Shown here: piece by piece, positions 1-64,000 of the stretch
Position numbering within the stretch: position 1 is the first letter of the stretch
How the letters are laid out: every line of letters begins with the position of its first letter
NCBI GenBank assembly: GCA_965221695.1
Contig: OZ244905.1
Span: forward strand, 1,664,001 to 1,728,000
Origin: Gammaproteobacteria bacterium
GTDB taxonomy: Bacteria; Pseudomonadota; Gammaproteobacteria; Eutrophobiales; Eutrophobiaceae
Length of the DNA: 64,000 bases
Reading direction: 5' to 3'
Program-made: the position numbers and the translations under genes
The notes under the pieces: generated by a model
Told to the model about the DNA's origin: nothing
Database searches by the model: none
Seen by the model: the letters and a program-made list of their open reading frames with translations, nothing else

Positions 1-255
1 GGACAGGATCAGCTCCAGGCCCTTATCGTCTCGTTCTCGCAAGACACTGCTTATGACAAACAAGCAGGTGATGCAAATCGAGAAAACCCGCAATAAAGAG
101 GCTATGACAGAAGCCTGAATCTGTCGGGTTTCCGTGATGCTCAATTCGCCCAGGAACTCCGCCAGGCCGAACAGTCCGAGCGCCACCATGACCATTAACA
201 TAAGCAGGCGGCAACGCAAGGCTTCAAGCAGGGTAAAATATGCAACTGTGAACAT
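1..255 (-). CDS. ABC-2-type permease-like membrane protein (5' part only; runs off the window)
   Basis: Not in the ORF track. Manual translation from ATG 255 gives MFTVAYFTLLEALRCRLLMLMVMVALGLFGLAEFLGELSITETRQIQASVIASLLRVFSICITCLFVISSVLRERDDKGLELILS, open to the window edge. It has two TM segments and the TxxEALR.R and RExxDKGLELILS patterns of pilus-associated ABC permeases. Confidence 0.7.
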   Translation of the reverse strand, partial: MFTVAYFTLLEALRCRLLMLMVMVALGLFGLAEFLGELSITETRQIQASVIASLLRVFSICITCLFVISSVLRERDDKGLELILS

Positions 256-268
256 AACTATATTAAAG

Positions 269-309
269 GGGCCAGAGTAAAAATCCTGACGGCTTTCTTA
301 CTCTGACCC
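269..309. repeat. REP-like imperfect inverted repeat
   Basis: GGGCCAGAGTAA (269-280) pairs with TTACTCTGACCC (298-309) at 11/12 positions; intergenic. Confidence 0.5.
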
Positions 310-354
310 GGATTGTCCCGTAGCTAACCATCGTCAATTTGTCTGCGCCCGCTC

Positions 355-1116
355 TTATGGCAACCGGCCCGCGCTGACCATCCTGTTGAACAGGAGCGGC
401 CGTGACAACCACACCAGCATGTCGTCAAATGTGGCGACACTGCCCGTTCCGGACACATCGCCCGCCTGGTACAACGGCTCGCCGTCCGGGCAGGAGGTCC
501 CCGCTCCCGCATCGTAACCGTCGGGGTTTCCGCAAACCCCTGCTTCAAAGCGATCATTTTCCCCGTCCGTTCTCAGGTTTGCGCCGGTGGAATAGACAAT
601 CGCCACCGGCGTCTCAGTCGGCGCAGTCAGCAACATGCCTTGCCCGTTCACCACGGTCAGGTTGTCGGCCTGGGCCGTGTTCAAGCTGATCAGCGCGGCC
701 GCATTGCTGAAATTGCGATCCACCCGGTACCGCCAGTAACCATTGAACTGATCGTCTGTCTCACTTCTAGACAAACCCCACGGATCCACCTCAGGCGTTC
801 CCAAGGTACGCCAGGGCAAGTACCCCTCTGCAGCCGGGTCGGTGTCGCAGGCGGCATCTTCAAGACCATAGCGGTCGCTGTTCGGATCAGTGGTTGTGGT
901 AGGACAAGGAAGATAACCGTTGATAATTGCGAATCCTGTCAGCGCTTGCTTGATCCGTTCCAGTTGCAACACCACCCTGGCCCGTTGTTTTGCTTCCAGT
1001 ACCGCACCAAGAGGGTTGAGCATCCCACCCAGGACCAGCGCAATGATCAGCAGCGCGATAGTAAGCTCAACCAACGAAAATCCTCTTTGTGTCCCTGGCA
1101 TATCTTTAGCTCGCAT
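355..1116 (-). CDS. Type IV pilin-like protein (prepilin N-terminal cleavage/methylation domain)
   Basis: QRG/FSLVELTIALLII class III signal with E5, followed by LPCP and GYLPWRTLG motifs. Confidence 0.9.
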   Translation of the reverse strand: MRAKDMPGTQRGFSLVELTIALLIIALVLGGMLNPLGAVLEAKQRARVVLQLERIKQALTGFAIINGYLPCPTTTTDPNSDRYGLEDAACDTDPAAEGYLPWRTLGTPEVDPWGLSRSETDDQFNGYWRYRVDRNFSNAAALISLNTAQADNLTVVNGQGMLLTAPTETPVAIVYSTGANLRTDGENDRFEAGVCGNPDGYDAGAGTSCPDGEPLYQAGDVSGTGSVATFDDMLVWLSRPLLFNRMVSAGRLP

Positions 1117-1198
1117 TTCTTACCTCGCATCACTTGGTGAGAAATATCGTCCTGCCCTTTTTCTGGTGAATATTGGCATGTTCAGAGCGATACCTGCT

Positions 1199-4021
1199 TC
1201 AGGGCGCGACCACCACAAGCTGGTCATTAAAAGTTGCCGTTATATCTGCGACGGTGAATACATCGTCATTCGCTGAGTTGGCATTTTCCTCTTCAAAATA
1301 ATCAGCGATGGAACCGCTGGAGCGATCCTGATGCGCGAGCGCCATCCCGGCGGAGACCACCAGCGCGGGCACAGGTTCGGCGCGGCCCTGTATGACCAGG
1401 CAGTCCGTTTCGTCCGCGCAATGCCCACTGCCGCCGCCGGAGAAAGCGTCGCCGTAGGCGACATACACCAGCCGCGGCCACTTGTTTTTAACAAACCAGG
1501 CCGGCAGTTCGCCCGGGCCTTCGGACAGGTAGTAATCGATGCCGGTCGTGCGAATGAAACCCGGCGCACCTCCCGGTGGAATGGTCAGGCTGGCGCGGGC
1601 GACCACGCGTGCGCCATCGAGGTCTTCAATGAGCGCCAGCGACACAGCGTCAGGGTCTGCGCCATAGTGGGCGTCGGGCGCGCGTGGCGGCAGACGCGCG
1701 CCGCTTGGGATGCCATTACAACCAGCCCCGTAGCCCAGGCATACATCGCGCACGCGGACGCCGCCACTGGAACGGGCTACCGGAATTCCCTGGTAAGCCA
1801 GGTTAAACCGGTAACGGCGCGTGTTGACGTAGCCAAAGTACAGGTTGTATTCGTCGCCGGCGCTGAATGCGTTATCGTCTCCGCCGCGTAAGCTTGTGCT
1901 GACGGTAGAGCCGTTAATTCCGGTAATCAGGCCGAAGGAACCGTCTGTGACGTTCTGCACCACATCGCCTGTGCCGGCGCCCGCCAGTTCGAAATCCTTG
2001 CCCGGATCGTTCAACTGCCCCCCGGCGGATGCGCCGGCTACACCGCTCAACAAGCGTGTGGCGATACGCAGGTGATAGCCCTCGCCCGGAACCGGTGAAC
2101 GGGATGTTGCCGCCACCTGGCCCAGGATCAATCTGGTGGAGTCCGCAACATCGCGGACAACCGCCAGGTAGGGTTCGTCAACCAGGTCCCCCGGTTTTAT
2201 CCCGGCGGCAATGAAATCCACGGCCGCGTCTTTCAAAACGGTTGCTGAAGAGCCAGTAGCGGCGCTCCCTGCGAGCAAGGGCGCTGTTTCACTGACGCCG
2301 ATACAATCGACCACCCGGACATTAAGCCATACACAATAACCGTTATCAGCGCTGACTATTACCGCGCCAGAAATGTCTGAGGACATCAGCGCGTGGGCCA
2401 CCGCCGCGGCATAAGCGGGATGGGCATCCGGCGCAAGCCCGGAAATTGCGCTGGGGTCGGCAATGTTTACCTGCCACTCCACGTTAAAACCGGTTGCAAA
2501 CACCTTGCCGGGTTCATGCAGCGCCAGTAATCCTTTCCTGACGTTATGGCCGGCGTTGTAACGGGGCAACCGGTAGACATCAGATTCACTGAAACTATTG
2601 TTGCGGCCGAAGCGCAGGCCGGCCACGGTCAGCCTGCTTGGACCGTCCATGTTGACGATACGGCCGATTGAACCATCAGTTAAGTTCTCCACCAGGTCCC
2701 CGCTGACTACCCCCCTGGCAACAAAATCGTTGCTGGGGTCGGCCAGGGTCAGGTTGGCGCTGCCCAGGCCCGCGGCGCCTGTATTACTGCGCAGGCGGTA
2801 AACTTCGCCAAAGTCCATATTATTCTCAATACCACCACTGAGCTTGTTCAGCGTTAATGACGTCCTGCCGACAGCCACGACCGCGCCGCTTGAACCGTCG
2901 CTCAGGTTTTCCACCACATCGCCGGGCGACACACCCAACTCCCTGAAATCCTGCCCAGTATCTTTCAGAACAAGTGCGGAACTGCCTGCGCCGACCGTAC
3001 CCGTGAGGCGCCCGGCAAGCCCGCGCAACTCGACATAATAAATGTCCCCCCGGTCAAAATCGTTTTCCTCCCCGTTTGCAAGATCACGAACCTCCAGTGT
3101 CTTGCGCCGCGCCGCCGATACCACGGCGATGGAACCGTCGGTCACGTTCCTGACCCGGTCCTGGACGCCGACTCTCCAATCGGTGAAATCCCTGCGCTGG
3201 TCCGTAAGCATCCCCGCATTATTGTTGCCGGTGTGGGCGCCTCGCAATGCCCGGTTGCCGGCATGGGGGTCGGCAAATTGAGCCAGCAGGGGGTAGCCGG
3301 CATGGTCAGCCTGGTAACGCGCCAGCGCGGCGCGCACTTCATTGAGCACGCGCCGTTCCACCACCCTCATTAATGCCGCACGCGTGATGGCGGCCACTTG
3401 ATCATTCCCGACCACGGCAGAAAACCTGCCGTTGGCAACACTGGCATTGTCCCCTTCCAGGTAATCGGCGGCATTATTACTCGGACGTCGGAACTGGCCG
3501 GCTTGCGGCGATCCCGGCGCGATAACAACTGCCACCACATCGTCCATATTATCGACATTCAATCGCCCTGGGGTTTCACTGTTGAGCAGCGCGTGGTTGG
3601 ATTGGGTATTCCTGAAATTCGGCGACACGGCATACCACAAACGTTCGCCACTGCTGTCGCGCGGATCATCCAGTCCCAGTATCGCGAACGGCAAACGACC
3701 CAGGGTTGTGCCGGTACTGTGCGCGCAATTGGTTTCCGGCCGGCCGTCGTTGTTCCGGTCCGGACAGGGCAAAAACCCCGGGCCTTTTTCCGGGTTGGCG
3801 CGCAGTTCAGGATAATTCATTGCATAGGACAATAGCGCCTGTTGTGCCCGGTTCAGCGCCAGACCGCTGTTTGTGCGCCGCTCATGGAGCTGCGTATGCC
3901 TGTTCAGTTCCGACAGCAACAGCCAGGAAGACCCCGCAATCAGCGCCAGCATCAAGGCCAACAGGGCTGCCCCCTGCGTCGAGTGCGGGCCGGGACCTGT
4001 GCAACGGAAAACAGAACTCAT
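1199..4021 (-). CDS. Large PilX/GspK-like minor pilin, putative adhesin, with five internal repeats
   Basis: QG/AALLALML prepilin signal without E5; LPCPD...GRLPF...LWYAVS module shared with the adjacent pilin; five ~75-aa repeats in the middle. Confidence 0.75.
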   Translation of the reverse strand: MSSVFRCTGPGPHSTQGAALLALMLALIAGSSWLLLSELNRHTQLHERRTNSGLALNRAQQALLSYAMNYPELRANPEKGPGFLPCPDRNNDGRPETNCAHSTGTTLGRLPFAILGLDDPRDSSGERLWYAVSPNFRNTQSNHALLNSETPGRLNVDNMDDVVAVVIAPGSPQAGQFRRPSNNAADYLEGDNASVANGRFSAVVGNDQVAAITRAALMRVVERRVLNEVRAALARYQADHAGYPLLAQFADPHAGNRALRGAHTGNNNAGMLTDQRRDFTDWRVGVQDRVRNVTDGSIAVVSAARRKTLEVRDLANGEENDFDRGDIYYVELRGLAGRLTGTVGAGSSALVLKDTGQDFRELGVSPGDVVENLSDGSSGAVVAVGRTSLTLNKLSGGIENNMDFGEVYRLRSNTGAAGLGSANLTLADPSNDFVARGVVSGDLVENLTDGSIGRIVNMDGPSRLTVAGLRFGRNNSFSESDVYRLPRYNAGHNVRKGLLALHEPGKVFATGFNVEWQVNIADPSAISGLAPDAHPAYAAAVAHALMSSDISGAVIVSADNGYCVWLNVRVVDCIGVSETAPLLAGSAATGSSATVLKDAAVDFIAAGIKPGDLVDEPYLAVVRDVADSTRLILGQVAATSRSPVPGEGYHLRIATRLLSGVAGASAGGQLNDPGKDFELAGAGTGDVVQNVTDGSFGLITGINGSTVSTSLRGGDDNAFSAGDEYNLYFGYVNTRRYRFNLAYQGIPVARSSGGVRVRDVCLGYGAGCNGIPSGARLPPRAPDAHYGADPDAVSLALIEDLDGARVVARASLTIPPGGAPGFIRTTGIDYYLSEGPGELPAWFVKNKWPRLVYVAYGDAFSGGGSGHCADETDCLVIQGRAEPVPALVVSAGMALAHQDRSSGSIADYFEEENANSANDDVFTVADITATFNDQLVVVAP

Positions 4022-4572
4022 GGAACGCGGTCCTCCAACTCAGTCACGAGACCGGACTCCGGATAATAGGACTGGCCCGGTTTGAGTTTCACCGACTTTC
4101 CGCGCACCGGCACGCGTACGGCTGTCTCGTGTTCCGCTTGCCCGCCGGCTTCCGGTTGCCGGTACTCCAGGCGCGTGCTCCCATCTTGCGCTTTGATCCA
4201 CGCCATACGCGCGCCGTCGTTCCTGTAAATCAGACCCTGAAGCGTGATCGCGTCTGACTTGCGCAGCGTTTGGGAGGCTCCCGTTCCGGGCTGTTGTACG
4301 GGCGGTCCACCAGGCGTTGCTCGGTTCTCCGTTGCCATTCCCTCGCGACCGTCCAGCGCCCGCTTGTGCGCCGCTTTCAACGCTTGCAACCGTTGCCGCT
4401 GCTCCGGCGTGGTGAACAATCTCCCGAATTGTTGTTCATCGGCTCCCATACATCCCTGAGACAGGATGAGCAAGGCCGCAATCATCCATTTTTCGCATTG
4501 CCAACAGCGCGAGTTCATGTGGTTGTCTCCTGCCCATCCCCCGGCCTGACGGTAAACCATTCCAGCAGACAT
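4018..4572 (-). CDS. Pilus assembly hypothetical protein (PilP/MshK-position; true start probably downstream)
   Basis: Signal-like segment, then GRLFTTPEQR and a C-terminal LKPGQS motif; lies within the operon and overlaps both neighbours. Confidence 0.65.
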   Translation of the reverse strand: MSAGMVYRQAGGWAGDNHMNSRCWQCEKWMIAALLILSQGCMGADEQQFGRLFTTPEQRQRLQALKAAHKRALDGREGMATENRATPGGPPVQQPGTGASQTLRKSDAITLQGLIYRNDGARMAWIKAQDGSTRLEYRQPEAGGQAEHETAVRVPVRGKSVKLKPGQSYYPESGLVTELEDRVP

Positions 4573-5135
4573 TCGGCAGTTACGTTTCCGGCAGCCGGGT
4601 TATCCGTAAGTTCCACAAAATTGCGCGCCAACTCACAGCTTGAAATGGTATAGATGCCTTGCGCGTGTTCATCCAGCAGGTCAAACAAGGCAAACAGGTC
4701 CTGCTCATGCAGGATTTGCATACTCAGGGCCATTTCACTGACAAAAACCTGGCGCCCGCCCGGTGGCATCAACGCGCCGGGCCGATAGGGTTTCTGCGCT
4801 TTTATCTCATAGGCCAGGGACGCCAACCCCAATGCATGCCCCGCATGCTGCAGTGTTTCCACCCAGTTCAACCTGTGCTCCTCGCCTGACAGCCCGATTT
4901 TATCCAGCTCCATGAAGCGCGGAAGATAATCCCGGATGATCTTCTCTTCCTGATCCACTGCCAGGTAGCGGTTGCGGATATCGTTCAACCGGGCTGTGTG
5001 ATGGTCGACTTGCTGTTCCATATGCTTCCCAAAGGCAACGCTGCCCGCCAACAGTGAGACGCCCAATATTGCCGCCCCGGCAAACAGGACCACGGCGCCG
5101 CGTATATACGACCAGTCAATGTACTTTATCCACAT
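4515..5135 (-). CDS. PilO/MshJ-like bitopic assembly protein
   Basis: N-terminal TM, coiled coil and ferredoxin-like C-terminal pattern; operon position. Confidence 0.6.
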   Translation of the reverse strand: MWIKYIDWSYIRGAVVLFAGAAILGVSLLAGSVAFGKHMEQQVDHHTARLNDIRNRYLAVDQEEKIIRDYLPRFMELDKIGLSGEEHRLNWVETLQHAGHALGLASLAYEIKAQKPYRPGALMPPGGRQVFVSEMALSMQILHEQDLFALFDLLDEHAQGIYTISSCELARNFVELTDNPAAGNVTAECLLEWFTVRPGDGQETTT

Positions 5136-5219
5136 TTCTCAAAGCGATGTGTGTGGTGAATCATGTTGAAATACTGACATTTAACGCATTGACAGCATTC
5201 ATGTTTGTGAAATTTCATG

Positions 5220-6824
5220 TCAGTTTTGTAAAACAACCTTCAGGGTAAAGTCCGCCCGCCGCTGCAAAGACTGTGTATTGCCTTGCAGGTGCGCGCCGGA
5301 ACTGAGTTCCAGCGGCAAGCTGCCAACAGCGACAGCATGCATCGCCTGCTGGCCGCGCAGGTCGTCAGCAAAGCGATTGATCGCATCCATAGCTTCCCGG
5401 TAATTTCCGTCAAATGGCTCTACGCGTCCTTTTAGCAAAGCTACCTGGTAACGCGAACGGTCGGCGCCGGGCACATTCAGCGCGTCCGGCAAGCCGGTAT
5501 CATCCTTGTCTGCGCCGTCAATCGCGTCCGGATCGTCTGTAGTTTTCCAGGCTATGCTGTTCAACTGAATGGATGGGAACCCGCGCAGGCTGCGACTGAT
5601 TGCGGCTACCATCCCGAGAGGTGATGTTTTTTGTTGCGCCAGACTATCCGCAATCATCACTACTGTCTTTAATTCAGACGCATCAACCGGCGTTTTCGGG
5701 AGGCGTTTCCTGGCCTGTTCGTAGTCTGCGGTGTATTTATGTGTTTGCTCCTCAGCCGCGCTGACCGCCGGATACAGCGCCAGACCGCGATAAATATTCA
5801 GCGCGCTCCATCCAGCGCTGCCCAGCAATATCGCGAATCCGGATGCAGCAACCCCTGCGCGCAGTCGGCCGAGGATAAACCAGCGTCTTTCCGCCATCCC
5901 AGCATAAACGTTGCCGGGCCTTAGCTTGAAGAATTGCCGGATAAAATACGCGTCGCTGAACGGCTCAAAAACGGGTTCGCGAGAGGCATTTTCATCCGCC
6001 GGCTGATGCGGGTCGCAGAAATGGTAGCAGACCGATTCCTGTTGTTTGAGGGCAGCTTTGAGTTGGTCTGACAGCGCGCCGGCAACCAGAAAATGGACAT
6101 GCAAGGTTTCCGCAGGCTGGTCGGGTCGCCGGCTTTCCAGATAACGCAGAACTTTTTCCACTTCAGCGCCGACCTGCTCTGCGTGTGAAATCCACACCAG
6201 TCGGCTGAACTGAAACTCACCATTGTCAAAACAGGTCTGGCGCAAGCCGCTGACGCTTTGCAGACTGACCAGCAACCGGCATCCGTCATTCCTGCCCGCT
6301 ATGTTTTTCAACAACTGCGCGGAAAAAAGAGGCAGTGAACAGATACTGGCCAGGGGCGACCGGGCCTCATCCAGTATGGCAACCCACTGCCTGACTGCGC
6401 CGGGATTGGCCAGCGCGCTGAGCAACACGCGCTCATCTCTTCGGCCTGTTTTTTCTCGGCCTGTAACCTTGAAATAATAATAGCCGGTGTCCTTGAAAAT
6501 ACGCGCGGCCTTGCGTCTCAGCAACGCCTGCCGGTCCCGCCGTGACAGGCGCGGCACAGTATCCAAGCGGTATTCTTCATCAACCAGGTCCACCAGCAGG
6601 TAGCATGGCATCTCAGGCTCTTCGGCAAGATAACGCCGAAATCCCTGCCGCCCATCTTCTCCCGCATCGAACACAGCGCGCTGCATCACAAGATCATCCT
6701 GCCACTGATAGACGACTGCCTGCCTGGCCCCTACCAACAGCGCCCTGCGCGCGCGGCGCTTATACGCCAAGTCCGGTAATGAGATCATAGATCGGTCCGA
6801 ATACGGATAACATGACCCAGCCAA
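5220..6824 (-). CDS. PilM/PilN (MshI/GspL)-like fused assembly protein (start probably ATG ~6788)
   Basis: Cytoplasmic N-domain, central TM (VAASGFAILLGSAGWSAL) and periplasmic coiled-coil domain; follows the platform gene. Confidence 0.65.
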   Translation of the reverse strand: MAGSCYPYSDRSMISLPDLAYKRRARRALLVGARQAVVYQWQDDLVMQRAVFDAGEDGRQGFRRYLAEEPEMPCYLLVDLVDEEYRLDTVPRLSRRDRQALLRRKAARIFKDTGYYYFKVTGREKTGRRDERVLLSALANPGAVRQWVAILDEARSPLASICSLPLFSAQLLKNIAGRNDGCRLLVSLQSVSGLRQTCFDNGEFQFSRLVWISHAEQVGAEVEKVLRYLESRRPDQPAETLHVHFLVAGALSDQLKAALKQQESVCYHFCDPHQPADENASREPVFEPFSDAYFIRQFFKLRPGNVYAGMAERRWFILGRLRAGVAASGFAILLGSAGWSALNIYRGLALYPAVSAAEEQTHKYTADYEQARKRLPKTPVDASELKTVVMIADSLAQQKTSPLGMVAAISRSLRGFPSIQLNSIAWKTTDDPDAIDGADKDDTGLPDALNVPGADRSRYQVALLKGRVEPFDGNYREAMDAINRFADDLRGQQAMHAVAVGSLPLELSSGAHLQGNTQSLQRRADFTLKVVLQN

Positions 6825-7965
6825 TGACGAGTCCCAACAATATGGTCATGGCCGGCTCCAACATGGATTGCAGCCTTGCTATGGTTTCACGCGCGTCGCG
6901 GGTGTAGAAATAAGCGACATGTTCCAAAGATAGCGCCAGCGCGCCGGTGTTTTCCCCGACCCTGATCATGCGCAGGATTAAAGGCGGAAACAGGCCGCTT
7001 GCGGCGAAGCTATCGCCGAGGCTCCTGCCGTCCGCCACGGCCCTGCCGGCGCTGTTCATTGCCCGGGCGATAGCAAGATTGCCGGCGCTGCGTTCACCGG
7101 CGCTGATGCAGTCAATCACCGTAATGCCCGACGCGTACATCATTGCAAACAAGCCTGAGACTCGGGCCAGGATCAGTTTTTCCAGCGCCGGGCCGACTAC
7201 CGGCATGGATAACTTCAAGCTGTCCAGGGCAAGCCTGAAGCCGGGACTGATTCGGCTGCCGGCAGCGACGAGAAGCGCGATCAGCGGGGGCGCACACAGG
7301 ATCGCGTAGAAGTAATCGGCAAATCCAGCCGACAGCGCGATCAGCAGCCTGGTATGGGCAGGTAGCTCCGATCCCGTCATCCGGACGAAGGCCAGCAATT
7401 CCGGCACCAGGTAAACCATCAGAAACACCACTACCGCGCCGATCAGTGCGCCGCTGATCGCGGGAAGCATGATCAGCTTCCCGACCATGGACGCCTGCTC
7501 ATCCTGCCACTTCAGGTCAGCGCCCAGCTTGTTGAGTATGATGTTGAGGTTGCCGGTCTGTTCCCCGGCTCGAACCAGGTTTACGAATACTTCACTGAAT
7601 ACACCTGGAAACCCGCGCATGGCCTCCGACAGCGCGCTGCCCCCCTCTATCGCTTCCAGCATGGCGGCGCACACCTCGCGTAACCGGGGGTTGTCTGCGC
7701 TGGTGCGCAAATCCCGCAGACTGTCGACCACAGGTACGCCCGCGCGCAAGGTCTGTTCCAGGTGGAAGCAAAACACGATCAGATCGCGCCGCTTAATCCG
7801 GCGAGCCGCGCTCGGCAAGCCATGTAGCAGGGCGGTCTTATAACTGATCAATTCCAGCCCCATCCCGCGCAACCGTCTTTCCAGGTCGGCGCCGTTGGCC
7901 GCGCTGGTTTTCCCTCTTCGTATACGACCCCGGGCATCGATCCCTTTGTAGCGGTAAACAGTCAT
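6760..7965 (-). CDS. Type II secretion F / PilC / MshG family platform protein
   Basis: Two T2SSF repeats (LVRAGEQTGNL; MIRVGENTGAL) and a C-terminal LEP...IYDL. Confidence 0.95.
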   Translation of the reverse strand: MTVYRYKGIDARGRIRRGKTSAANGADLERRLRGMGLELISYKTALLHGLPSAARRIKRRDLIVFCFHLEQTLRAGVPVVDSLRDLRTSADNPRLREVCAAMLEAIEGGSALSEAMRGFPGVFSEVFVNLVRAGEQTGNLNIILNKLGADLKWQDEQASMVGKLIMLPAISGALIGAVVVFLMVYLVPELLAFVRMTGSELPAHTRLLIALSAGFADYFYAILCAPPLIALLVAAGSRISPGFRLALDSLKLSMPVVGPALEKLILARVSGLFAMMYASGITVIDCISAGERSAGNLAIARAMNSAGRAVADGRSLGDSFAASGLFPPLILRMIRVGENTGALALSLEHVAYFYTRDARETIARLQSMLEPAMTILLGLVIGWVMLSVFGPIYDLITGLGV

Positions 7966-9698
7966 GGATAGCCCCGTAACAAACCGCTGCCTAGGTCTAC
8001 CACGCGAGTCACCTCGGCAAGGCTGGTCTTGCCTTCGATGACACTGCGTTTGCCGGCTTCGGCCAACGGCCTGAAGCCCTTGGCAATAGCCATATCATGG
8101 AGTTCCCGGGATGTCCCGCGGCGGGCGATCAATTCGTCCAGGTCCGGGTCAAACGGCAAGATCTCCATCAACGCCATACGGCCTCGGTAGCCCTGGCCGC
8201 CGCAGGCATCGCACCCGACCGGACGGTAGATAATGAGTTGTTCATCCGTGTCGCGGATGCGGTTGACGGACCCTGGACTGTTCATCTCGACCGGTTCCTT
8301 GCACTCGCCGCACAGCTTGCGCACCAGTCGTTGCGCGATAGCACCAATGACATTGCCAGCCAGTATCTCGGGCTTCACACCTGTATCCAGCAGGCGCGGA
8401 ATGGCCCCGATCGCAGAATTGGAATGCAAGGTGGAGAATACTCGATGGCCGGTCATCGCTGCGCGCACGGCCATCGCGGCAGTGTCTTCGTCCCGGATCT
8501 CCCCCACCAGGATAATATCCGGGTCCTGGCGCAATATTGAGCGGATGCCATCGGCAAAGCCAAACCTGGACCCGCTACTGGCCGATGTCTGCCTGATCAT
8601 GGAAGAAGGATATTCGACCGGGTCTTCCAGGGTCATGATATTGACCGATTCGCTGTTCAGGTACTGGAGTATCGAATACAACGTAGTGGTCTTGCCGCTG
8701 CCGGTGGGACCGGTCACCAGGATCAGCCCTTCCGGGCGCGCCACCATGCGTTTCAACGCGGCCAGGTCGGTCTGTTGCAGGCCCAGTTGATCCAGGGCAA
8801 CGATTCCTTTTTGCCGATCCAGAACCCGTAGGACTATGTTCTCACCGTGCAGCGTGGGCAAAGTGGATACGCGAAAATCAACCTGCCGCCCCGACATCGT
8901 AAGCGAGATGCGGCCATCCTGCGGCAAGCGGGATTCTGCTATATCCAACCCCGCCATCACCTTCACACGCACGGCAAGCGCCGACCAATAGTTTTTATGT
9001 AGGCTGCGCACCTGCCGCAACACGCCGTCGATGCGATAACGAAAGCGCAGGAAACCCTGCTCCGGTTCAAAATGGATATCCGAGGCGCCGCGTTTCACCG
9101 CGTCAGACAGCAACGCATTAACCAGCCGGACCACCGGTTGGCTGTATTCATCACTTTGTGCCGCCAGGCTCTGGTAGTCGATTTCACCCGTTTCTATTTC
9201 ATTCAGGATGCCATCCACGGACAGCTCATAACCGTAGAAGCGGTCAATCGATTTTTCGATATCCGTTTCCGCGGCAAGCGCCGGCACGACCTCCGCGGCG
9301 CCGCCCAGGTGCGCGCTGATCCGATCCAGGGCAACAATATCAAAGATATCCGTCAGCGCCACTTTCAGCGCCTTGCGCAACGGGTCATAGCTCACCGGCA
9401 CGACACGCAGGCGCCTGGCCATTTCCTCCGGGATCATCGCGATGGCTTCGCTATCGGCCACGATAGAATGCAGGTCGACCCGCTGCTGTCCGAATACGCC
9501 ACCGATGACATCGTGGACAATTGCTTCGGTTACGAAGCCCAGCCGCACCAGGATCCTGCCGGGCTGTTCGCGGCTGTTCTTCTGTTCGACCAGCGCGATT
9601 TCAAGCTGGTCGGGGGTAATAACCCCCTTGTCAACGAGTAGTTCACAAAGGGCCTGCCCGGAGTTGGCGTTGAGTTGCGGGCGCGCGGGGTCAGCCAT
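7962..9698 (-). CDS. GspE/PilB/MshE family assembly ATPase
   Basis: Walker A GPTGSGKTTT, TLEDPVEY, LRQDPDIILVGEIRD, His box, two CxxC Zn motifs, MshEN-like N-terminus. Confidence 0.95.
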   Translation of the reverse strand: MADPARPQLNANSGQALCELLVDKGVITPDQLEIALVEQKNSREQPGRILVRLGFVTEAIVHDVIGGVFGQQRVDLHSIVADSEAIAMIPEEMARRLRVVPVSYDPLRKALKVALTDIFDIVALDRISAHLGGAAEVVPALAAETDIEKSIDRFYGYELSVDGILNEIETGEIDYQSLAAQSDEYSQPVVRLVNALLSDAVKRGASDIHFEPEQGFLRFRYRIDGVLRQVRSLHKNYWSALAVRVKVMAGLDIAESRLPQDGRISLTMSGRQVDFRVSTLPTLHGENIVLRVLDRQKGIVALDQLGLQQTDLAALKRMVARPEGLILVTGPTGSGKTTTLYSILQYLNSESVNIMTLEDPVEYPSSMIRQTSASSGSRFGFADGIRSILRQDPDIILVGEIRDEDTAAMAVRAAMTGHRVFSTLHSNSAIGAIPRLLDTGVKPEILAGNVIGAIAQRLVRKLCGECKEPVEMNSPGSVNRIRDTDEQLIIYRPVGCDACGGQGYRGRMALMEILPFDPDLDELIARRGTSRELHDMAIAKGFRPLAEAGKRSVIEGKTSLAEVTRVVDLGSGLLRGYP

Positions 9699-9700
9699 GG

Positions 9701-10474
9701 TTATTGCTTCCTCAGCGCCAGCAAGCGCCGTATGACCGGCCTGATATCCAGGTTAGTGTCGTCTTGTCGCGCCAGTTTCAGTGCGCTGCGATAGTATTCG
9801 ATTGCCTCTTCGTGGCGTCCCATCCGGTCCAGGCTGATGGCGATATTCAGCGCGTGCACCGGGTTGGCCGGCTCCAGCCTGTGGGCAGCGGAGAATGCCT
9901 GGCGCGCCGCCGACCAGCGCGCTTGCACAGTCAAAAGTTGGCCCAGGACTGCGTGCAAGTACGGTTCATCGGGTTGTTTTGAGAGCAACTCCCTGAGCGC
10001 CGCCTCTCCCTGCTGATCCGCCTGCAAGCCGATCAGTGCGGCGCTCGCCAGTACATTTTTCGGAAATGCGCGCAGAATGCGCCGATACAGACTGTTCGCT
10101 GTTTTCACGTCGCCTGTCGCGAACGCGCAGGCCGCCAGTCCCATCAGCGCGTCCCGGTTGTCCGGATAGGCGCGCAACACCTCCTCATACCCGGACCTGG
10201 CCGCGCCGATATCGCCGGCCTGGTAGGCCCGGTAAGCCCCGTTTAACCTTTTTTCCTGGTTGCCGTCGGTCTCCACGCGAATGACACTGATCGGCGCAGA
10301 ATCCGGTTCGGCCATGACAGGTCGGAACGCACCGCAGTGGACACAGGCCACAATCACAATGAATGCGGATAAATACCCGGTAGTGCGCGATGCGTGGACG
10401 CAACGGCTTGATGTCAGGCGCAACTCAGTCATTGTCTGCTCCGGGGTAAAATTGCCTGTAGTCGCTGAAATCAC
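9701..10474 (-). CDS. TPR protein (MshN-like)
   Basis: Multiple TPR-type helical repeats; located between secretin and ATPase. Confidence 0.8.
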   Translation of the reverse strand: MISATTGNFTPEQTMTELRLTSSRCVHASRTTGYLSAFIVIVACVHCGAFRPVMAEPDSAPISVIRVETDGNQEKRLNGAYRAYQAGDIGAARSGYEEVLRAYPDNRDALMGLAACAFATGDVKTANSLYRRILRAFPKNVLASAALIGLQADQQGEAALRELLSKQPDEPYLHAVLGQLLTVQARWSAARQAFSAAHRLEPANPVHALNIAISLDRMGRHEEAIEYYRSALKLARQDDTNLDIRPVIRRLLALRKQ

Positions 10475-11990
10475 CGTCCAGACTGGGGTTACGGATGATT
10501 AACGGGCGCAGAAATATGACCAACTCGGTCTTCTCGTATTCACGCAAGGCCATTTTGAAGGCATTCCCCAGCAACGGCACCCGCGACAGGCCTGGAATGG
10601 CATTGTCGTTGCTGCGATTGTCATCCTGCATCAACCCGCCCATGACCGCGATCTCACCGTTCTGCAGTTGCAACATGGATTCCATCTCGCGCACCCGGAT
10701 TTCGGGCACCGGGCTGCTGACCGACAGGGCCGGGTTCGGGTCGTTGACGAACCGGTTGATGCGGGAAATGCTCGGCCTGATATTCAATATAATGGAATCA
10801 TTGGCCTTGATGTGCGGTGTTATCGTCATCACGATGCCCACCGGCACGGTTTTTACTACGGTCTCGAAGGTATTGGCCGCCACGCCCTGTGTGATGTTGC
10901 TTTCCTGTTCCACTTCAAAATAGACCACATTGTCCACCACCTTGAGGATGGCTGACTGGTTGTTCAAGGCCATGATCTGCGGGCTCGACAATACCCGCAC
11001 TTCCCCGAATTCCTCCAACAGTTCGACCGCTACGCTCAGCGCTCTGTCACGCTCCGGATCGGTATCGTCATAGCTCAGGGAAAACAAGGAAGCGGCATTA
11101 ACGGGGTTGGCCGTGAGCGTCTCCGTGGTCAGGTTGAAACCGGCCAGGCCGGCCTGGTTCAGCGCCTGCCAGTCGATGCCTGCCTGGAACTGGTCCGTCA
11201 GGCTTACCTCGACGATGGTCGCCTGTATCAACACCTGGCGATTGGCGTTGGTAAGCGTCTCTTCAATCAGTTTGCGCAGTAATTGATGTTGCGTCTCGGT
11301 CGCTTTGACGGTTAACACGCCTGACTCCGGGTGTGGAATAACCGTATTGCCGTTGGTCATTCCACCATCGGCCTCCAGGATCGCAGTGACGCTCGCCACC
11401 AGGTTGGCCCAGAAGTGGTTGGACATCGTGGCGCCGATAGTCGTGGTGGAATTATTGTTCCCGCCACCGCCTTGTTCGCTGTTGCCGGCGCCTGCAATCT
11501 GTGTCCCGACTTCGACAATGTGCGAGGTGTCCCGGGCCATATCCAGGTAATCGATACGGTAGGTGCGGAAATACGGCTCGTCGGGCAAAATCAACACGTT
11601 GCCGTCTTCCATCAGATAACGCAGTCCAGACTGTCGGACGATACGCTGCAACAACTGCGGCAGGGTCTGCTCCACCGCGTTCATGGTCACCAGGCCGCTT
11701 ATGCCCGGCGCGATATCGATGTTCACCCGCGCATCCCTGGCCAGGGCAAACAGCAATTCCCTGACCGGCACCTCGTTGACGACTACCGTATACCTGTCTT
11801 CATGCTGCAGCGGCGCGGGCTTCGGAACAGGCGGCGGCTGCCGGACAATTTCGGGTATAGCCGCAGACGCGCCGGTATCGGCAACGATGTTAAGATGACC
11901 AACAGAAAGCGGCGGCTCAGGCGCAACAAACCTGCACGCGGCAAGAACGGTGAAGAAAAGACCCAACCAGATCCAATGTAACAACCCCAT
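10425..11990 (-). CDS. mshL: MshL-type lipoprotein secretin
   Basis: Lipobox LAAC, STN domain, Ser/Gly/Asn-rich linker, secretin domain (VLSSP...NNQ, IPGLSRVPLLGNAF, KTELVIFLRP). Confidence 0.85.
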   Translation of the reverse strand: MGLLHWIWLGLFFTVLAACRFVAPEPPLSVGHLNIVADTGASAAIPEIVRQPPPVPKPAPLQHEDRYTVVVNEVPVRELLFALARDARVNIDIAPGISGLVTMNAVEQTLPQLLQRIVRQSGLRYLMEDGNVLILPDEPYFRTYRIDYLDMARDTSHIVEVGTQIAGAGNSEQGGGGNNNSTTTIGATMSNHFWANLVASVTAILEADGGMTNGNTVIPHPESGVLTVKATETQHQLLRKLIEETLTNANRQVLIQATIVEVSLTDQFQAGIDWQALNQAGLAGFNLTTETLTANPVNAASLFSLSYDDTDPERDRALSVAVELLEEFGEVRVLSSPQIMALNNQSAILKVVDNVVYFEVEQESNITQGVAANTFETVVKTVPVGIVMTITPHIKANDSIILNIRPSISRINRFVNDPNPALSVSSPVPEIRVREMESMLQLQNGEIAVMGGLMQDDNRSNDNAIPGLSRVPLLGNAFKMALREYEKTELVIFLRPLIIRNPSLDGDFSDYRQFYPGADND

Positions 11991-12172
11991 GATGCTCCTT
12001 AATCTTCCTGCATCTCCTCAGTAACAGCCCACAGGCCAAAGCACTGTGAACTAACCCATGGCTTTGAGAATATACCCTTTATTCAGCGATTGCAAATATT
12101 TTTAAATCCGTTTTAATTCCGCTGCTCGAGTAAATTTTAGTGTCGTTATTTTGCTGTATAACCTAGGAACAA

Positions 12173-12331
12173 CACCATTCCCGTGTAAACGGGAATCCAG
12201 TGAATTAAAGGGTCGCCTTTCAGGCGACACAGTATTTGACTGGACTCCCGCTGTTGCGGGAGTGGTACGGAGGAATGCCCAGGTCTGCGCCAACAGTTAC
12301 ATGTCTGTGCAGAGACCTGATCATGAAGGTT
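12173..12331 (+). repeat. REP/RPE-like palindromic element, family B copy 1
   Basis: CCATTCCCGTGTAAACGGGAATCCAG...GTCGCCTTTCAGGCGAC...CTGGACTCCCGCTGTTGCGGGAGTGG...CAACAGTTACATG; homologous to 50756-50892 (inverted) and 56349-56516. Confidence 0.85.
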
Positions 12332-12332
12332 T

Positions 12333-12499
12333 AGGAAGCTCTAGTTAAGTCAGAAGTTCCAACGGCACATGGATGCGCCGTCAAAAAATGAGTTTATATC
12401 ATTGATTTTGTGAGAACAAATCGGCAGGACAGCCAATTTGCACAACCGCTTTTTTACGCTCTCTGACAGGTCCTGGATGGATTTGTTCAGGGCTTCCTT
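12333..12499. mobile_element. MITE-like element, family A long copy
   Basis: Ends AGGAAGCTCT... and ...CAGGGCTTCCTT; colinear with 43658-43812 (shared GGATG..CGTCAA, CATTGAT.TTGTGAG, CTCTGACA.GTCC.GGATGGA.TTGTTCAG). Confidence 0.75.
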
Positions 12500-12527
12500 T
12501 ATATAGTAAAAAGTGGCAATACATGCT

Positions 12528-13715
12528 TCAGTCTGACCATACCTCTTTCACTAGTCTCAGAAAGTTCAGGCCCAGTATTTTTTCAATGGTACCAGTAGAA
12601 TGACCCCGCTGATGCAGCAGGTCTGCAAGTTTCTGAAATTGTGTTGGCCCCATTAAATCGGGCACAAGCGGCACAACCTGCTCAGACTCACCGGCGGCGC
12701 TGATACCCGCCGTTTTACGCTGTTGCAGTTCGCCGGCGATAGCGGCTCTATATTTCATCATATCGTCGATTGCCGTCGCATCACCATCGGTTCCTATGCC
12801 AACGTGATTCTGTCCGCATATTTTAATCGCGTGCTCAATATGCCTTATTACGTCATCGGCGCGGGCTTGACCGTCCTGTTTCAGAAATGGCATAAAGTAG
12901 ATGCCGACAACACCTCCACTCTCAGCGACCAACCGTAATTCTTTGTCAGTCTTGTTTCGTGGCAGGTTCGTAATAGCCCGGCATCCGGTATGCGAAATCG
13001 TCACAGGCGTGTTTGACCTGTGTATCGCATCCAGGCAGGTTTGTTCGCCGCTATGGCTCAGGTCAACCAGCACATTATGTTGGTTCAGGGCCTCGACCAC
13101 TGCATGTCCGAACGGCGTTAACCCATGGTTGTCCTGCACTGAACAGCCATCTCCGATTTGATTGCGGCCGTTATAGGTTAGTTGAATGATACGCACACCA
13201 AGATTGGCAAAGGTTCTAACTCGATCAACTTTATTACCGACACTTGCCGCGTTCTGGAAACCAAAAATTATGCCGATCTTATTTTCCTGTTTCGCCCTGA
13301 GGATATCGGCGGCGTCCAACACCTTGATGAGGTCGCTGTCGTGTTCACGTATGATTGAATTCCATTGAGCGATATCCTGAATCGTATACTCATAGGGAGA
13401 TTCCGGACCCGATACATAGCCCAGGGTGACATTAATTGCCGTCGTCCCTGAAGCATGGGTATCCTTGATAGCGCGCTCATCTATGCTACGCATGCGTTTG
13501 ATTAAATTGTCCCCGCCACTAGCCTTGTGTTGCCTGCTTGTGGTTTCAACCCACAGGTTCTGGTTGGATAATCCACCCAGGGCATTAATAATGACCATTT
13601 CTCTGATAGCCACAGGGCTGGCTTGTAACATTTTGAATTTCAGGCTGAACGGCAACGCGGCCAGGCCGGCCGTAGTTAGCTGCGAGAATTTACGTCTTGA
13701 GAGTTTGTCTTTCAT
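12528..13715 (-). CDS. Tat-exported membrane dipeptidase (peptidase M19 family)
   Basis: SRRKF Tat motif; GVRIIQLTYN, VDLSH, SHTG, PRNKTD, HVGIGTD, KILGLNFLR. Confidence 0.9.
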   Translation of the reverse strand: MKDKLSRRKFSQLTTAGLAALPFSLKFKMLQASPVAIREMVIINALGGLSNQNLWVETTSRQHKASGGDNLIKRMRSIDERAIKDTHASGTTAINVTLGYVSGPESPYEYTIQDIAQWNSIIREHDSDLIKVLDAADILRAKQENKIGIIFGFQNAASVGNKVDRVRTFANLGVRIIQLTYNGRNQIGDGCSVQDNHGLTPFGHAVVEALNQHNVLVDLSHSGEQTCLDAIHRSNTPVTISHTGCRAITNLPRNKTDKELRLVAESGGVVGIYFMPFLKQDGQARADDVIRHIEHAIKICGQNHVGIGTDGDATAIDDMMKYRAAIAGELQQRKTAGISAAGESEQVVPLVPDLMGPTQFQKLADLLHQRGHSTGTIEKILGLNFLRLVKEVWSD

Positions 13716-13841
13716 TCAAACCTGAAAACAATCCTGTTCCTCATCACAAAACCCTCCTCGAATACTGCTTAGCGCCATCAAGAAGGTTGTCCGGTATCAT
13801 GCGCTTTACCAGCACACTCTTGTTTGGGATGTGGATTTTAC

Positions 13842-13870
13842 GGAAGCTTTGACTTAATCAGAGGTTCCTT
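13842..13870. repeat. Family A short hairpin (supplies the sulfatase stop codon)
   Basis: GGAAGCTTTGACTTAATCAGAGGTTCCTT; its minus-strand TAA ends ORF 13854..15458 (...QGTSD*). Confidence 0.8.
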
Positions 13871-15458
13871 GGTTAATATCGGTAAAAACTGTTTTTGCTT
13901 TTTCGAGCGACGGTTCTTTCCAGTCAGAAAATCGGCTGCTGAAAATATCGTTACGGCCATAGTATTTTTGTAATAATATGCCTTTAGCCGTGCCCCCTTT
14001 CCATAGGTCATACGCGTCATTGCCGTATTCATCGAAGAAATCCTCAAGGCGCCTGTCGAGTTCTTTGACGATATTCATATACGCAGGATCATCGATCAAA
14101 TTCACTCGCTCTTCCGGGTCGTTGCTGAGATCGTAAAGCGTGTTAGGTTCGTCATCATCCAGCCGCTTCATGAATTTCCACCTCGGCGTCCTGATTACCC
14201 TGACTGTGACAAATTCAAAAAACGCGGCATCTTCCCACTCGTCAATGTTCTGACCAAGCAGCAGCGGAGTAAAATCTTCACCCGGCGTGTTGACGATTCT
14301 TTTATCATCCAAGCCTATGTATCCCAGTAAAGTTGGAAACAGGTCAAACTGGTTGATGAACCTGTCCGATTCAATACCAATTGGAATCCTGCCGGGATGA
14401 CGAACTATGAGTGGTATTTGCATGTTGATGTTATGCGCAGTAAAAGGAAACGACCATGAAGTATTTCCCCATAAACCGTGCTGTCCATAGGAAGCGCCCT
14501 GGTCCGAGGTATAGATCATGACCGTATTATCGTCTATGCCCAGCTCTTCCAGTTTCTGTATTAGCTCTCCGATACCATCATCCACCATGGCGGTCTCGGA
14601 AGCGACGTTTATCATCGCCGTCCTGTTATTCAACGCCTCGATAGCCGTCCACGCGGTTGTGCCTTCCTTTACCATTAAGCTCGTCGGACCACGTCCTGCC
14701 TGAGCCCAGTTTCTAAGATACGGATGTATTTTTTCTTGCGGCATGGACGGAGTATTTCTTGTGTAATACGCAGCATGCCGATTCTTGGGCTCCATGGTAA
14801 CCGTAGGGGGCAGGTTATACGGACCGTTGTATGCAAGATACAGGAAAAAAGGCTTATCGCTTGTTTGTCGGGACAGAAAATCCAACGCTTTCTTCGTCCA
14901 GAAGTCGGTCAGGTGTCCGGTAACGATATAGGACTCCCCATTATCGATCACCGCTTGATTATAAAACCCGGTTGTGTGTCCGGAGGGAAACGTCACCCAA
15001 TATTTGAACCCCAACTGTGGGTTATGCGGCATGCCCAAATGGTACTTGCCCACCAATCCGGTATTGTAACCCGCTTCAGATAGAGTCTGGGGAAGAGAAC
15101 GGAATTCCTCAATCCCGGACCAGTCAGGGACATCGATATCTGACGGCAAAGCAACATGAATGCCGGTTTGTGAGGGTATCAGACCAGTCAACAGGGTCGC
15201 CCTGGTTGGTGAGCAAACTCCGTTCACTGCAAACGCGTTATTGAACCTGATGCCTTCTTTTGCAAGTCTGTCAATATTCGGGGTTTTGATTTCTTTATTG
15301 CCGTATGTTCCCAGTAACGAATGACTCTGGTTGTCGGACAGGATCAAAATTATATTCGGGCGCGCCGACGCCGATAAAAGCGGTGGCGCATTCATCACAA
15401 GAGGGATAAATAAGATAACCAGTAATTTAATCCTGGTCGGCATTGAATTACCCATCAT
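13854..15458 (-). CDS. Sulfatase (Cys-type, S1), secreted
   Basis: RPNIILILSD, CSPTRATLLTG, GKYHLG, SDQG, signal peptide. Confidence 0.95.
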   Translation of the reverse strand: MMGNSMPTRIKLLVILFIPLVMNAPPLLSASARPNIILILSDNQSHSLLGTYGNKEIKTPNIDRLAKEGIRFNNAFAVNGVCSPTRATLLTGLIPSQTGIHVALPSDIDVPDWSGIEEFRSLPQTLSEAGYNTGLVGKYHLGMPHNPQLGFKYWVTFPSGHTTGFYNQAVIDNGESYIVTGHLTDFWTKKALDFLSRQTSDKPFFLYLAYNGPYNLPPTVTMEPKNRHAAYYTRNTPSMPQEKIHPYLRNWAQAGRGPTSLMVKEGTTAWTAIEALNNRTAMINVASETAMVDDGIGELIQKLEELGIDDNTVMIYTSDQGASYGQHGLWGNTSWSFPFTAHNINMQIPLIVRHPGRIPIGIESDRFINQFDLFPTLLGYIGLDDKRIVNTPGEDFTPLLLGQNIDEWEDAAFFEFVTVRVIRTPRWKFMKRLDDDEPNTLYDLSNDPEERVNLIDDPAYMNIVKELDRRLEDFFDEYGNDAYDLWKGGTAKGILLQKYYGRNDIFSSRFSDWKEPSLEKAKTVFTDINQGTSD

Positions 15459-15524
15459 TGCCTATCTTATCGGCGGTCATATCCTGCACATCCTGCGTAG
15501 ACGCCCGATATGCGTCGGTTAATT

Positions 15525-15608
15525 TAAGGAAGCTCTGACAAGCCCATCCAGGACTTGTCAGAGCACGCAAAACAAAAATGCGATTTTATTTTACTCACAA
15601 AATGAATG
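15525..15608 (-). repeat. Family A element, truncated half copy (inverted)
   Basis: AAGGAAGCTCTGACAAGCCCATCCAGGACTTGTCAGAG...AAAACAAAAATGCGATTTT is the reverse complement of the right half of 43658-43812. Confidence 0.75.
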
Positions 15609-15616
15609 TGGAGGAG

Positions 15617-17893
15617 TCAAAAGTCTCTACTGAGTGTCACGCCTAAAGTTCGTGGTTTCTCCAGGAAATTCTGACCCGGGTCAAGCCTGAAAGTGCCGTC
15701 TTCAAATATATGGGTAATCGCCCGTTCATCGAATACGTTATCCACAAACAGTGACGCTTGCCAATTATCCGCTTCGACGCCAACGCGTAAATCCACGATC
15801 GCATAGTCACCCTGTCGGTTAAAGTACACATTTGGCCTGGTAGTGGGTTCAAGGGTGTTAATGTCCAGTAAAAACTCGTTGAAATCCGCAAAGTGTTCGC
15901 CAATATAGTTAACATTCAAATAGAAGTAGCCTCGCAGGTCCATCCACGGCAAGGGACGGCCATATTCCATGGATGCGTTCAAAGTCCAATCCGGCACATT
16001 AGGAATGAGATCGCCCTTCAGTCCGGAACGACTGTGATTAGCGCCAGCCCTGTTGACGGGAGCGTCGGCGTCAAGTTTTGCATCCACATAGCTTAAGGCC
16101 GCGGTCAAGCGTAAATCTTCAGCCAGATTGAGGGCGCTTTCCAGTTCAAACCCCGTTGCTTCAGCGCTGTCGGCGTTGTTGAGGAAACCGAACAAGCCGG
16201 TAGCTGATCTACCACTGAGCACGATGTCGGACCAATCAATGTGATAGATTGCGCCGTTCAGGGTAAACCGATTATCAAACCATTGCGAGCGGATGCCAAT
16301 TTCATAACTATCCAATTTGTCGGATCGAAACTCTTCCGGCACACCCACATTTCCCGGGTCGGTCAGAGCAATGGAAGAGGTGTTCTGGTTGGCGCCCCCT
16401 GGCCGGAAGCCCTGTGAAAAAGACGCATAGGCCAATACTTCATCGGTTACATCGAATGCCGCGTGCGCCTTGAATATCGTGCCATCATCCGAACCACGCG
16501 TCACGTTGACACGCAAGGGCAAGCGTCTGCCAGGTGTGCCTGACGGTAGGCCGAGGCCTGGAACGTTGATTCGATTAATGACGTCACTCCCGCTATCAAC
16601 ATCGAAATATCTGATACCTGCAGTCAGCGCAAACCTTTCATTGACATGCCAGGTTGCTTCTCCGTATACCGCCCTCTGGATAAGATCCGAATTCACGGTG
16701 CGCCTGAATAAAAATACTGTGTCGTCGGCGATTCTACCGTCGGCGCCGGGATACTGCACGCGGCTGTCTACAAAAGCATTCCGTTCAGAATAAAACGCGC
16801 CTACGGTCCAATCGATGACATTCTGACCTGATGAGGACAAACGAAATTCATGACTCAGCGCCTGCAAAGGCTCTGGTTGGGTGGACAGCACCGGCGGGAA
16901 AGGAAAGCCGGTGAAGCCATTATGAAATCGGAACACCGCGTTACGGTCAAACCAGGAATATGAATACAAGGCATCCGCCCAGTCAAAACCGTATTCTAGC
17001 GTAAGGTTATACAATACCTGCTCATCATTATAAGGTTCGCGGGACTCGGCGGCCGTCTTCGGATTGTTATCATCTATACTTGGGTTGAAGTAGAACCCGC
17101 CACCGACATTCTGGTCCTGGTAATAGATGGCGCCGGTAGCGGTAAACCTGTCGTTTGGCGTCCATCGTATCGATACACGACCGCCTTCCGTATCCACATC
17201 GTTGATGTCATCCTTGCCATAAGCGATATTGTCTACAAAGCCGGGATCGTCTCGCTTGAATCCGACGATGCGAACGGCTAACTGATCCTCGATAATGGGA
17301 ATATTGATCATCCCGTTAACCTGAAAACCCGTATCGCCGTATCTTACAGTTGAGCCTTCGATACTGATCTTGCCTTCAAATTTTTCGGCATTGGGCTTAT
17401 TGGTGATAAAACGCAGAGTCCCTCCCATTGAACCACCGCCATAAAGTGTCCCCTGCGGCCCCTTCAACACTTCCACACGCTGAAGATCAAACGGCTTTAA
17501 TTCAGGCGACCTGAGACCGGCATCATTGGTCGTACCGGGGGCGCCTACAACCAAAGCTTCGTCAAAATACACACCGACCTGTGGTTCGCCGGGGCTGGCA
17601 ATACCGCGGATAATCGGCCGGGTCGAACCGGGCCCATTATCCCTGAGGGTCAAACCCGGAACGGAACCGACAATATCAACGAAATCGTCAGCGCCCAATC
17701 GTTCCAGTCCTTCATTTGTTAATGCGGAAATTGCGATAGGCGTGTCTTGTAAAGCGCTGGAACGCTTGAGGGCGGTGACCACTATTTCTTCTATAGAGTC
17801 TGCTGCTGGCACGGGCAAGCTTAACTGCAAAGAAAATAAAATGACTGGCGCCAACACAAGAGAATTTGATTTTGGCACGACGTTTTCCCCCAT
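15617..17893 (-). CDS. TonB-dependent receptor
   Basis: TonB box IEEIVVTA, plug motif RVEVLKGPQGTLYG, C-terminal F. Confidence 0.95.
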   Translation of the reverse strand: MGENVVPKSNSLVLAPVILFSLQLSLPVPAADSIEEIVVTALKRSSALQDTPIAISALTNEGLERLGADDFVDIVGSVPGLTLRDNGPGSTRPIIRGIASPGEPQVGVYFDEALVVGAPGTTNDAGLRSPELKPFDLQRVEVLKGPQGTLYGGGSMGGTLRFITNKPNAEKFEGKISIEGSTVRYGDTGFQVNGMINIPIIEDQLAVRIVGFKRDDPGFVDNIAYGKDDINDVDTEGGRVSIRWTPNDRFTATGAIYYQDQNVGGGFYFNPSIDDNNPKTAAESREPYNDEQVLYNLTLEYGFDWADALYSYSWFDRNAVFRFHNGFTGFPFPPVLSTQPEPLQALSHEFRLSSSGQNVIDWTVGAFYSERNAFVDSRVQYPGADGRIADDTVFLFRRTVNSDLIQRAVYGEATWHVNERFALTAGIRYFDVDSGSDVINRINVPGLGLPSGTPGRRLPLRVNVTRGSDDGTIFKAHAAFDVTDEVLAYASFSQGFRPGGANQNTSSIALTDPGNVGVPEEFRSDKLDSYEIGIRSQWFDNRFTLNGAIYHIDWSDIVLSGRSATGLFGFLNNADSAEATGFELESALNLAEDLRLTAALSYVDAKLDADAPVNRAGANHSRSGLKGDLIPNVPDWTLNASMEYGRPLPWMDLRGYFYLNVNYIGEHFADFNEFLLDINTLEPTTRPNVYFNRQGDYAIVDLRVGVEADNWQASLFVDNVFDERAITHIFEDGTFRLDPGQNFLEKPRTLGVTLSRDF

Positions 17894-18029
17894 TGATAAG
17901 AAATTAGGCTATGCTTCTATCCAGATAAGAACAATATATAGAATTTATTATTCCGGATAATCTCGAATATAGGCAACCCCGCTCCAAATTGCAAATACTA
18001 TATTTTCCAATCAGAGCATCCGGCTGACA

Positions 18030-18078
18030 TAGATCAGGACACTGGAATCCAGGAAAATCACGGCTCGCTGGTTCTCTG
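18030..18078 (-). pseudogene. Remnant of a second vapB/vapC junction
   Basis: 42/49 nt identical to 23668-23716; encodes VIFLDSSVLIY versus MIFLDTNVLIY. Confidence 0.7.
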
Positions 18079-18404
18079 TCCGCTATACCGAGCGCTTGGC
18101 GGCGGCCGGGATTGAGGCCTCTGTGGGCAGTGTGGGGGATTCCTATGACAATGCGTTGGCGGAGACGATCATCGGCTTGTATAAGACGGAAGTAATCCGG
18201 GCACGAGGGCCATGGAAGACACTCGATGATGTGGAATATGCCACCTTGGAATGGGTGGATTGGTTCAATCATCGTCGTTTGCTGGCGCCGCTCGGCAATG
18301 TGCCGCCGGCTGAATATGAACAGATGTACTATGATGAGATTAACCGGTCATGCATAGCCGCATGACTCAAACTAACGAGTCTCCGGGATTCCCGGGGCGG
18401 TTCA
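18076..18404 (+). mobile_element. IS3-family remnant (3' end of orfB plus right inverted repeat)
   Basis: SVRYTERLAAAGIEASVGSVGDSYDNALAETIIGLYKTE...WVDWFNHRRL; ends GTCTCCGGGATTCCCGGGGCGGTTCA, an IS51/IS629-type end. The 5' part is missing. Confidence 0.9.
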
Positions 18405-18520
18405 ATGTACTAATTTTATTTGTATTTCTATCATGTGTGGCCAGGCTTTCCATACGAAATTAATAACATTTTGTTCTTGTCTTGTCATACGAATCATGAG
18501 CGGTGTAGAGGCAGGTTAGT

Positions 18521-20284
18521 TTAGTGCCCTTTCTTAATTAGAAATTCGTCCATATTTTTATATTTGGATTTATGCTTTATCATTGGACATCTTTCTACTA
18601 TCCTATCCAATATTTTTCTTAACGTATCATCAGCCCACTCGTATTCATCATCAAACACCATTGTTAGCAGCATAAAACTATCCTCTGGAAACTCATCAGG
18701 TAAATTCGTAGCTTTAAAGCTATTAAGGAAATACCCGAGATCAGAAAACGGACATAAGAACGATTTGAATTCCTCAACTGCATTTGGAAAAGCTTGATCA
18801 GTCTGTATACAAACCATCGCAAATTGTCTTGATATTTTTGCATCGATTGCATTTGCCTCTTTCGGCCATGTATCTCTAATGAATGGTTTTATTCGGTTTG
18901 TCCAATAGGCGTCCCGCTCGTGGGCTTTATTTGGAAAACTACGTGAAAGATAATTTGCGATTTCAACCTGGCCCTCTGTGCCTATGTCACGTAGTATTTG
19001 TTGTTGTTGATTGGTGGCAAATACATTCACGTATTCCATACAAATCACAGCTACCAGATGATACAAGCTAGTTACATTATTACCTAATAATTCGACATGA
19101 TTAAATGTTTCTATAAAACTATCTTTGATATCATCAATCAACTCAAGGGTTATTGTCGGCATCCATAAATAACCTACCCACAAACATCTGGCTTCTTCTG
19201 GTTCCTGCCAGTTAAATTTCGGAATTAATTTTTCCTTTGTCCATTCTGGATCAACGATATAAAAATAATATAGGCGAGAAGCTAGTATTACTCGGGCTAA
19301 AGAAAATGATGTGTCCTGTTTTGTAACCAGTGTATTTAGTATGTTTTCTATAGGTCCGTCGGGTATGCCTGCACCCTTCTTCAACTCCCTACTTCCAATT
19401 CTTGTTAGTAACGATTGCGTAAGCATCCCTAATGGGTGATTAATTGCGTCATTAACTGGCTCATCAATATCTTGTGTTTCTTCACGATCAACCGATTCAA
19501 TAAACTTATTGAAGATCGTCCAGTAATTTTCTTCGCTATCCGAATTTGGGATTATTTTAGGAGAAGATTTACTGACCCACCGAGCCACTGCCCATCCCGC
19601 TTCTGTATAAATACGTATTGGCATATCAACAAGTAGGGGTGCAATCTTGCCCCACGTTGACACTTCCGCATCCGCCAAGCCTACTAGGGCGGCATACCAT
19701 ATTTCGCCGTTCCAAATTGAGTTCTCATGCAAGTAACTAAGTGTCTCAACTGCCATTTCATTACCTTTCTCACCTTCGTTACAGACTACCCGGAATAAAT
19801 CGATTCTTCCTTCATGAAATTTTTGGTTCTCTTCTAGAAGCATGTTTACTCTGTCCATCACCGGCGGTACCATCAAATCATTCTTACTGATGTCGCATTC
19901 GTTTCCTCCCCAAGATTCAGACCAAGATATAAATTCGTCTTTATCATCTTTACTAAGCTTCCATCTTGGATGGATCGCTTCTAGCTCATTTAGCCGTTCA
20001 ATACCTGCATTTGGTAAAGCTTTACCAAAAGTCTGTAATTTAGCTAGATGAAGCCAGATTTGTTTCTCGAAGAAATATTCCCAAGCTGCTGACTCCATAT
20101 CGCTTTTATACATTTCCCGAGGGGGGCCGTTTAGTATCACTTTCATTAAACGATCAGTGTCTATGTCATTGAGTTGTGGCCATATCTTATTTAATAATCG
20201 AAACTTCTCTGTATATGTCTCAAAAGACCACAGCCACCATCCGTTTTCATCAAGAAGGTATTCCAGTGCGTCACTCTTGTTCAA
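18521..20284 (-). CDS. C-terminal half of a Dsr1-type defence-associated sirtuin
   Basis: LLDENGWWLW, GPPREMY, WLHLAKL, AINHPLG, LASRL...VDPEWT, YWTNRIKPF...WPK match the Dsr1 C-terminal half as I recall it; TTG start; AT-rich. Confidence 0.75.
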   Translation of the reverse strand: MNKSDALEYLLDENGWWLWSFETYTEKFRLLNKIWPQLNDIDTDRLMKVILNGPPREMYKSDMESAAWEYFFEKQIWLHLAKLQTFGKALPNAGIERLNELEAIHPRWKLSKDDKDEFISWSESWGGNECDISKNDLMVPPVMDRVNMLLEENQKFHEGRIDLFRVVCNEGEKGNEMAVETLSYLHENSIWNGEIWYAALVGLADAEVSTWGKIAPLLVDMPIRIYTEAGWAVARWVSKSSPKIIPNSDSEENYWTIFNKFIESVDREETQDIDEPVNDAINHPLGMLTQSLLTRIGSRELKKGAGIPDGPIENILNTLVTKQDTSFSLARVILASRLYYFYIVDPEWTKEKLIPKFNWQEPEEARCLWVGYLWMPTITLELIDDIKDSFIETFNHVELLGNNVTSLYHLVAVICMEYVNVFATNQQQQILRDIGTEGQVEIANYLSRSFPNKAHERDAYWTNRIKPFIRDTWPKEANAIDAKISRQFAMVCIQTDQAFPNAVEEFKSFLCPFSDLGYFLNSFKATNLPDEFPEDSFMLLTMVFDDEYEWADDTLRKILDRIVERCPMIKHKSKYKNMDEFLIKKGH

Positions 20285-22259
20285 GATTAGTATCTCTTAA
20301 ATTTTCCGCTCTAGTGGTATAAGCATGTAACACTAAGCGCCGGAATACGGGATAGTCTATTGACTTCCACAGATTCAAAATTATTTCTGCTTGCACCGGA
20401 TCATCTTCAAAGCAGGCATCCCATACATCGCGGCATAACTCAATCAATATTACCCAGTTATTGAAGATATTATTTTGTGAATGTGGAGCGATAGATGCCA
20501 TATCCCAACTACTTCTATCATGTAGCCGGTCTGCATGTCCTAGGTGGTTCCATATTCGCATTGTCGCATTCAGTGCTTGCGTAATATCAGATAGAATTGG
20601 GACTAAGAATTTAGGGTATTTTTCACATTCTTTTAGCTGACTAAAATTCCATTCAGATAACAAAATCACCACATCTGTATCATACAGTCTTGTAGATTCC
20701 TGGTAATCACCTTCGTGATCACTGCCCATAAATTCATCCGGCAATTCGTAATATCTCTTCAATTTAAGTCTTGGCTGCAGCAGCAGAACAAATTCTCGAT
20801 AGATCAACTGATCAGTTTTTTTTCTCAGTGAGCTAATAATATCCTGATGAGTAACATCCTCCGGATTATCACGGAGCAGAAAGTCTGATGTGATCATTCT
20901 CCAAAAAGAGAAATAAGGCTCCGATGGCGGCGGTTCGCGTCTAAATTTATGACGAATAAAATCTAATAGTCTAGGATGCAGAACACCACCCTTGTCTAGG
21001 ACCCATTGAACCAGCAATTTTTGTTCCAAATGCTTACTTAACCATTTCCATAAATTCAACGTAACGTTATTTGGCAGGGTCACATTGAGATTAGTATTAT
21101 AGTCCACAACAGAAGAACATTGAGATGGTTTAGTCGGCAAGCCAAGAAGGCCATATTGATCAAAAACCGGCAACCATTCGATAGGTGGCACAGGTTCCGA
21201 TTCTGAAAATACTTTTGCAGGATATCCTGATGGTTCGGTTCCATCCATATTCTCCTGCTGTTTAATTATTTCGATTATTCCCTTAGTTACATCATCTTCA
21301 TACGGCGGTAATGGTGGGTATTGTGCTTTTGTCCTGATCATGCGTTCAATACCGCGAAGACCAAGACGACGATGTTCAGCCCATTTTATTAACGTATCGT
21401 GTAGATACTCATGATCATTATCATTTTCAGACTGATATAGAATTGGAATGACACCTTTAGCTTCCCAAGCTGCACGTGTAGACTGCGAAGTGACATCATC
21501 CGTATCAGCTAACACGTATGACAAATTGGCTTGTTTGTATCCGCTACGTTGATCTGCCGCAATAGCATCCGTTATATATCGAATGACAAGGTCTTCTATG
21601 CTATAGCCAACAAATATAACAGTAAAATGGCGGAAGATTTCACTTACGAAACGGCTTGCCCAACGTTCAGTAAGATAGGCAGCTCCATAATCCCCACTCG
21701 TTATAACTAAGTTTTTGCCATTGGGATCATTTTCCTCATCAATAATGCCGTGAATATGAACCAGACTATTCCATTTATGTGGCTTCGGCACTGGTAGCTT
21801 TGGTGCTGCGTCTAACTCTAACGATAGGTTTAACTTATCTTTTGCTAAAATAAAACCTTTATCAAAATTCGTCGTGACCAGTCTGATCCCACCATCTTTG
21901 GTCTTTGCCAACTCCAAGAGCGCTTTGTGGGTGTTAACATTCGATGAGCCATCCAATTGTAGGCATTCAATAATTTTTTTTCGTACCAGATAGTTATCCG
22001 TTCTATCTGGCTTTTGGTATCTGCGTTCTAATAGATCAAGAGCTCTATCGTATAATTTTTTATCAATTGCTTCCTTTTCTAAAGAATTTTGATCATCTCC
22101 TAACCTTTGATATGTATCTTCGACTAGTTTCTCAAATCCAGGCAATCCTGCCGGATAAGATACGCCAGCGCCACAAAAAAAGATTAACCTGTCATTTTCT
22201 TGGGCATTTAGCACTTCCAATGGGATATCAGGGGCACCGTTTGCGGAAATAAATCTCAT
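20271..22259 (-). CDS. SIR2-domain protein, N-terminal half of Dsr1-type anti-phage protein
   Basis: FFCGAGVSYPAGLPGF, LVTTNFD, HIHG, TSGDYGAAYLTERWASRFVSEIF, FVGYSIED, WEAKGVIPILY, HDRSSWDMASIAPHSQN. Confidence 0.85.
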   Translation of the reverse strand: MRFISANGAPDIPLEVLNAQENDRLIFFCGAGVSYPAGLPGFEKLVEDTYQRLGDDQNSLEKEAIDKKLYDRALDLLERRYQKPDRTDNYLVRKKIIECLQLDGSSNVNTHKALLELAKTKDGGIRLVTTNFDKGFILAKDKLNLSLELDAAPKLPVPKPHKWNSLVHIHGIIDEENDPNGKNLVITSGDYGAAYLTERWASRFVSEIFRHFTVIFVGYSIEDLVIRYITDAIAADQRSGYKQANLSYVLADTDDVTSQSTRAAWEAKGVIPILYQSENDNDHEYLHDTLIKWAEHRRLGLRGIERMIRTKAQYPPLPPYEDDVTKGIIEIIKQQENMDGTEPSGYPAKVFSESEPVPPIEWLPVFDQYGLLGLPTKPSQCSSVVDYNTNLNVTLPNNVTLNLWKWLSKHLEQKLLVQWVLDKGGVLHPRLLDFIRHKFRREPPPSEPYFSFWRMITSDFLLRDNPEDVTHQDIISSLRKKTDQLIYREFVLLLQPRLKLKRYYELPDEFMGSDHEGDYQESTRLYDTDVVILLSEWNFSQLKECEKYPKFLVPILSDITQALNATMRIWNHLGHADRLHDRSSWDMASIAPHSQNNIFNNWVILIELCRDVWDACFEDDPVQAEIILNLWKSIDYPVFRRLVLHAYTTRAENLRDTNLEQE

Positions 22260-22370
22260 CTAATTTTTCCAGCCGAAATATCCCAACAAAGAAATGAACA
22301 AGGTCTCTATTACACGGGTAATGTGAGCGGTTAACTGCTAACTACACGTTGACACCATTGAGCGACTTAG

Positions 22371-22718
22371 TCAATTACCCTTCGCGCATTTTTGCCAAGC
22401 AGCTAACATATACTTTTCCAACCAATCAGTTAGCATCTCGGTCTCAACAATGGCGCGATAGGGCGTATCACGGGGGGTATGTCCAATTTCTTTTCCTAGC
22501 GTCATGGATGCGCGTGAAAAGTCGCCGTGCATCTTTATTTTGCTTACAACCAGCATCATCAAATTCCTTATCTTGTTGCTGCCGGATGCTGTAAGCTCAT
22601 ATCTTATTATTGCCCACGCCGATTCATCACGGATAAAATCAATGAAATCATACCCAGCCTCGGTGGAACGATAGCATTGTTCGTTTACGGAATATAAGCT
22701 CCTCTTATTCCACGGCAT
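22371..22718 (-). pseudogene. Hypothetical protein, possibly a DUF2513-like remnant
   Basis: RSTEAGYDFIDFIRDESAW resembles the DUF2513 motif RLTwxGhdFLDaIRDxxvW; a short out-of-frame MKR start lies at 22740. Confidence 0.3.
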
Positions 22719-22904
22719 CTGTGCGCAACTGTCGTTTCATTGAAAGTGCTCTTTTTTCTGGAAATATGACCTGTTTAGAAATCCACTCAATTATACCCAG
22801 TAGTACCCAGTTGTTCTTCGTTCATTTCAAGTTGTCCTTAAGTATTCTGTTCACTCCATATACCTGATAGATTTTGCCTTGACAGTGCCGTCTACTTCCC
22901 TTGT

Positions 22905-23078
22905 TATCGAATATTATTTACTCTGAGTGTTATTTCATGTGAGTATGAATATCATCACTCCAATAAAATGCAAACAACGAATATATTCCCTCTATTATCA
23001 TGAACAAAATGATAAAAAAATGGCTTAGAGGAACAACATGACCGTTGATTAGTGGCCTGATATGTCTTCGGGGATGAA
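22905..23078 (+). repeat. Defence-island module, copy 1 (degenerate)
   Basis: TATCGAATAT...ATTTCATGTGAGTATGAATATCAT...CAAACAAC...TGGCTTAGAGGA; small ORF MNKMIKKWLRGTT* is frameshifted. Confidence 0.85.
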
Positions 23079-23085
23079 AATCGTC

Positions 23086-23230
23086 GATAATAAGTACAGA
23101 GAGGCAAGGAGTGGACAAATTTGTGCGTTGATTATCGACTCAATGGCGATTATTTTCTGAGCAGTTACATCCGTATTTGGTGCGCCATGGGTTGGCGCAC
23201 TAATTGGGGAAGCTGTATGATTGGGCTTGA
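23086..23230 (+). pseudogene. Remnant of DUF2335-like two-TM membrane protein C-terminus
   Basis: Translates DNKYREARSGQICALIIDSMAIIF*AVTSVFGAPWVGALIGEAV*LGL, an RxGQ motif plus two hydrophobic helices with in-frame stops. Confidence 0.5.
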
Positions 23231-23282
23231 ACAGTCGTGGGGAGATGTTCTATGAGGGTTTCTCCGAGATTCTGGCAATAAT

Positions 23283-23699
23283 TCAAGGCGTGACCAACTG
23301 TACAGATGGAAAATATGTCTTGATTCTGGATGAGTCCGCGCTGGCGAGTGTCCAGCCCATCACCTGGGCATGCGCGCCGATAAAGAAGTCCGGCAAGGGG
23401 ATGCGCGGAGAGTCTTTTCCTGATTCTTTCCATCTCCGTTGTCGATATTGCATGTATGCTACCGCACAGACTTCTGCTGCCGCAGCCGGTACGTCAAGGA
23501 CTTCAACACCCCAACTGCGAATGCGGTCCGCTACCGTTGCCGGAAATTCGTCACCAACGCAGATCTCAGCCAGGCAAATGGCATTGATAGCTGCGCCGTC
23601 CTCGGATACTGCATCGGCTATAATGCCTTGCGCCCAGTCCTGGAATCGCGAGCCATCTTCCGACGAGTAGATCAAAACATTGGTATCCAGGAAAATCAC
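23283..23699 (-). CDS. vapC: VapC/PIN-domain toxin
   Basis: FLDTNVL, conserved E (LAEI), PDFFIGAHA and terminal SAD acidic residues. Confidence 0.9.
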   Translation of the reverse strand: MIFLDTNVLIYSSEDGSRFQDWAQGIIADAVSEDGAAINAICLAEICVGDEFPATVADRIRSWGVEVLDVPAAAAEVCAVAYMQYRQRRWKESGKDSPRIPLPDFFIGAHAQVMGWTLASADSSRIKTYFPSVQLVTP

Positions 23700-23950
23700 G
23701 GCTCACGGGTGCTCTGCCGCAGTTGTTCCCAGGACAGCGCCAAACGCAGAGGAGACTGGCGCATCGCTTTGATACAGGCTGAATGGCTCTTACTGGACAC
23801 CGCTTTCGGATACTGCAAACGAACCAGCAAGTATTCTTCATCCGTCTGCCGCCGAACATCAAAGACATCCCCCGGCTCGGCGCCGGGAAGAATAACTCGT
23901 TTCTTGGCATCTGCTCGTGTAATGCTCATAGGTGGGATTATCCCACTCAT
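23696..23950 (-). CDS. AbrB/MazE-like antitoxin (VapB)
   Basis: DAKKRVILP..EPGDVFDV swapped-hairpin pattern; 4-nt GTGA overlap with the PIN gene. Confidence 0.7.
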   Translation of the reverse strand: MSGIIPPMSITRADAKKRVILPGAEPGDVFDVRRQTDEEYLLVRLQYPKAVSSKSHSACIKAMRQSPLRLALSWEQLRQSTREP

Positions 23951-23984
23951 TAATCATCTCTTCAAGCAAAATGTCTGAAGCTGT

Positions 23985-24180
23985 TATCGAATATCGTTTA
24001 ATCTTTGCGTCATTTCATGAGAATATGAATATCATTACTCCAAGAATATGCAAACAACCTAAATGTTCCCGTCATCAAGTGGAATAAAGATAAAACTCTG
24101 GCTTAGAGGAGCAGCCACAACAGTTGATTTGTGACCTGATACATCGTATGGGATGAAAGGAATTTCTAAATCGTTCAGAT
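23985..24180 (+). repeat. Defence-island module, copy 2 (degenerate)
   Basis: Same leader; encodes ...KIKLWLRGAATTVDL*PDTSYGMK with the start lost and a Trp-to-stop change; also shares AATCGTTCAGAT with copy 3. Confidence 0.85.
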
Positions 24181-24500
24181 GACTTGATGCGATGAAAGCA
24201 CTCGCCTACGAGGGTTCGGGGTGGGTGCGGCAAGCAAACCCCCCAAGCTCAATCACCGTAACCAGCATCGTCGGGTCGAATTATTGGGAAAACGTAGCGG
24301 CGAACATTGGATCGGAAAGCCTTTCATTCATGCTGCAGCTTGATGAAGGGGCAGTACGCCTACAAACATATGCCGGAGCGGGACAGACGACAGCCAGACG
24401 TGTGGCATGAGGCTTCTTTTTATGCTGCGATACGCCAGTGCATCGAGCCGCATATAAAGGGCTGAGATCACCTGTGCCAGGCACTATCGAAGAACAGCTA

Positions 24501-24566
24501 TAACTACTTGATATATATGCAATAAATATGCTGCCAGATTATCCATTTGCCCCCATGTTGCCCCCA
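24501..24566. promoter_or_regulatory. IHF-consensus site plus TGCCCCCA direct repeats (att-arm-like)
   Basis: TAACTACTTGATA is the reverse complement of WATCAANNNNTTR; TGCCCCCA occurs at 24548 and 24559. Confidence 0.4.
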
Positions 24567-24679
24567 ACTGCAAATTCGCCTTGTTAGGAGTGTAGCCTCT
24601 AACCAAGTACAGTTCATCCGAAGCAGAATTCTGGACTCAGTGATGTTTTATTGCTCAAACGCTATGACTGCTGCGTATT

Positions 24680-25032
24680 CCGGTAAAATTGGGCAGTCGT
24701 TCTTGGGCAAGCTGGACAGTTGATCCGGTGTAAAGCGGGCGGTCGTCGGAGCACAGTGACGCGGAGGTGTCATTATGATCCCAAGTGTCCAGTTTAATTG
24801 GTCAAGCCTGTGTGACGTTTTAGCATGGATTCCCTGGCCAGATGCATCTTATAGGCGTTAGGGACGACGCGATCCAAGATGGCATCGGCCAGGGTCGGAT
24901 TATCAATGAGTTCATACCGGTGATTGACTGGGAACCAGTGTGGTGTGCACCGTAGCGATCGTCCAACAGTTCGAGTAAGTCACGCCGGTGTTTGTCCTCG
25001 AACCGGGTGTCGTCAAAGTCGTCAAGTACCAA
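24680..25032 (-). mobile_element. istB: IS21-family remnant (frameshifted istB 3' end and terminal region)
   Basis: LVLDDF...RRDLLELLDDRYG then, in another frame, DNPTLADAILDRVVPNAYKMHLARESM. Confidence 0.8.
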
Positions 25033-25990
25033 CCCCAAATGTCAGGATCGTTTCCTTTTCTGCTTCTGGCACAGGAGAGATAGTCGATAAATCAACGTCA
25101 AATCGGACATTCTTAATCGGGTCATCGGTGCAAATTTTTGGAGCCGGGATATCCGAAGCCCGAAAGATGTCAAGTCCATCTTCTTCCGGATAAGTCTGAA
25201 GCGTCAGATCACTGTCATATAGATCTCGCCCACCTTTTTCTAGGCATTGTGTCAAGAAGGTGCTTCGAAGATTCCGATCATCGATCCGTGCGGCCAAGGA
25301 GTCCATGAGGACACCGACTGTTTGTCCGCTTTGTACTTCTACAGCGCATAGAGACACGATGAAGACGTTATAGGTACGCGAAGGTCTGAGTTGTTCTAAT
25401 GAGAAGCGATGCAGTGGCCACGATTTTGTAGTGGTCTTCACATCCAGGACGAATGTGTCGGAGACGAAATCGTACTTTGCGGTGTTTCGCGAACTCCAGC
25501 ACCGCACAGCAGCATTGATATCGGATACGCAGCTAATCACATGGAGTTCACCCCACAAACCAATCAAATCACGTGTGTTGTCTGCGATTCGGCTGAATAG
25601 CGCGGCTACTTGTTGAATACTTACTGCGATCTCTGAATTGTTCGCGGGCGGATTTAGTGTGCAAAACCGTTCTTCGAGGATTTTGAGAAACAATCGGACA
25701 ATGGCCGGGTCGTTCTCTTTCAGTCGGACAATCGAATAACACCCTTGATGTGATTCGCGCTCTTTAGTGTCGATAATACATGCGCGGGAGAAAAGTACTT
25801 CAACTGCGCGCAGTGAGATGTCGGGCCGCAGATCGTCTGTGCGTGCGGGCAGTAAAAGTGCAGGATGGGCTTGCGAGTTGATAGCGAGCCAATAGGGGTA
25901 GTCTATTGTAAGGGGTAATCCGAAGTGGGCCGAGCCAGAGTCGTCTTTCGGAATCTCCTGACAGAGTTTTGGGTACAGGATGGTCAACAT
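25022..25990 (-). CDS. PD-(D/E)XK motif protein (DUF4420 / MzaD-like)
   Basis: IGLWGELHVI...W...YDF...LDVKTT...HRFSLEQL. Confidence 0.85.
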   Translation of the reverse strand: MLTILYPKLCQEIPKDDSGSAHFGLPLTIDYPYWLAINSQAHPALLLPARTDDLRPDISLRAVEVLFSRACIIDTKERESHQGCYSIVRLKENDPAIVRLFLKILEERFCTLNPPANNSEIAVSIQQVAALFSRIADNTRDLIGLWGELHVISCVSDINAAVRCWSSRNTAKYDFVSDTFVLDVKTTTKSWPLHRFSLEQLRPSRTYNVFIVSLCAVEVQSGQTVGVLMDSLAARIDDRNLRSTFLTQCLEKGGRDLYDSDLTLQTYPEEDGLDIFRASDIPAPKICTDDPIKNVRFDVDLSTISPVPEAEKETILTFGVGT

Positions 25991-25996
25991 GAACTG

Positions 25997-28198
25997 TCAC
26001 TGCTCGACCCAGACACGTTCAATTAATGAGTCAGGGATATGAACGGCCAAGATGGGCACATCGCGGAGCATACGTCTCTTATCAGCAGTCTGGATGTCAT
26101 AGCGATGTAGTTGGAATGTCACGGTCTCGGCGGAGATAAGATCTCGCGCACCGGGATAGTTGGTGCGTTGATTAGATCCTTGCCAAAGTTGCTTAATCTT
26201 TGGCGGTTTCTTTTTTGTCAACGTTCGTTTGTATTCTACGCCCGACCACGGACCGGCTAGCGCGTAGAAACTGCATGTCATGTTTGGTTCTTTGGAAACC
26301 ATAGTTTCCAGACAGAGCATTAGTGCGTTGTGCCGAAGATTGTCGTCAAGCAAGCGATAGCGGAACTGGCCGATCCAGGGTATGATCTCGGAGAGCAAGA
26401 GCGTGTTGCTGAAGGCAGGCACGACCTGCTTGTCGTTCCATCCGTCTTCACGGTAAGCCGCAAAATTAAATACCCCCAGAATGTCTTTAACAATCTCGCG
26501 GTTTTCTGATACGGTTTCACTGTCTTCAAAGGGGTGATCCGGGACAATCCACCCGCCTCGCCCCTTGGATTGGTACATATTTAGCAATATGACTGAAGAA
26601 CGGGTTGGCTTTAGCGTTTGATCTAGAAAATATGTACGACGCCATTCCTTGAGGGTCTGGCCATTCTCCAGATGTCTTCGGATTGAACTTCGAACTGATT
26701 CCTCATGCCTTACATAGTCAGTGAAAGCATTGATATTCGTGTTAGTGAGATAAATGCGGCATAGCCCGAGATATTGCTTCTTGTAGCCAAAAAAGCGCGC
26801 GCGCTGCTGGATGTTGTCAGCATTTCCGACCCCTGTTGAGCGCGGCATATAGCTGACCGTCAGTCCCTCAACTGTGAAACCACGATCTAGTCCAATCCCG
26901 CCGATCAGTATCCAGCTATATTCACCAGCCCAATCGACGGAGGTGATCCGACTCTTTTCACGCGTATTGAGTTCTGCAACTGCAGTTTCTTCCATTGCTT
27001 CAAACAAGATGGGTGCAATCTGATCGATAGTGATGGGCGTGTCATAGGTTGCGAATATCCCTTCTGCTGAATTGTAAAATTCGTTAAGGACTGCCTCATG
27101 CCTCGGGTGTGTGCCATCCTTCAAGATGGCTGACCAATCATCTTTGATCTGCTGAGTCCATCGCTTGAACATTAAATGTTCATCCTTCGCGACGGCAGGA
27201 TGGATCATCATGGAACGGTTCCGGCCTTTTTGAAATTCCTCTTCGAGCAAGCCGATCGCCACTCCGATAAAAAAATCTTGTAGGGCAGCGCGCAGACTTT
27301 CTGGCGGTTCCTGTCGCGGTTCGTTCTTGTCGGGCACCTCGCTCAAGGGGATCAACTTAACGTGTCTGTCTAATCCGTCGACAAAGAACTCCTCTCCGCC
27401 GACATAGTGAGCGCCGGGTGTTAGCACCCGTCCAAAATCCGGTGAGAGAGAATCAATACGACTTATGAGAAGCGGTGCCTGCGGAGTCGCTGTGTAGAGT
27501 ATGTAACTGTGAGTTGGGAACAGGTCGCGGAGCTCTCTGATCCGTGCATAAGTTGTGCTTTCTTCCTTCTGTTTGGCTTTAGTGTTCATCCCTGCTTGAT
27601 CACCTTCGTCGTCGATGATAAGCGTTGGCACATCAGAGAAATCGGAATTTGCAAGGAGTCTAGCGAGATTTCTAAGATGCTGATGTTGCTTCATCGATAC
27701 GATCATAATCGTCCGAGCACGTGTGCTCTTGCGCCGCCAGCGTTCGAGTTCCATGTCCACACGTTTAACTTCGTCCTGCTGGAACGCTTTCTGTTGTGTG
27801 GTGAAAAGGTTCCATTCGCGAGTTGTCACTATATCAAGGTCGCCCTTCAGACGGACAAAACTCTGTTCTACTAGATTGTTTGTGGTACCGGCAAGGAGGA
27901 TGACAAGCCGAAAGCGATTATCACGCGCCAGCGCAGCAAGGCTAGTAAATGATAGGGTTTTGCCGCTCTGCACATAACCGATCACCAACCCCGTGTTCTC
28001 GGCGATTGTAGATTCGGGTTGGATGCATTCGCTCATGATCGACACGGTTTCTCGGACGAGGCGTTCTTTTTCATCTTGCGATAATGAAGTACTGGCATTC
28101 AATAGGTCTGTAAATACTTTGCCTTGGACCGGCGACCAAGTGCCATTAGCTTTCTGGTTGCTTGATTCGACCGTAATCGTCGTGGGTTCGTTAGCCAT
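25997..28198 (-). CDS. Z1-domain protein with SF2 helicase-like N-terminus (MzaC-like)
   Basis: GYVQSGKT, IIDDEGD, YTATPQA, SMMIHP, IGGIGLDRGFTVEGLTVSY, QRARFFGY. Confidence 0.9.
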   Translation of the reverse strand: MANEPTTITVESSNQKANGTWSPVQGKVFTDLLNASTSLSQDEKERLVRETVSIMSECIQPESTIAENTGLVIGYVQSGKTLSFTSLAALARDNRFRLVILLAGTTNNLVEQSFVRLKGDLDIVTTREWNLFTTQQKAFQQDEVKRVDMELERWRRKSTRARTIMIVSMKQHQHLRNLARLLANSDFSDVPTLIIDDEGDQAGMNTKAKQKEESTTYARIRELRDLFPTHSYILYTATPQAPLLISRIDSLSPDFGRVLTPGAHYVGGEEFFVDGLDRHVKLIPLSEVPDKNEPRQEPPESLRAALQDFFIGVAIGLLEEEFQKGRNRSMMIHPAVAKDEHLMFKRWTQQIKDDWSAILKDGTHPRHEAVLNEFYNSAEGIFATYDTPITIDQIAPILFEAMEETAVAELNTREKSRITSVDWAGEYSWILIGGIGLDRGFTVEGLTVSYMPRSTGVGNADNIQQRARFFGYKKQYLGLCRIYLTNTNINAFTDYVRHEESVRSSIRRHLENGQTLKEWRRTYFLDQTLKPTRSSVILLNMYQSKGRGGWIVPDHPFEDSETVSENREIVKDILGVFNFAAYREDGWNDKQVVPAFSNTLLLSEIIPWIGQFRYRLLDDNLRHNALMLCLETMVSKEPNMTCSFYALAGPWSGVEYKRTLTKKKPPKIKQLWQGSNQRTNYPGARDLISAETVTFQLHRYDIQTADKRRMLRDVPILAVHIPDSLIERVWVEQ

Positions 28199-29759
28199 CG
28201 GAAAGCCTTTTTGACAATTGATTTCTTAGTATTTCATTGGTGAAACGACGAATCGCGGACGGATGATGGTCGCCGAGTTCACTAGACACGATCTCGGCAA
28301 GTGCCATAGCAGCGGCAATGTTTAGAACAGCGGTAAAGCTCTCGGAATCGAGCGTCGGAAACTGGGCCATGAACGGGTGCAACATCGCGATGCGGATGGT
28401 TATCTGACGAGGTTCCGGATCAGAGATTGACGGACGATTCTGGATGTCCAGCCAATCTGCACCATTGTCCGCATAGGAAAGTTCTATTCCGACAATCCAA
28501 TCCTCACTACGAAAACGCATACGAATGCGCACATGCTCATTGTCACTTTCAGGAATGTCGGGCAATGGCGTGTTTTTATCTTGCACTGCGTTAAATTGGT
28601 AAGAGGCGCCTTGGCCGACCGATTGTGTTGCCGATGTCAGGCTTTGATTATTCAGTTGCTCAGCCATGGACATCAGTGCGGATGTAGCATCCTTGCGAGT
28701 GGCCTTCACATCCTTCTTGCTCCGGTGCTCGCGCACCTGCTGAAGCAATGGTAGTCCGTCTCCCGAAAGCATCATGCGGAGTTCTTTTAGGAAAGTTTCT
28801 TCAGCGTCCTCCCACTTGATGCCGTCCTTCGTATGACTGACGTGAAATCCCTTGAGGTGAATTTCACCAAAAATTCGCTGAAACGCGAAGGTGTTAGAGC
28901 GTCCGAATATGTGCTCGGGGCGGTAGGTCTCGTCGAAGCTTCCCATGATCAGCCGCTTACGCCGAAAGAGTGCCAAACCCGCAAAGCGTGTGCTGCCGGT
29001 TTCACGGATTGCAACGAAACCCGTTGCGGTTCTGTCGTCACCTAGATCAATTTCGATGTCCTTCTTCCAGGTGATGGAGGGGCCATCAGGGTCGCGGTAA
29101 CTCGGCGCGACTAGTATGTCAGGATCTTTGTAAAGCAGCGGATCGCCATCCACTGTCAACTGCATAAAACCATCTCGGATGAATGCGCGATATATACTGG
29201 AAAGATGATCCTTGATCTTCTGAACCGTCCGCCCTTGCGGGAAGCGGCGAATATTGTCAAGTCGGATTTCCGTATAGTGTTTGCCGGCAGATACATTTGT
29301 TGAGATGACGTGCAGTTCTTCCGTGCTGTCCTCCACAATTTTTTCGATGTCGAAGATGACAGAGCGCTCAATATTCTCTCCGAGCGCTGAGGTCCGCACA
29401 GTCCAGTTTGGTGAAAACCAACAAGCTGCGCTTTTCATTCCCATACCAAACTCCGATAGGCCGGACGCATCGGGTGGTATCTCTGCCGGGCGAAAAGCCC
29501 GCCGATAGTCTGACATCGCTATTCCTGCTGCATTGTCACGGATCGTAATGCAGTTCTCTTGCGGTACGAAGCGGATATCGACATGAAGCCTATAGTTTGC
29601 GCCGTCAGTAGCCCTGAGACTTCTCTGATTATCTAGGCTGCTTTGTATTGCGTTATCGACGAATTCCGCCAATGCGTACCACGCCTTATAGTTCAAATGC
29701 GGCAGAACTGAAAGAACATTTACACCAGGGCGAATGTTAACGGAATTCAGTAGTGACAT
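28191..29759 (-). CDS. MORC/MutL-like GHKL ATPase (MzaB-like)
   Basis: ALAEFVDNAIQS, IRDNAAGI, SEFGMGMKSA, YTEIRL GHKL boxes plus an S5-like domain. Confidence 0.9.
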   Translation of the reverse strand: MSLLNSVNIRPGVNVLSVLPHLNYKAWYALAEFVDNAIQSSLDNQRSLRATDGANYRLHVDIRFVPQENCITIRDNAAGIAMSDYRRAFRPAEIPPDASGLSEFGMGMKSAACWFSPNWTVRTSALGENIERSVIFDIEKIVEDSTEELHVISTNVSAGKHYTEIRLDNIRRFPQGRTVQKIKDHLSSIYRAFIRDGFMQLTVDGDPLLYKDPDILVAPSYRDPDGPSITWKKDIEIDLGDDRTATGFVAIRETGSTRFAGLALFRRKRLIMGSFDETYRPEHIFGRSNTFAFQRIFGEIHLKGFHVSHTKDGIKWEDAEETFLKELRMMLSGDGLPLLQQVREHRSKKDVKATRKDATSALMSMAEQLNNQSLTSATQSVGQGASYQFNAVQDKNTPLPDIPESDNEHVRIRMRFRSEDWIVGIELSYADNGADWLDIQNRPSISDPEPRQITIRIAMLHPFMAQFPTLDSESFTAVLNIAAAMALAEIVSSELGDHHPSAIRRFTNEILRNQLSKRLSDG

Positions 29760-29775
29760 TACTCAACTGCCACAT

Positions 29776-31062
29776 CTATATGGACTGCGCTCTTAATGTG
29801 GGCTTGCCTATTAAGGCATCACAAATATTACGCACGACATCGACATTGACGGCATTTCCAAATGCTTTATAGGCGTCGTTCTTTGTGTCGGGTAGATGGG
29901 TAAGTGAACCCATACTTTGCAGTCGGCTGCATTCGCGTGGAGTCATATAGCGCTTTTGCCATGCAATTATAGGGACCTGGCTGGTCGTCATTGCAATAAG
30001 CGATGGGGCGGCTTCATCCTTTTTTACGCGAATGCCGCTCGCCCGAAACTGGATGAGGTGTTTCCATATACTGCGCTCGGCCCCTTTACAGTTCCACTCA
30101 AGTTTCTGAAAGCTCGGGGGAAACTTTTTGATCTTGTCGATCCAAGGGTCAATTATTGAGTGGTGGACTGCATAAAATGCGCGGTTCTTCATAATAAAGT
30201 CGATCTTCCAACCCGGAAACGTTTTGAGCGATGTGCGCGCATAGGAGGGTAAAGCTGCTTCGACCTGTTCTAGAGATAGGCCAGCCAGAGGAACTCCGAA
30301 CGCCCCCTTGAAGCCGTCAAGCCCGGCGTAACCGCGCGCATGCGGCGTCAGGCCATCTAGTGGATAGTCAGCCCCGAACTCCATAGCCCAAATCGGGAAT
30401 GTAGGCAGGGATTGATCTGTCGGAAATGCTGCGATGAAGTCCTGCCATGTTTCCAGATAAAGGAGATGATCGTTATTTAGTCCCTGCGCTTCGAGCGGCT
30501 CATCATCAAGAATTGAACGGATGGACGTTCGCGGAACAGTTTCCGGGATTGGCCAAGTGAAGTCATCCAAACTCTCTCGATCACCGACAATGAAGGCGCG
30601 CTCACGCTTTTGAGGAATGCCAAACATATGCGGCGATAGGCGCTCAAAGCTAATGTCATAACCAGCATCTTTGAGTCGATTGCAGATTATTGACCAAGTC
30701 TGCCCCCCGTTGTGGCGGATCAAGTTAGGAACATTTTCGATTATGAAAAAGCGAGGCTTCTTCAGCTTCAAGATCGCTACAACGTAGTCAAAGAGATTCC
30801 CCCATTGTGGACATTCAAGGCCCTTTTGGTCCCCGGCCTTTGAGAACGGCTGGCATGGGAAGCCTGCACAAAGAATGTCGTGCTCTGGGATGATGGCGAG
30901 GTTGATTTTTCGAATATCACCAGCGGGTTCTATGCCAAAGTTCTTCCTGTAGAGATCGGCAAGCACATCATTGAGTTCGGATGCGAAAACACATTCTGCT
31001 CCTCGGCTTTTTAGCGCTTGATGGAAGCCGCCTAGCCCGGCAAAGAGATCAATGAACTTCAT
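29776..31062 (-). CDS. dcm: DNA cytosine-5 methyltransferase (ORF track extends to 31140)
   Basis: FIDLFAGLGG (motif I), AGFPCQPFS (IV), ENV (VI), QKRER (VIII), RYMTPRECSRLQ and GNAV (IX/X). Confidence 0.95.
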   Translation of the reverse strand: MKFIDLFAGLGGFHQALKSRGAECVFASELNDVLADLYRKNFGIEPAGDIRKINLAIIPEHDILCAGFPCQPFSKAGDQKGLECPQWGNLFDYVVAILKLKKPRFFIIENVPNLIRHNGGQTWSIICNRLKDAGYDISFERLSPHMFGIPQKRERAFIVGDRESLDDFTWPIPETVPRTSIRSILDDEPLEAQGLNNDHLLYLETWQDFIAAFPTDQSLPTFPIWAMEFGADYPLDGLTPHARGYAGLDGFKGAFGVPLAGLSLEQVEAALPSYARTSLKTFPGWKIDFIMKNRAFYAVHHSIIDPWIDKIKKFPPSFQKLEWNCKGAERSIWKHLIQFRASGIRVKKDEAAPSLIAMTTSQVPIIAWQKRYMTPRECSRLQSMGSLTHLPDTKNDAYKAFGNAVNVDVVRNICDALIGKPTLRAQSI

Positions 31063-31199
31063 GGAATCGTTGTGTTCTCCGCAGAGCGCTCTCCGAACGC
31101 GTATGGGTAAGTTTGTGACGCGGTGGTCTTCGGGCGACATGCGGCTTTCCCACTTGATTGTTTGGTGAGAATCTCGGTTTGTTGTGCCGCCACACTCAC

Positions 31200-31391
31200 G
31201 ATGTTAGCTACATCAATAAATGCCATTGGTCGGCAACTTACTTTAACAGCATCCCGAACGACCCAAGAAATGGAGACCTTTTTCTGAGCCGCGATTAGTT
31301 GCTCCACAATGTGATCTAGCTCAGATGGAAAGCTAACTGAGGCTCGGTGTGAAGGTGGTCGGCGCACATCTTTCGCTGCTGCCTTTCCCAT
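31200..31391 (-). pseudogene. Ribbon-helix-helix (CopG-like) regulator, apparently frameshifted
   Basis: RASVSFPSELDHIVEQLIAAQKKVSISWVVRDAV; the family-typical ending is in another frame as K*VADQWHLL. Confidence 0.65.
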
Positions 31392-31480
31392 GTCTGCCAG
31401 TCTTCGAAAAGGAAGTGCATCATTCTACACCAAGGTGGTGTAACTCACAATTCCCCATCCCCCATCCCCCATTTCCTAGA

Positions 31481-31767
31481 TATCGAATATTGTTTGCTCC
31501 TGGCGTTATTTCATGTGAGTATGAGTATCATAATTCCAAGTAAACGCAAACAACGAAACTATTCCCGATATCATGGGCAAAAAGATATTAAACTGGCTTC
31601 GAGGAGCAACCACTACAGTTGATTTATGGCCTGACACCTCTTCAAGGATGAGACAGAAGTTTTTGAATCGTTCAGATAAAGACGCCTTGACTCAGGATTG
31701 GAATCGCATTGGGAACGACATGAAAGACGCCATAGGGAAATATGAGCAAGACCAAACCAAGACGTAG
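31481..31767 (+). repeat. Defence-island module, copy 3 (small ORF intact)
   Basis: Same ~90-bp leader as 22905 and 23985, followed by an intact 64-aa ORF. Confidence 0.85.
31573..31767 (+). CDS. Small hypothetical protein (64 aa) of the type found upstream of DUF2335 genes
   Basis: SDKDALTQDWNRIGNDMKDAIGKY motif; overlapping downstream ATG at 31742 (MSKTKPRRSAQRP...) looks like a truncated partner gene. Confidence 0.7.
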   Translation: MGKKILNWLRGATTTVDLWPDTSSRMRQKFLNRSDKDALTQDWNRIGNDMKDAIGKYEQDQTKT

Positions 31768-31837
31768 CGCTCAACGACCTGGCGGGGGCTGGGCGCCAAG
31801 GCAGAGGCGCTATCCGTAATCAGGACTAGTCGGGCAG

Positions 31838-32323
31838 TTACCGGCAGGCAGCATATAACCCGGGGCAGGCGCGCTCGATCATGTCGAGCACATCCTCGAA
31901 GCCCTGGGGGCCGCCGTAGTAGGGGTCAGGCACATCAGGCGCCAGTTCGGGGCGGTCTTGCCAGGACGGGAGAAATGATCCCAGTAGCCGAATATGGGGT
32001 TGGGGGCCGCCGGCGAGTTCTTCCAGGTAACGCAGGTTGTCCCGGTCCATGGCCACGATCAGGTCGAATTCGTCCAGGTCTTCGAATATGACCTGGCGCG
32101 AGATGGACGTCAGTGTATAACCGCGCTCAGATGCGGCTGCGCGCATACGCGGGTCGGCGGGCCTGCCGCTGTGGTAGTCGATGATACCCGCAGAATCGAT
32201 GTGAAAATCCTCCGCCGCGCGTTGCTGTTCGGCGTAATGCCTGAATACGCCTTCCGCCGCCGGTGATCGGCAGATATTTCCCATACAGACAAACAGGACG
32301 GTTGACTTGGTTTGCTGCACCAT
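31838..32323 (-). CDS. Low molecular weight protein-tyrosine phosphatase
   Basis: VCMGNICRS P-loop and DPYYG. Confidence 0.95.
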   Translation of the reverse strand: MVQQTKSTVLFVCMGNICRSPAAEGVFRHYAEQQRAAEDFHIDSAGIIDYHSGRPADPRMRAAASERGYTLTSISRQVIFEDLDEFDLIVAMDRDNLRYLEELAGGPQPHIRLLGSFLPSWQDRPELAPDVPDPYYGGPQGFEDVLDMIERACPGLYAACR

Positions 32324-32324
32324 A

Positions 32325-33179
32325 TTACTGACTCAGACCTAGTGCAGCCCATATTGCTTCGGATGCGTCGGCTTTGTTCATCGTATAGATATGCAGACCG
32401 GGCGCGCCGTTATCCAGCAATCGGGCGCACAGGCTGGTGGCAACGTCAATGCCGAAACTGCGGATCGCGGCGAGGTCATCGCCGAAGTCCTCCAGGCGTT
32501 TCAGGATCCAGCGCGGAATTTCAGCGCCGCACATGGTCGAGAAGCGGACAAGCTGGTCGCGGTTGCTGATAGGCATGATCCCGGGAACGATAGGGATATC
32601 TATTCCCAGCGCCGAACAACTGTCCAGGAAGCGAAAATAGGCATCGATATTGTAAAAATACTGGGTGATTGCGCTGTCGGCGCCGGCATCCACTTTCCTC
32701 CTGAAATTATCCAGGTCTTTTTCTGCGCTATGGGCCTGGGGATGGAATTCCGGATAGCATCCCACATCAATATGGAAGTGGCGGCCGGTCTCAGCGCGGA
32801 TAAACTCAACCAGTTCGTTCGCAAAACGCAGCGCGCCTGTTCCGGCAAGACCGGAAGGCCGGTCGCCACGCAGGGCTACCAGGTGATCAAACCCGTGATT
32901 CTTATAATTTTGCAGTATTTCCCTGAGGTCTTCCGCGGAAGAATCAATACAGGACACATGCGGCGCCGCTTCTATCCCGGTCGTGTCATTGATAAACCGG
33001 GCTGTTTCAAAGGTCTTGTCCCGAGTACTGCCGCCGGCGCCGAACGTGACCGAAAAATAATCCGGTTGCAATCGCCGCAGCCGGGCCACGGTCGCGTGCA
33101 GGGACTGCTCCGCAGCCGGCGTCCTGGGAGGGAAAAACTCGAAACTGAGTTTAAGGGTATTACGGTCCGGCCGGCTCAA
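32325..33179 (-). CDS. metF: Methylenetetrahydrofolate reductase
   Basis: [34 protein letters not shown]. Confidence 0.97.
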
Positions 33180-34591
33180 TAGCGATAATGTTCCGGCTTG
33201 TAAGGGCCGCTCGCCGGGATTCCCAGGTACTCTGCCTGCTGCTCGGTGAGCGTGGTCAGTTTGGCGCCGATACGGTCAAGGTGCAGGCTGGCCACCTTCT
33301 CATCCAGGCGCTTGGGCAACACATAGACATCTGCCTGGTAGTTATCCCGGTGGCGAAACAGCTCAATCTGCGCCAGCGCCTGATTGGTAAACGAGTTGGA
33401 CATGACAAAACTGGGGTGGCCGGTGGCGCAACCCAGGTTTACCAGGCGTCCCTTTGCCAACAGGATGATGCGCTTGCCGTCCGGGAAGATAACATGGTCC
33501 ACCTGCGCTTTGATCTCTTCCCAGCGGTAGTCCTGTAACGCGGCCACATCGATCTCATTGTCGAAATGGCCGATGTTGCAGACGATCGCCTGATCCTTCA
33601 TGGCAAGCATATGCTCATGCGTGATCACCTGAAAATTGCCGGTGGCGGTGACAAAGATGTCTGCCTCAGCGCAGACATCGTCCATTCTGACCACGCGGTA
33701 ACCTTCCATGGCCGCTTGCAACGCGCAGATCGGGTCGACTTCAGTGACGCAGACCGTTGCGCCCAGCCCGCGCAAGGATTGCGCGCAGCCCTTGCCCACA
33801 TCGCCGTAACCCAGGACCACTGCGGTCTTGCCGGCAATCATCACATCGGTGGCGCGCTTGATACCGTCTACCAGGGATTCCCGGCATCCGTACAGGTTGT
33901 CGAACTTGGACTTGGTCACTGAATCATTCACGTTGATCGCGGAGAACGGCAGCGTGCCGTTCTGTTTCATCTGGTAGAGGCGGTTCACGCCCGTGGTGGT
34001 TTCTTCGGTCACGCCGATGATGTTATCCCGAATCCGGCTATACCAGCCGGGTTTTGTTTCAAGCCGCTGTTTGATCGCGGCAAACAGATGCTGCTCTTCT
34101 TCGCTGCTCGGATTATCCAGTATTGACGGGTCCTGCTCAGCGCTGGCGCCAAGGGTCACCAGCAGCGTCGCGTCGCCGCCGTCATCCAGGATCATATTAG
34201 GCGCTTCCCCATCGGGCCACTGCATGATTTTGTGAGTAAATTCCCAGTACTCCTCCAGGGTCTCCCCTTTGTGGGCAAACACGGGAATGCCTTGATCAGC
34301 GATTGCCGCCGCGGCATGGTCCTGGGTGGAAAAGATATTACAGGACGCCCAGCGCACTTCCGCGCCCAGGGCTACCAGGGTTTCGATCAATACGGCCGTC
34401 TGTATGGTCATGTGCAGCGAACCGGCGATACGCGCGCCCTTCAAGGGCTGCTGCGGAGCGAACTCTTCCCGCACCGAGATCAGGCCCGGCATCTCGGTTT
34501 CGGCAATGCGGATCTCCTTGTGCCCCCATTCAGCCAGGGACAGGTCGGCAACCTGGTAATCGGAAAATAGATTTCGGACTGCAACGCTCAT
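33176..34591 (-). CDS. ahcY: Adenosylhomocysteinase
   Basis: [56 protein letters not shown]. Confidence 0.98.
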
Positions 34592-34612
34592 CTTGTTCTC
34601 CTAAAAGTCAAG

Positions 34613-34682
34613 CGAGCGCCGTTATAAAACAGAGGTGGTCTGAGCCTGGTGGGGCAACCCCATCGCAGCGCTCCTCAGACCT
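34613..34682 (-). ncRNA. SAH riboswitch
   Basis: Minus strand reads CTGAGGAGCGCTGCGATGGGGTTGCCCCACCAGGCTCAG...AACGGCGCTCG, the SAH riboswitch consensus with the GAGCGC/GCGCTC pseudoknot, just upstream of the ahcY RBS. Confidence 0.9.
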
Positions 34683-34798
34683 GAATCGCAGGTTTGTCAG
34701 TCTAGCACAACACCTGTCGCAAATGAAAGAGGAAGGGAGAGGGGAAAAATTTCCCTGCCTTTGCGAATTATTAGGTGCGCAAAGTTTATACTGGAGCC

Positions 34799-34835
34799 TT
34801 AAGGAACCTCTGATTAAGTCTCAGAGGTTCCTTAA
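34799..34835. repeat. Family A short hairpin
   Basis: TTAAGGAACCTCTGATTAAGTCTCAGAGGTTCCTTAA with a perfect stem. Confidence 0.85.
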
Positions 34836-34850
34836 TATCCACTATCGATA

Positions 34851-35099
34851 ACTAGCCCGAATATCTCACCAATTCGCTTGTTAGCATCGGATAGATGTTT
34901 ACTGTCAATGAGTTATGGTAATCTGTCGAGTATGTCGCCATTACACACTGCGCTTGATGCGCCCTCGCTGGTCTTTTTTGCGTTAGCGGGCACATGCTCC
35001 CTCAACCAGAAGAACCACTATGCTTTCGGTCGCGAGTACCCGCTAACGCAAAAAATCCTCAGCGATCATCGCATCAATTGGTGAGATATTCGGGCTAGT
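34851..35099. mobile_element. MITE (family C) with 24-bp perfect terminal inverted repeats
   Basis: ACTAGCCCGAATATCTCACCAATT...AATTGGTGAGATATTCGGGCTAGT; CTAG at both ends; internal 17-bp IR TTTTTTGCGTTAGCGGG/CCCGCTAACGCAAAAAA. Confidence 0.85.
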
Positions 35100-35136
35100 A
35101 CTCTTTCAAGAAACTCTACTGAAAGGAGATTGTGAA

Positions 35137-35664
35137 ATGAAATATTTTATTTTTGCGTTTTTCCTGCCAATGCTGATCAGCTTGTCAGTTTTCTCCGAAG
35201 AGGGAAGCTATGATGAAAGCCATATGAGCAAGTGTGCGATGGTGGGTCCCGAGGAGAAAAAACTTGCTAGGGACGATGACAAAGTCAGCGCAGACGAGAA
35301 GGAAATTATGCGACTTGAGCGCGTGTTGTGCTATGCATATCAGGCCGGCAACATGGATCCCATCATGGACATCACCCATGAAAACGCATTTCTGTTCCCG
35401 CCTGGCTATGGTATCGTTTCCGGCAAGGCCGCAATAGGAGAAGCGTATTCATCCTTCAGCGCCGCGAACACGGGCGCAGAAGGCTTTGAACTGGCCTGGG
35501 AGCCTATTGATGCGTTTGTGTCCGGAGACATGGGTTGGGCTTTTGGCATGGTAAGTGTTAAAACGCCCGGCGCCGATGAAGAACTTGGCAAATATGTGTC
35601 TGTATGGGTGAAAGAAAACGGACAGTGGTTCTACGTCGCAGAAATCCGTAATTCCAATAATTAG
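35137..35664 (+). CDS. Secreted NTF2/SnoaL-like (DUF4440/YybH) protein
   Basis: Good RBS (AAGGAG), signal peptide, PPG...GKAAI, SGDMGW, GKYVSVW.KENGQW. Confidence 0.8.
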   Translation: MKYFIFAFFLPMLISLSVFSEEGSYDESHMSKCAMVGPEEKKLARDDDKVSADEKEIMRLERVLCYAYQAGNMDPIMDITHENAFLFPPGYGIVSGKAAIGEAYSSFSAANTGAEGFELAWEPIDAFVSGDMGWAFGMVSVKTPGADEELGKYVSVWVKENGQWFYVAEIRNSNN

Positions 35665-35695
35665 GGAACCTCTGAGACTTAATCATAGGTTTCTT
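35662..35695. repeat. Family A short hairpin overlapping a stop codon
   Basis: TAGGGAACCTCTGAGACTTAATCATAGGTTTCTT. Confidence 0.75.
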
Positions 35696-35723
35696 GCCAG
35701 CACCGCAGAAAACCATACAAAAT

Positions 35724-35996
35724 TCACGAAGATACAGCTTTGTGCAAAATGGACTTTATCCAGGTCTGATAAGGCATCCCCTCACGAATAGCCTGGGCTT
35801 TGAGGCGCACAAGATCAGCTTGCGACACTCTGAGGGTAATCTGAATTGTCTTTTCGTTCAGCGTGTTCTTTGCCGCCGCACGAAACATTTTTAAACGCTC
35901 AGGTGTAAGATTGCTTACGGGAACAAAATCATCTTTGCCTATAGCATTTTCCATACTTTCGATGAGTTCTTTCTCTTCGGGAGGAAATTCAAGCAA
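35724..35996 (-). CDS. CopG/BrnA-like antitoxin (orphan)
   Basis: EEKELIES...ITLRVSQADLVRLKAQAIREGMPYQTWIKSILHK. Confidence 0.75.
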   Translation of the reverse strand: MLEFPPEEKELIESMENAIGKDDFVPVSNLTPERLKMFRAAAKNTLNEKTIQITLRVSQADLVRLKAQAIREGMPYQTWIKSILHKAVSS

Positions 35997-37635
35997 CAGA
36001 CGCTGCTCTGGTCCGGCTGATCTCGACCGTGGCGATCGGTTTAAGGTCGTTTATCTCGCTTAGTGGTTGTGGAGGCCGCCATGCGAACAGGCGGAACGTC
36101 ATTTTCTCCGGGGTGAGATCTATGATTGTGAAACCATTCTTTTCCAATGGCTCAAGTGTGGCGTTGAGTTCCAGCGCTGTCGGCGCCCGCGCCGGCGTGC
36201 CCCTGAATGTAGATGGGAACCCCGGGCCGGCGCTACCCAGCGGGCCTACACAAAATGTATTGACCGGGTGATGTTCGAGTTCCAAGCCGCCACTTCTTGT
36301 AATCTTTGCGGCGGCAAACGCATGCAGGTCGCCATTGATGATCACGGGCGCCCTGCTCTGCTGAGAGGCTAGTGTTTGTAAAATCCGCTGATGTTGTTCC
36401 CACCACCCTGAAGGCCAGTATGGTTTGGGTCTGTCTGTGCCCAGGGCGCCATTTTTTTGTAACACGTCCGGGTACCACTCTCCCCATTTGCCGGCGGACC
36501 AACCGATCGGAGTGGACGGGATATGCAGAAGATGCGCGGTCTCTTCATCGATGGTGCGCGCGGTCAGCCAGGACTCTACCGGTTCAGGCACCATGGTTGC
36601 GGCGGCTCCGTCCAGGCTGACATAACGCTTGGTGTCATACAGCAGGGCTTCCAACAGTTGGCCATAACGGATCGTGCCGAATACCTCAGACAGGCTCGGA
36701 GAACGGTCGGCCGCCGATGAGCCGGGCAGGTTCTCCGGCCGGTTGCGGTCGGGCAGGAATTCAGGGTAATACAGATGTTGCACGGCCCGCGCTGCCGCAA
36801 GATTATGGGCGGTCGGGGGCAAGGTGATGTACTGATCATTGGCCTCGTCATTTTCAAACAGGTCATGGTCATCGGTGAGCATGAATGCCGGTGTTGAACG
36901 CAGACGAGCGCCGTATAAATCGGCAATTTGCGGGTCGCCAATCCGTTTCAGTACCTGCTGGTTTTCAGGCGCTGACACGGGGCGGGTTTTATCCAGCACG
37001 CCGACCCTGGCAAATATTTTTCGCCAGGCATCGGCAAACGGTTTCGGTTTGTTCAGCGCTGTGATCTGGTCCCAGTAGATATGATCACCATTGGCAATCA
37101 CCAGGTCGGGGTTGAAACTCAAGCCTTTTTCCAGCAACTGTTGCCTGGCCTGCAGGGGCAGAAAAAAGAGCGTGCCGTCCGCATAGGCGACATCCTGGTG
37201 GCCGCCGGCGCAGGTAAAAGCAAGGATACGGCACTTGTCAGCCAGTGCATCCGGATGCGGAAACGTCTTGAGTTGCCAGGGATCGCAGAGTAATTCACCT
37301 GCGGCTGACAGAAGTTGCAGACGGCAAGTCCTGTCGGGCGTCAGCCCGTTAGCACGAAACGACCAGAAATAACCCTCGTCATCTCCCTTCACCCCTTGGA
37401 CAATACGGTCATCAACAGCCAAAACCGGCGCCTGCTGCAAGGGTCTGAGGAATGAACTCTTGAGTAAAATCTGCTCATGGCTGACTGCGGGAATCAGGTG
37501 TTTGACCTTGCCCGCAGACCAGTGCGTGCGCGCATCAGCAAGGAGCCGGCTCTGTTTGATAAACAATGCCGGCGGTATCGCAGCCGCGGTTTTGATAAAT
37601 TGCCGGCGTGATGGCGTAAACCTGTTGGCGCTCAT
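35989..37635 (-). CDS. Tat-exported PhoD-like metallophosphoesterase
   Basis: SRRQFIK Tat motif; FTC, NGDHIYWD, DDHD, DTKRY, GDLH. Confidence 0.75.
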   Translation of the reverse strand: MSANRFTPSRRQFIKTAAAIPPALFIKQSRLLADARTHWSAGKVKHLIPAVSHEQILLKSSFLRPLQQAPVLAVDDRIVQGVKGDDEGYFWSFRANGLTPDRTCRLQLLSAAGELLCDPWQLKTFPHPDALADKCRILAFTCAGGHQDVAYADGTLFFLPLQARQQLLEKGLSFNPDLVIANGDHIYWDQITALNKPKPFADAWRKIFARVGVLDKTRPVSAPENQQVLKRIGDPQIADLYGARLRSTPAFMLTDDHDLFENDEANDQYITLPPTAHNLAAARAVQHLYYPEFLPDRNRPENLPGSSAADRSPSLSEVFGTIRYGQLLEALLYDTKRYVSLDGAAATMVPEPVESWLTARTIDEETAHLLHIPSTPIGWSAGKWGEWYPDVLQKNGALGTDRPKPYWPSGWWEQHQRILQTLASQQSRAPVIINGDLHAFAAAKITRSGGLELEHHPVNTFCVGPLGSAGPGFPSTFRGTPARAPTALELNATLEPLEKNGFTIIDLTPEKMTFRLFAWRPPQPLSEINDLKPIATVEISRTRAASVA

Positions 37636-38477
37636 TGCGCGATCACCGTCAGCAGGTCGGTCAAATCATCGGGAGCCAGGATCATCGCATCATGATGCGT
37701 GTCCAATGTGAGGTAGCGCCAACGTGTGTCCGCTTTTATCTTTTCTGCTATCTCGATAAATACCGGGTTCGGATTTTGCGTAGACTTGATGTAAATATAT
37801 TCTACGCCGGGCTGGCCAAAAGGTTCCCAATATACCGGCTCCAGGAAGGTCAGCGGCGGATGGGGATGGATAAGCGCACGGGCGTAGTCAAGGTGGTCCG
37901 GAGTAAGGCCCCAGCGCTTCTCCCAGGTATCTTCGGGCGGTGGAAGTACCGGCAGCCCGCTGCCGGCCAGTCGCTCAAAGTCGGCCTTTATCGCCGGGGT
38001 GACGTCACTCACAGCGGTTGCCAGGGACTGGCCGTTTTCTATTACCAGCGCGTCCAGGTATACCGCCTTGGCAACCCGGCCCGTATTTCTCCCCAACACA
38101 CCGGATATCACGATGCCGCCGTAGCTGTGTCCAACCAGTATGATGTCGGCAAGCCGGCGCTCTTCTATCAGGGAGATCACGTCATCAATATGAGAACTCA
38201 GGTTTATCTCTGCCATCGGTATGACGTTATCAGCGCTCATACCCGTGAGCGTTGGCGCGAAAACAACGTGGCCCCGTTGCTCGAGGCGCGTCACGACAGG
38301 GTCCCAGGCCCGGCCTTCATGCCAGGCGCCGTGCACCAGCACGAATGTTTTTGCTTCCGCATGTACTTTGCCGGCGATCACGAGTGGAAGCGCGGAAAGG
38401 CAAAAAATGGTCAGCGCCATGACACACGAAGGCCTGTGATTACGGCATGTCCTGTTGAAATAGTATTGCAGTGTCAT
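37632..38477 (-). CDS. Secreted alpha/beta hydrolase (methylesterase-like)
   Basis: FVLVHGAWH, GHSYGG nucleophile elbow, HHDAM. Confidence 0.9.
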   Translation of the reverse strand: MTLQYYFNRTCRNHRPSCVMALTIFCLSALPLVIAGKVHAEAKTFVLVHGAWHEGRAWDPVVTRLEQRGHVVFAPTLTGMSADNVIPMAEINLSSHIDDVISLIEERRLADIILVGHSYGGIVISGVLGRNTGRVAKAVYLDALVIENGQSLATAVSDVTPAIKADFERLAGSGLPVLPPPEDTWEKRWGLTPDHLDYARALIHPHPPLTFLEPVYWEPFGQPGVEYIYIKSTQNPNPVFIEIAEKIKADTRWRYLTLDTHHDAMILAPDDLTDLLTVIAQ

Positions 38478-39641
38478 CTAGCGCATGAACGGTTTGCTGA
38501 GTTGGACAGTGGCTTCTGCCTCCTCGTACCAACCGGGATAGTAGTAATCATTGGTGTGCAGGTAATATTGTACTCGCAATTGATCGGAGCCTTCAGTAAA
38601 GGTCAGCAGGCGGCTGCTCGGCGGTACGACCAACGGATTATGGCGCTTGCTCAGCGCGGCGGCATTAATGAAAGTGACACCCCATTTCTGCTCCAGGTAG
38701 CCGCGTCCGTCAGTCGAACGCGCCAGGCTCAGGTGCGTGTGCGCACCCAGCCAGACATCAATGGCGCCGGTGTGTTGCTCGAGGTAATGCTCAAATACCT
38801 GCGCATCGGGCTTGTCATCAAGGAAATAAAGATAGGACGCGCCTATGGGCGCGCCGGATGTATTGTACCCATGATAAAGCGGGCGTTTGCTGCCGTCCGC
38901 CTGCGTAGTAAACCCGCCCCATTCACCGGAGGCCGAGGTCGTGTCCTTGAGCATGTGGTGATGCCCGGAGATGATGATCGAATCCGGGTTCTGTTCGACT
39001 TGCTGTTGCCACCAGTTGAAGGTTGCCGAGGTTACCGCGCCGGCCGGATACCCGCCGCGATTGATGGTATCGTCTATCGGACCACGCCCAACCGGAGGAG
39101 GGAAGTCGTTGCGATCTGACATCAACAGGAACAGGATGTTGCCCACCCGGAAGGAATAGCGTTCCCATGAGCCGCTGATCGGATAGGGTCGGCGGCTGGC
39201 ATCGACGCCTGAATGCCGGGTGTTTTCACCTGTCGGGTCAATCCATTTCCTGAACCACCATTGTGTTTGTTCGTCATGCTTGGTGGCATCATGGTTGCCG
39301 GCGATGGAATAAACCTGTTCGCGCCGGTGATATTTCAGCGCCTGGAATTGGCGTACCACTTCTGCCCCTTCCTGGTCCTCCGGCGCTTCAAACCCGCCGG
39401 CAAAATCACCCAGGCACAACGCAATGTCCCAGTCAAAAGCGGGGCTACTGTTGTGCCCTGTCTTACCCGTTTCGCTTTGCCGTAACGCCTCAGCCAGGCT
39501 TTCATAGCCTTCTTCGATATCAGTGCCCACATGAGGGTCAGAAAACACCCATACCTTGAAAGTACGCTCCTCGTCTGCCTGCGCGATGGCAAGCAGCGGC
39601 AAACAGAATACAACAGACAAGCAATACAAGCGCAAGAGCAT
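38478..39641 (-). CDS. Secreted calcineurin-like metallophosphoesterase
   Basis: SDPH, LGD, GNHD, HHH, AHTH motifs; signal peptide. Confidence 0.85.
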   Translation of the reverse strand: MLLRLYCLSVVFCLPLLAIAQADEERTFKVWVFSDPHVGTDIEEGYESLAEALRQSETGKTGHNSSPAFDWDIALCLGDFAGGFEAPEDQEGAEVVRQFQALKYHRREQVYSIAGNHDATKHDEQTQWWFRKWIDPTGENTRHSGVDASRRPYPISGSWERYSFRVGNILFLLMSDRNDFPPPVGRGPIDDTINRGGYPAGAVTSATFNWWQQQVEQNPDSIIISGHHHMLKDTTSASGEWGGFTTQADGSKRPLYHGYNTSGAPIGASYLYFLDDKPDAQVFEHYLEQHTGAIDVWLGAHTHLSLARSTDGRGYLEQKWGVTFINAAALSKRHNPLVVPPSSRLLTFTEGSDQLRVQYYLHTNDYYYPGWYEEAEATVQLSKPFMR

Positions 39642-39675
39642 TATCTGTGATTACCTCCTGGGCGCGGTCAAACTG

Positions 39676-41283
39676 TTACCGGACAAAGGGTTTTTTCCAA
39701 TCCTGGAAATGCTGTTCGAATACCTCATTTTTGCCCCCGTACATCAGTACCGCCTTGGCCGTGCCGCCCTGCCAAACATCGAACTCCGGGTCCGCGTAGG
39801 TTGCAAAGAAACCGCCAAGCTTGTGCGCCAGCATTTCGATAACGTCCTGGTATTGTTCGTTTTCGACCAGGTTCTGTGTTTCTCCGGGATCATTCTGCAG
39901 ATCGTATAACTCATTGGGCCCCGTCAGAAAACGCTGGATATATTTCCACTCGGGTGTGCGCAGCGCGCGCGTCAGAATATATTCGAAATAGACTTCATTC
40001 GACCAATCAGGCTGACGCTCGCCCAACAGTGTGCGCGCGAAACTGCGGCCGGGAGAAGCAGGCACAACGGCATCTTGCAGACCGATATAATCCAGCAGTG
40101 TCGGAAAAACATCGAACTGGTTGACCATCACGTCAGCGGATGCGCCGGACGGAACAGATTGTGGATGCCTGACGATGAAAGGGATGCGCATATTCTGGTC
40201 AAAGGCGACGGTGGGCGCTGCCTGTGAGCTGTTGCCCCACAGGCCATGTTGGCCATATGCTGCGCCTTGGTCTGCGGTAAAAATAACCAGCGTGTTTTGC
40301 GCCAGGCCCTGCGCATCCAGCGCGTCCAGCACTGCGCCGATTCCATCGTCGATCATCGCAGTCTCTGAAGCGACATTGATCATTGCAGTCCTGTTATTCA
40401 ACGCGCTGACCGTTGCCCAGGCGAGGTCCAGCAGCTTGCTGGTATGCGCTGCGGTTTTTTCATCGTCGCGCTTGCCTTCGCCAATACGCCAACCTTGCAA
40501 CAGGTCTCCACCGTTGTTTACGCCCTGCATTAAAAATTCCTTCAGGTAGTCATGGATAGGCTCCTGCGGCATGGATGGGGTATGCGCCTGATAATATGCG
40601 GCATGCCTGTTGTTGGGTTGCTGTAACACCAGCGGCGCCAGGTTATAAGGACCGTTATAGGATAAGTAAAGGAAAAACGGAGTTTTTTGATCAGCTTTTT
40701 CTATGAACTCCAGGGCTTTTTGCGTCCAGAAGTCGGTTAAGTGTATGTTGTCCTGCCGGTATATGTTGCCATTATCGATGATCGTCTCATCATAAAAACC
40801 GGTGGTGTGCCCGCTCGGGAAAGTGACCCAGTAGTCGAAACCCAGTTGCGCCCGGTCTGGTTGGCCCAGGTGATATTTGCCGACCATCGCGGTCTGGTAA
40901 CCGGCGTCAGCCAGGGTTTGCGGTAGATTTTTAAATTCTCCTATAGCCGACCAGTTGTCGATGGCAAAATTCGATGGCAGCCCATTATGCACACCGGTTT
41001 GTGACGGAATTAACCCGGTCAGCAAGGTGGCTCTGGTCGGGGAGCAGACTCCGCTTGCCGCATACGCATGATGAAAAGTCATCCCCTCTGCCGCAAGCCG
41101 GTCCAGGTGAGGCGTTTTAATTTCCCGATTCCCGTAAGGGCCAAGCAACGACGCGTTCAGGTTATCGGCAAGAATAACAATGATGTTCGGCGGAACGTCA
41201 TCCGGCTTTGCGTGGATGACTGCTACCGGCAGCAGCAATATACACGCATATAAGAAGCGGCAGAACCGGGATTTTTGCAGCAT
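39676..41283 (-). CDS. Sulfatase (Cys-type), paralogue of 13854..15458
   Basis: CSPTRATLLTG, GKYHLG, YWVTFPSGHTTGFY. Confidence 0.95.
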   Translation of the reverse strand: MLQKSRFCRFLYACILLLPVAVIHAKPDDVPPNIIVILADNLNASLLGPYGNREIKTPHLDRLAAEGMTFHHAYAASGVCSPTRATLLTGLIPSQTGVHNGLPSNFAIDNWSAIGEFKNLPQTLADAGYQTAMVGKYHLGQPDRAQLGFDYWVTFPSGHTTGFYDETIIDNGNIYRQDNIHLTDFWTQKALEFIEKADQKTPFFLYLSYNGPYNLAPLVLQQPNNRHAAYYQAHTPSMPQEPIHDYLKEFLMQGVNNGGDLLQGWRIGEGKRDDEKTAAHTSKLLDLAWATVSALNNRTAMINVASETAMIDDGIGAVLDALDAQGLAQNTLVIFTADQGAAYGQHGLWGNSSQAAPTVAFDQNMRIPFIVRHPQSVPSGASADVMVNQFDVFPTLLDYIGLQDAVVPASPGRSFARTLLGERQPDWSNEVYFEYILTRALRTPEWKYIQRFLTGPNELYDLQNDPGETQNLVENEQYQDVIEMLAHKLGGFFATYADPEFDVWQGGTAKAVLMYGGKNEVFEQHFQDWKKPFVR

Positions 41284-41352
41284 CTATCGAAACACCCCTC
41301 TCATCACAGCGGCTCGGAGAGCATGTGACGTTAAAATTGCACTGTAGACTCG

Positions 41353-43572
41353 CTAAAAACTCAACTCCAGTTTAACGCCGCCTTCACGTCCGCGTCCGGG
41401 AGTGCCCTGGGCATAACCGAATGGCGCCACAGCCTGAAAATTCAAGGCCTGGTTAAAATAGTCCTTGTCTGTCAGGTTACTCCCGTAGGCCGCGATAGAC
41501 CAGCGTTCGCTTGCGGTGGTGTATTTGACGGTCGCGCTCAGCAGTCCGTAGCTTTCCACATTGATCCTGTTTAACGTGCTTGGGTTGCCGATAAACCCGC
41601 CGGTCCAGCCGTAATCCAACCGGGTATCCACCATCCCGTTGCCCAAATCCTGCGAATACTCGGCGCCGATGTTGTATTTGAAGTTGGGCGCTGTTCCCAG
41701 TTTATCGCCTTTCGTCAGGGTTACACCTTCTTCCACGTCGGTAATTTCCGTATGCATCAATCCCAGGCTGCCATCAAGCTGGAAATTGTCCGCTATCGCC
41801 CAGATAATCTCCGACTCCAAACCATAGGCCTCAGCGCCGGCGGCGCTCTGGACCACGGTCCGATTGGTGCCCTGAATGGAACGGGCAAATTGCAGGTCTT
41901 TGAAGTCCTGGTAGAACACTGTCATGTTCAGGCGCATACGCTGATCCATCAGGTCGCCCCGAAAGCCGATCTCGTACAGGTCGATGGTTTCTTCATCAAA
42001 CGGGGTAAGGCCGTAGTCATTTAACGGCAGGTTATTGCGCACCCGATCATTGATGCCGCCCGACCTGAACCCGCGCGCATACGCTGCGTACAGGAAAATA
42101 TCATCGGTGACTTGCAGTTCCAGGGACGCGCGGCCACTGATGGCTGACCAGGAATGGCTGTTGCTCTCCACCAGGTCGCCACTGTTGCCATTGGGGTCGT
42201 CGCCACGGTATTGCACTGATCTGCCGAGAAAGTTGGTTTCGGTGATGGTGATATCTTTTTCATCCCGGGTCCACCTGATACCGCCGGTGAATGACAACCG
42301 ATCAGTCAGGTCAAAAGTCCCCTGACCGTAGGCCGCATAGCTTTCTAGTTCATGGGGAAGTGTGTAGCGACCGCTGCTAATCGAAGCGCCGGGGACCGGT
42401 ATGCCCGGGTTGAAAACCGCCCCTTGAAAACGGCTGTCGTAGGATTCTTCGTGATAATAGAAAAAACCCGCGACCCAGTTCAGGCGGCTGTTCAATGAGA
42501 CCCCGTTAAGCTGAAGTTCCTGCGACCATATTTCGATATCGCGCTCGACTTCATGATTCTCGAACAGCGTTGCTTCCGTTGCGTCAAAATCATATTGTGA
42601 CTCCACATCCAGCTCCCGATATGTACTGGCGGACTTCACCGAGAGATTATCGGCAACATCCCAGTTCAGGGTGATCGCCGCGCCAAAACTTTGTGTGTCA
42701 TTGTAGGCTTCCAGGGTTGAGCCACTTTTTTCCGTGTCATAAAGCGGATCATCGGTAGGGTCGGTCCCAGCCGCAATCGCTTGTCTTATACCCGGCGAAT
42801 TGGGATTAATGCCCAGTAGCGAATTGGGCGATCCGTTGGTATCTGTATCGCTGTAATCCAATGAGACAAGCACTTCCAATTGATCGCTTGCATCCCAGCG
42901 CAGGTAAGCTCTTACCATGTCCGTCCCGCGGTCACCGAGGTCCTGGCCAAGCGCGTTTTTCTGGTAACCGTCCTGGTTCAGGGTTGCCGCGGATAGGCGC
43001 ACAGCCGCGGTATCGGAGATGGGCAGGTTAACACTGCCTTTCACATCTATACGTTCGTCAGAACCGATGGTCGCCTGGACTTTCCCGGCAAATTCGTCAT
43101 CGGGTTTTTGGGTGATATAACGCACCGCGCCGGCGGTCGCGTTACGACCGAACAGCGTGCCTTGAGGCCCGCGTAACACTTCTATCCGTTCCACATCCAA
43201 CAGGTGCAACAGGGAGCCGTCGCTGCGTCCGTAATAGGCATCGTCGATGTACAGCGCTACGGCCTGTTCCTGGTTAACCGCATTGCGATCAGCGCCCAGT
43301 CCGCGGATGATAATATTGCCGTTATTTGCGCCCAACCCGCCGCCTGCGCCGATGTGCACGTTCGGCAACTTGATGCTGAGTTGTTCCAGATCAGCGACAT
43401 TTTGCGCCTCCAGCGCTTCCGGACCGAAAGCAACCACGGACAGCGGTGTTTCCTGCAAACTTTCTGCGCGTTTACGTGCGGTAACAGTAACTTCTTCCAG
43501 CACGGACTGAGCAGGCACGACATTGCTCAGCAGAAAAGATAAACCGACCAGGACGATAGTTCGGATGTTCAT
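41353..43572 (-). CDS. TonB-dependent receptor
   Basis: LEEVTVTARKR, RIEVLRGPQGTLFGRN, C-terminal F. Confidence 0.95.
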   Translation of the reverse strand: MNIRTIVLVGLSFLLSNVVPAQSVLEEVTVTARKRAESLQETPLSVVAFGPEALEAQNVADLEQLSIKLPNVHIGAGGGLGANNGNIIIRGLGADRNAVNQEQAVALYIDDAYYGRSDGSLLHLLDVERIEVLRGPQGTLFGRNATAGAVRYITQKPDDEFAGKVQATIGSDERIDVKGSVNLPISDTAAVRLSAATLNQDGYQKNALGQDLGDRGTDMVRAYLRWDASDQLEVLVSLDYSDTDTNGSPNSLLGINPNSPGIRQAIAAGTDPTDDPLYDTEKSGSTLEAYNDTQSFGAAITLNWDVADNLSVKSASTYRELDVESQYDFDATEATLFENHEVERDIEIWSQELQLNGVSLNSRLNWVAGFFYYHEESYDSRFQGAVFNPGIPVPGASISSGRYTLPHELESYAAYGQGTFDLTDRLSFTGGIRWTRDEKDITITETNFLGRSVQYRGDDPNGNSGDLVESNSHSWSAISGRASLELQVTDDIFLYAAYARGFRSGGINDRVRNNLPLNDYGLTPFDEETIDLYEIGFRGDLMDQRMRLNMTVFYQDFKDLQFARSIQGTNRTVVQSAAGAEAYGLESEIIWAIADNFQLDGSLGLMHTEITDVEEGVTLTKGDKLGTAPNFKYNIGAEYSQDLGNGMVDTRLDYGWTGGFIGNPSTLNRINVESYGLLSATVKYTTASERWSIAAYGSNLTDKDYFNQALNFQAVAPFGYAQGTPGRGREGGVKLELSF

Positions 43573-43657
43573 TTGTATTGTCTCCCCCGCTAATATTCCA
43601 GCTTACAATCATATTGGATGAAATAAGAGTTTTCTTATTATATGACGCCATTAAATT

Positions 43658-43812
43658 AAGGAACCTCTGATTAAGTCAGAGGTTCCTACGATACAAGGAT
43701 GTATCGTCAATATCAATGACTGTAAGGCATTGATATTGTGAGGAAAACAAAAATCGCATTTTTGTTTTCCGTACTCTGACAAGTCCAGGATGGACTTGTT
43801 CAGAGTTTTCTT
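43658..43812. mobile_element. MITE-like element, family A long copy
   Basis: AAGGAACCTCTGA...TCAGAGTTTTCTT ends with internal hairpins (ACGATAC/GTATCGT, TCAATG/CATTGA, GGAAAACAAAAAT/ATTTTTGTTTTCC); TTAA-type flanks. Confidence 0.8.
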
Positions 43813-43858
43813 AAATTATTATGCCATAATTCCCTTGTTTCCTCGGAGGCGTTAGATT

Positions 43859-44692
43859 TCAATAGTTTCGTAAAAATGACAGGGATGCTGCCGTAAATTC
43901 CGCCGGTTTTTCGATCATGGCCCAGTGGCCGCAGGCCGGAATGATATAGCCCCAGGATCGTTCAATCAGTTCCAGCAACCTGTAAGCGCAGTTCAAGGGC
44001 ACGACTTTGTCCAGTTTGCCGTTTACTACCAGGGTCTTATGGCTGACGCGGGCCATGTATTCATCGTCGTAGTAAAGACCGCCCTGTTCCCGTATCCAGC
44101 CCATCACCGCGTTATAGGCCTGTTTAGTATCCTCCCGTATCGAGAGACTGTGACGATAATTGACGAGTTCGTCATCGAACACGAAGTCCGGATTGGTCAA
44201 ACCGCGCACGATACGGACCATCCCGGCCGTGCTGTAATCGTAATTCATTATCGCTTTCAGTTCCTCGGTGATCGGCGCGCGCACCCCGGCGCTACCCATC
44301 AACACCAGCTTGTTCACCAGGTCCGGACGTTCTATCGCCACTCCCATCGCGGTGCAGCCGCCCATGGAATTACCGATCAGGTTAACTGGAGACAGGCCGA
44401 GCGTCTCGATAACGGCGATGATATGTTCGTTACGCGCTTGCTGGGTGTAGGAATACTCTGACGGATCCGGTTTGTCGGTAAAACCGAAACCGACCATATC
44501 GATGGCGTAGACGTGGAAGCGCTCGGCGAAACCGGCCATACAGCCGCGCCAGTTGCCGAAACTATCAGCGCCGGCGCCGCCGCCATGTAACAGGATCAGC
44601 GCCTCGCCGACGCCCGCCTCGTAATAATGGGTGTTGACCCCGTTAACGTCGATATATCTGTTGGTTGCGCCGGTTATAACTCGCGCCTTCAT
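43859..44692 (-). CDS. carC: Meta-cleavage product hydrolase, CarC-like
   Basis: HGGGAGA..GNW, GNSMGG, WIREQGGLYYD, SWGYIIPACGHWAMIE closely match CarC as I recall it. Confidence 0.8.
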   Translation of the reverse strand: MKARVITGATNRYIDVNGVNTHYYEAGVGEALILLHGGGAGADSFGNWRGCMAGFAERFHVYAIDMVGFGFTDKPDPSEYSYTQQARNEHIIAVIETLGLSPVNLIGNSMGGCTAMGVAIERPDLVNKLVLMGSAGVRAPITEELKAIMNYDYSTAGMVRIVRGLTNPDFVFDDELVNYRHSLSIREDTKQAYNAVMGWIREQGGLYYDDEYMARVSHKTLVVNGKLDKVVPLNCAYRLLELIERSWGYIIPACGHWAMIEKPAEFTAASLSFLRNY

Positions 44693-44701
44693 AGTCTGCT
44701 C

Positions 44702-45919
44702 TCAATTCTGTCTGCGTGGTGTTTGTATGCCACGGGCGTGATTCACGACCAGTTTGCGCCATTCCACGACGAACTGGTCCAGGGAAAACAGGGTTTCCTC
44801 CTCCCAACCCCGCTCATCCTCGTAAAACGGTTCCATCGCTTCTCTGGCAAAGATATCATCGTCATTGAAACCGGACTTCAACGCAAGTTCTTCCCAACAG
44901 TTTTCGTATTGTATCCGGAAGTCCCGGCGATCTTCAGCGGTTTTACAGATTTTTGCTATCACCTGCCAGTAGACATGGTGTTTATCATCCGCCGGGACAT
45001 ACCATTCATACTGGGCCAGTCCATACTGCGGCCAGTTCTCCACGAATAACACTCCGGGCAGATACATCGTGACATTCAGTCCTTCACGGATGGTATTTCC
45101 GTAGGTTTTCACTCCCAAGCGTTTATTTTCAATGACATGCTCCAGTTTGGTGTAATCCAGCCCGATGCCTTTCGGCCAGCCACTGTCTTTGACGAGGATG
45201 GAGTCTTTATCCTTTAATTTTACTGACAAGGGGAAAGAGAGGTTTTGTGATAATAACAAGGGAGACAAACGATGAATCATCACATGACCCGGATCGCCTC
45301 CGCTTTCAGCAGCCAGACGCCAGTTGCCGACACAATGGCGCCGGATACCCAGTAATACCGTGTCTGCATCGAGCAAATATGCGGTCCTGTGTTGATAGTC
45401 ATCGGCAACACGATGCGGCAAATCGTATTCCAGTGGCTGTCTCGGGTAGTCTTCATCACCGACAAAAATGAAAATCATCCCGTTTACTTCCTCTACCGGG
45501 TAGGTACGCAAGGATATTTTCCCGATTAACGGGTCATCCTGCGATGCGATAATGTCGCTCAGAGCGCCGCTCTCGAGGTCATAGGTAAACCCGTGGTACC
45601 AGCACGATATGGTGTCCCTGGTCAGACAGGTGGGGCGAGCGGAAAGCCGCACACCACGGTGTAAACATTCATCCTGCAATGCGTAGACCTTACCGTTGGC
45701 GCGGCGCAACGCGATATATTCACCTGCAATCTGCACCCCCACTACATCATCATCCTTGATTTCATGGCTGAACAAGGCCGGATACCAGTGGTTTTTTATA
45801 CCCCATCTGGCATCGATGTAGGACTGCAGAAATTTTAACGGTTTACGGTTCCTGGAATGATCGGGACACATGTTCTGTGACGATTTAACCGGATATTGAA
45901 ATCTCCAGTCTCTATTCAA
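44702..45919 (-). CDS. Rieske oxygenase, CarAa/OxoO (alpha3) family (start probably 45871)
   Basis: NHWYPALFSHE, CLHRG...CWYHG Rieske site, DPGHVMIH, QYEWYVP, GFNDDDIFAREAM. Confidence 0.9.
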   Translation of the reverse strand: MNRDWRFQYPVKSSQNMCPDHSRNRKPLKFLQSYIDARWGIKNHWYPALFSHEIKDDDVVGVQIAGEYIALRRANGKVYALQDECLHRGVRLSARPTCLTRDTISCWYHGFTYDLESGALSDIIASQDDPLIGKISLRTYPVEEVNGMIFIFVGDEDYPRQPLEYDLPHRVADDYQHRTAYLLDADTVLLGIRRHCVGNWRLAAESGGDPGHVMIHRLSPLLLSQNLSFPLSVKLKDKDSILVKDSGWPKGIGLDYTKLEHVIENKRLGVKTYGNTIREGLNVTMYLPGVLFVENWPQYGLAQYEWYVPADDKHHVYWQVIAKICKTAEDRRDFRIQYENCWEELALKSGFNDDDIFAREAMEPFYEDERGWEEETLFSLDQFVVEWRKLVVNHARGIQTPRRQN

Positions 45920-48218
45920 ACCTTATCGCTGCGGTAACCCCATACGTAGGTTCGGACAGGTTGGCCAGGCAGAGGTTGGATTCCACCAGGCCCTCCAGGC
46001 TGGTCATCCCCCGGCAGTACTCTTCGCCGTTCAGGTTCTTGCCCCAGGCGGCCACCTCATAACGCTCGCCGGGGCCGAAGCGGAAGGCGGCGCGCGCGTC
46101 AAGGTTCCAGACTCCCTCCTGCTGGCTCAAGTTGGGCGCGTTGAGAAGGTCATAAGTGACCTCGTCTTTATACCACCAGTTGGTCTGCACCGAGAACACG
46201 CCGCCGCTCACGGCGAACTCTTTTCTGACCAGACCGTTGAAGGTCAGGTCCGGTGTATTCGGCAGCTTGTTGCCTTCAAATAGCCCCACTATCTCGCCCG
46301 GGTTGTCGATCTCGCCATCCAGCAGTCCGACACCCGCGATCAACAGCCAACCCCCTTCAGGCGCCCATTGCAGTTCCACTTCCCCGCCTTTCAGACTGGC
46401 TTCGGGCACGTTCAGCAAACGCGGTATCGCCACGCCGATTTCAGGATGAACCAGGGGCTGGAATGAATGCAGGTTGCTCCAGTCGTAATAGAAGATCGCG
46501 CCGTTCAGTTGCAGGGAATTATTCATCCATGAAGTTTTGGCCCCGACCTCGTAGGCCCATAGAACTTCCGGTTCCACGCTTTCCGCGGCGTTGCCGAACA
46601 AGGCTTGCAAGGCAGCCAGACTGAAACCGCCGCCCTTGAAGCCGCGGGAGATACTGCCATACAGCAGCACATCATCGCTGGCCTGCCAGTCCAGGGCAAA
46701 ACGCGCGCCCCAATCCGTTGAATCATAATCCAGAATCTCCGCGGGCAGGAGCGATAAACCCGGCAGGTTCGGAATCTCATCCAGACCGGGCAGGAAATCG
46801 TTGCTCGCTGGCGTGCAGCCCGCGCCGACACAACGCACTGAAGGATTGTTCTGGCCTTGCTTGGTTTCCTTGGTCCATCTCAAGCCGACTGTGGCTGTCA
46901 GGTTGGACTGCATATCATATTCGGCCTGACCGTAAACGGAATAGACCTCGTTATCCTGGGTAACAATGGTATTCGGCACCAGGTTGAAATCTCTCGGTCC
47001 GGCCGGGGCCAGCGGGACCGGTGGTATCCTGCGCACCGCGGTAGCGTATTCACCTTCCTCGAAGAACCAGTAAAACCCGGCAATCCAGCGCAGGTCACCT
47101 TCGTCCGCGGACTGCAGTCGCAGTTCCTGGGACCATTGTTCGTATTCCCCGTCCTGGTAAAACTGGAAACCCATGTTGGGACTGGCATCCGAATCCTCTG
47201 CGAATTCCACTTCAAATTCCTCGTAGGCCGTGACCGATATTACCGTGAACGCATCCAGGTCCCATTCCGCCCTGAACGAGGTACCCCACAAATCGACGTT
47301 CTCCTTCATTTCCAGGTTGCCGAAAGTATCTTCCCAATCCTGGTACTGGTGGTTGAAACCGGTCGAATCGACACAGTTGGGGTTGTTCTGGGGAACAAGA
47401 TCATCAGCAGGAACGGAACAGCGCTGCAACCGATTGGCGGGGTCTTGCAGCCCGACATTCTTATAGGGATCCGGGTTGCTGCGGGAAATGCCGCCGTGGA
47501 CATTGAACAGCAGGTCCAGGCTGTCGCTGGGTTGCACGCGGAATTGGCCACGCATCGCCTGACGCTGGTAATTCCCGGTATCCTTGCCCAGGGTCTGGTT
47601 GTTCCACACGCCATCCCGGATGTTGCTGGAAAACGCAATACGCGCCGCCGCGTTCTCGCCCAGCGCCACACCGCCGCCGGCCTCTATGTCGAATTGATCA
47701 TAACGTCCATAGCCGGCCTCAAGATAACCGTTCAACCCGTCATCCACGTTCGGTTTGCGGCTGATATAGTTCACCGCGCCGGCCGTGGTATTACGCCCGA
47801 ACAACGTGTTCTGGGGACCGCGCAAAACCTCTACCCGCTCCATGTCGAAGGTGTTGAAGGTCACGGCAAAAGGCGAGTTCAGAGCCACATCGTCCAGGTA
47901 CACACCCACTGCGCCGACCACGTTCAGGTGAAAGTCCGCAGTGCCCACGCCGCGGATAAAATAATTTATCTTTGAGCCGCCCTGGGGCAGAATCGCTGCA
48001 TTGGGCACGTGCAGCATGATCTCCTCAGCGCTTTGCACGCCCAGCTCATCCAGGTTGTCACCGGTGAATGCTTGTACGGAGATGGGCACATCCTGCAGGG
48101 ATTCAGCCCGTTTCTGGGCAGTTACCACGATTTCCTCGAGTTGTGCGCTGACAAGCGACGGATTAAGAATAACGACTAAAAAAACAGTTAGTGATCGTAC
48201 AATAAACTTGGCTCTCAC
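45912..48218 (-). CDS. TonB-dependent receptor
   Basis: LEEIVVTAQKR, RVEVLRGPQNTLFGRN. Confidence 0.95.
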   Translation of the reverse strand: MRAKFIVRSLTVFLVVILNPSLVSAQLEEIVVTAQKRAESLQDVPISVQAFTGDNLDELGVQSAEEIMLHVPNAAILPQGGSKINYFIRGVGTADFHLNVVGAVGVYLDDVALNSPFAVTFNTFDMERVEVLRGPQNTLFGRNTTAGAVNYISRKPNVDDGLNGYLEAGYGRYDQFDIEAGGGVALGENAAARIAFSSNIRDGVWNNQTLGKDTGNYQRQAMRGQFRVQPSDSLDLLFNVHGGISRSNPDPYKNVGLQDPANRLQRCSVPADDLVPQNNPNCVDSTGFNHQYQDWEDTFGNLEMKENVDLWGTSFRAEWDLDAFTVISVTAYEEFEVEFAEDSDASPNMGFQFYQDGEYEQWSQELRLQSADEGDLRWIAGFYWFFEEGEYATAVRRIPPVPLAPAGPRDFNLVPNTIVTQDNEVYSVYGQAEYDMQSNLTATVGLRWTKETKQGQNNPSVRCVGAGCTPASNDFLPGLDEIPNLPGLSLLPAEILDYDSTDWGARFALDWQASDDVLLYGSISRGFKGGGFSLAALQALFGNAAESVEPEVLWAYEVGAKTSWMNNSLQLNGAIFYYDWSNLHSFQPLVHPEIGVAIPRLLNVPEASLKGGEVELQWAPEGGWLLIAGVGLLDGEIDNPGEIVGLFEGNKLPNTPDLTFNGLVRKEFAVSGGVFSVQTNWWYKDEVTYDLLNAPNLSQQEGVWNLDARAAFRFGPGERYEVAAWGKNLNGEEYCRGMTSLEGLVESNLCLANLSEPTYGVTAAIRFE

Positions 48219-48282
48219 TGGCTTTTCTCCCCATTTTGCAAAGTTGTCATACTTCGGCCAAAGGCCGTGTTTTATATTTCTT

Positions 48283-48311
48283 GGAAGCTCTGACTTAATC
48301 AGAGTTTCCTT
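48283..48311. repeat. Family A short hairpin
   Basis: GGAAGCTCTGACTTAATCAGAGTTTCCTT. Confidence 0.8.
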
Positions 48312-48370
48312 CTTTTATATCAATTACGCATTGTAAACAATTTTTTACAAAAAAGTTATTTATATAAGGG

Positions 48371-49951
48371 CTAAAACAATCCGGACTTTATGTCCCGGTG
48401 CGGGTATTTCCGTATCAGGTCCATGTGTGACCCGACCAGTCTCTGAAATGGCACAACCGCCCACAGGTGGTTGTACATAGCGCCGAATTTTTCTGCCGGG
48501 TCGCGGGCGATATTGTACAGTTCATAGTTGGGCAGGCCACCTTTGGAACCGGGGATGATGTGCAGTTTGTGGTCATCCATGCGCGCCGCCTTAAGATCCT
48601 TGCCGCTGTAATGGAACAGGTAATTCCTGCGCCCGCTGCCTTCTCCATTGAGAAGCAGGGGCAACTGGTCGATACTGTCAATAACACGGTCAACGGGGAT
48701 ATGCTCCTCGGCGCCGGCAATTCTGGCCGCGGTGACAAACAGGTCGGTCACCGAGATCAGGTCCAGTGGTTGCTGTCCGGGTTCTATCATGCCGGGCCAT
48801 ACGGCAAACCCCGGCGTGCGCACGCCGCCCTCATAGACTTCTCCCTTGGCGCCGCGCAGCCAGGAATAACCGGCGTTGGGCCAGAAAGAATACATGGGGC
48901 CGTTATCACTCACCCATATGATCAGCGTATTTTCCTCAACGCCGGCTGCTTTCACCGTATCCAGCAACTGGCGGATATAGTCATCGTGCTGGGCCAGTTG
49001 CGCGGCCTGGTTGTTGCGGTAATCCTGCCCTTCACCGAATCGGTATTCCTGCGGCGAGGAGGCCATCTGCTGGGCATAGCTCGCCCAGTATACAAAGAAA
49101 GGCTGGTCCGACTTGGCCTTATCCGTGATAAATGCCTTGATTTTCATGATGGACTGCCGCTCCATTTCCACCATGGATTCAGAGGACATGGGCGCAACCT
49201 CCCGACGCCCTTTGCCCTTAATGCCTTCCAGCGCGCCCAGTATTTCGATGCCGTACTTGTCCCGATAGTCCTCAAAGGAGCCGGGAAAGTCATAAAAGTG
49301 ACCAACGCCGTCAACGGTTTGCGCCTGGTAGAACGCGTCCTGGTTGACCCAGGAATAGATGGCGCCGTTGTAAAGGCCATAATAAGCATAATCAAAGCCC
49401 TGGTTCTCCGGAGCGTGCCGCTCCAGGTCGCCCACATGCCACTTGCCAAACATCGCGGTATGATAACCTGCCGCAGACAGCATCTCGGCGACCGTCAATT
49501 CCTCCGGCGCCAGTCCTTGCGTCTGTCCTGGCCAGAGCACAATATCCACGCCAGTCCGCACCGGATGACGCCCGGTCAGCAACGCCAGCCGCGTAGGCGT
49601 GCAGGACGGCTCAGCGTAATGGGACAGAAACTGCATCCCCTGCTGCGCCAGGCCATCCAGGTTGGGGGTGGGCGTGCCGCGCAGCTTGCCGCCCAGGTAT
49701 GAACCCAGTTCGCCCCAGCCCACGTCATCGCCGAGCACGTAAATAATATTAGGCTTTTTTCCGAAACGCTGTTCGAGTTGCGCCAGTTTTTCATCAATGG
49801 CTCGGTTTTCCTGTTGCCATGCTTCGGCATTTTCCTGCATGGCTTTTTGGAATGGCGCGTCGGGTTGATATGCGTTGCTCTGGCTTGCGATCAGTAGCAT
49901 CGACAATAATACGGACAGTTTTAAGATGTCCGGTTTAATGAACGTATACAT
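48371..49951 (-). CDS. Arylsulfatase (Cys-type)
   Basis: KPNIIYVLGDDVG, CTPTRLALLTGR, GKWHVG, SDNG, KGEVYEGGVR. Confidence 0.95.
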   Translation of the reverse strand: MYTFIKPDILKLSVLLSMLLIASQSNAYQPDAPFQKAMQENAEAWQQENRAIDEKLAQLEQRFGKKPNIIYVLGDDVGWGELGSYLGGKLRGTPTPNLDGLAQQGMQFLSHYAEPSCTPTRLALLTGRHPVRTGVDIVLWPGQTQGLAPEELTVAEMLSAAGYHTAMFGKWHVGDLERHAPENQGFDYAYYGLYNGAIYSWVNQDAFYQAQTVDGVGHFYDFPGSFEDYRDKYGIEILGALEGIKGKGRREVAPMSSESMVEMERQSIMKIKAFITDKAKSDQPFFVYWASYAQQMASSPQEYRFGEGQDYRNNQAAQLAQHDDYIRQLLDTVKAAGVEENTLIIWVSDNGPMYSFWPNAGYSWLRGAKGEVYEGGVRTPGFAVWPGMIEPGQQPLDLISVTDLFVTAARIAGAEEHIPVDRVIDSIDQLPLLLNGEGSGRRNYLFHYSGKDLKAARMDDHKLHIIPGSKGGLPNYELYNIARDPAEKFGAMYNHLWAVVPFQRLVGSHMDLIRKYPHRDIKSGLF

Positions 49952-49995
49952 GATTCTCCCCTGGAAATATTTGCCGCAGTTTATAATAATACTCG

Positions 49996-50742
49996 GTGGT
50001 CAGCGTCTATTTTAATCACGTTGGAGCACAAACGGAGGAATTTTATCTCATGTCTATCGCTCATTTTCTTATCTTCAGCGCCAACAAGCCGGCAGCAACT
50101 GGCAAAGACGGGGAATTTCCCGAACAGGAAATAGCCGGGCTGGCAACTATTCCCGGGGTAGAACGTATTGATCGTTATGAACCCACGGAGTTTGCGGACG
50201 ACCCATATAAGGACGACCGCCAGGAGCAGGTTCTCACCATACAGACCGTTTACCGCGATATTGCCGCGCTTGAACAAGGCTTGGCTGCGCCAGCATTCCA
50301 GGATCTGGTGAAAACCGTCGCCGGCAAAGCAACGCACAGATTAAGCCACGAGGCCATGGAGATGCTGTTTTATCCGGTTGCGGATGAGAGTGAAGCGCGA
50401 GAATTGCGCGCGCCGGTCTCTTATGTGGTGCGCTACCATTATCCGGCTAATGACGTAAATCATTTCATCGATTATTACGTCAACCATCATCCTCAAGTGG
50501 AAAGAGGGTTTCCGGCAATCGCCAATATCATGTGCTACCTGCCGATAAAATGGCGCGACCCCACCGACCTGCCCGGCTTGGGATACATGCTTGGCAACGA
50601 GGTGGTGTTCGAATCTGTGGAGGATTTGAGCAATGCTTTGAAGTCACCTGTGATGGTCGATATGGCAGCAGATTTCGATCTGTTCCCGACCTTTCATGGA
50701 CACAGCACCCATTACCCTATGCGCCGGACGCGTATCGGTTAG
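49996..50742 (+). CDS. EthD-family protein with two dimeric alpha/beta-barrel domains (start probably 50050)
   Basis: FIDYYVNHHP, PGV, EVVFES.EDL..AL.SP...D...F pattern occurring twice. Confidence 0.7.
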   Translation: MVSVYFNHVGAQTEEFYLMSIAHFLIFSANKPAATGKDGEFPEQEIAGLATIPGVERIDRYEPTEFADDPYKDDRQEQVLTIQTVYRDIAALEQGLAAPAFQDLVKTVAGKATHRLSHEAMEMLFYPVADESEARELRAPVSYVVRYHYPANDVNHFIDYYVNHHPQVERGFPAIANIMCYLPIKWRDPTDLPGLGYMLGNEVVFESVEDLSNALKSPVMVDMAADFDLFPTFHGHSTHYPMRRTRIG

Positions 50743-50755
50743 CCCGAATTTCTCT

Positions 50756-50892
50756 AAACTCTGATGAGCTGTTCTCCGCACACTCCCGATTGCATGTAAC
50801 TGTTGATATCAGCCAAGTCATGCCTGCATACCACTCCCGTGCAAACGGGAGTCCAGCCAAATACGTGCCGCCTGAAAGGCGACACTTTAATT
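50756..50892 (-). repeat. REP/RPE-like element, family B copy 2 (inverted, first arm missing)
   Basis: Reverse complement reads GTCGCCTTTCAGGCGGC...CTGGACTCCCGTTTGCACGGGAGTGGTA...CAACAGTTACATGCAATCG. Confidence 0.8.
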
Positions 50893-50902
50893 GGCGAATA
50901 GC

Positions 50903-50935
50903 TCAAGAAGCTCTGACTTAATCAGAGCTTCTTGA
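50903..50935. repeat. Family A short hairpin (possible bidirectional terminator downstream of metK)
   Basis: TCAAGAAGCTCTGACTTAATCAGAGCTTCTTGA. Confidence 0.85.
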
Positions 50936-50967
50936 ACTTGAACGCGGTCTTGTCTGAGACTGGAGTA

Positions 50968-52125
50968 TCAAGCGGCAGCATCTTTCAGTTGTTCCACCTT
51001 GTCTGTTGTCTCCCAGGTGAAATCCGGTTCCTCGCGACCGAAATGGCCGTAGGCCGCGGTCCGCTTGTAGATGGGTTTTAACAAGTCCAGTTCCCGGATG
51101 ATAGCCTTGGGGCGCAAGTCGAAGGTATCCCGTACCAAGGCTTCGAGTCGGGTTTCCGGCAAGACGCCCGTGCCAAAGGTGTTGACCATCAGGCTCACCG
51201 GCCTGGCGACACCGATGGCATAGGCGATTTGTATCTCGCATTTGTCAGCCAGGCCGGCAGCGACGATGTGCTTGGCAACATAGCGCGCCGCGTACGCAGC
51301 GGAGCGATCAACCTTAGACGGATCTTTGCCAGAAAACGCCCCGCCACCATGGTGCGCGACGCCGCCGTAGGTATCAACGATGATCTTTCTGCCGGTAAGG
51401 CCGGTATCGCCTACCGGGCCGCCAATGACAAAGCGGCCGGTGGGATTGACCAGATAACGGGTTTTAGCGGAAAGCGTCCCGGCGGGTAGCGCCGGTTTGA
51501 TGATCTCCTCGATTACCGCTTCGGTCACATCATCATGGCCGATATCGGCGTCATGCTGGGTCGAGAGAATCACCGTATCTACCGCGACCGGCTTGCCGTC
51601 CTCATACTGGACGCTGACCTGTGACTTCGCGTCGGGCCTAAGCCAGGGCAACCGTCCTGATTTCCTGAGTTCAGCCTGTTTTTCCACCAGACGGTGCGCG
51701 TAGGTAATAGGAAACGGCATCAGCACATCCGTTTCATTACAGGCGTAGCCAAACATGAGGCCCTGGTCGCCGGCGCCCTGGTCCAGGTCGATCCCCTCTC
51801 CTTCATTCACACCCTGGGCGATATCCTGGGATTGTTTGTCCAATGACAAGATCACCGAACAACCGTTGGCGTCAAAGCCCATCTCCGAAGATGTATAACC
51901 GATATCCCGGATGGTCTGCCTGACCACTTCAGGGTAGTCGATGTTTACCTGCGAGGAAATCTCGCCAGACAACATTACCATGCCTGTTGTGACCAGGGTT
52001 TCACAGGCCACCCGCGCATCGGGGTCAAGCAGCAGCAATGCATCAAGAATCGCATCGGATATCTGGTCGGCGACCTTGTCAGGATGGCCTTCCGAAACGG
52101 ATTCAGAGGTAAACAAGTAACTCAT
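50968..52125 (-). CDS. metK: S-adenosylmethionine synthase
   Basis: [43 protein letters not shown]. Confidence 0.98.
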
Positions 52126-52209
52126 AATCGGACCTCAAGGTTGGTTAAACAGGCATTCTAACTAGTTCTAAGGTAATTTTACAGCCCCCGAATTCTCCGC
52201 TCCTGGATG

Positions 52210-55200
52210 TTACCTGTATCCCATAAACGTCTTATACAACAAGGGGATGACGAACAGGGTCAGGAGAGTGGAAAACACCAACCCCCACACAATCGCGGTG
52301 GCCACAGGCCCCCAGATCAACGATTCGCCAGCCAGGCCGGTCGCGAGCGAGAACAGCCCCGCCACCGTGGTGGCGGAAGTAATAACTATAGGCACGACCC
52401 GGCGCCGGGCGGCATATACCGTGGCATGCAGCAGGCTCATACCACTCTCCAAGCGGGCGTTTGCCGCGGAGATCAGGACAATGGCAGCGTTGACTGAAAT
52501 CCCTGTCAATGCCACCACACCATACAGGGTAAACAGGCTCAGGGGATTCCCGGTCACCAACAGACCCAGAGTCACACCGGTGAATGTCAGCGGGACGGTC
52601 ACCAACACCATGAAGGGCTGAAAATAACTTCGGAACTGCGTCCCCAGGATGATATAGATAATACCTACGCCGAGGAGCAGCAACATCCAGATTGCCTCCA
52701 GACTTTCATCAATGTCGTCAAGTTCGCCGGTCTGGTCCAGTACCAACTCGGGATACCGGGTCTGCAAACCGCGCCATTTTTCCGTAATGAGACGATTGGC
52801 CTGCAAGGTGTCAATCCGGTCTTTATCGATGTCGGCTTCCAACGTGATGGCCCGGCGGAAGTTATAGTGCCGAATATTTTGCCGGCCGATTCCCGGCTCG
52901 CTGAGCAGCAGTTCGCCCAGGGCGATGGAACGGCCATCGGGCAGGGATATAGTCTGACGCATTAGATTGTCCGTATTAATATGCCGGTCTTTCTTTGCCA
53001 ACACTCGAACTTTTACTTCTTCGCCTTCGTCCTGGAAGTCAGTCACAATCTCACCATCCACAAAAGCCTGCAACGCGCGTCCTATCGTAACCGGATTCAA
53101 GCCTGTCCTTTGTATCGCCTCGCCATCCAGGCGCAGAACCAGTTCCGGGTTGCCTGGACGATAATCCAGCGTGATATTCCGATATATTTGTTGCTCTTCA
53201 AGAAACGCTCGCAGGTCATTGACGGCCCGCAACATGGTCGGGTAGTCGCTACCCAGCACCTTGGCGCTAATGGCCTTACGCGCCGGCGGTCCCCCCTTTA
53301 TTTCCAGAATGGAGACTTCTATGGGGCCCGGCATGTTTCTCACGCGCAGTAATACCGCAGCGGAAACTTCCGAAACATGACGGCCATCACTGGCCTGCGG
53401 ATTCAGGCTGAACATGACCTGACCCACGGCGTCACCGAATAACGGCGATGTCTCGGTAAACTGCTGTCCCGCAAAACTGACCGAGGCGCGCAACTCGCCC
53501 GGAAGAAATTCCATCAGGGCCTGTTCCTCTGCGGCTCGCAATGCCCTGCTGGTATCTTCCAGGGAGGTTCCCTGAGGCATCTCGAGATTTACGTAAAATA
53601 TGCGTTCGGCATCAGACTCAAAGAAATTGAAACGAATCAGGCCGCTGGCCAAGGTGCCCGCGGCGAGAGAAAGGGTCAGCAAAATGCAAATCAGGGTAAT
53701 AATCGGGTGGCGTAGGGACCTGAGCAGCGCTTGAGTATAACGCAAGCGCAACCAGAAGCTGATCGTTTCCCTTTTCCTGCTTATGAAGCCAGGTTTTTTA
53801 AAGTTGACTTTAAAAGCCAACACATGGGCCGGCAGAATCCAATAGGCTTCAAACAGGCTAACGAGCAGGGCAATGGTTACTACCAGCGGGATGACCTTCA
53901 TGAACTCTCCAAGAATACCGGGCAGCAACACAAGCGGCAAAAAGGCGGCGATAGTGGTCATGACCGAGGTGGTAACCGGGGCAAACACCTCCCGAAACGA
54001 AGCAATAATGGCAGACATGGTCTCGGTCCCACGTTGCAAGCGGTAGTACACGGCCTCGACAACGACCACGGCATCGTCGACGATCATGCCCAGGACGATG
54101 ACCACGGCAAGCAACACGGTATTATTCAGGGTGAAACCCGTGGCGTTGAGGACCAAAAAAGTACCGGACAGGGTAAACGGGATGCCGATGGTGGTCAGGA
54201 AGGAGATCCGGGTCCCCAGAAAAAGCCATGTGACCAGCAACACCAGGAACAGGCCTATCAGCGCGTTGGTCTGCATGATTGTCAGGGCCTCACGGGTGCT
54301 CACGGTCTGGTCGTCCACCAGGACCAGTTCGGCGCCGGTTGCGTCTTTGAAGCGGTTGCGCTCGTCGATATACTGGTTGACGATATCCACCAGCTCCAGC
54401 ACGTTGGCATCCGGATTTTTTGTGACCGCGAGCAGGGTGGCGGGTTTGCCTTCATAAGTGACAATCTGTGCTGCCTCTTCCCGGGCGCGGGCCAATTCCG
54501 CAATGGACCCAAGCGGCACTATGCCGGCAGCGGTAACGATGGGAAAATCCTTCAGGGTCGAAGGGTCGGGGCTGGTGCCCTGCAGACGAACTACCCACTT
54601 GCCGTCAGAGGTCTCCAGGTCGCCAGCGGATATGTCCCGGAAATAAGCCCGAATGGTCTCGGAAATATCCGCCGGGGTCAATCCCAGTCCCTCCAGACGG
54701 TCGGGGAAAAATGCAACCTGCAACTCCGGGTCGGTAATGCCGATATCTTCCACCCGGTCCACGCCTTTGATCCGCTCCAGGTCTTTCTTCACAAAACGGG
54801 TCTGGCGCCTGAGGTTTTCATCATCGCCGGCGCTGGTCACCACCACCATAGCGCTGGGGAACGCATTGGAAGTGCTGATTTCATAGACTACCGGGTCTTC
54901 CACATCTTCCGGCAATTCGTCGCTGTAGGTGTTCTGCACCTCCCGCCGCAGATCGATCATCCGTTTGTCAAACACTTCCTGCTCGATCTGCTGGAAGCGC
55001 ACCAGGATAGTGGAAATATTATCCCTGCTGGTACTATTGACGAACTTGATATCCCTGACACTGCGTCGCAGGGAATCTTCAAGGGGCTCGGTCACGCGTT
55101 TTTCGACATCTATGGCGGCGGCGCCAGGGAAAACGGTAACGATGTTGACCCAGTTGAAGTTGAGTTCCGGGTCCTTGGCCCTGGGCATTTCCAGGTAGGC

Positions 55201-55281
55201 AAGGATCCCAAGCATGATGACCAGACCGAAAGTCAGGTTTGCCAATACATGGTTGGATAAAAACCGCTTGATAAAATTCAT
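52210..55281 (-). CDS. RND efflux permease (AcrB/AcrD/AcrF family)
   Basis: 12-TM two-lobed layout; GMIVDDAVVVVE, QFRSY.QP, RRRVVPIVITS.TT. Confidence 0.93.
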   Translation of the reverse strand: MNFIKRFLSNHVLANLTFGLVIMLGILAYLEMPRAKDPELNFNWVNIVTVFPGAAAIDVEKRVTEPLEDSLRRSVRDIKFVNSTSRDNISTILVRFQQIEQEVFDKRMIDLRREVQNTYSDELPEDVEDPVVYEISTSNAFPSAMVVVTSAGDDENLRRQTRFVKKDLERIKGVDRVEDIGITDPELQVAFFPDRLEGLGLTPADISETIRAYFRDISAGDLETSDGKWVVRLQGTSPDPSTLKDFPIVTAAGIVPLGSIAELARAREEAAQIVTYEGKPATLLAVTKNPDANVLELVDIVNQYIDERNRFKDATGAELVLVDDQTVSTREALTIMQTNALIGLFLVLLVTWLFLGTRISFLTTIGIPFTLSGTFLVLNATGFTLNNTVLLAVVIVLGMIVDDAVVVVEAVYYRLQRGTETMSAIIASFREVFAPVTTSVMTTIAAFLPLVLLPGILGEFMKVIPLVVTIALLVSLFEAYWILPAHVLAFKVNFKKPGFISRKRETISFWLRLRYTQALLRSLRHPIITLICILLTLSLAAGTLASGLIRFNFFESDAERIFYVNLEMPQGTSLEDTSRALRAAEEQALMEFLPGELRASVSFAGQQFTETSPLFGDAVGQVMFSLNPQASDGRHVSEVSAAVLLRVRNMPGPIEVSILEIKGGPPARKAISAKVLGSDYPTMLRAVNDLRAFLEEQQIYRNITLDYRPGNPELVLRLDGEAIQRTGLNPVTIGRALQAFVDGEIVTDFQDEGEEVKVRVLAKKDRHINTDNLMRQTISLPDGRSIALGELLLSEPGIGRQNIRHYNFRRAITLEADIDKDRIDTLQANRLITEKWRGLQTRYPELVLDQTGELDDIDESLEAIWMLLLLGVGIIYIILGTQFRSYFQPFMVLVTVPLTFTGVTLGLLVTGNPLSLFTLYGVVALTGISVNAAIVLISAANARLESGMSLLHATVYAARRRVVPIVITSATTVAGLFSLATGLAGESLIWGPVATAIVWGLVFSTLLTLFVIPLLYKTFMGYR

Positions 55282-55310
55282 GGTGACGGTCGCCGGGAAT
55301 CGAGCCCCTG

Positions 55311-56507
55311 TCAGCGCGGGTCATACAGGACGACCGCTTGACCGTCCTCTAACCGGTATTGACCTTCCGTGATCACGACCGTATCCAAGGACAGGTCTAC
55401 CGGCGTTGCCCGGCCTTGCTGCGCGCCGGGAATGGCATAAAATCTGGCTTTGCCGCTGACAATGATGAAGATACCGAAATCATTACCGCGCCGTACCAGC
55501 AGCTTGGCGGACACGTGGGGCTGGCTGTCCTGCCAGACGAGTTTGCCTGCGGCGCCGGGCAGAGCCGACCCGTTGCTGAACAGCAGTCTCACTTCCCGGT
55601 TGCGGGTTTGTGTATTGACTACCGGCGTTAGCGTGCGCAGCGTCAGCGCATAGCGGTTTGTTGTATCCTCGAAATAGAGCGCTTCGGCCGCTTCGACTGT
55701 CTTAATGTCAAGAGTCGGAACCTGGGCTGAAATTTCAAGTTGTTCGATATCCAGTATTTCCACCAGCCTCGTTCCCATATCGGCGAATTCCCCAACTGCA
55801 GCCAGGCGGTCGGTGACGACAGCCCGGTATGGACTTGTAATGACGCAACGGGAGATATTGATTTGCGCATTTTCCAATTGTGTCATGGCGCCCTGACGCT
55901 GCGCGCGCAGCGTCGCCAGATCAGCTTCGCGCTGATCCAGCAACTCTTCCGACACAGTCTGCTTCTGTTCCAGCTTTCTGGTTCGTTCCAGCCGCCGTTC
56001 AGCCAGTCGGATACGGGCATCCAACGCGGCAATATCCGCTTGCACAAGCTGTTGCGCGATGTGGTAATCAGTACAATCCAGCTTGACCAGCACACTGCCA
56101 GGCTCGACAATTTCGCCCACCTTCACGGCGACCTCGTCGACGCGCGCTTTGATTTGCGCAGCGACAGAGGTGTTGTTCAAGCTGACCACTGTTGCCGGCG
56201 CGGATTTCCAGAGATAGAGCGCGAGATCTTTGACGCGCGCGGTCTTCACCGCGATGGCGTCCTGCCCACTTGAGAGTAGCGGAAAAATGAAAAGCAGTAA
56301 TGTCAGGATCGTTTGCCGTGTTAATTTTACTAACTGAGCTGTGTCCCATACCATTCCGATGCAAGCAGGAAGCCAGTGGAACAACGGGGCGCCCTGCGGG
56401 CGACAAAGTATTCGACTGGACTCCCGCTGTTGCGGGAGTGGCACAGGGGAATGTCCTGACCTATGCCAACAGTTACATGCAATCGAGGTGTGCAGAAACC
56501 TGATCAT
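55311..56507 (-). CDS. RND periplasmic adaptor (true start uncertain, likely ~56354)
   Basis: Lipoyl motifs (VKVGEIVEPGSVLVKLD; ITSPYRAVV) and coiled hairpin; the first ~50 aa are encoded by repeat family B. Confidence 0.85.
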   Translation of the reverse strand: MIRFLHTSIACNCWHRSGHSPVPLPQQRESSRILCRPQGAPLFHWLPACIGMVWDTAQLVKLTRQTILTLLLFIFPLLSSGQDAIAVKTARVKDLALYLWKSAPATVVSLNNTSVAAQIKARVDEVAVKVGEIVEPGSVLVKLDCTDYHIAQQLVQADIAALDARIRLAERRLERTRKLEQKQTVSEELLDQREADLATLRAQRQGAMTQLENAQINISRCVITSPYRAVVTDRLAAVGEFADMGTRLVEILDIEQLEISAQVPTLDIKTVEAAEALYFEDTTNRYALTLRTLTPVVNTQTRNREVRLLFSNGSALPGAAGKLVWQDSQPHVSAKLLVRRGNDFGIFIIVSGKARFYAIPGAQQGRATPVDLSLDTVVITEGQYRLEDGQAVVLYDPR

Positions 56508-56516
56508 GAGGGTCTG
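56349..56516 (+). repeat. REP/RPE-like element, family B copy 3
   Basis: CCATTCCGATGCAAGCAGGAAGCCAGTG...GACTGGACTCCCGCTGTTGCGGGAGTGG...GCCAACAGTTACATG...TGTGCAGAAACCTGATCATGAGGGT. Confidence 0.85.
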
Positions 56517-56652
56517 GAAAAAAATCTGTTTACCATAATTATTTGCTTGATGAAGGATTGACCCGGAACAGAATCAGTCCCGATTACGGTGACTTCTATT
56601 GGTTTCAGAGCGGGCCCGTAAGGTATTACGGCTTTGAAAATCCCTCCTGCGA

Positions 56653-57882
56653 TTATAACAATTCCTTAATGGGAAAGTCTGCGTCGGCCAATCTTTTTTT
56701 ATCCAACTCCTTTTGCAGCGGGATCAGTTTTTTACTGAACATGAACTCTTGTGGTTTGTTTACCGCGTCAACTGCAATCACCCTGTCATTTTTAAAATAG
56801 AATGCCGCAAAACTGCGGTCGTTGACAGGGTCGCCGCGGATGATGATCTCATCGTAGCCTTGGGAGAGACCGGCGATCTGCAGCATCAGGTCATATTGTT
56901 CGGACCAGAACCAGGGAACGGCACTATAACTGACTTGCTTGCCACAGGCTGCGCCGGCGGCTACCCTGGATTGGTCCGTGGCGTTCTGCACCGACTCCAA
57001 CCGGAGGCGGCGATCATAGATTGGGTTGTGGTGGTTGGCGCAATCCCCGGCTGCGAAAATATCCGGGTCTGAGGTCTGCGCCCGCTCGTTGACTACGATG
57101 CCATTATCGACTTTCAGTCCCGCCGCCTCAGCCAGAGCCGTATTCGGCAATATGCCCACTCCGATGATCACCAGGTCAGCCGCAAGTTCACTACCGTCAC
57201 TGCAGATAACTTTGGTGACCATCCCGTCGCCCTTGAACCCATCCACACCGACGCCGCAACGGATGCTGACACCCTCTTCCTCGTGTATGCGCTGATAGAA
57301 TTCCGATACCACGGGAGCCGTGACCCGCTGCAACACCCGATCCATCATCTCCAGCACGGTGACATTCATTCCTTTTTTATTCAGAACCGCGGCGGTCTCA
57401 AGACCGATATATCCGGCGCCGACGATGACCGCGTTAGCTCCCGGGCTGATATGGGGTTTTATGCGCTCGACATCGTTCAGGTCGCGCAGGTAGAAGAGCC
57501 GATCAAGATCAGCCCCCGGCAAGTTCACTTTGCGGACTTTCGACCCGACTGCCAGCGCCATTTTGTCATAGGACAACAGTTCCTTATTACTGAGTAGCGC
57601 TGTCTTGTCTTTCCGGTTGATGGCTTCCACAGAGGTTCCAAGAATAAATTCCACTTCCGACTTCTCATACACACTGGCCGGGCGGATCAGGATTTCATCC
57701 AGGTTCTTGGCGCCGGCCAAGTAGTCTTTCGACAGGGGCGGACGGTGATAAGGGATAGAGGCTTCGGCCCCGACCACGACAATACGCCCCTGCCAGCCCT
57801 GCTGGCGCAGACTGGGAGCCAGCATGGACGCGGCATGGCTGGCGCCAGCGATGATGAAAGTTTCAGTCATATTATTAGTCAA
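56653..57882 (-). CDS. Ferredoxin reductase (putidaredoxin reductase-like)
   Basis: PYHRPPLSK, GAGYIGLE, TSDPDIFAAGD, RLESVQNA, VPWFWSEQY. Confidence 0.92.
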   Translation of the reverse strand: MTNNMTETFIIAGASHAASMLAPSLRQQGWQGRIVVVGAEASIPYHRPPLSKDYLAGAKNLDEILIRPASVYEKSEVEFILGTSVEAINRKDKTALLSNKELLSYDKMALAVGSKVRKVNLPGADLDRLFYLRDLNDVERIKPHISPGANAVIVGAGYIGLETAAVLNKKGMNVTVLEMMDRVLQRVTAPVVSEFYQRIHEEEGVSIRCGVGVDGFKGDGMVTKVICSDGSELAADLVIIGVGILPNTALAEAAGLKVDNGIVVNERAQTSDPDIFAAGDCANHHNPIYDRRLRLESVQNATDQSRVAAGAACGKQVSYSAVPWFWSEQYDLMLQIAGLSQGYDEIIIRGDPVNDRSFAAFYFKNDRVIAVDAVNKPQEFMFSKKLIPLQKELDKKRLADADFPIKELL

Positions 57883-57913
57883 TGTGACAAGTATGGGATG
57901 GCCTTTTATTGAA

Positions 57914-59203
57914 TCATAGTTTACCTATAACGTGATAAATTGCATCCGTCAGTTGAGTTAAGTCGGATTGTTCTATGATGTAGGGCGGCATAATATAGAT
58001 AAGCCTGCCAAACGGCCTGATCCAAACTCCCTGTTCTACAAACCAATGCGGAACTACACGCATGTCCACGGACCGGTCCACCTCCACCACGCCAATGGCG
58101 CCCAGCGCTCTAACGTCTACAACGTTAGCCAATTCCCGGCACGCGGCGAGTTCAGCCTTAAGCTGCTTTTCTATTGCATCCACCCGGCTCTGCCAGCCGC
58201 TTTGCTCGAGCTGATGGATACTGGCCAATGCCACCGAACAGGCCAGCGGATTAGCCATAAAGGTGGGACCATGCATGAATACTCCCTCGCCGCCTGCGGA
58301 GATGGTCTCAGCAACCTTTGTTGATGTGAGCGTTGCCGCCAGGGTCATATAACCACCGGTTAATGCCTTGCCCAGGCACATGATGTCCGGCGCGACTCGG
58401 CTGTGTTCGCACGCAAACAGTTTGCCGGTCCTGCCGAAGCCGGTGGCGATCTCGTCGAAAATCAACAGCAGGTCGAAGCGGTCGCAGATTTCTCTTAGTC
58501 TTTTCAGGTACTCAGGGGAATAGAACCACATGCCGCCGGCGCCCTGAACCACGGGTTCCAGGATGACTGCGGCAATTTCATCATGATGTTTTTCAGCCAG
58601 TGATGCAAGCGCCGCAATATCATCGTCCTTCCATTCCTCGTGGAAGCGAACACGCGGTGTGTCGGCAAAGAAATGGCTCGGTAGCGCTTGCTTGAACATT
58701 GAGTGCATCCCGGTCACGGGGTCGCAAACTGCCATGGCGCCAAAGGTGTCGCCGTGGTAACCACCGCGCACGGTCAGCAGCTTTTGTTTGTCAGGGCGTC
58801 CGACTGCAAACCAGTATTGAATGGCCATCTTGATGGCGACTTCCACGGAAACAGATCCGGAATCGGCAAAGAAGACCTTCTGCAACGCAGTCGGGGTGAG
58901 GTCCACCAGTTTCTGCGCCAGGCTGACGGCCGGTTCATGGGTGAGGCCACCGAACATCACATGGGCCATATCCTCTAACTGTGTGGTAATGGCTTCATTC
59001 AGTACCGGGTGGTTATACCCGTGGATGGCGCACCACCAGGACGCCATGCCGTCAATCAACTCTTTTCCGTCCGCCAGTTTGAGTCTGACACCATTGGCGG
59101 AAGTAACGGGAAACACCGGCGGCGGGTCAGTCATGGACGCGTAGGGATGCCAAAGCAAAGCTCGATCTGCTTCAAGCAAAGAGTCAGAATCCAAATATTT
59201 CAT
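57914..59203 (-). CDS. bioA: Adenosylmethionine-8-amino-7-oxononanoate aminotransferase
   Basis: [45 protein letters not shown]. Confidence 0.96.
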
Positions 59204-59274
59204 CTATCCCTTGGTTACAAGCGAATTGGCAAGCCCGCATTTCTCACCAAATGATGCGACGCTGCGCTTGTGAA

Positions 59275-60930
59275 TCAATAGCCCGCTGCCTGCCCGTCGC
59301 TGCGCGGTTCCGAGGCGCCATGGTAGATGCCATTGCCGGCCCGCATAATTGCCTGGTATCCGCCGAACATATCTGACCCACGCTGGATACGGTGGCCGCG
59401 TTTGGCCAACTCCTTAATCACCTGGTCGGAAAATCCTGATTCCAACAACACCGTTCCACCGTCTTCGAGATGTTCATCCATTTCCGCGGTCGGTTCCGTC
59501 GAGCCATCATGACGCCAGCGCGGCGCATTCCCGGCCTGCTGCGCGTCCATGCCAAAGTCGATGATATTCGTCAATACCTGTAATTGGCCTTGGGGTTGCA
59601 TATCGCCACCGACAACACCGAAGCTCATGAAGGGCTTGTCATCTTTCATCACGAAGGCGGGAATGATAGTGTGGAACGGCCGTTTGCCTGGCGCGTAGAC
59701 ATTGGCATGGGATGAATCCATGGAAAACAGCATGCCGCGATTCTGCAAAGCAAAACCGGTTTCCGGAACGACAACACCGGAACCGAAAAAATGATAGATA
59801 CTCTGGATCAATGACACCATGTTGCCGTCAGCATCAGCGCTGGTTAAATAAATGGTGTCGCCGTTGCGTAATATGCTCTCCCCGGACCTGACCTGGCGCG
59901 CGGCGTCGTTGCCAATCAGGGCGCGTCGTTGTTTATTGTAGCGCCGGCTGATCAGTTCTGAGGTACGCAGCTCGGCAAAATCCGGATCAGCATAGAATTT
60001 GGCCCGGTCTTCAAACACCAGTTTTTTTGTCTCCAGCATCAGGTGCAGACAATCTACGCTCATGAAGCCCATGGAAGCCAGGTCATCATCGACAAGCATC
60101 TGCAACATCTGCAAGACAGCGACACCCTGTCCGCTGGGTGGCAGTTCAAACACTTCATAACCGCGGTAGTTGACGGAAACCGGCGTGACCCAGTCAGAGC
60201 GGTGCGAGGCCAAGTCGGCGCGATCGATATGGCCCCCGTTGTCTTGCATGAAACCGCTGATTCGTTCTGCCAGCTCACCCTCATAAAACGCCTTTGCGCC
60301 GTCTTTGGCAAGCAGGCGGTAGGAGCGGGCCAGCGCTTTATTGATAAAAATATCGCCGACAGCCGGCGACTGACCGGCAGGGGCATAAAGAGAATGGAGC
60401 GCCCCTGGAATGGTCGGCGCCATCATGGCAACCGCGCCTTGCCATTGCTGCGCAATCACGGGCGAAACAGGGAAACCGTTTTCCGCATAGCGGATCGCCG
60501 GTTCCAGCAATTCGGCAAACGGCAATTTACCGAACTTCTCATGTAAAGTGGACCAACCATGCGCCGCGCCGGGCACGGATACCGAGAGAATGCTGTATTC
60601 AGGAATGCGGCGCGTGCCGAGCGCGTGTAACAGCCGGGACAATTCCCTATGCTCAAGCGCGGCAGGCGATCGTCCGCTGGCGTTGAGTCCGTGCAAGCGC
60701 TGTTCTTTAGCATCCCAGACAATGGCAAACAAATCGCCGCCCAGGCCACACATATGGGGCTCCATCAACCCCAGCGCCGCATTTGTGGCAATGGCGGCAT
60801 CCACCGCGTTACCACCTTTTTTCAATACGCTTAAACCGACATTCGCTGCAATCGGCTGACTGGTAGCTACCATGCCGTTGCCGGCTACGATCGCGGATCG
60901 ACTTCCTCTTAGATTCATGATCTCTGCCAA
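59275..60930 (-). CDS. ggt: Gamma-glutamyltransferase family protein
   Basis: GGNAVDAAIA, GDTIYL (nucleophile T), PGKRPFHTI, GASEPRSDG; no signal peptide. Confidence 0.92.
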   Translation of the reverse strand: MAEIMNLRGSRSAIVAGNGMVATSQPIAANVGLSVLKKGGNAVDAAIATNAALGLMEPHMCGLGGDLFAIVWDAKEQRLHGLNASGRSPAALEHRELSRLLHALGTRRIPEYSILSVSVPGAAHGWSTLHEKFGKLPFAELLEPAIRYAENGFPVSPVIAQQWQGAVAMMAPTIPGALHSLYAPAGQSPAVGDIFINKALARSYRLLAKDGAKAFYEGELAERISGFMQDNGGHIDRADLASHRSDWVTPVSVNYRGYEVFELPPSGQGVAVLQMLQMLVDDDLASMGFMSVDCLHLMLETKKLVFEDRAKFYADPDFAELRTSELISRRYNKQRRALIGNDAARQVRSGESILRNGDTIYLTSADADGNMVSLIQSIYHFFGSGVVVPETGFALQNRGMLFSMDSSHANVYAPGKRPFHTIIPAFVMKDDKPFMSFGVVGGDMQPQGQLQVLTNIIDFGMDAQQAGNAPRWRHDGSTEPTAEMDEHLEDGGTVLLESGFSDQVIKELAKRGHRIQRGSDMFGGYQAIMRAGNGIYHGASEPRSDGQAAGY

Positions 60931-61115
60931 ATCAATATTTCTACAGAATTATACGCCCAGACCATTACTGTGTATATTTTGCTGTGTAAATTTCATTAGC
61001 TGACCTACACCCTGTGCCATTCCCGCCCCTGCTCAACGCCATACAGGGCAGGCTTATAATTTACCTGAGCGTCCTGTTATGAAACCACTTGCCAGTTGAC
61101 CGGTAATTTATCAAT

Positions 61116-62060
61116 ATGTTGCTGATTGATCGGAATGGGCTGATGAGTGACCACATCATAATAGCTGAGAACCTGAAGAAGTCGTTTAACGGCGAATTTG
61201 TCGTCAAGGGTATCGACTTGCAGGTGCCGTTCGGCGGCTGTTTCGGCCTGCTGGGACCCAACGGCGCGGGCAAAACGACCACACTGCGAATGATACTGGG
61301 GCAATCTCCGCTGTCTGCGGGCAGACTGGAGGTGCTGGGACTGGATGTGCCGACACATGCCTCCCGAATACGCCAGGAGATCGGTGTGGTCCCGCAGTTG
61401 GACAATCTCGACCCGGATTTCACCGTGGTGGAAAACCTGAAAGTCTACGCCGGTTTTTTCAACCTCGGACGCGCGGGGTTGCAACAACGGATTGCCGAAT
61501 TGTTGAAGTTCGTCGAATTGAGTGAAAAAGCCAATGTCCGCATCAATCAACTGTCAGGAGGGATGAAACGGCGTCTCAGCATCGCCCGCGCCCTGGTCAA
61601 CAGCCCCAGGTTATTGGTGTTGGACGAACCGACTACCGGGCTGGACCCACAGGTCAGGCACCTGATCTGGGGCAGGCTGCGGGAATTGAAGCAATCCGGC
61701 ACAACCCTGTTGCTGACCACGCATTTTATGGAAGAGGCGGAGCGCTTGTGTGACGATATTGTTATTATGGATCACGGCGTGATTCTCAGCCGGGGGCATC
61801 CGAAACAGTTGATCAAGGAGCATGTGGAGCCTGAGGTGGTTGAAATTCACGGTGAAATGGATGCGCTGCCGGGTATTCTGACAGAGCAGGATATACACCG
61901 GGTGGAGATAGTGGGAGAGACGATTTACTATTTTACCAACGCCCCGGAAGAGATCATCCGGCGCGTGGAACACAAACCGAATGTGCACTACCTGCATCGT
62001 CCCGCCAACCTTGAAGACGTGTTCCTGCGTCTGACCGGCAGGGAGCTGAGAGAAGGATGA
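61116..62060 (+). CDS. nodI: NodI-like ABC exporter ATP-binding protein (start probably 61143)
   Basis: GPNGAGKTT, PQLDNLDPDFTV, LSGGMKRRL, RPANLEDVFLRLTGRELR. Confidence 0.85.
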   Translation: MLLIDRNGLMSDHIIIAENLKKSFNGEFVVKGIDLQVPFGGCFGLLGPNGAGKTTTLRMILGQSPLSAGRLEVLGLDVPTHASRIRQEIGVVPQLDNLDPDFTVVENLKVYAGFFNLGRAGLQQRIAELLKFVELSEKANVRINQLSGGMKRRLSIARALVNSPRLLVLDEPTTGLDPQVRHLIWGRLRELKQSGTTLLLTTHFMEEAERLCDDIVIMDHGVILSRGHPKQLIKEHVEPEVVEIHGEMDALPGILTEQDIHRVEIVGETIYYFTNAPEEIIRRVEHKPNVHYLHRPANLEDVFLRLTGRELREG

Positions 62061-62839
62061 TGATGGACTGGCGCGCGCCGCGTATGCGCCGCGGTATGAT
62101 CCATGTCTGGCGCCGCAACCTGCTGGTATGGCGGAAACTGCTGGTACCCAGCCTGTTGCTGAATTTCGGTGAACCGTTCCTCTACCTGCTGGGACTGGGT
62201 CTCGGACTGGGCAGGTTTGTGGGCGAACTGGGTGGGTTGCCGTACCTGACTTTCCTCGCCAGCGGCCTGCTCGCATCGTCTTCCATGAACACGGCTACAT
62301 TCGAAGGACTGTTTTCAGTCTACACCCGCATGGTCCCGCAGCAGACCTATGAAGGCATGCTGGCCACGCCGCTGGAAGTCGATGACATTGTTGCCGGCGA
62401 GATGCTGTGGTGCGCAACCAAGGGACTGTTCAGCAGTTCGGCGATCCTGCTGGTATCCTTCCTGCTTGGCGCGATCTCCCATTGGCAAGCGCTGTTATGT
62501 ATCCCACTGTTTTTCCTGACCGGATTGTGCTTCGCCGGCCCGGCAATCATGGTTGCCTCATTCTCCCGCTCCTATGATTTCTTCAACTACTATGTCACCC
62601 TGATACTGACGCCGATGTTCATCTTCTGCGGTGTTTTCTACCCTGTGACTACCTTGCCTGATTTTGCGCAATCACTGGTGCAGGTATTGCCGCTGAGTCA
62701 TTCCATCTCCCTGATCAGGCCGCTGGCAACGGGTCAGGAACCATCCCAGGTCATTGTCCACCTCAGCGTATTGCTCGCATTTGCCCTGATCAGCTTTTAC
62801 TGGGCGACAGTGCTGGTGCGCAGACGCCTGGTGCAATAG
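62057..62839 (+). CDS. nodJ: NodJ-like ABC-2 permease
   Basis: VWRRNLLVWRK, EPFLYL, SYDFFNYY, GVFYP. Confidence 0.85.
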   Translation: MMMDWRAPRMRRGMIHVWRRNLLVWRKLLVPSLLLNFGEPFLYLLGLGLGLGRFVGELGGLPYLTFLASGLLASSSMNTATFEGLFSVYTRMVPQQTYEGMLATPLEVDDIVAGEMLWCATKGLFSSSAILLVSFLLGAISHWQALLCIPLFFLTGLCFAGPAIMVASFSRSYDFFNYYVTLILTPMFIFCGVFYPVTTLPDFAQSLVQVLPLSHSISLIRPLATGQEPSQVIVHLSVLLAFALISFYWATVLVRRRLVQ

Positions 62840-62856
62840 AACCGGACACTGCCCAT

Positions 62857-63888
62857 ATGGCACACCCGGTCTTAAGCAGATACTTACGGACAGTATTCCT
62901 GGCAGCCCTCACCGCCGGCAGTCTGCTCTGCAGCGCTGTTGCATTCGCCCATGACAGCCGGCCGCTGTTTATCAATATCAGTGAATATGGCGAGGGTGCG
63001 CTGACGCTCAGGTGGAAGACGCCGCCCTCCGTTAATCCGGATAATGTCCCGCGCATTGCGTTGGCGGGTTGCGATGCGGCTCGGCAACAACCGGCGCCGG
63101 TGCGGCCGGTGGGGTCGGAGATTTACGCTTGCGACAGCGGCCTGTCCGGGAAGTCCGTGATCATCGACTATCCGCTGTTCAATCCATCCATTTCATCCTT
63201 GCTGCGCATTGAGTTCAGGAGCGGGGAAGCGCGTAGCGTGATGCTTGATCCCGGCATGACGGAGTGGCGTATTCCGGCGCCGGAGACATTCGAGGGAGTA
63301 ATCAGGGACTATTTTGTGCTCGGGATTGAGCACATATTCGGCGGCATAGACCACTTGCTGTTTCTTGCCGGCCTGCTTTACATCGCCCGCACGCTACGCC
63401 GGATATTGATCACCGTTACCGGTTTTACCCTTGCCCACTCGATAACCCTGTTCCTGGTGGCGCTGGACATGTTACGCGTCGCTGTGCCGGCTGTGGAAAC
63501 AGTGATTGCCCTGTCCATCGTGATGCTTGCCACCGAGATCGCCCGCAATGATCGTTCCACGCTCACCTGGCGCCGCCCGGTCCTGGTCGCCTGCGGTTTT
63601 GGCCTGGTACATGGCGCCGGTTTTGCCTCGGCCCTGACGGAAACGGGTCTGCCGCAGACGGAGAAAATCAGCGCGCTATTATTCTTCAACCTGGGCGTGG
63701 AAGCGGGTCAGTTGCTTATCATAACAGCCTTGTTCAGCGCTCTGTGGTTACTTGCGCGTCTCCCCCACCCACTGCCGATCGCGTATGATAACCAACCTTT
63801 GCGCCTGGCGTTCAGCTATGCGCTCGGCATAATCTCTTGCTTCTGGTTTATCGAACGTTTCAGCGCATCGTTTATTGCAAATGTGTGA
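62857..63888 (+). CDS. HupE/UreJ family protein
   Basis: AHD after signal peptide, LGIEHI..GIDHLLF, FTLAHSITL, FGLVHGAGFA, FNLGVEAGQ. Confidence 0.9.
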   Translation: MAHPVLSRYLRTVFLAALTAGSLLCSAVAFAHDSRPLFINISEYGEGALTLRWKTPPSVNPDNVPRIALAGCDAARQQPAPVRPVGSEIYACDSGLSGKSVIIDYPLFNPSISSLLRIEFRSGEARSVMLDPGMTEWRIPAPETFEGVIRDYFVLGIEHIFGGIDHLLFLAGLLYIARTLRRILITVTGFTLAHSITLFLVALDMLRVAVPAVETVIALSIVMLATEIARNDRSTLTWRRPVLVACGFGLVHGAGFASALTETGLPQTEKISALLFFNLGVEAGQLLIITALFSALWLLARLPHPLPIAYDNQPLRLAFSYALGIISCFWFIERFSASFIANV

Positions 63889-64000
63889 TCATATCCTTCG
63901 GGTAGATATTCCAGGCGCTAATCGTTGTTATCTTTGACATGCTGCAGTTCCCGGTATATATCTTCCGCTATATCTTCTGTTGGCGCCGCGGTATAGACGG

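Follow-up and report, generated by a model that had tools for sequence, protein, structure and literature searches.

The locus studied here raises the question of how one small module came to stand three times, in the same orientation, beside different defense units, and of what the copies do there. We analyzed a stretch of 64,000 nucleotides (the window) together with the rest of the 3.54-Mb genome and its relatives. An earlier reading of the sequence without database searches (the sequence-only reading) had taken the module for the end of a small mobile unit that delivers different defense cargo, or for a recombination or regulatory hub shared by that cargo.

Three module copies in a low-GC defense island

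A repeat search and a MAFFT alignment identified three direct repeats, starting at 22896/22903, 23976/23983, and 31472/31481 and ending at 23079, 24182, and 31677. This established, at 22903, 23983, and 31481, the three direct copies that had been claimed. The copies were 71-78% identical in pairs. In a search of the whole genome they scored E 3e-34 to 6e-112, and no fourth copy was found there, the other matches being 16-20 nt long and at chance level. With three copies only, all direct and at one locus, a MITE or IS-type repeat was rejected.

Each module consists of a non-coding leader of ~92 nt followed by a small ORF, denoted s64, and contains an imperfect palindrome, GAGTATGA-ATA-TCATCACTC, that spans the -10 region. 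The ORF is intact in copy 3 only (31573-31767, 64 aa). Alignments showed that in copy 1 a 1-nt deletion after codon 13 is followed by in-frame stops, and that copy 2 has lost its ATG and carries TGG->TGA at codon 19. The sequence-only reading had described a ~90-bp non-coding leader with this palindrome and the same state of the three ORFs, and both descriptions were correct. The features of the island are as follows.

18030..18083, minus strand: remnant of a second vapB/vapC junction, 85% to 23668-23720
18521-20284 and 20271-22259, minus strand: split Dsr1, left of copy 1 (Pfam/PADLOC/NCBIfam)
22371-22718, minus strand: 115-aa ORF, left of copy 1, in one block with the split Dsr1 (18521..22718)
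22903..23079, plus strand: copy 1, leader and pseudogenized s64 codons 1-27 (frameshift, stops; repeat search, alignment)
23080..23235, plus strand: continuation of copy 1, DUF2335 remnant, residues 76-127 of the protein of sister species G008, 69% aa identity
23283-23699, minus strand: vapC (PIN), convergent with copy 1, common to G008
23696-23950, minus strand: vapB, true start possibly 23929, common to G008
23983..24182, plus strand: copy 2, leader and pseudogenized s64 codons 2-36 (no start, Trp19 to stop; alignment)
24183..25021, no strand: ~840-bp stretch between copy 2 and the DUF4420 gene, no recognizable gene
25022..31391, minus strand: five genes, DUF4420 nuclease-like, Z1, HATPase_c_3 (MORC-like), C5 cytosine methylase (Dcm), and RHH
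31481..31572, plus strand: leader of copy 3 (alignment)
31573..31767, plus strand: intact s64 gene, 64 aa
31742..31777, plus strand: DUF2335 codons 1-12, in overlap with the 3' end of s64 (copy 3)

Each copy had been said to lie head-to-head with a different minus-strand defense unit. This geometry was confirmed, and Pfam, PADLOC, and NCBIfam annotation agreed with the cargo identities: the partners are the 115-aa ORF and split Dsr1 for copy 1, vapBC for copy 2, and RHH-Dcm-MORC-like-Z1-DUF4420 for copy 3. The ORFs of the 840-bp spacer, the 115-aa and a 122-aa ORF, and the genes in the corresponding slots of G008 gave nothing significant in Pfam, PHROGs, PADLOC, or NCBIfam. The vapB/vapC remnant at 18030..18083 is cut by a 327-bp repeat found genome-wide.

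The GC content of the island is 37-52% compared with 56-60% in the flanks, indicating a foreign origin. This low-GC hotspot sits between a secretin gene and LMWPc-metF-ahcY, and 19 kb of it stacks at least four unrelated defense or toxin-antitoxin blocks. The site holds no integrase, transposase-rich elements, or prophage, and no fragments of LMWPc, metF, the secretin gene, or the TPR gene were found inside the island.

Each module is the head of an s64-DUF2335 operon

We found that each module belongs to one copy of a two-gene operon, of which it represents the promoter/5'-UTR (~92 nt) and the first 27-36 codons. The first gene, s64, encodes a 64-aa soluble helical protein of an unannotated family. 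The second encodes a DUF2335 protein with two C-terminal membrane helices and overlaps s64 by 26 nt. In the alignment, the -10-like CATAAT of the copy-3 leader falls on the TGnTATACT/TATAAT boxes of other species, and this box is degraded in copies 1 and 2 (CATCAC, CATTAC). Copy 1 was formerly a whole operon, in which an internal deletion of ~315 bp took the s64 3' end and the DUF2335 5' end; its DUF2335 remnant also lacks the last ~11 codons. The DNA right after codon 36 of copy 2 is unrelated. Compared with G008, copy 3 lacks DUF2335 beyond codon 12 through a deletion of ~480-500 bp, and its conserved flank restarts at 31788. DUF2335 is thus inactivated in all three copies of the window, which holds remnants only, and PF10097 has no match above cut-off anywhere in this genome. 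The DUF2335 remnant after copy 1, the 12 DUF2335 codons after copy 3, and the conservation of the ORF in relatives had gone unmentioned in the sequence-only reading. That reading had also allowed for the end of a small mobile unit. An autonomous mobile end was not supported; the module is the head of a decaying s64-DUF2335 operon and is absent elsewhere in the genome.

Carriers of s64 comprise 14 relatives, namely 13 of the 22 other species of the genus, each with a single copy, and one species of another genus (G033). DUF2335 (PF10097, E 1e-12 to 1e-17) lies directly 3' of s64 in nine of the 14 and is fused to it in one 217-aa ORF in one (G012); at least 29 further database clusters contain the fusion with full-length coverage. 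DUF2335 is gone while s64 is still open in three carriers, and both genes are broken in one. Loss of s64 with DUF2335 kept was never observed, the opposite loss being seen in these three relatives and in copy 3. This repeated loss of DUF2335 with persistence of s64 provides a lead to function. Judged as a type II toxin-antitoxin pair, the 26-nt overlap and the DUF2335-first loss agree, whereas the stable fusion in one lineage and the domain searches, in which s64 had no DNA-binding domain match, do not. AlphaFold2 models were of low confidence (pLDDT 62 for DUF2335, 65 for s64), and a full-text literature search found no paper with DUF2335 in its title or abstract.

The two genes are an accessory, phage-type pair. 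DUF2335 matches phrog_3996 (E 5e-36), and in Alteromonas phage P24 a homologue of s64 (hhalign probability 95.8%, E 8e-9) lies directly 5' of the DUF2335 gene. The small ORF 5' of DUF2335 on an E. coli plasmid has no detectable relation to s64. The operon here resembles the known prophage pair of a small soluble protein and DUF2335 (PF10097 / PHROG 3996) in its overlapping genes, their order, the DUF2335 core followed by two membrane helices, and the homology of the small partner in P24. In contrast, it is chromosomal here, in three decayed copies, none of which keeps DUF2335.

Across the 14 species the operon occurs in at least seven chromosomal contexts. In relatives it stands at the head of small units that lack an integrase and are delimited by att-type duplications of the thyA 3' end. 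Three thyA 3' fragments, one in G019 and two in G001, share the codon position at which they start, each is preceded by a conserved element end, and the gene pair that comes first behind the intact or left-hand thyA copy is s64-DUF2335. An s64-DUF2335/vapBC/Fic/HigB islet of G016 is partitioned by a Macro gene together with two fragments of that gene. The ends of the thyA elements have no similarity to the window, and around the intact operons of eight relatives no terminal repeats, direct or inverted, rose above shuffles.

Comparison with a sister species

The sequence-only reading had supposed that different cargo is delivered to one locus. Neighboring cargo does differ between sister species: G008 has vapBC and copy 2 in common with this genome (G000), with other cargo on both sides. 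The identity of vapC and vapB to G008 is 98.6% and 94% at the amino acid level. Within the island, only 23169-24095 and 31483-31775 are common to the two genomes, and every end of these segments falls in or at a module copy. The cut in copy 2 lies at ORF +105 in G000 and at +18 in G008.

The repeated unit was larger than the module, as the junction of the DUF2335 tail with the vapC 3' end is present twice in G008 and a vapBC remnant lies at 18030-18083. Because this junction is repeated in G008, a module head plus the cargo to its right is a more likely natural unit than cargo plus the module to its right.

The leader sequence is known from G000 (three copies) and G008 (two copies) only, all at one locus. 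A 33-nt IUPAC pattern of the leader had no matches in JGI metagenome contigs and, in 400 genomes of the class, only three 3-mismatch matches, comparable to a reversed-pattern control. An independent example of a module-headed cassette at another place is therefore lacking. Between G000 and G008 the leader of copy 2 is 85% (77/91) identical, compared with 88.5% (100/113) at the four-fold sites of vapBC, and so is not constrained. Leaders of different copies are 78-80% identical, below the 85% between the two genomes at the same locus, which indicates that the copies predate the G000/G008 split.

Four-fold-site identity between the two genomes is 98-99% in the left flank, 90-94% in the right flank, and 86-90% in vapBC. 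No divergence gradient, a sign of one-sided recombination, was found in the flanks. Sequencing depth in two runs was 90-100 in the core flank compared with ~58 in the island, and unitigs broke at 23288, 23942, 24104-24128, and 31742-31758. This suggests that co-occurring strains differ at the island.

The copies share a sharp left boundary

The left boundary of the module is the same within 5 nt in four unrelated contexts: copies 1, 2, and 3 and the main copy of G008. The 150 nt upstream of these copies have no similarity (local scores 8-12 vs shuffle means of 9-10), and the 100 nt downstream of the same boundary score 53-65. Only copy 2 still has vapB upstream; the other three (copies 1 and 3 and the G008 main copy) each adjoin a different cargo block, whose end lies within 5 nt of the same position. 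The claim that the copies partition the island was borne out by this boundary and by the cargo differences from G008, the copies being joints between different cargo blocks.

At the leader start, TGTTATCGAATAT has 0-2 mismatches across the five copies of the two genomes. A short identical core could not be defined, the longest invariant blocks being 8 nt, and no solo TGTTATCGAATAT junction cores were found elsewhere at up to two mismatches, with three giving noise only. An 8-nt direct repeat, CGAATATC, flanks the intact G008 operon, its second occurrence lying 3 nt after the DUF2335 stop; it is not significant alone, as 154 of 500 shuffles yield some 8-mer. The cargo ends that abut the junction have no common sequence or hairpin, and the contigs of two sequencing runs that hold the island contained no excision or skipping joints.

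Our preferred explanation, to which we give a little less than an even chance, is that the array consists of decayed tandem cassettes, each headed by an s64-DUF2335 operon and joined at a specific junction. Each cassette would originally have been small and integrase-less, with leader-s64-DUF2335 reading to the right and the cargo reading back towards it. Serial joining in the low-GC hotspot would have taken place exactly where the leader begins (TGTTATCGAATAT). Deletions would afterwards have taken most of each operon, perhaps favored as DUF2335 is costly, and illegitimate events would have replaced cargo. As the recombinase behind the joints is not encoded by this genome today, that enzyme would have worked in trans or would since have disappeared. 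The module copies would now be scars and passive homology patches for which no function of their own can be demonstrated. In favor of this explanation are the sharp common junction, the cargo turnover at the joints, the larger repeated unit, the GC content, and the mobility and thyA-bounded units of the operon in relatives. Against it count the lack of an independent module-headed cassette, of a definable identical core, of anything common to the abutting cargo ends, of excision joints, and of a recombinase beyond two Xer-like genes.

The main rival is an ancient tandem duplication, which we consider doubtful although a genuine contender. In the common ancestor of G000 and G008, unequal crossing-over would have multiplied a ~1.1-1.5-kb unit of leader-s64-DUF2335 and convergent vapCB; unrelated cargo would have been inserted or substituted later, spare copies would have decayed, and the left boundary would be the end of the duplicated segment. 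This needs no recombinase and fits the confinement of the copies to this locus, their age, and the repetition of the vapBC remnants; that all five copies carry a leader absent from other species fits a single local origin equally well. However, the three cargo blocks that end at one position leave no trace of a preceding unit, and random replacement is not expected to hit the same position two or three times. In relatives, moreover, the operon travels on units with att-type duplications, in its several contexts.

An ordinary hotspot flank is an unlikely explanation. Leader-s64-DUF2335 would here be the conserved right flank, and cargo would be exchanged by homologous recombination in the flanks. 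Selection on the s64 promoter and deletion bias would trim insertions back to the promoter edge, and extra copies would be imported through one-sided homology or Campbell-type single crossovers. The boundary does lie where a functional promoter would be expected to stop, ~30 nt upstream of the putative -35, and the depth drop, the unitig breaks, and the heterogeneous four-fold-site identity across flanks and vapBC are in keeping with such exchange. The missing divergence gradient and the lack of core flanking-gene fragments speak against it, and a selective filter would be expected to leave a looser boundary than one precise to 5 nt in four contexts. Nor can selection now hold the boundaries of copies 1 and 2, as both are dead.

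Site-specific integration near s64 codon 36 is very unlikely. Elements would bring a replacement promoter and 5' end, mirroring elements that replace 3' ends, so that copy 3 would be a hybrid, and copies 1 and 2 native 5' ends that had been displaced. It would account for copy 2 ending at ORF +105 while copy 3 runs on, for the right-most copy alone being intact, and for the analogous thyA 3' duplications of relatives. The truncations, however, fall at variable points (+80 in copy 1, where a DUF2335 tail follows, and the two ends of copy 2 in G000 and G008), which largely refutes it; the DNA after each truncation has no common sequence, and copy 1 was once a whole operon.

Searches for recombinases, att sites, and RNA structure

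PF00589 has two matches in the whole genome, at 2.69 and 3.17 Mb, of 296-299 aa; both proteins appear Xer-like, judging from their length and number. PF00239 has no match in the genome, and there is no IntI-type tyrosine recombinase beside the array. Nor were attC-like hairpins found when the 32-143 nt upstream of each junction were folded as DNA on both strands (z -1.1 to +2.7). This agrees with the sequence-only reading, which had reported no integrase or convincing attC in the window. The dif-like site of the genome is at 402,241. An element exploiting Xer/dif (IMEX) was rejected, as the window has no dif-like site at up to three mismatches.

The proposal that the leader is a shared bidirectional control region, structured RNA, or operator for divergent defense units did not stand, and we regard it as the least probable reading of all. 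The head-to-head geometry at every copy, the palindrome over the -10 region, and a vapB start only 32-54 nt from the copy-2 leader would suit it. However, covariation analysis of the leader was negative (RNAalifold consensus, 0/24 predicted pairs covarying, energy -9 kcal/mol), and Rfam on 17000-36000 (E up to 1) gave an SAH riboswitch only. With nothing from Rfam in the module and no covarying pair, a structured RNA or operator was rejected. The copy-2 leader is unconstrained, the -10-like box has degraded in copies 1 and 2, and the promoter-like sites of vapBC and the RHH operon fall outside the module.

Relation to known systems

Tandem accretion of site-specific integrative elements and of decayed integrase-less derivatives (CIMEs) has been described (PMC5704250, citing Pavlovic 2004, Bellanger 2011). 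The array is similar in that direct repeats separate unrelated accessory blocks at one chromosomal site, the units lack integration genes, the unit-border position is reproducible (within 5 nt in four contexts), and deletion decay follows accretion. The duplicated thyA 3' ends that bound s64-DUF2335 units in relatives are a further likeness. Unlike in CIMEs, the repeat in the window is the promoter and 5' end of an accessory operon rather than a conserved target-gene end. The array's repeats measure 200-330 bp, differ by 20-25%, and contain no identifiable identical core; its units, of 0.3-7.5 kb, are very small; and the genome has no integrase of matching specificity.

As in integron cassette arrays, different cargo is stacked beside a fixed junction and a promoter-bearing segment. 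Unlike in integrons, neither IntI nor attC-like hairpins are present, the cargo consists of multi-gene operons with their own promoter-like sites, and the repeated element encodes a protein. A bolder version of our preferred explanation, which we think improbable, is that TGTTATCGAATAT, the first ~13 nt of the leader, is a dedicated site at which a recombinase foreign to the host adds cassettes serially. The site and the promoter-bearing operon would then loosely resemble attI plus Pc of an integron, the cassettes would be self-contained defense or toxin-antitoxin units, and the recombinase might come, for example, from a phage bearing the same s64-DUF2335 pair. If true, this would be an undescribed integrase-in-trans route to defense islands in integrase-less genomes.

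Defense-island hotspots flanked by core genes are a known concept. The island resembles them as a low-GC variable region between conserved genes whose defense systems differ between sister species (Dsr1 of different subtypes, vapBC, and a methylase-linked system). Unlike the usual hotspots, it is partitioned internally by repeated operon heads cut at the same nucleotide, and none of the papers listed by a literature search dealt with such an array. Blocks separated by the scars of one small operon offer a testable handle on how defense islands grow, and new cassettes can be sought in related metagenomes with the leader start as a probe. The s64-DUF2335 pair, which phages, plasmids, and chromosomes carry and which is sometimes fused, repeatedly accompanies small mobile islets.

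Three module copies are the heads of decayed operons

The sequence-only reading had described a module in the defence island, consisting of a ~90-bp leader and a small ORF (called s64 here, 64 aa when intact), present in three direct copies beside different defence or toxin-antitoxin blocks. Repeat search and MAFFT alignment confirmed the module (71-78% identity over ~180-200 nt), and the reading's account of the three ORFs and the neighbouring genes also held. Searching the whole 3.54-Mb single-contig genome recovered the three copies at E 3e-34 to 6e-112; the rest of the genome gave only 16-20-nt chance matches. The anatomy of the copies was read from tblastn and blastn comparisons with the sister species, G008.

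Module copies (direct orientation) and their minus-strand neighbours
Copy 1, start ~22903: leader and s64 codons 1-27, joined directly to DUF2335 residues 76-127 (69% aa identity), the last ~11 DUF2335 codons also missing; 1-nt deletion after codon 13, then in-frame stops; -10-like box CATCAC; beside a 115-aa ORF and split Dsr1
Copy 2, start 23983: leader and s64 codons 2-36, then unrelated DNA; ATG gone, Trp19 changed to a stop; -10-like box CATTAC; beside PIN-type vapBC
Copy 3, start 31481: leader, intact s64 (64 codons, 31573-31767) and the first 12 DUF2335 codons; -10-like box CATAAT; beside RHH / C5-methylase / HATPase_c_3 / Z1 / DUF4420

Because copy 1 joins s64 codons to the tail of DUF2335, the membrane protein encoded downstream of s64, it was once a whole operon. 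Past copy 3, ~480-500 bp found in G008 are absent and the conserved flank picks up again at 31788. No DUF2335 gene remains in the whole genome of the window (G000). These comparisons showed that the modules are the heads of three decayed paralogous operons.

The s64-DUF2335 operon

We found s64 to be a conserved gene: among the genus's 22 other species, 13 have exactly one copy, and so does one species of another genus (G033). In 9 of the 14 s64-bearing genomes it is followed by a 134-148-aa DUF2335 protein (PF10097, E 1e-12 to 1e-17) with two hydrophobic helices at the C-terminus. The s64 family is small and unnamed (42 clusters among 5.8 billion proteins) and has no Pfam domain. DUF2335 has a match in phrog_3996 ("membrane protein", moron category, E 5e-36). 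It turned up in 26 of 50,697 phage records and in 13 of 72,556 plasmid records. In Alteromonas phage P24 an s64 homologue lies directly upstream of the DUF2335 gene (hhalign probability 95.8%, E 8e-9); the small ORF that precedes DUF2335 in an E. coli plasmid had no detectable relation to s64. Confidence was low in the AlphaFold2 models (pLDDT 62 for DUF2335 and 65 for s64).

In the window's own lineage, s64 and DUF2335 share a 26-nt overlap. DUF2335 has been lost while s64 is still open in three relatives (G005, G003, and G002) and both genes are broken in G007; the reverse, with DUF2335 kept and s64 gone, was not seen. Both the overlap and the one-sided loss are reminiscent of an addiction pair. 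A naturally occurring fusion points instead to one membrane protein in two parts: s64 and DUF2335 form one 217-aa ORF in G012 (P0044; L041 1429-2082), and at least 29 further database clusters (212-230 aa, full-length coverage) have the same fusion; the two parts therefore act as a single unit.

Repeat-partitioned islets in relatives

The operon was found in at least seven chromosomal contexts. Toxin-antitoxin or defence genes lie within ~5 kb of it in 10 of 14 relatives, a purely descriptive count.

Chromosomal contexts of the s64-DUF2335 operon
LMWPc: G000, G008
Molybdopterin oxidoreductase/RNase T: G004, G018, G005
thyA: G019, G001, G003
folA: G006
Macro/vapBC: G016, G007, G002
Amidase/FadB: G009
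purEK: G033

Three thyA 3' fragments of ~317 nt in G019 and G001 all begin at exactly one codon, each behind a conserved non-thyA end (...GAAGTGATT...GGATGTCACTAAA). Past the left-hand thyA copy, s64-DUF2335 comes as the first gene pair. Site-specific elements that substitute their target's 3' end classically leave such a pattern; no integrase was found in these units. The G016 islet, which holds s64-DUF2335, vapBC, Fic, an AAA ATPase, and HigB, is divided by a Macro-domain gene and two fragments of it in direct orientation.

Repeats partitioning the islets
L047: 9266-9808 and 14447-14768, thyA 3' fragment loci
L048: 9491-9806 and 10848-11169, thyA 3' fragment loci
L052 (G016): 9333-9857, 12586-12843 and 17437-17953, Macro-domain gene and fragments

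Operon-headed, integrase-less islets partitioned by repeats are therefore a habit of the genus. The window is peculiar in that the operon head itself is the repeated piece. The thyA-inserted units lie upstream of folA, and the thyA copy of G019 is itself 5'-truncated beside a DDE transposase. A metagenome contig (L058) is identical in sequence to L052.

Same locus, different cargo in the sister species

The core flanks of the island are common to G000 and G008 (98.8% nucleotide identity on the secretin side, 97.3% on the LMWPc-metF-ahcY side). Between them lie 19.6 kb in G000 (12131-31788; GC 37-52% vs 56-60% in the flanks) and 11 kb in G008, which have only two segments in common.

Island segments common to G000 and G008
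23169-24095: tail of the copy-1 DUF2335 remnant, vapCB and copy-2 leader; 94% identity
31483-31775: copy 3, matching the intact s64-DUF2335 of G008; 85% identity

All ends of these segments fall in or at module copies; this partly follows from the modules being what the two genomes share and is not an independent statistic. G008 carries its own cargo: an AbiEi-like and an FGE-sulfatase gene, a Dsr1 of a different subtype, three unknown ORFs, and a second vapC-3' remnant. The comparison showed that cargo has been replaced on both sides of the modules since the two species split. Both species have Dsr1 as two ORFs, with different break points and in different subtypes (G000, 18521-22259, 662+587 aa, PDLC04167/02183; G008, L018 6339-10204, 339+948 aa, PDLC04166); these may be frameshifts or natural two-gene forms. 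Just beyond the ahcY operon on its right side lies another small variable spot (34855-35663, DUF4440/SnoaL-like gene region), which is only partly alignable between the two. A known element, the SAH riboswitch (RF01057, 64.6 bits), lies at 34607-34682 (-), upstream of ahcY-metF-LMWPc.

At four-fold sites, G000 and G008 were 98-99% identical on the left-flank side, 90-94% on the right-flank side, and 86-90% within vapBC. The copy-2 leader was 85% identical (77/91), and copy 3 agreed with the main G008 copy at 80% of leader positions and 85-89% of ORF positions. Leader divergence is on par with that of four-fold sites, and there is therefore no detectable purifying selection on the leaders. Leaders within G000 are 78-80% identical to each other, and the copies predate the species split. 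The sequence-only reading had also offered the module as a regulatory hub for the cargo. Neutral leader evolution contradicts this, as does the lack of structure (no stable fold, 0 of 24 pairs covarying, and no Rfam match in the module), and we consider it the least credible explanation.

G008 has two instances of the DUF2335-tail/vapC-3' junction, and in G000 a second remnant of a vapB/vapC junction, 54 nt long, lies at 18030-18083 (85% to 23668-23720). The repeated unit therefore took in vapCB downstream of the operon. This disfavours the earlier proposal of a unit made of cargo plus module, and favours the operon head plus right-hand cargo. The remnant sits within a 122-aa ORF (17904-18272), which is probably a composite of it and a 327-bp repeat rather than a real gene. 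The 327-bp sequence (18079-18405), which interrupts the vapBC remnant, has four genome copies at 99-100% identity (also at ~188.8, 441.0, and 2303.9 kb) and a 54-nt partial copy, with no clear terminal inverted repeats; its depth is ~6x that of the island in two public runs.

A shared left boundary and its possible origin

All three copies and the main G008 copy have a sharp left end, where similarity starts at the same place (TGTTATCGAATAT / AGATATCGAATAT / CGTTGTCGAATAT). Local alignment scores were 53-65 in the 100 nt downstream of the junctions and 8-12 in the 150 nt upstream, equal to shuffle means of 9-10. Four unrelated sequences, namely the upstream regions of the 115-aa ORF, vapB, and the RHH gene, and an unknown G008 ORF, thus meet one boundary within ≤5 nt. 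Of the signs of a specific joint, we rate this boundary the strongest.

Null searches, those for leader structure included, argue against a recognisable site-specific system. The absence of an integrase or attC noted earlier was upheld: no attC-like hairpins occur upstream of the junctions, and the whole genome encodes only two tyrosine recombinases, both of Xer size, and no serine recombinase. There is no dif-like site in the window and no solo junction core elsewhere at ≤2 mismatches.

Our preferred explanation, held tentatively and at a little under an even chance, is that units shaped [leader-s64-DUF2335 -> <- cargo] were joined serially at the leader-start junction by a recombinase that G000 would no longer encode, and that deletions then took out DUF2335 each time. 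The leader type is known from G000 and G008, and the evidence on mechanism rests on these two genomes. The main alternative, possible but rather unlikely, is an ancient tandem duplication of a four-gene block (leader-s64-DUF2335 and vapCB) with later cargo substitution. It accounts for the lineage-specific leader and the single locus, but requires that two or three replacements stopped at one and the same nucleotide. That elements integrated within the s64 ORF is very unlikely, as it is contradicted by varying truncation points; the copy-2 ORF runs to +105 in G000 and to +18 in G008. A hotspot flank with selection preserving promoters is an improbable further explanation. The cargo operons have their own promoter-like sites just outside the module (vapBC, 23965-23937; RHH operon, 31450-31422). 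A short triple repeat, CCCCAT/CCCCCAT (~31450-31472), lies directly upstream of the copy-3 junction and overlaps the RHH promoter-like site.

The closest known process is one in which integrative elements and remnants of them without an integrase, CIMEs, accrete in tandem (PMC5704250). CIMEs as described there repeat the target gene's end, whereas the window repeats an accessory operon's promoter and 5' end, in small units, and in a genome without any matching recombinase.

Population data

We examined two public runs as contigs, possibly including the source sample, and both carry the island. No joints skipping a cassette were reported in these contigs, a data type blind to rare excision. Depth was ~58 across the island, 90-100 in the right core flank, and ~155 at vapBC, with unitig breaks at 23288, 23942, 24104-24128, and 31742-31758. 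This fits co-occurring strains that differ at cassette borders. The depth of vapBC (23212-23812) was ~2.7x that of the rest of the island in the two runs, and the vapBC cassette is therefore present in additional strains or contexts of those samples.
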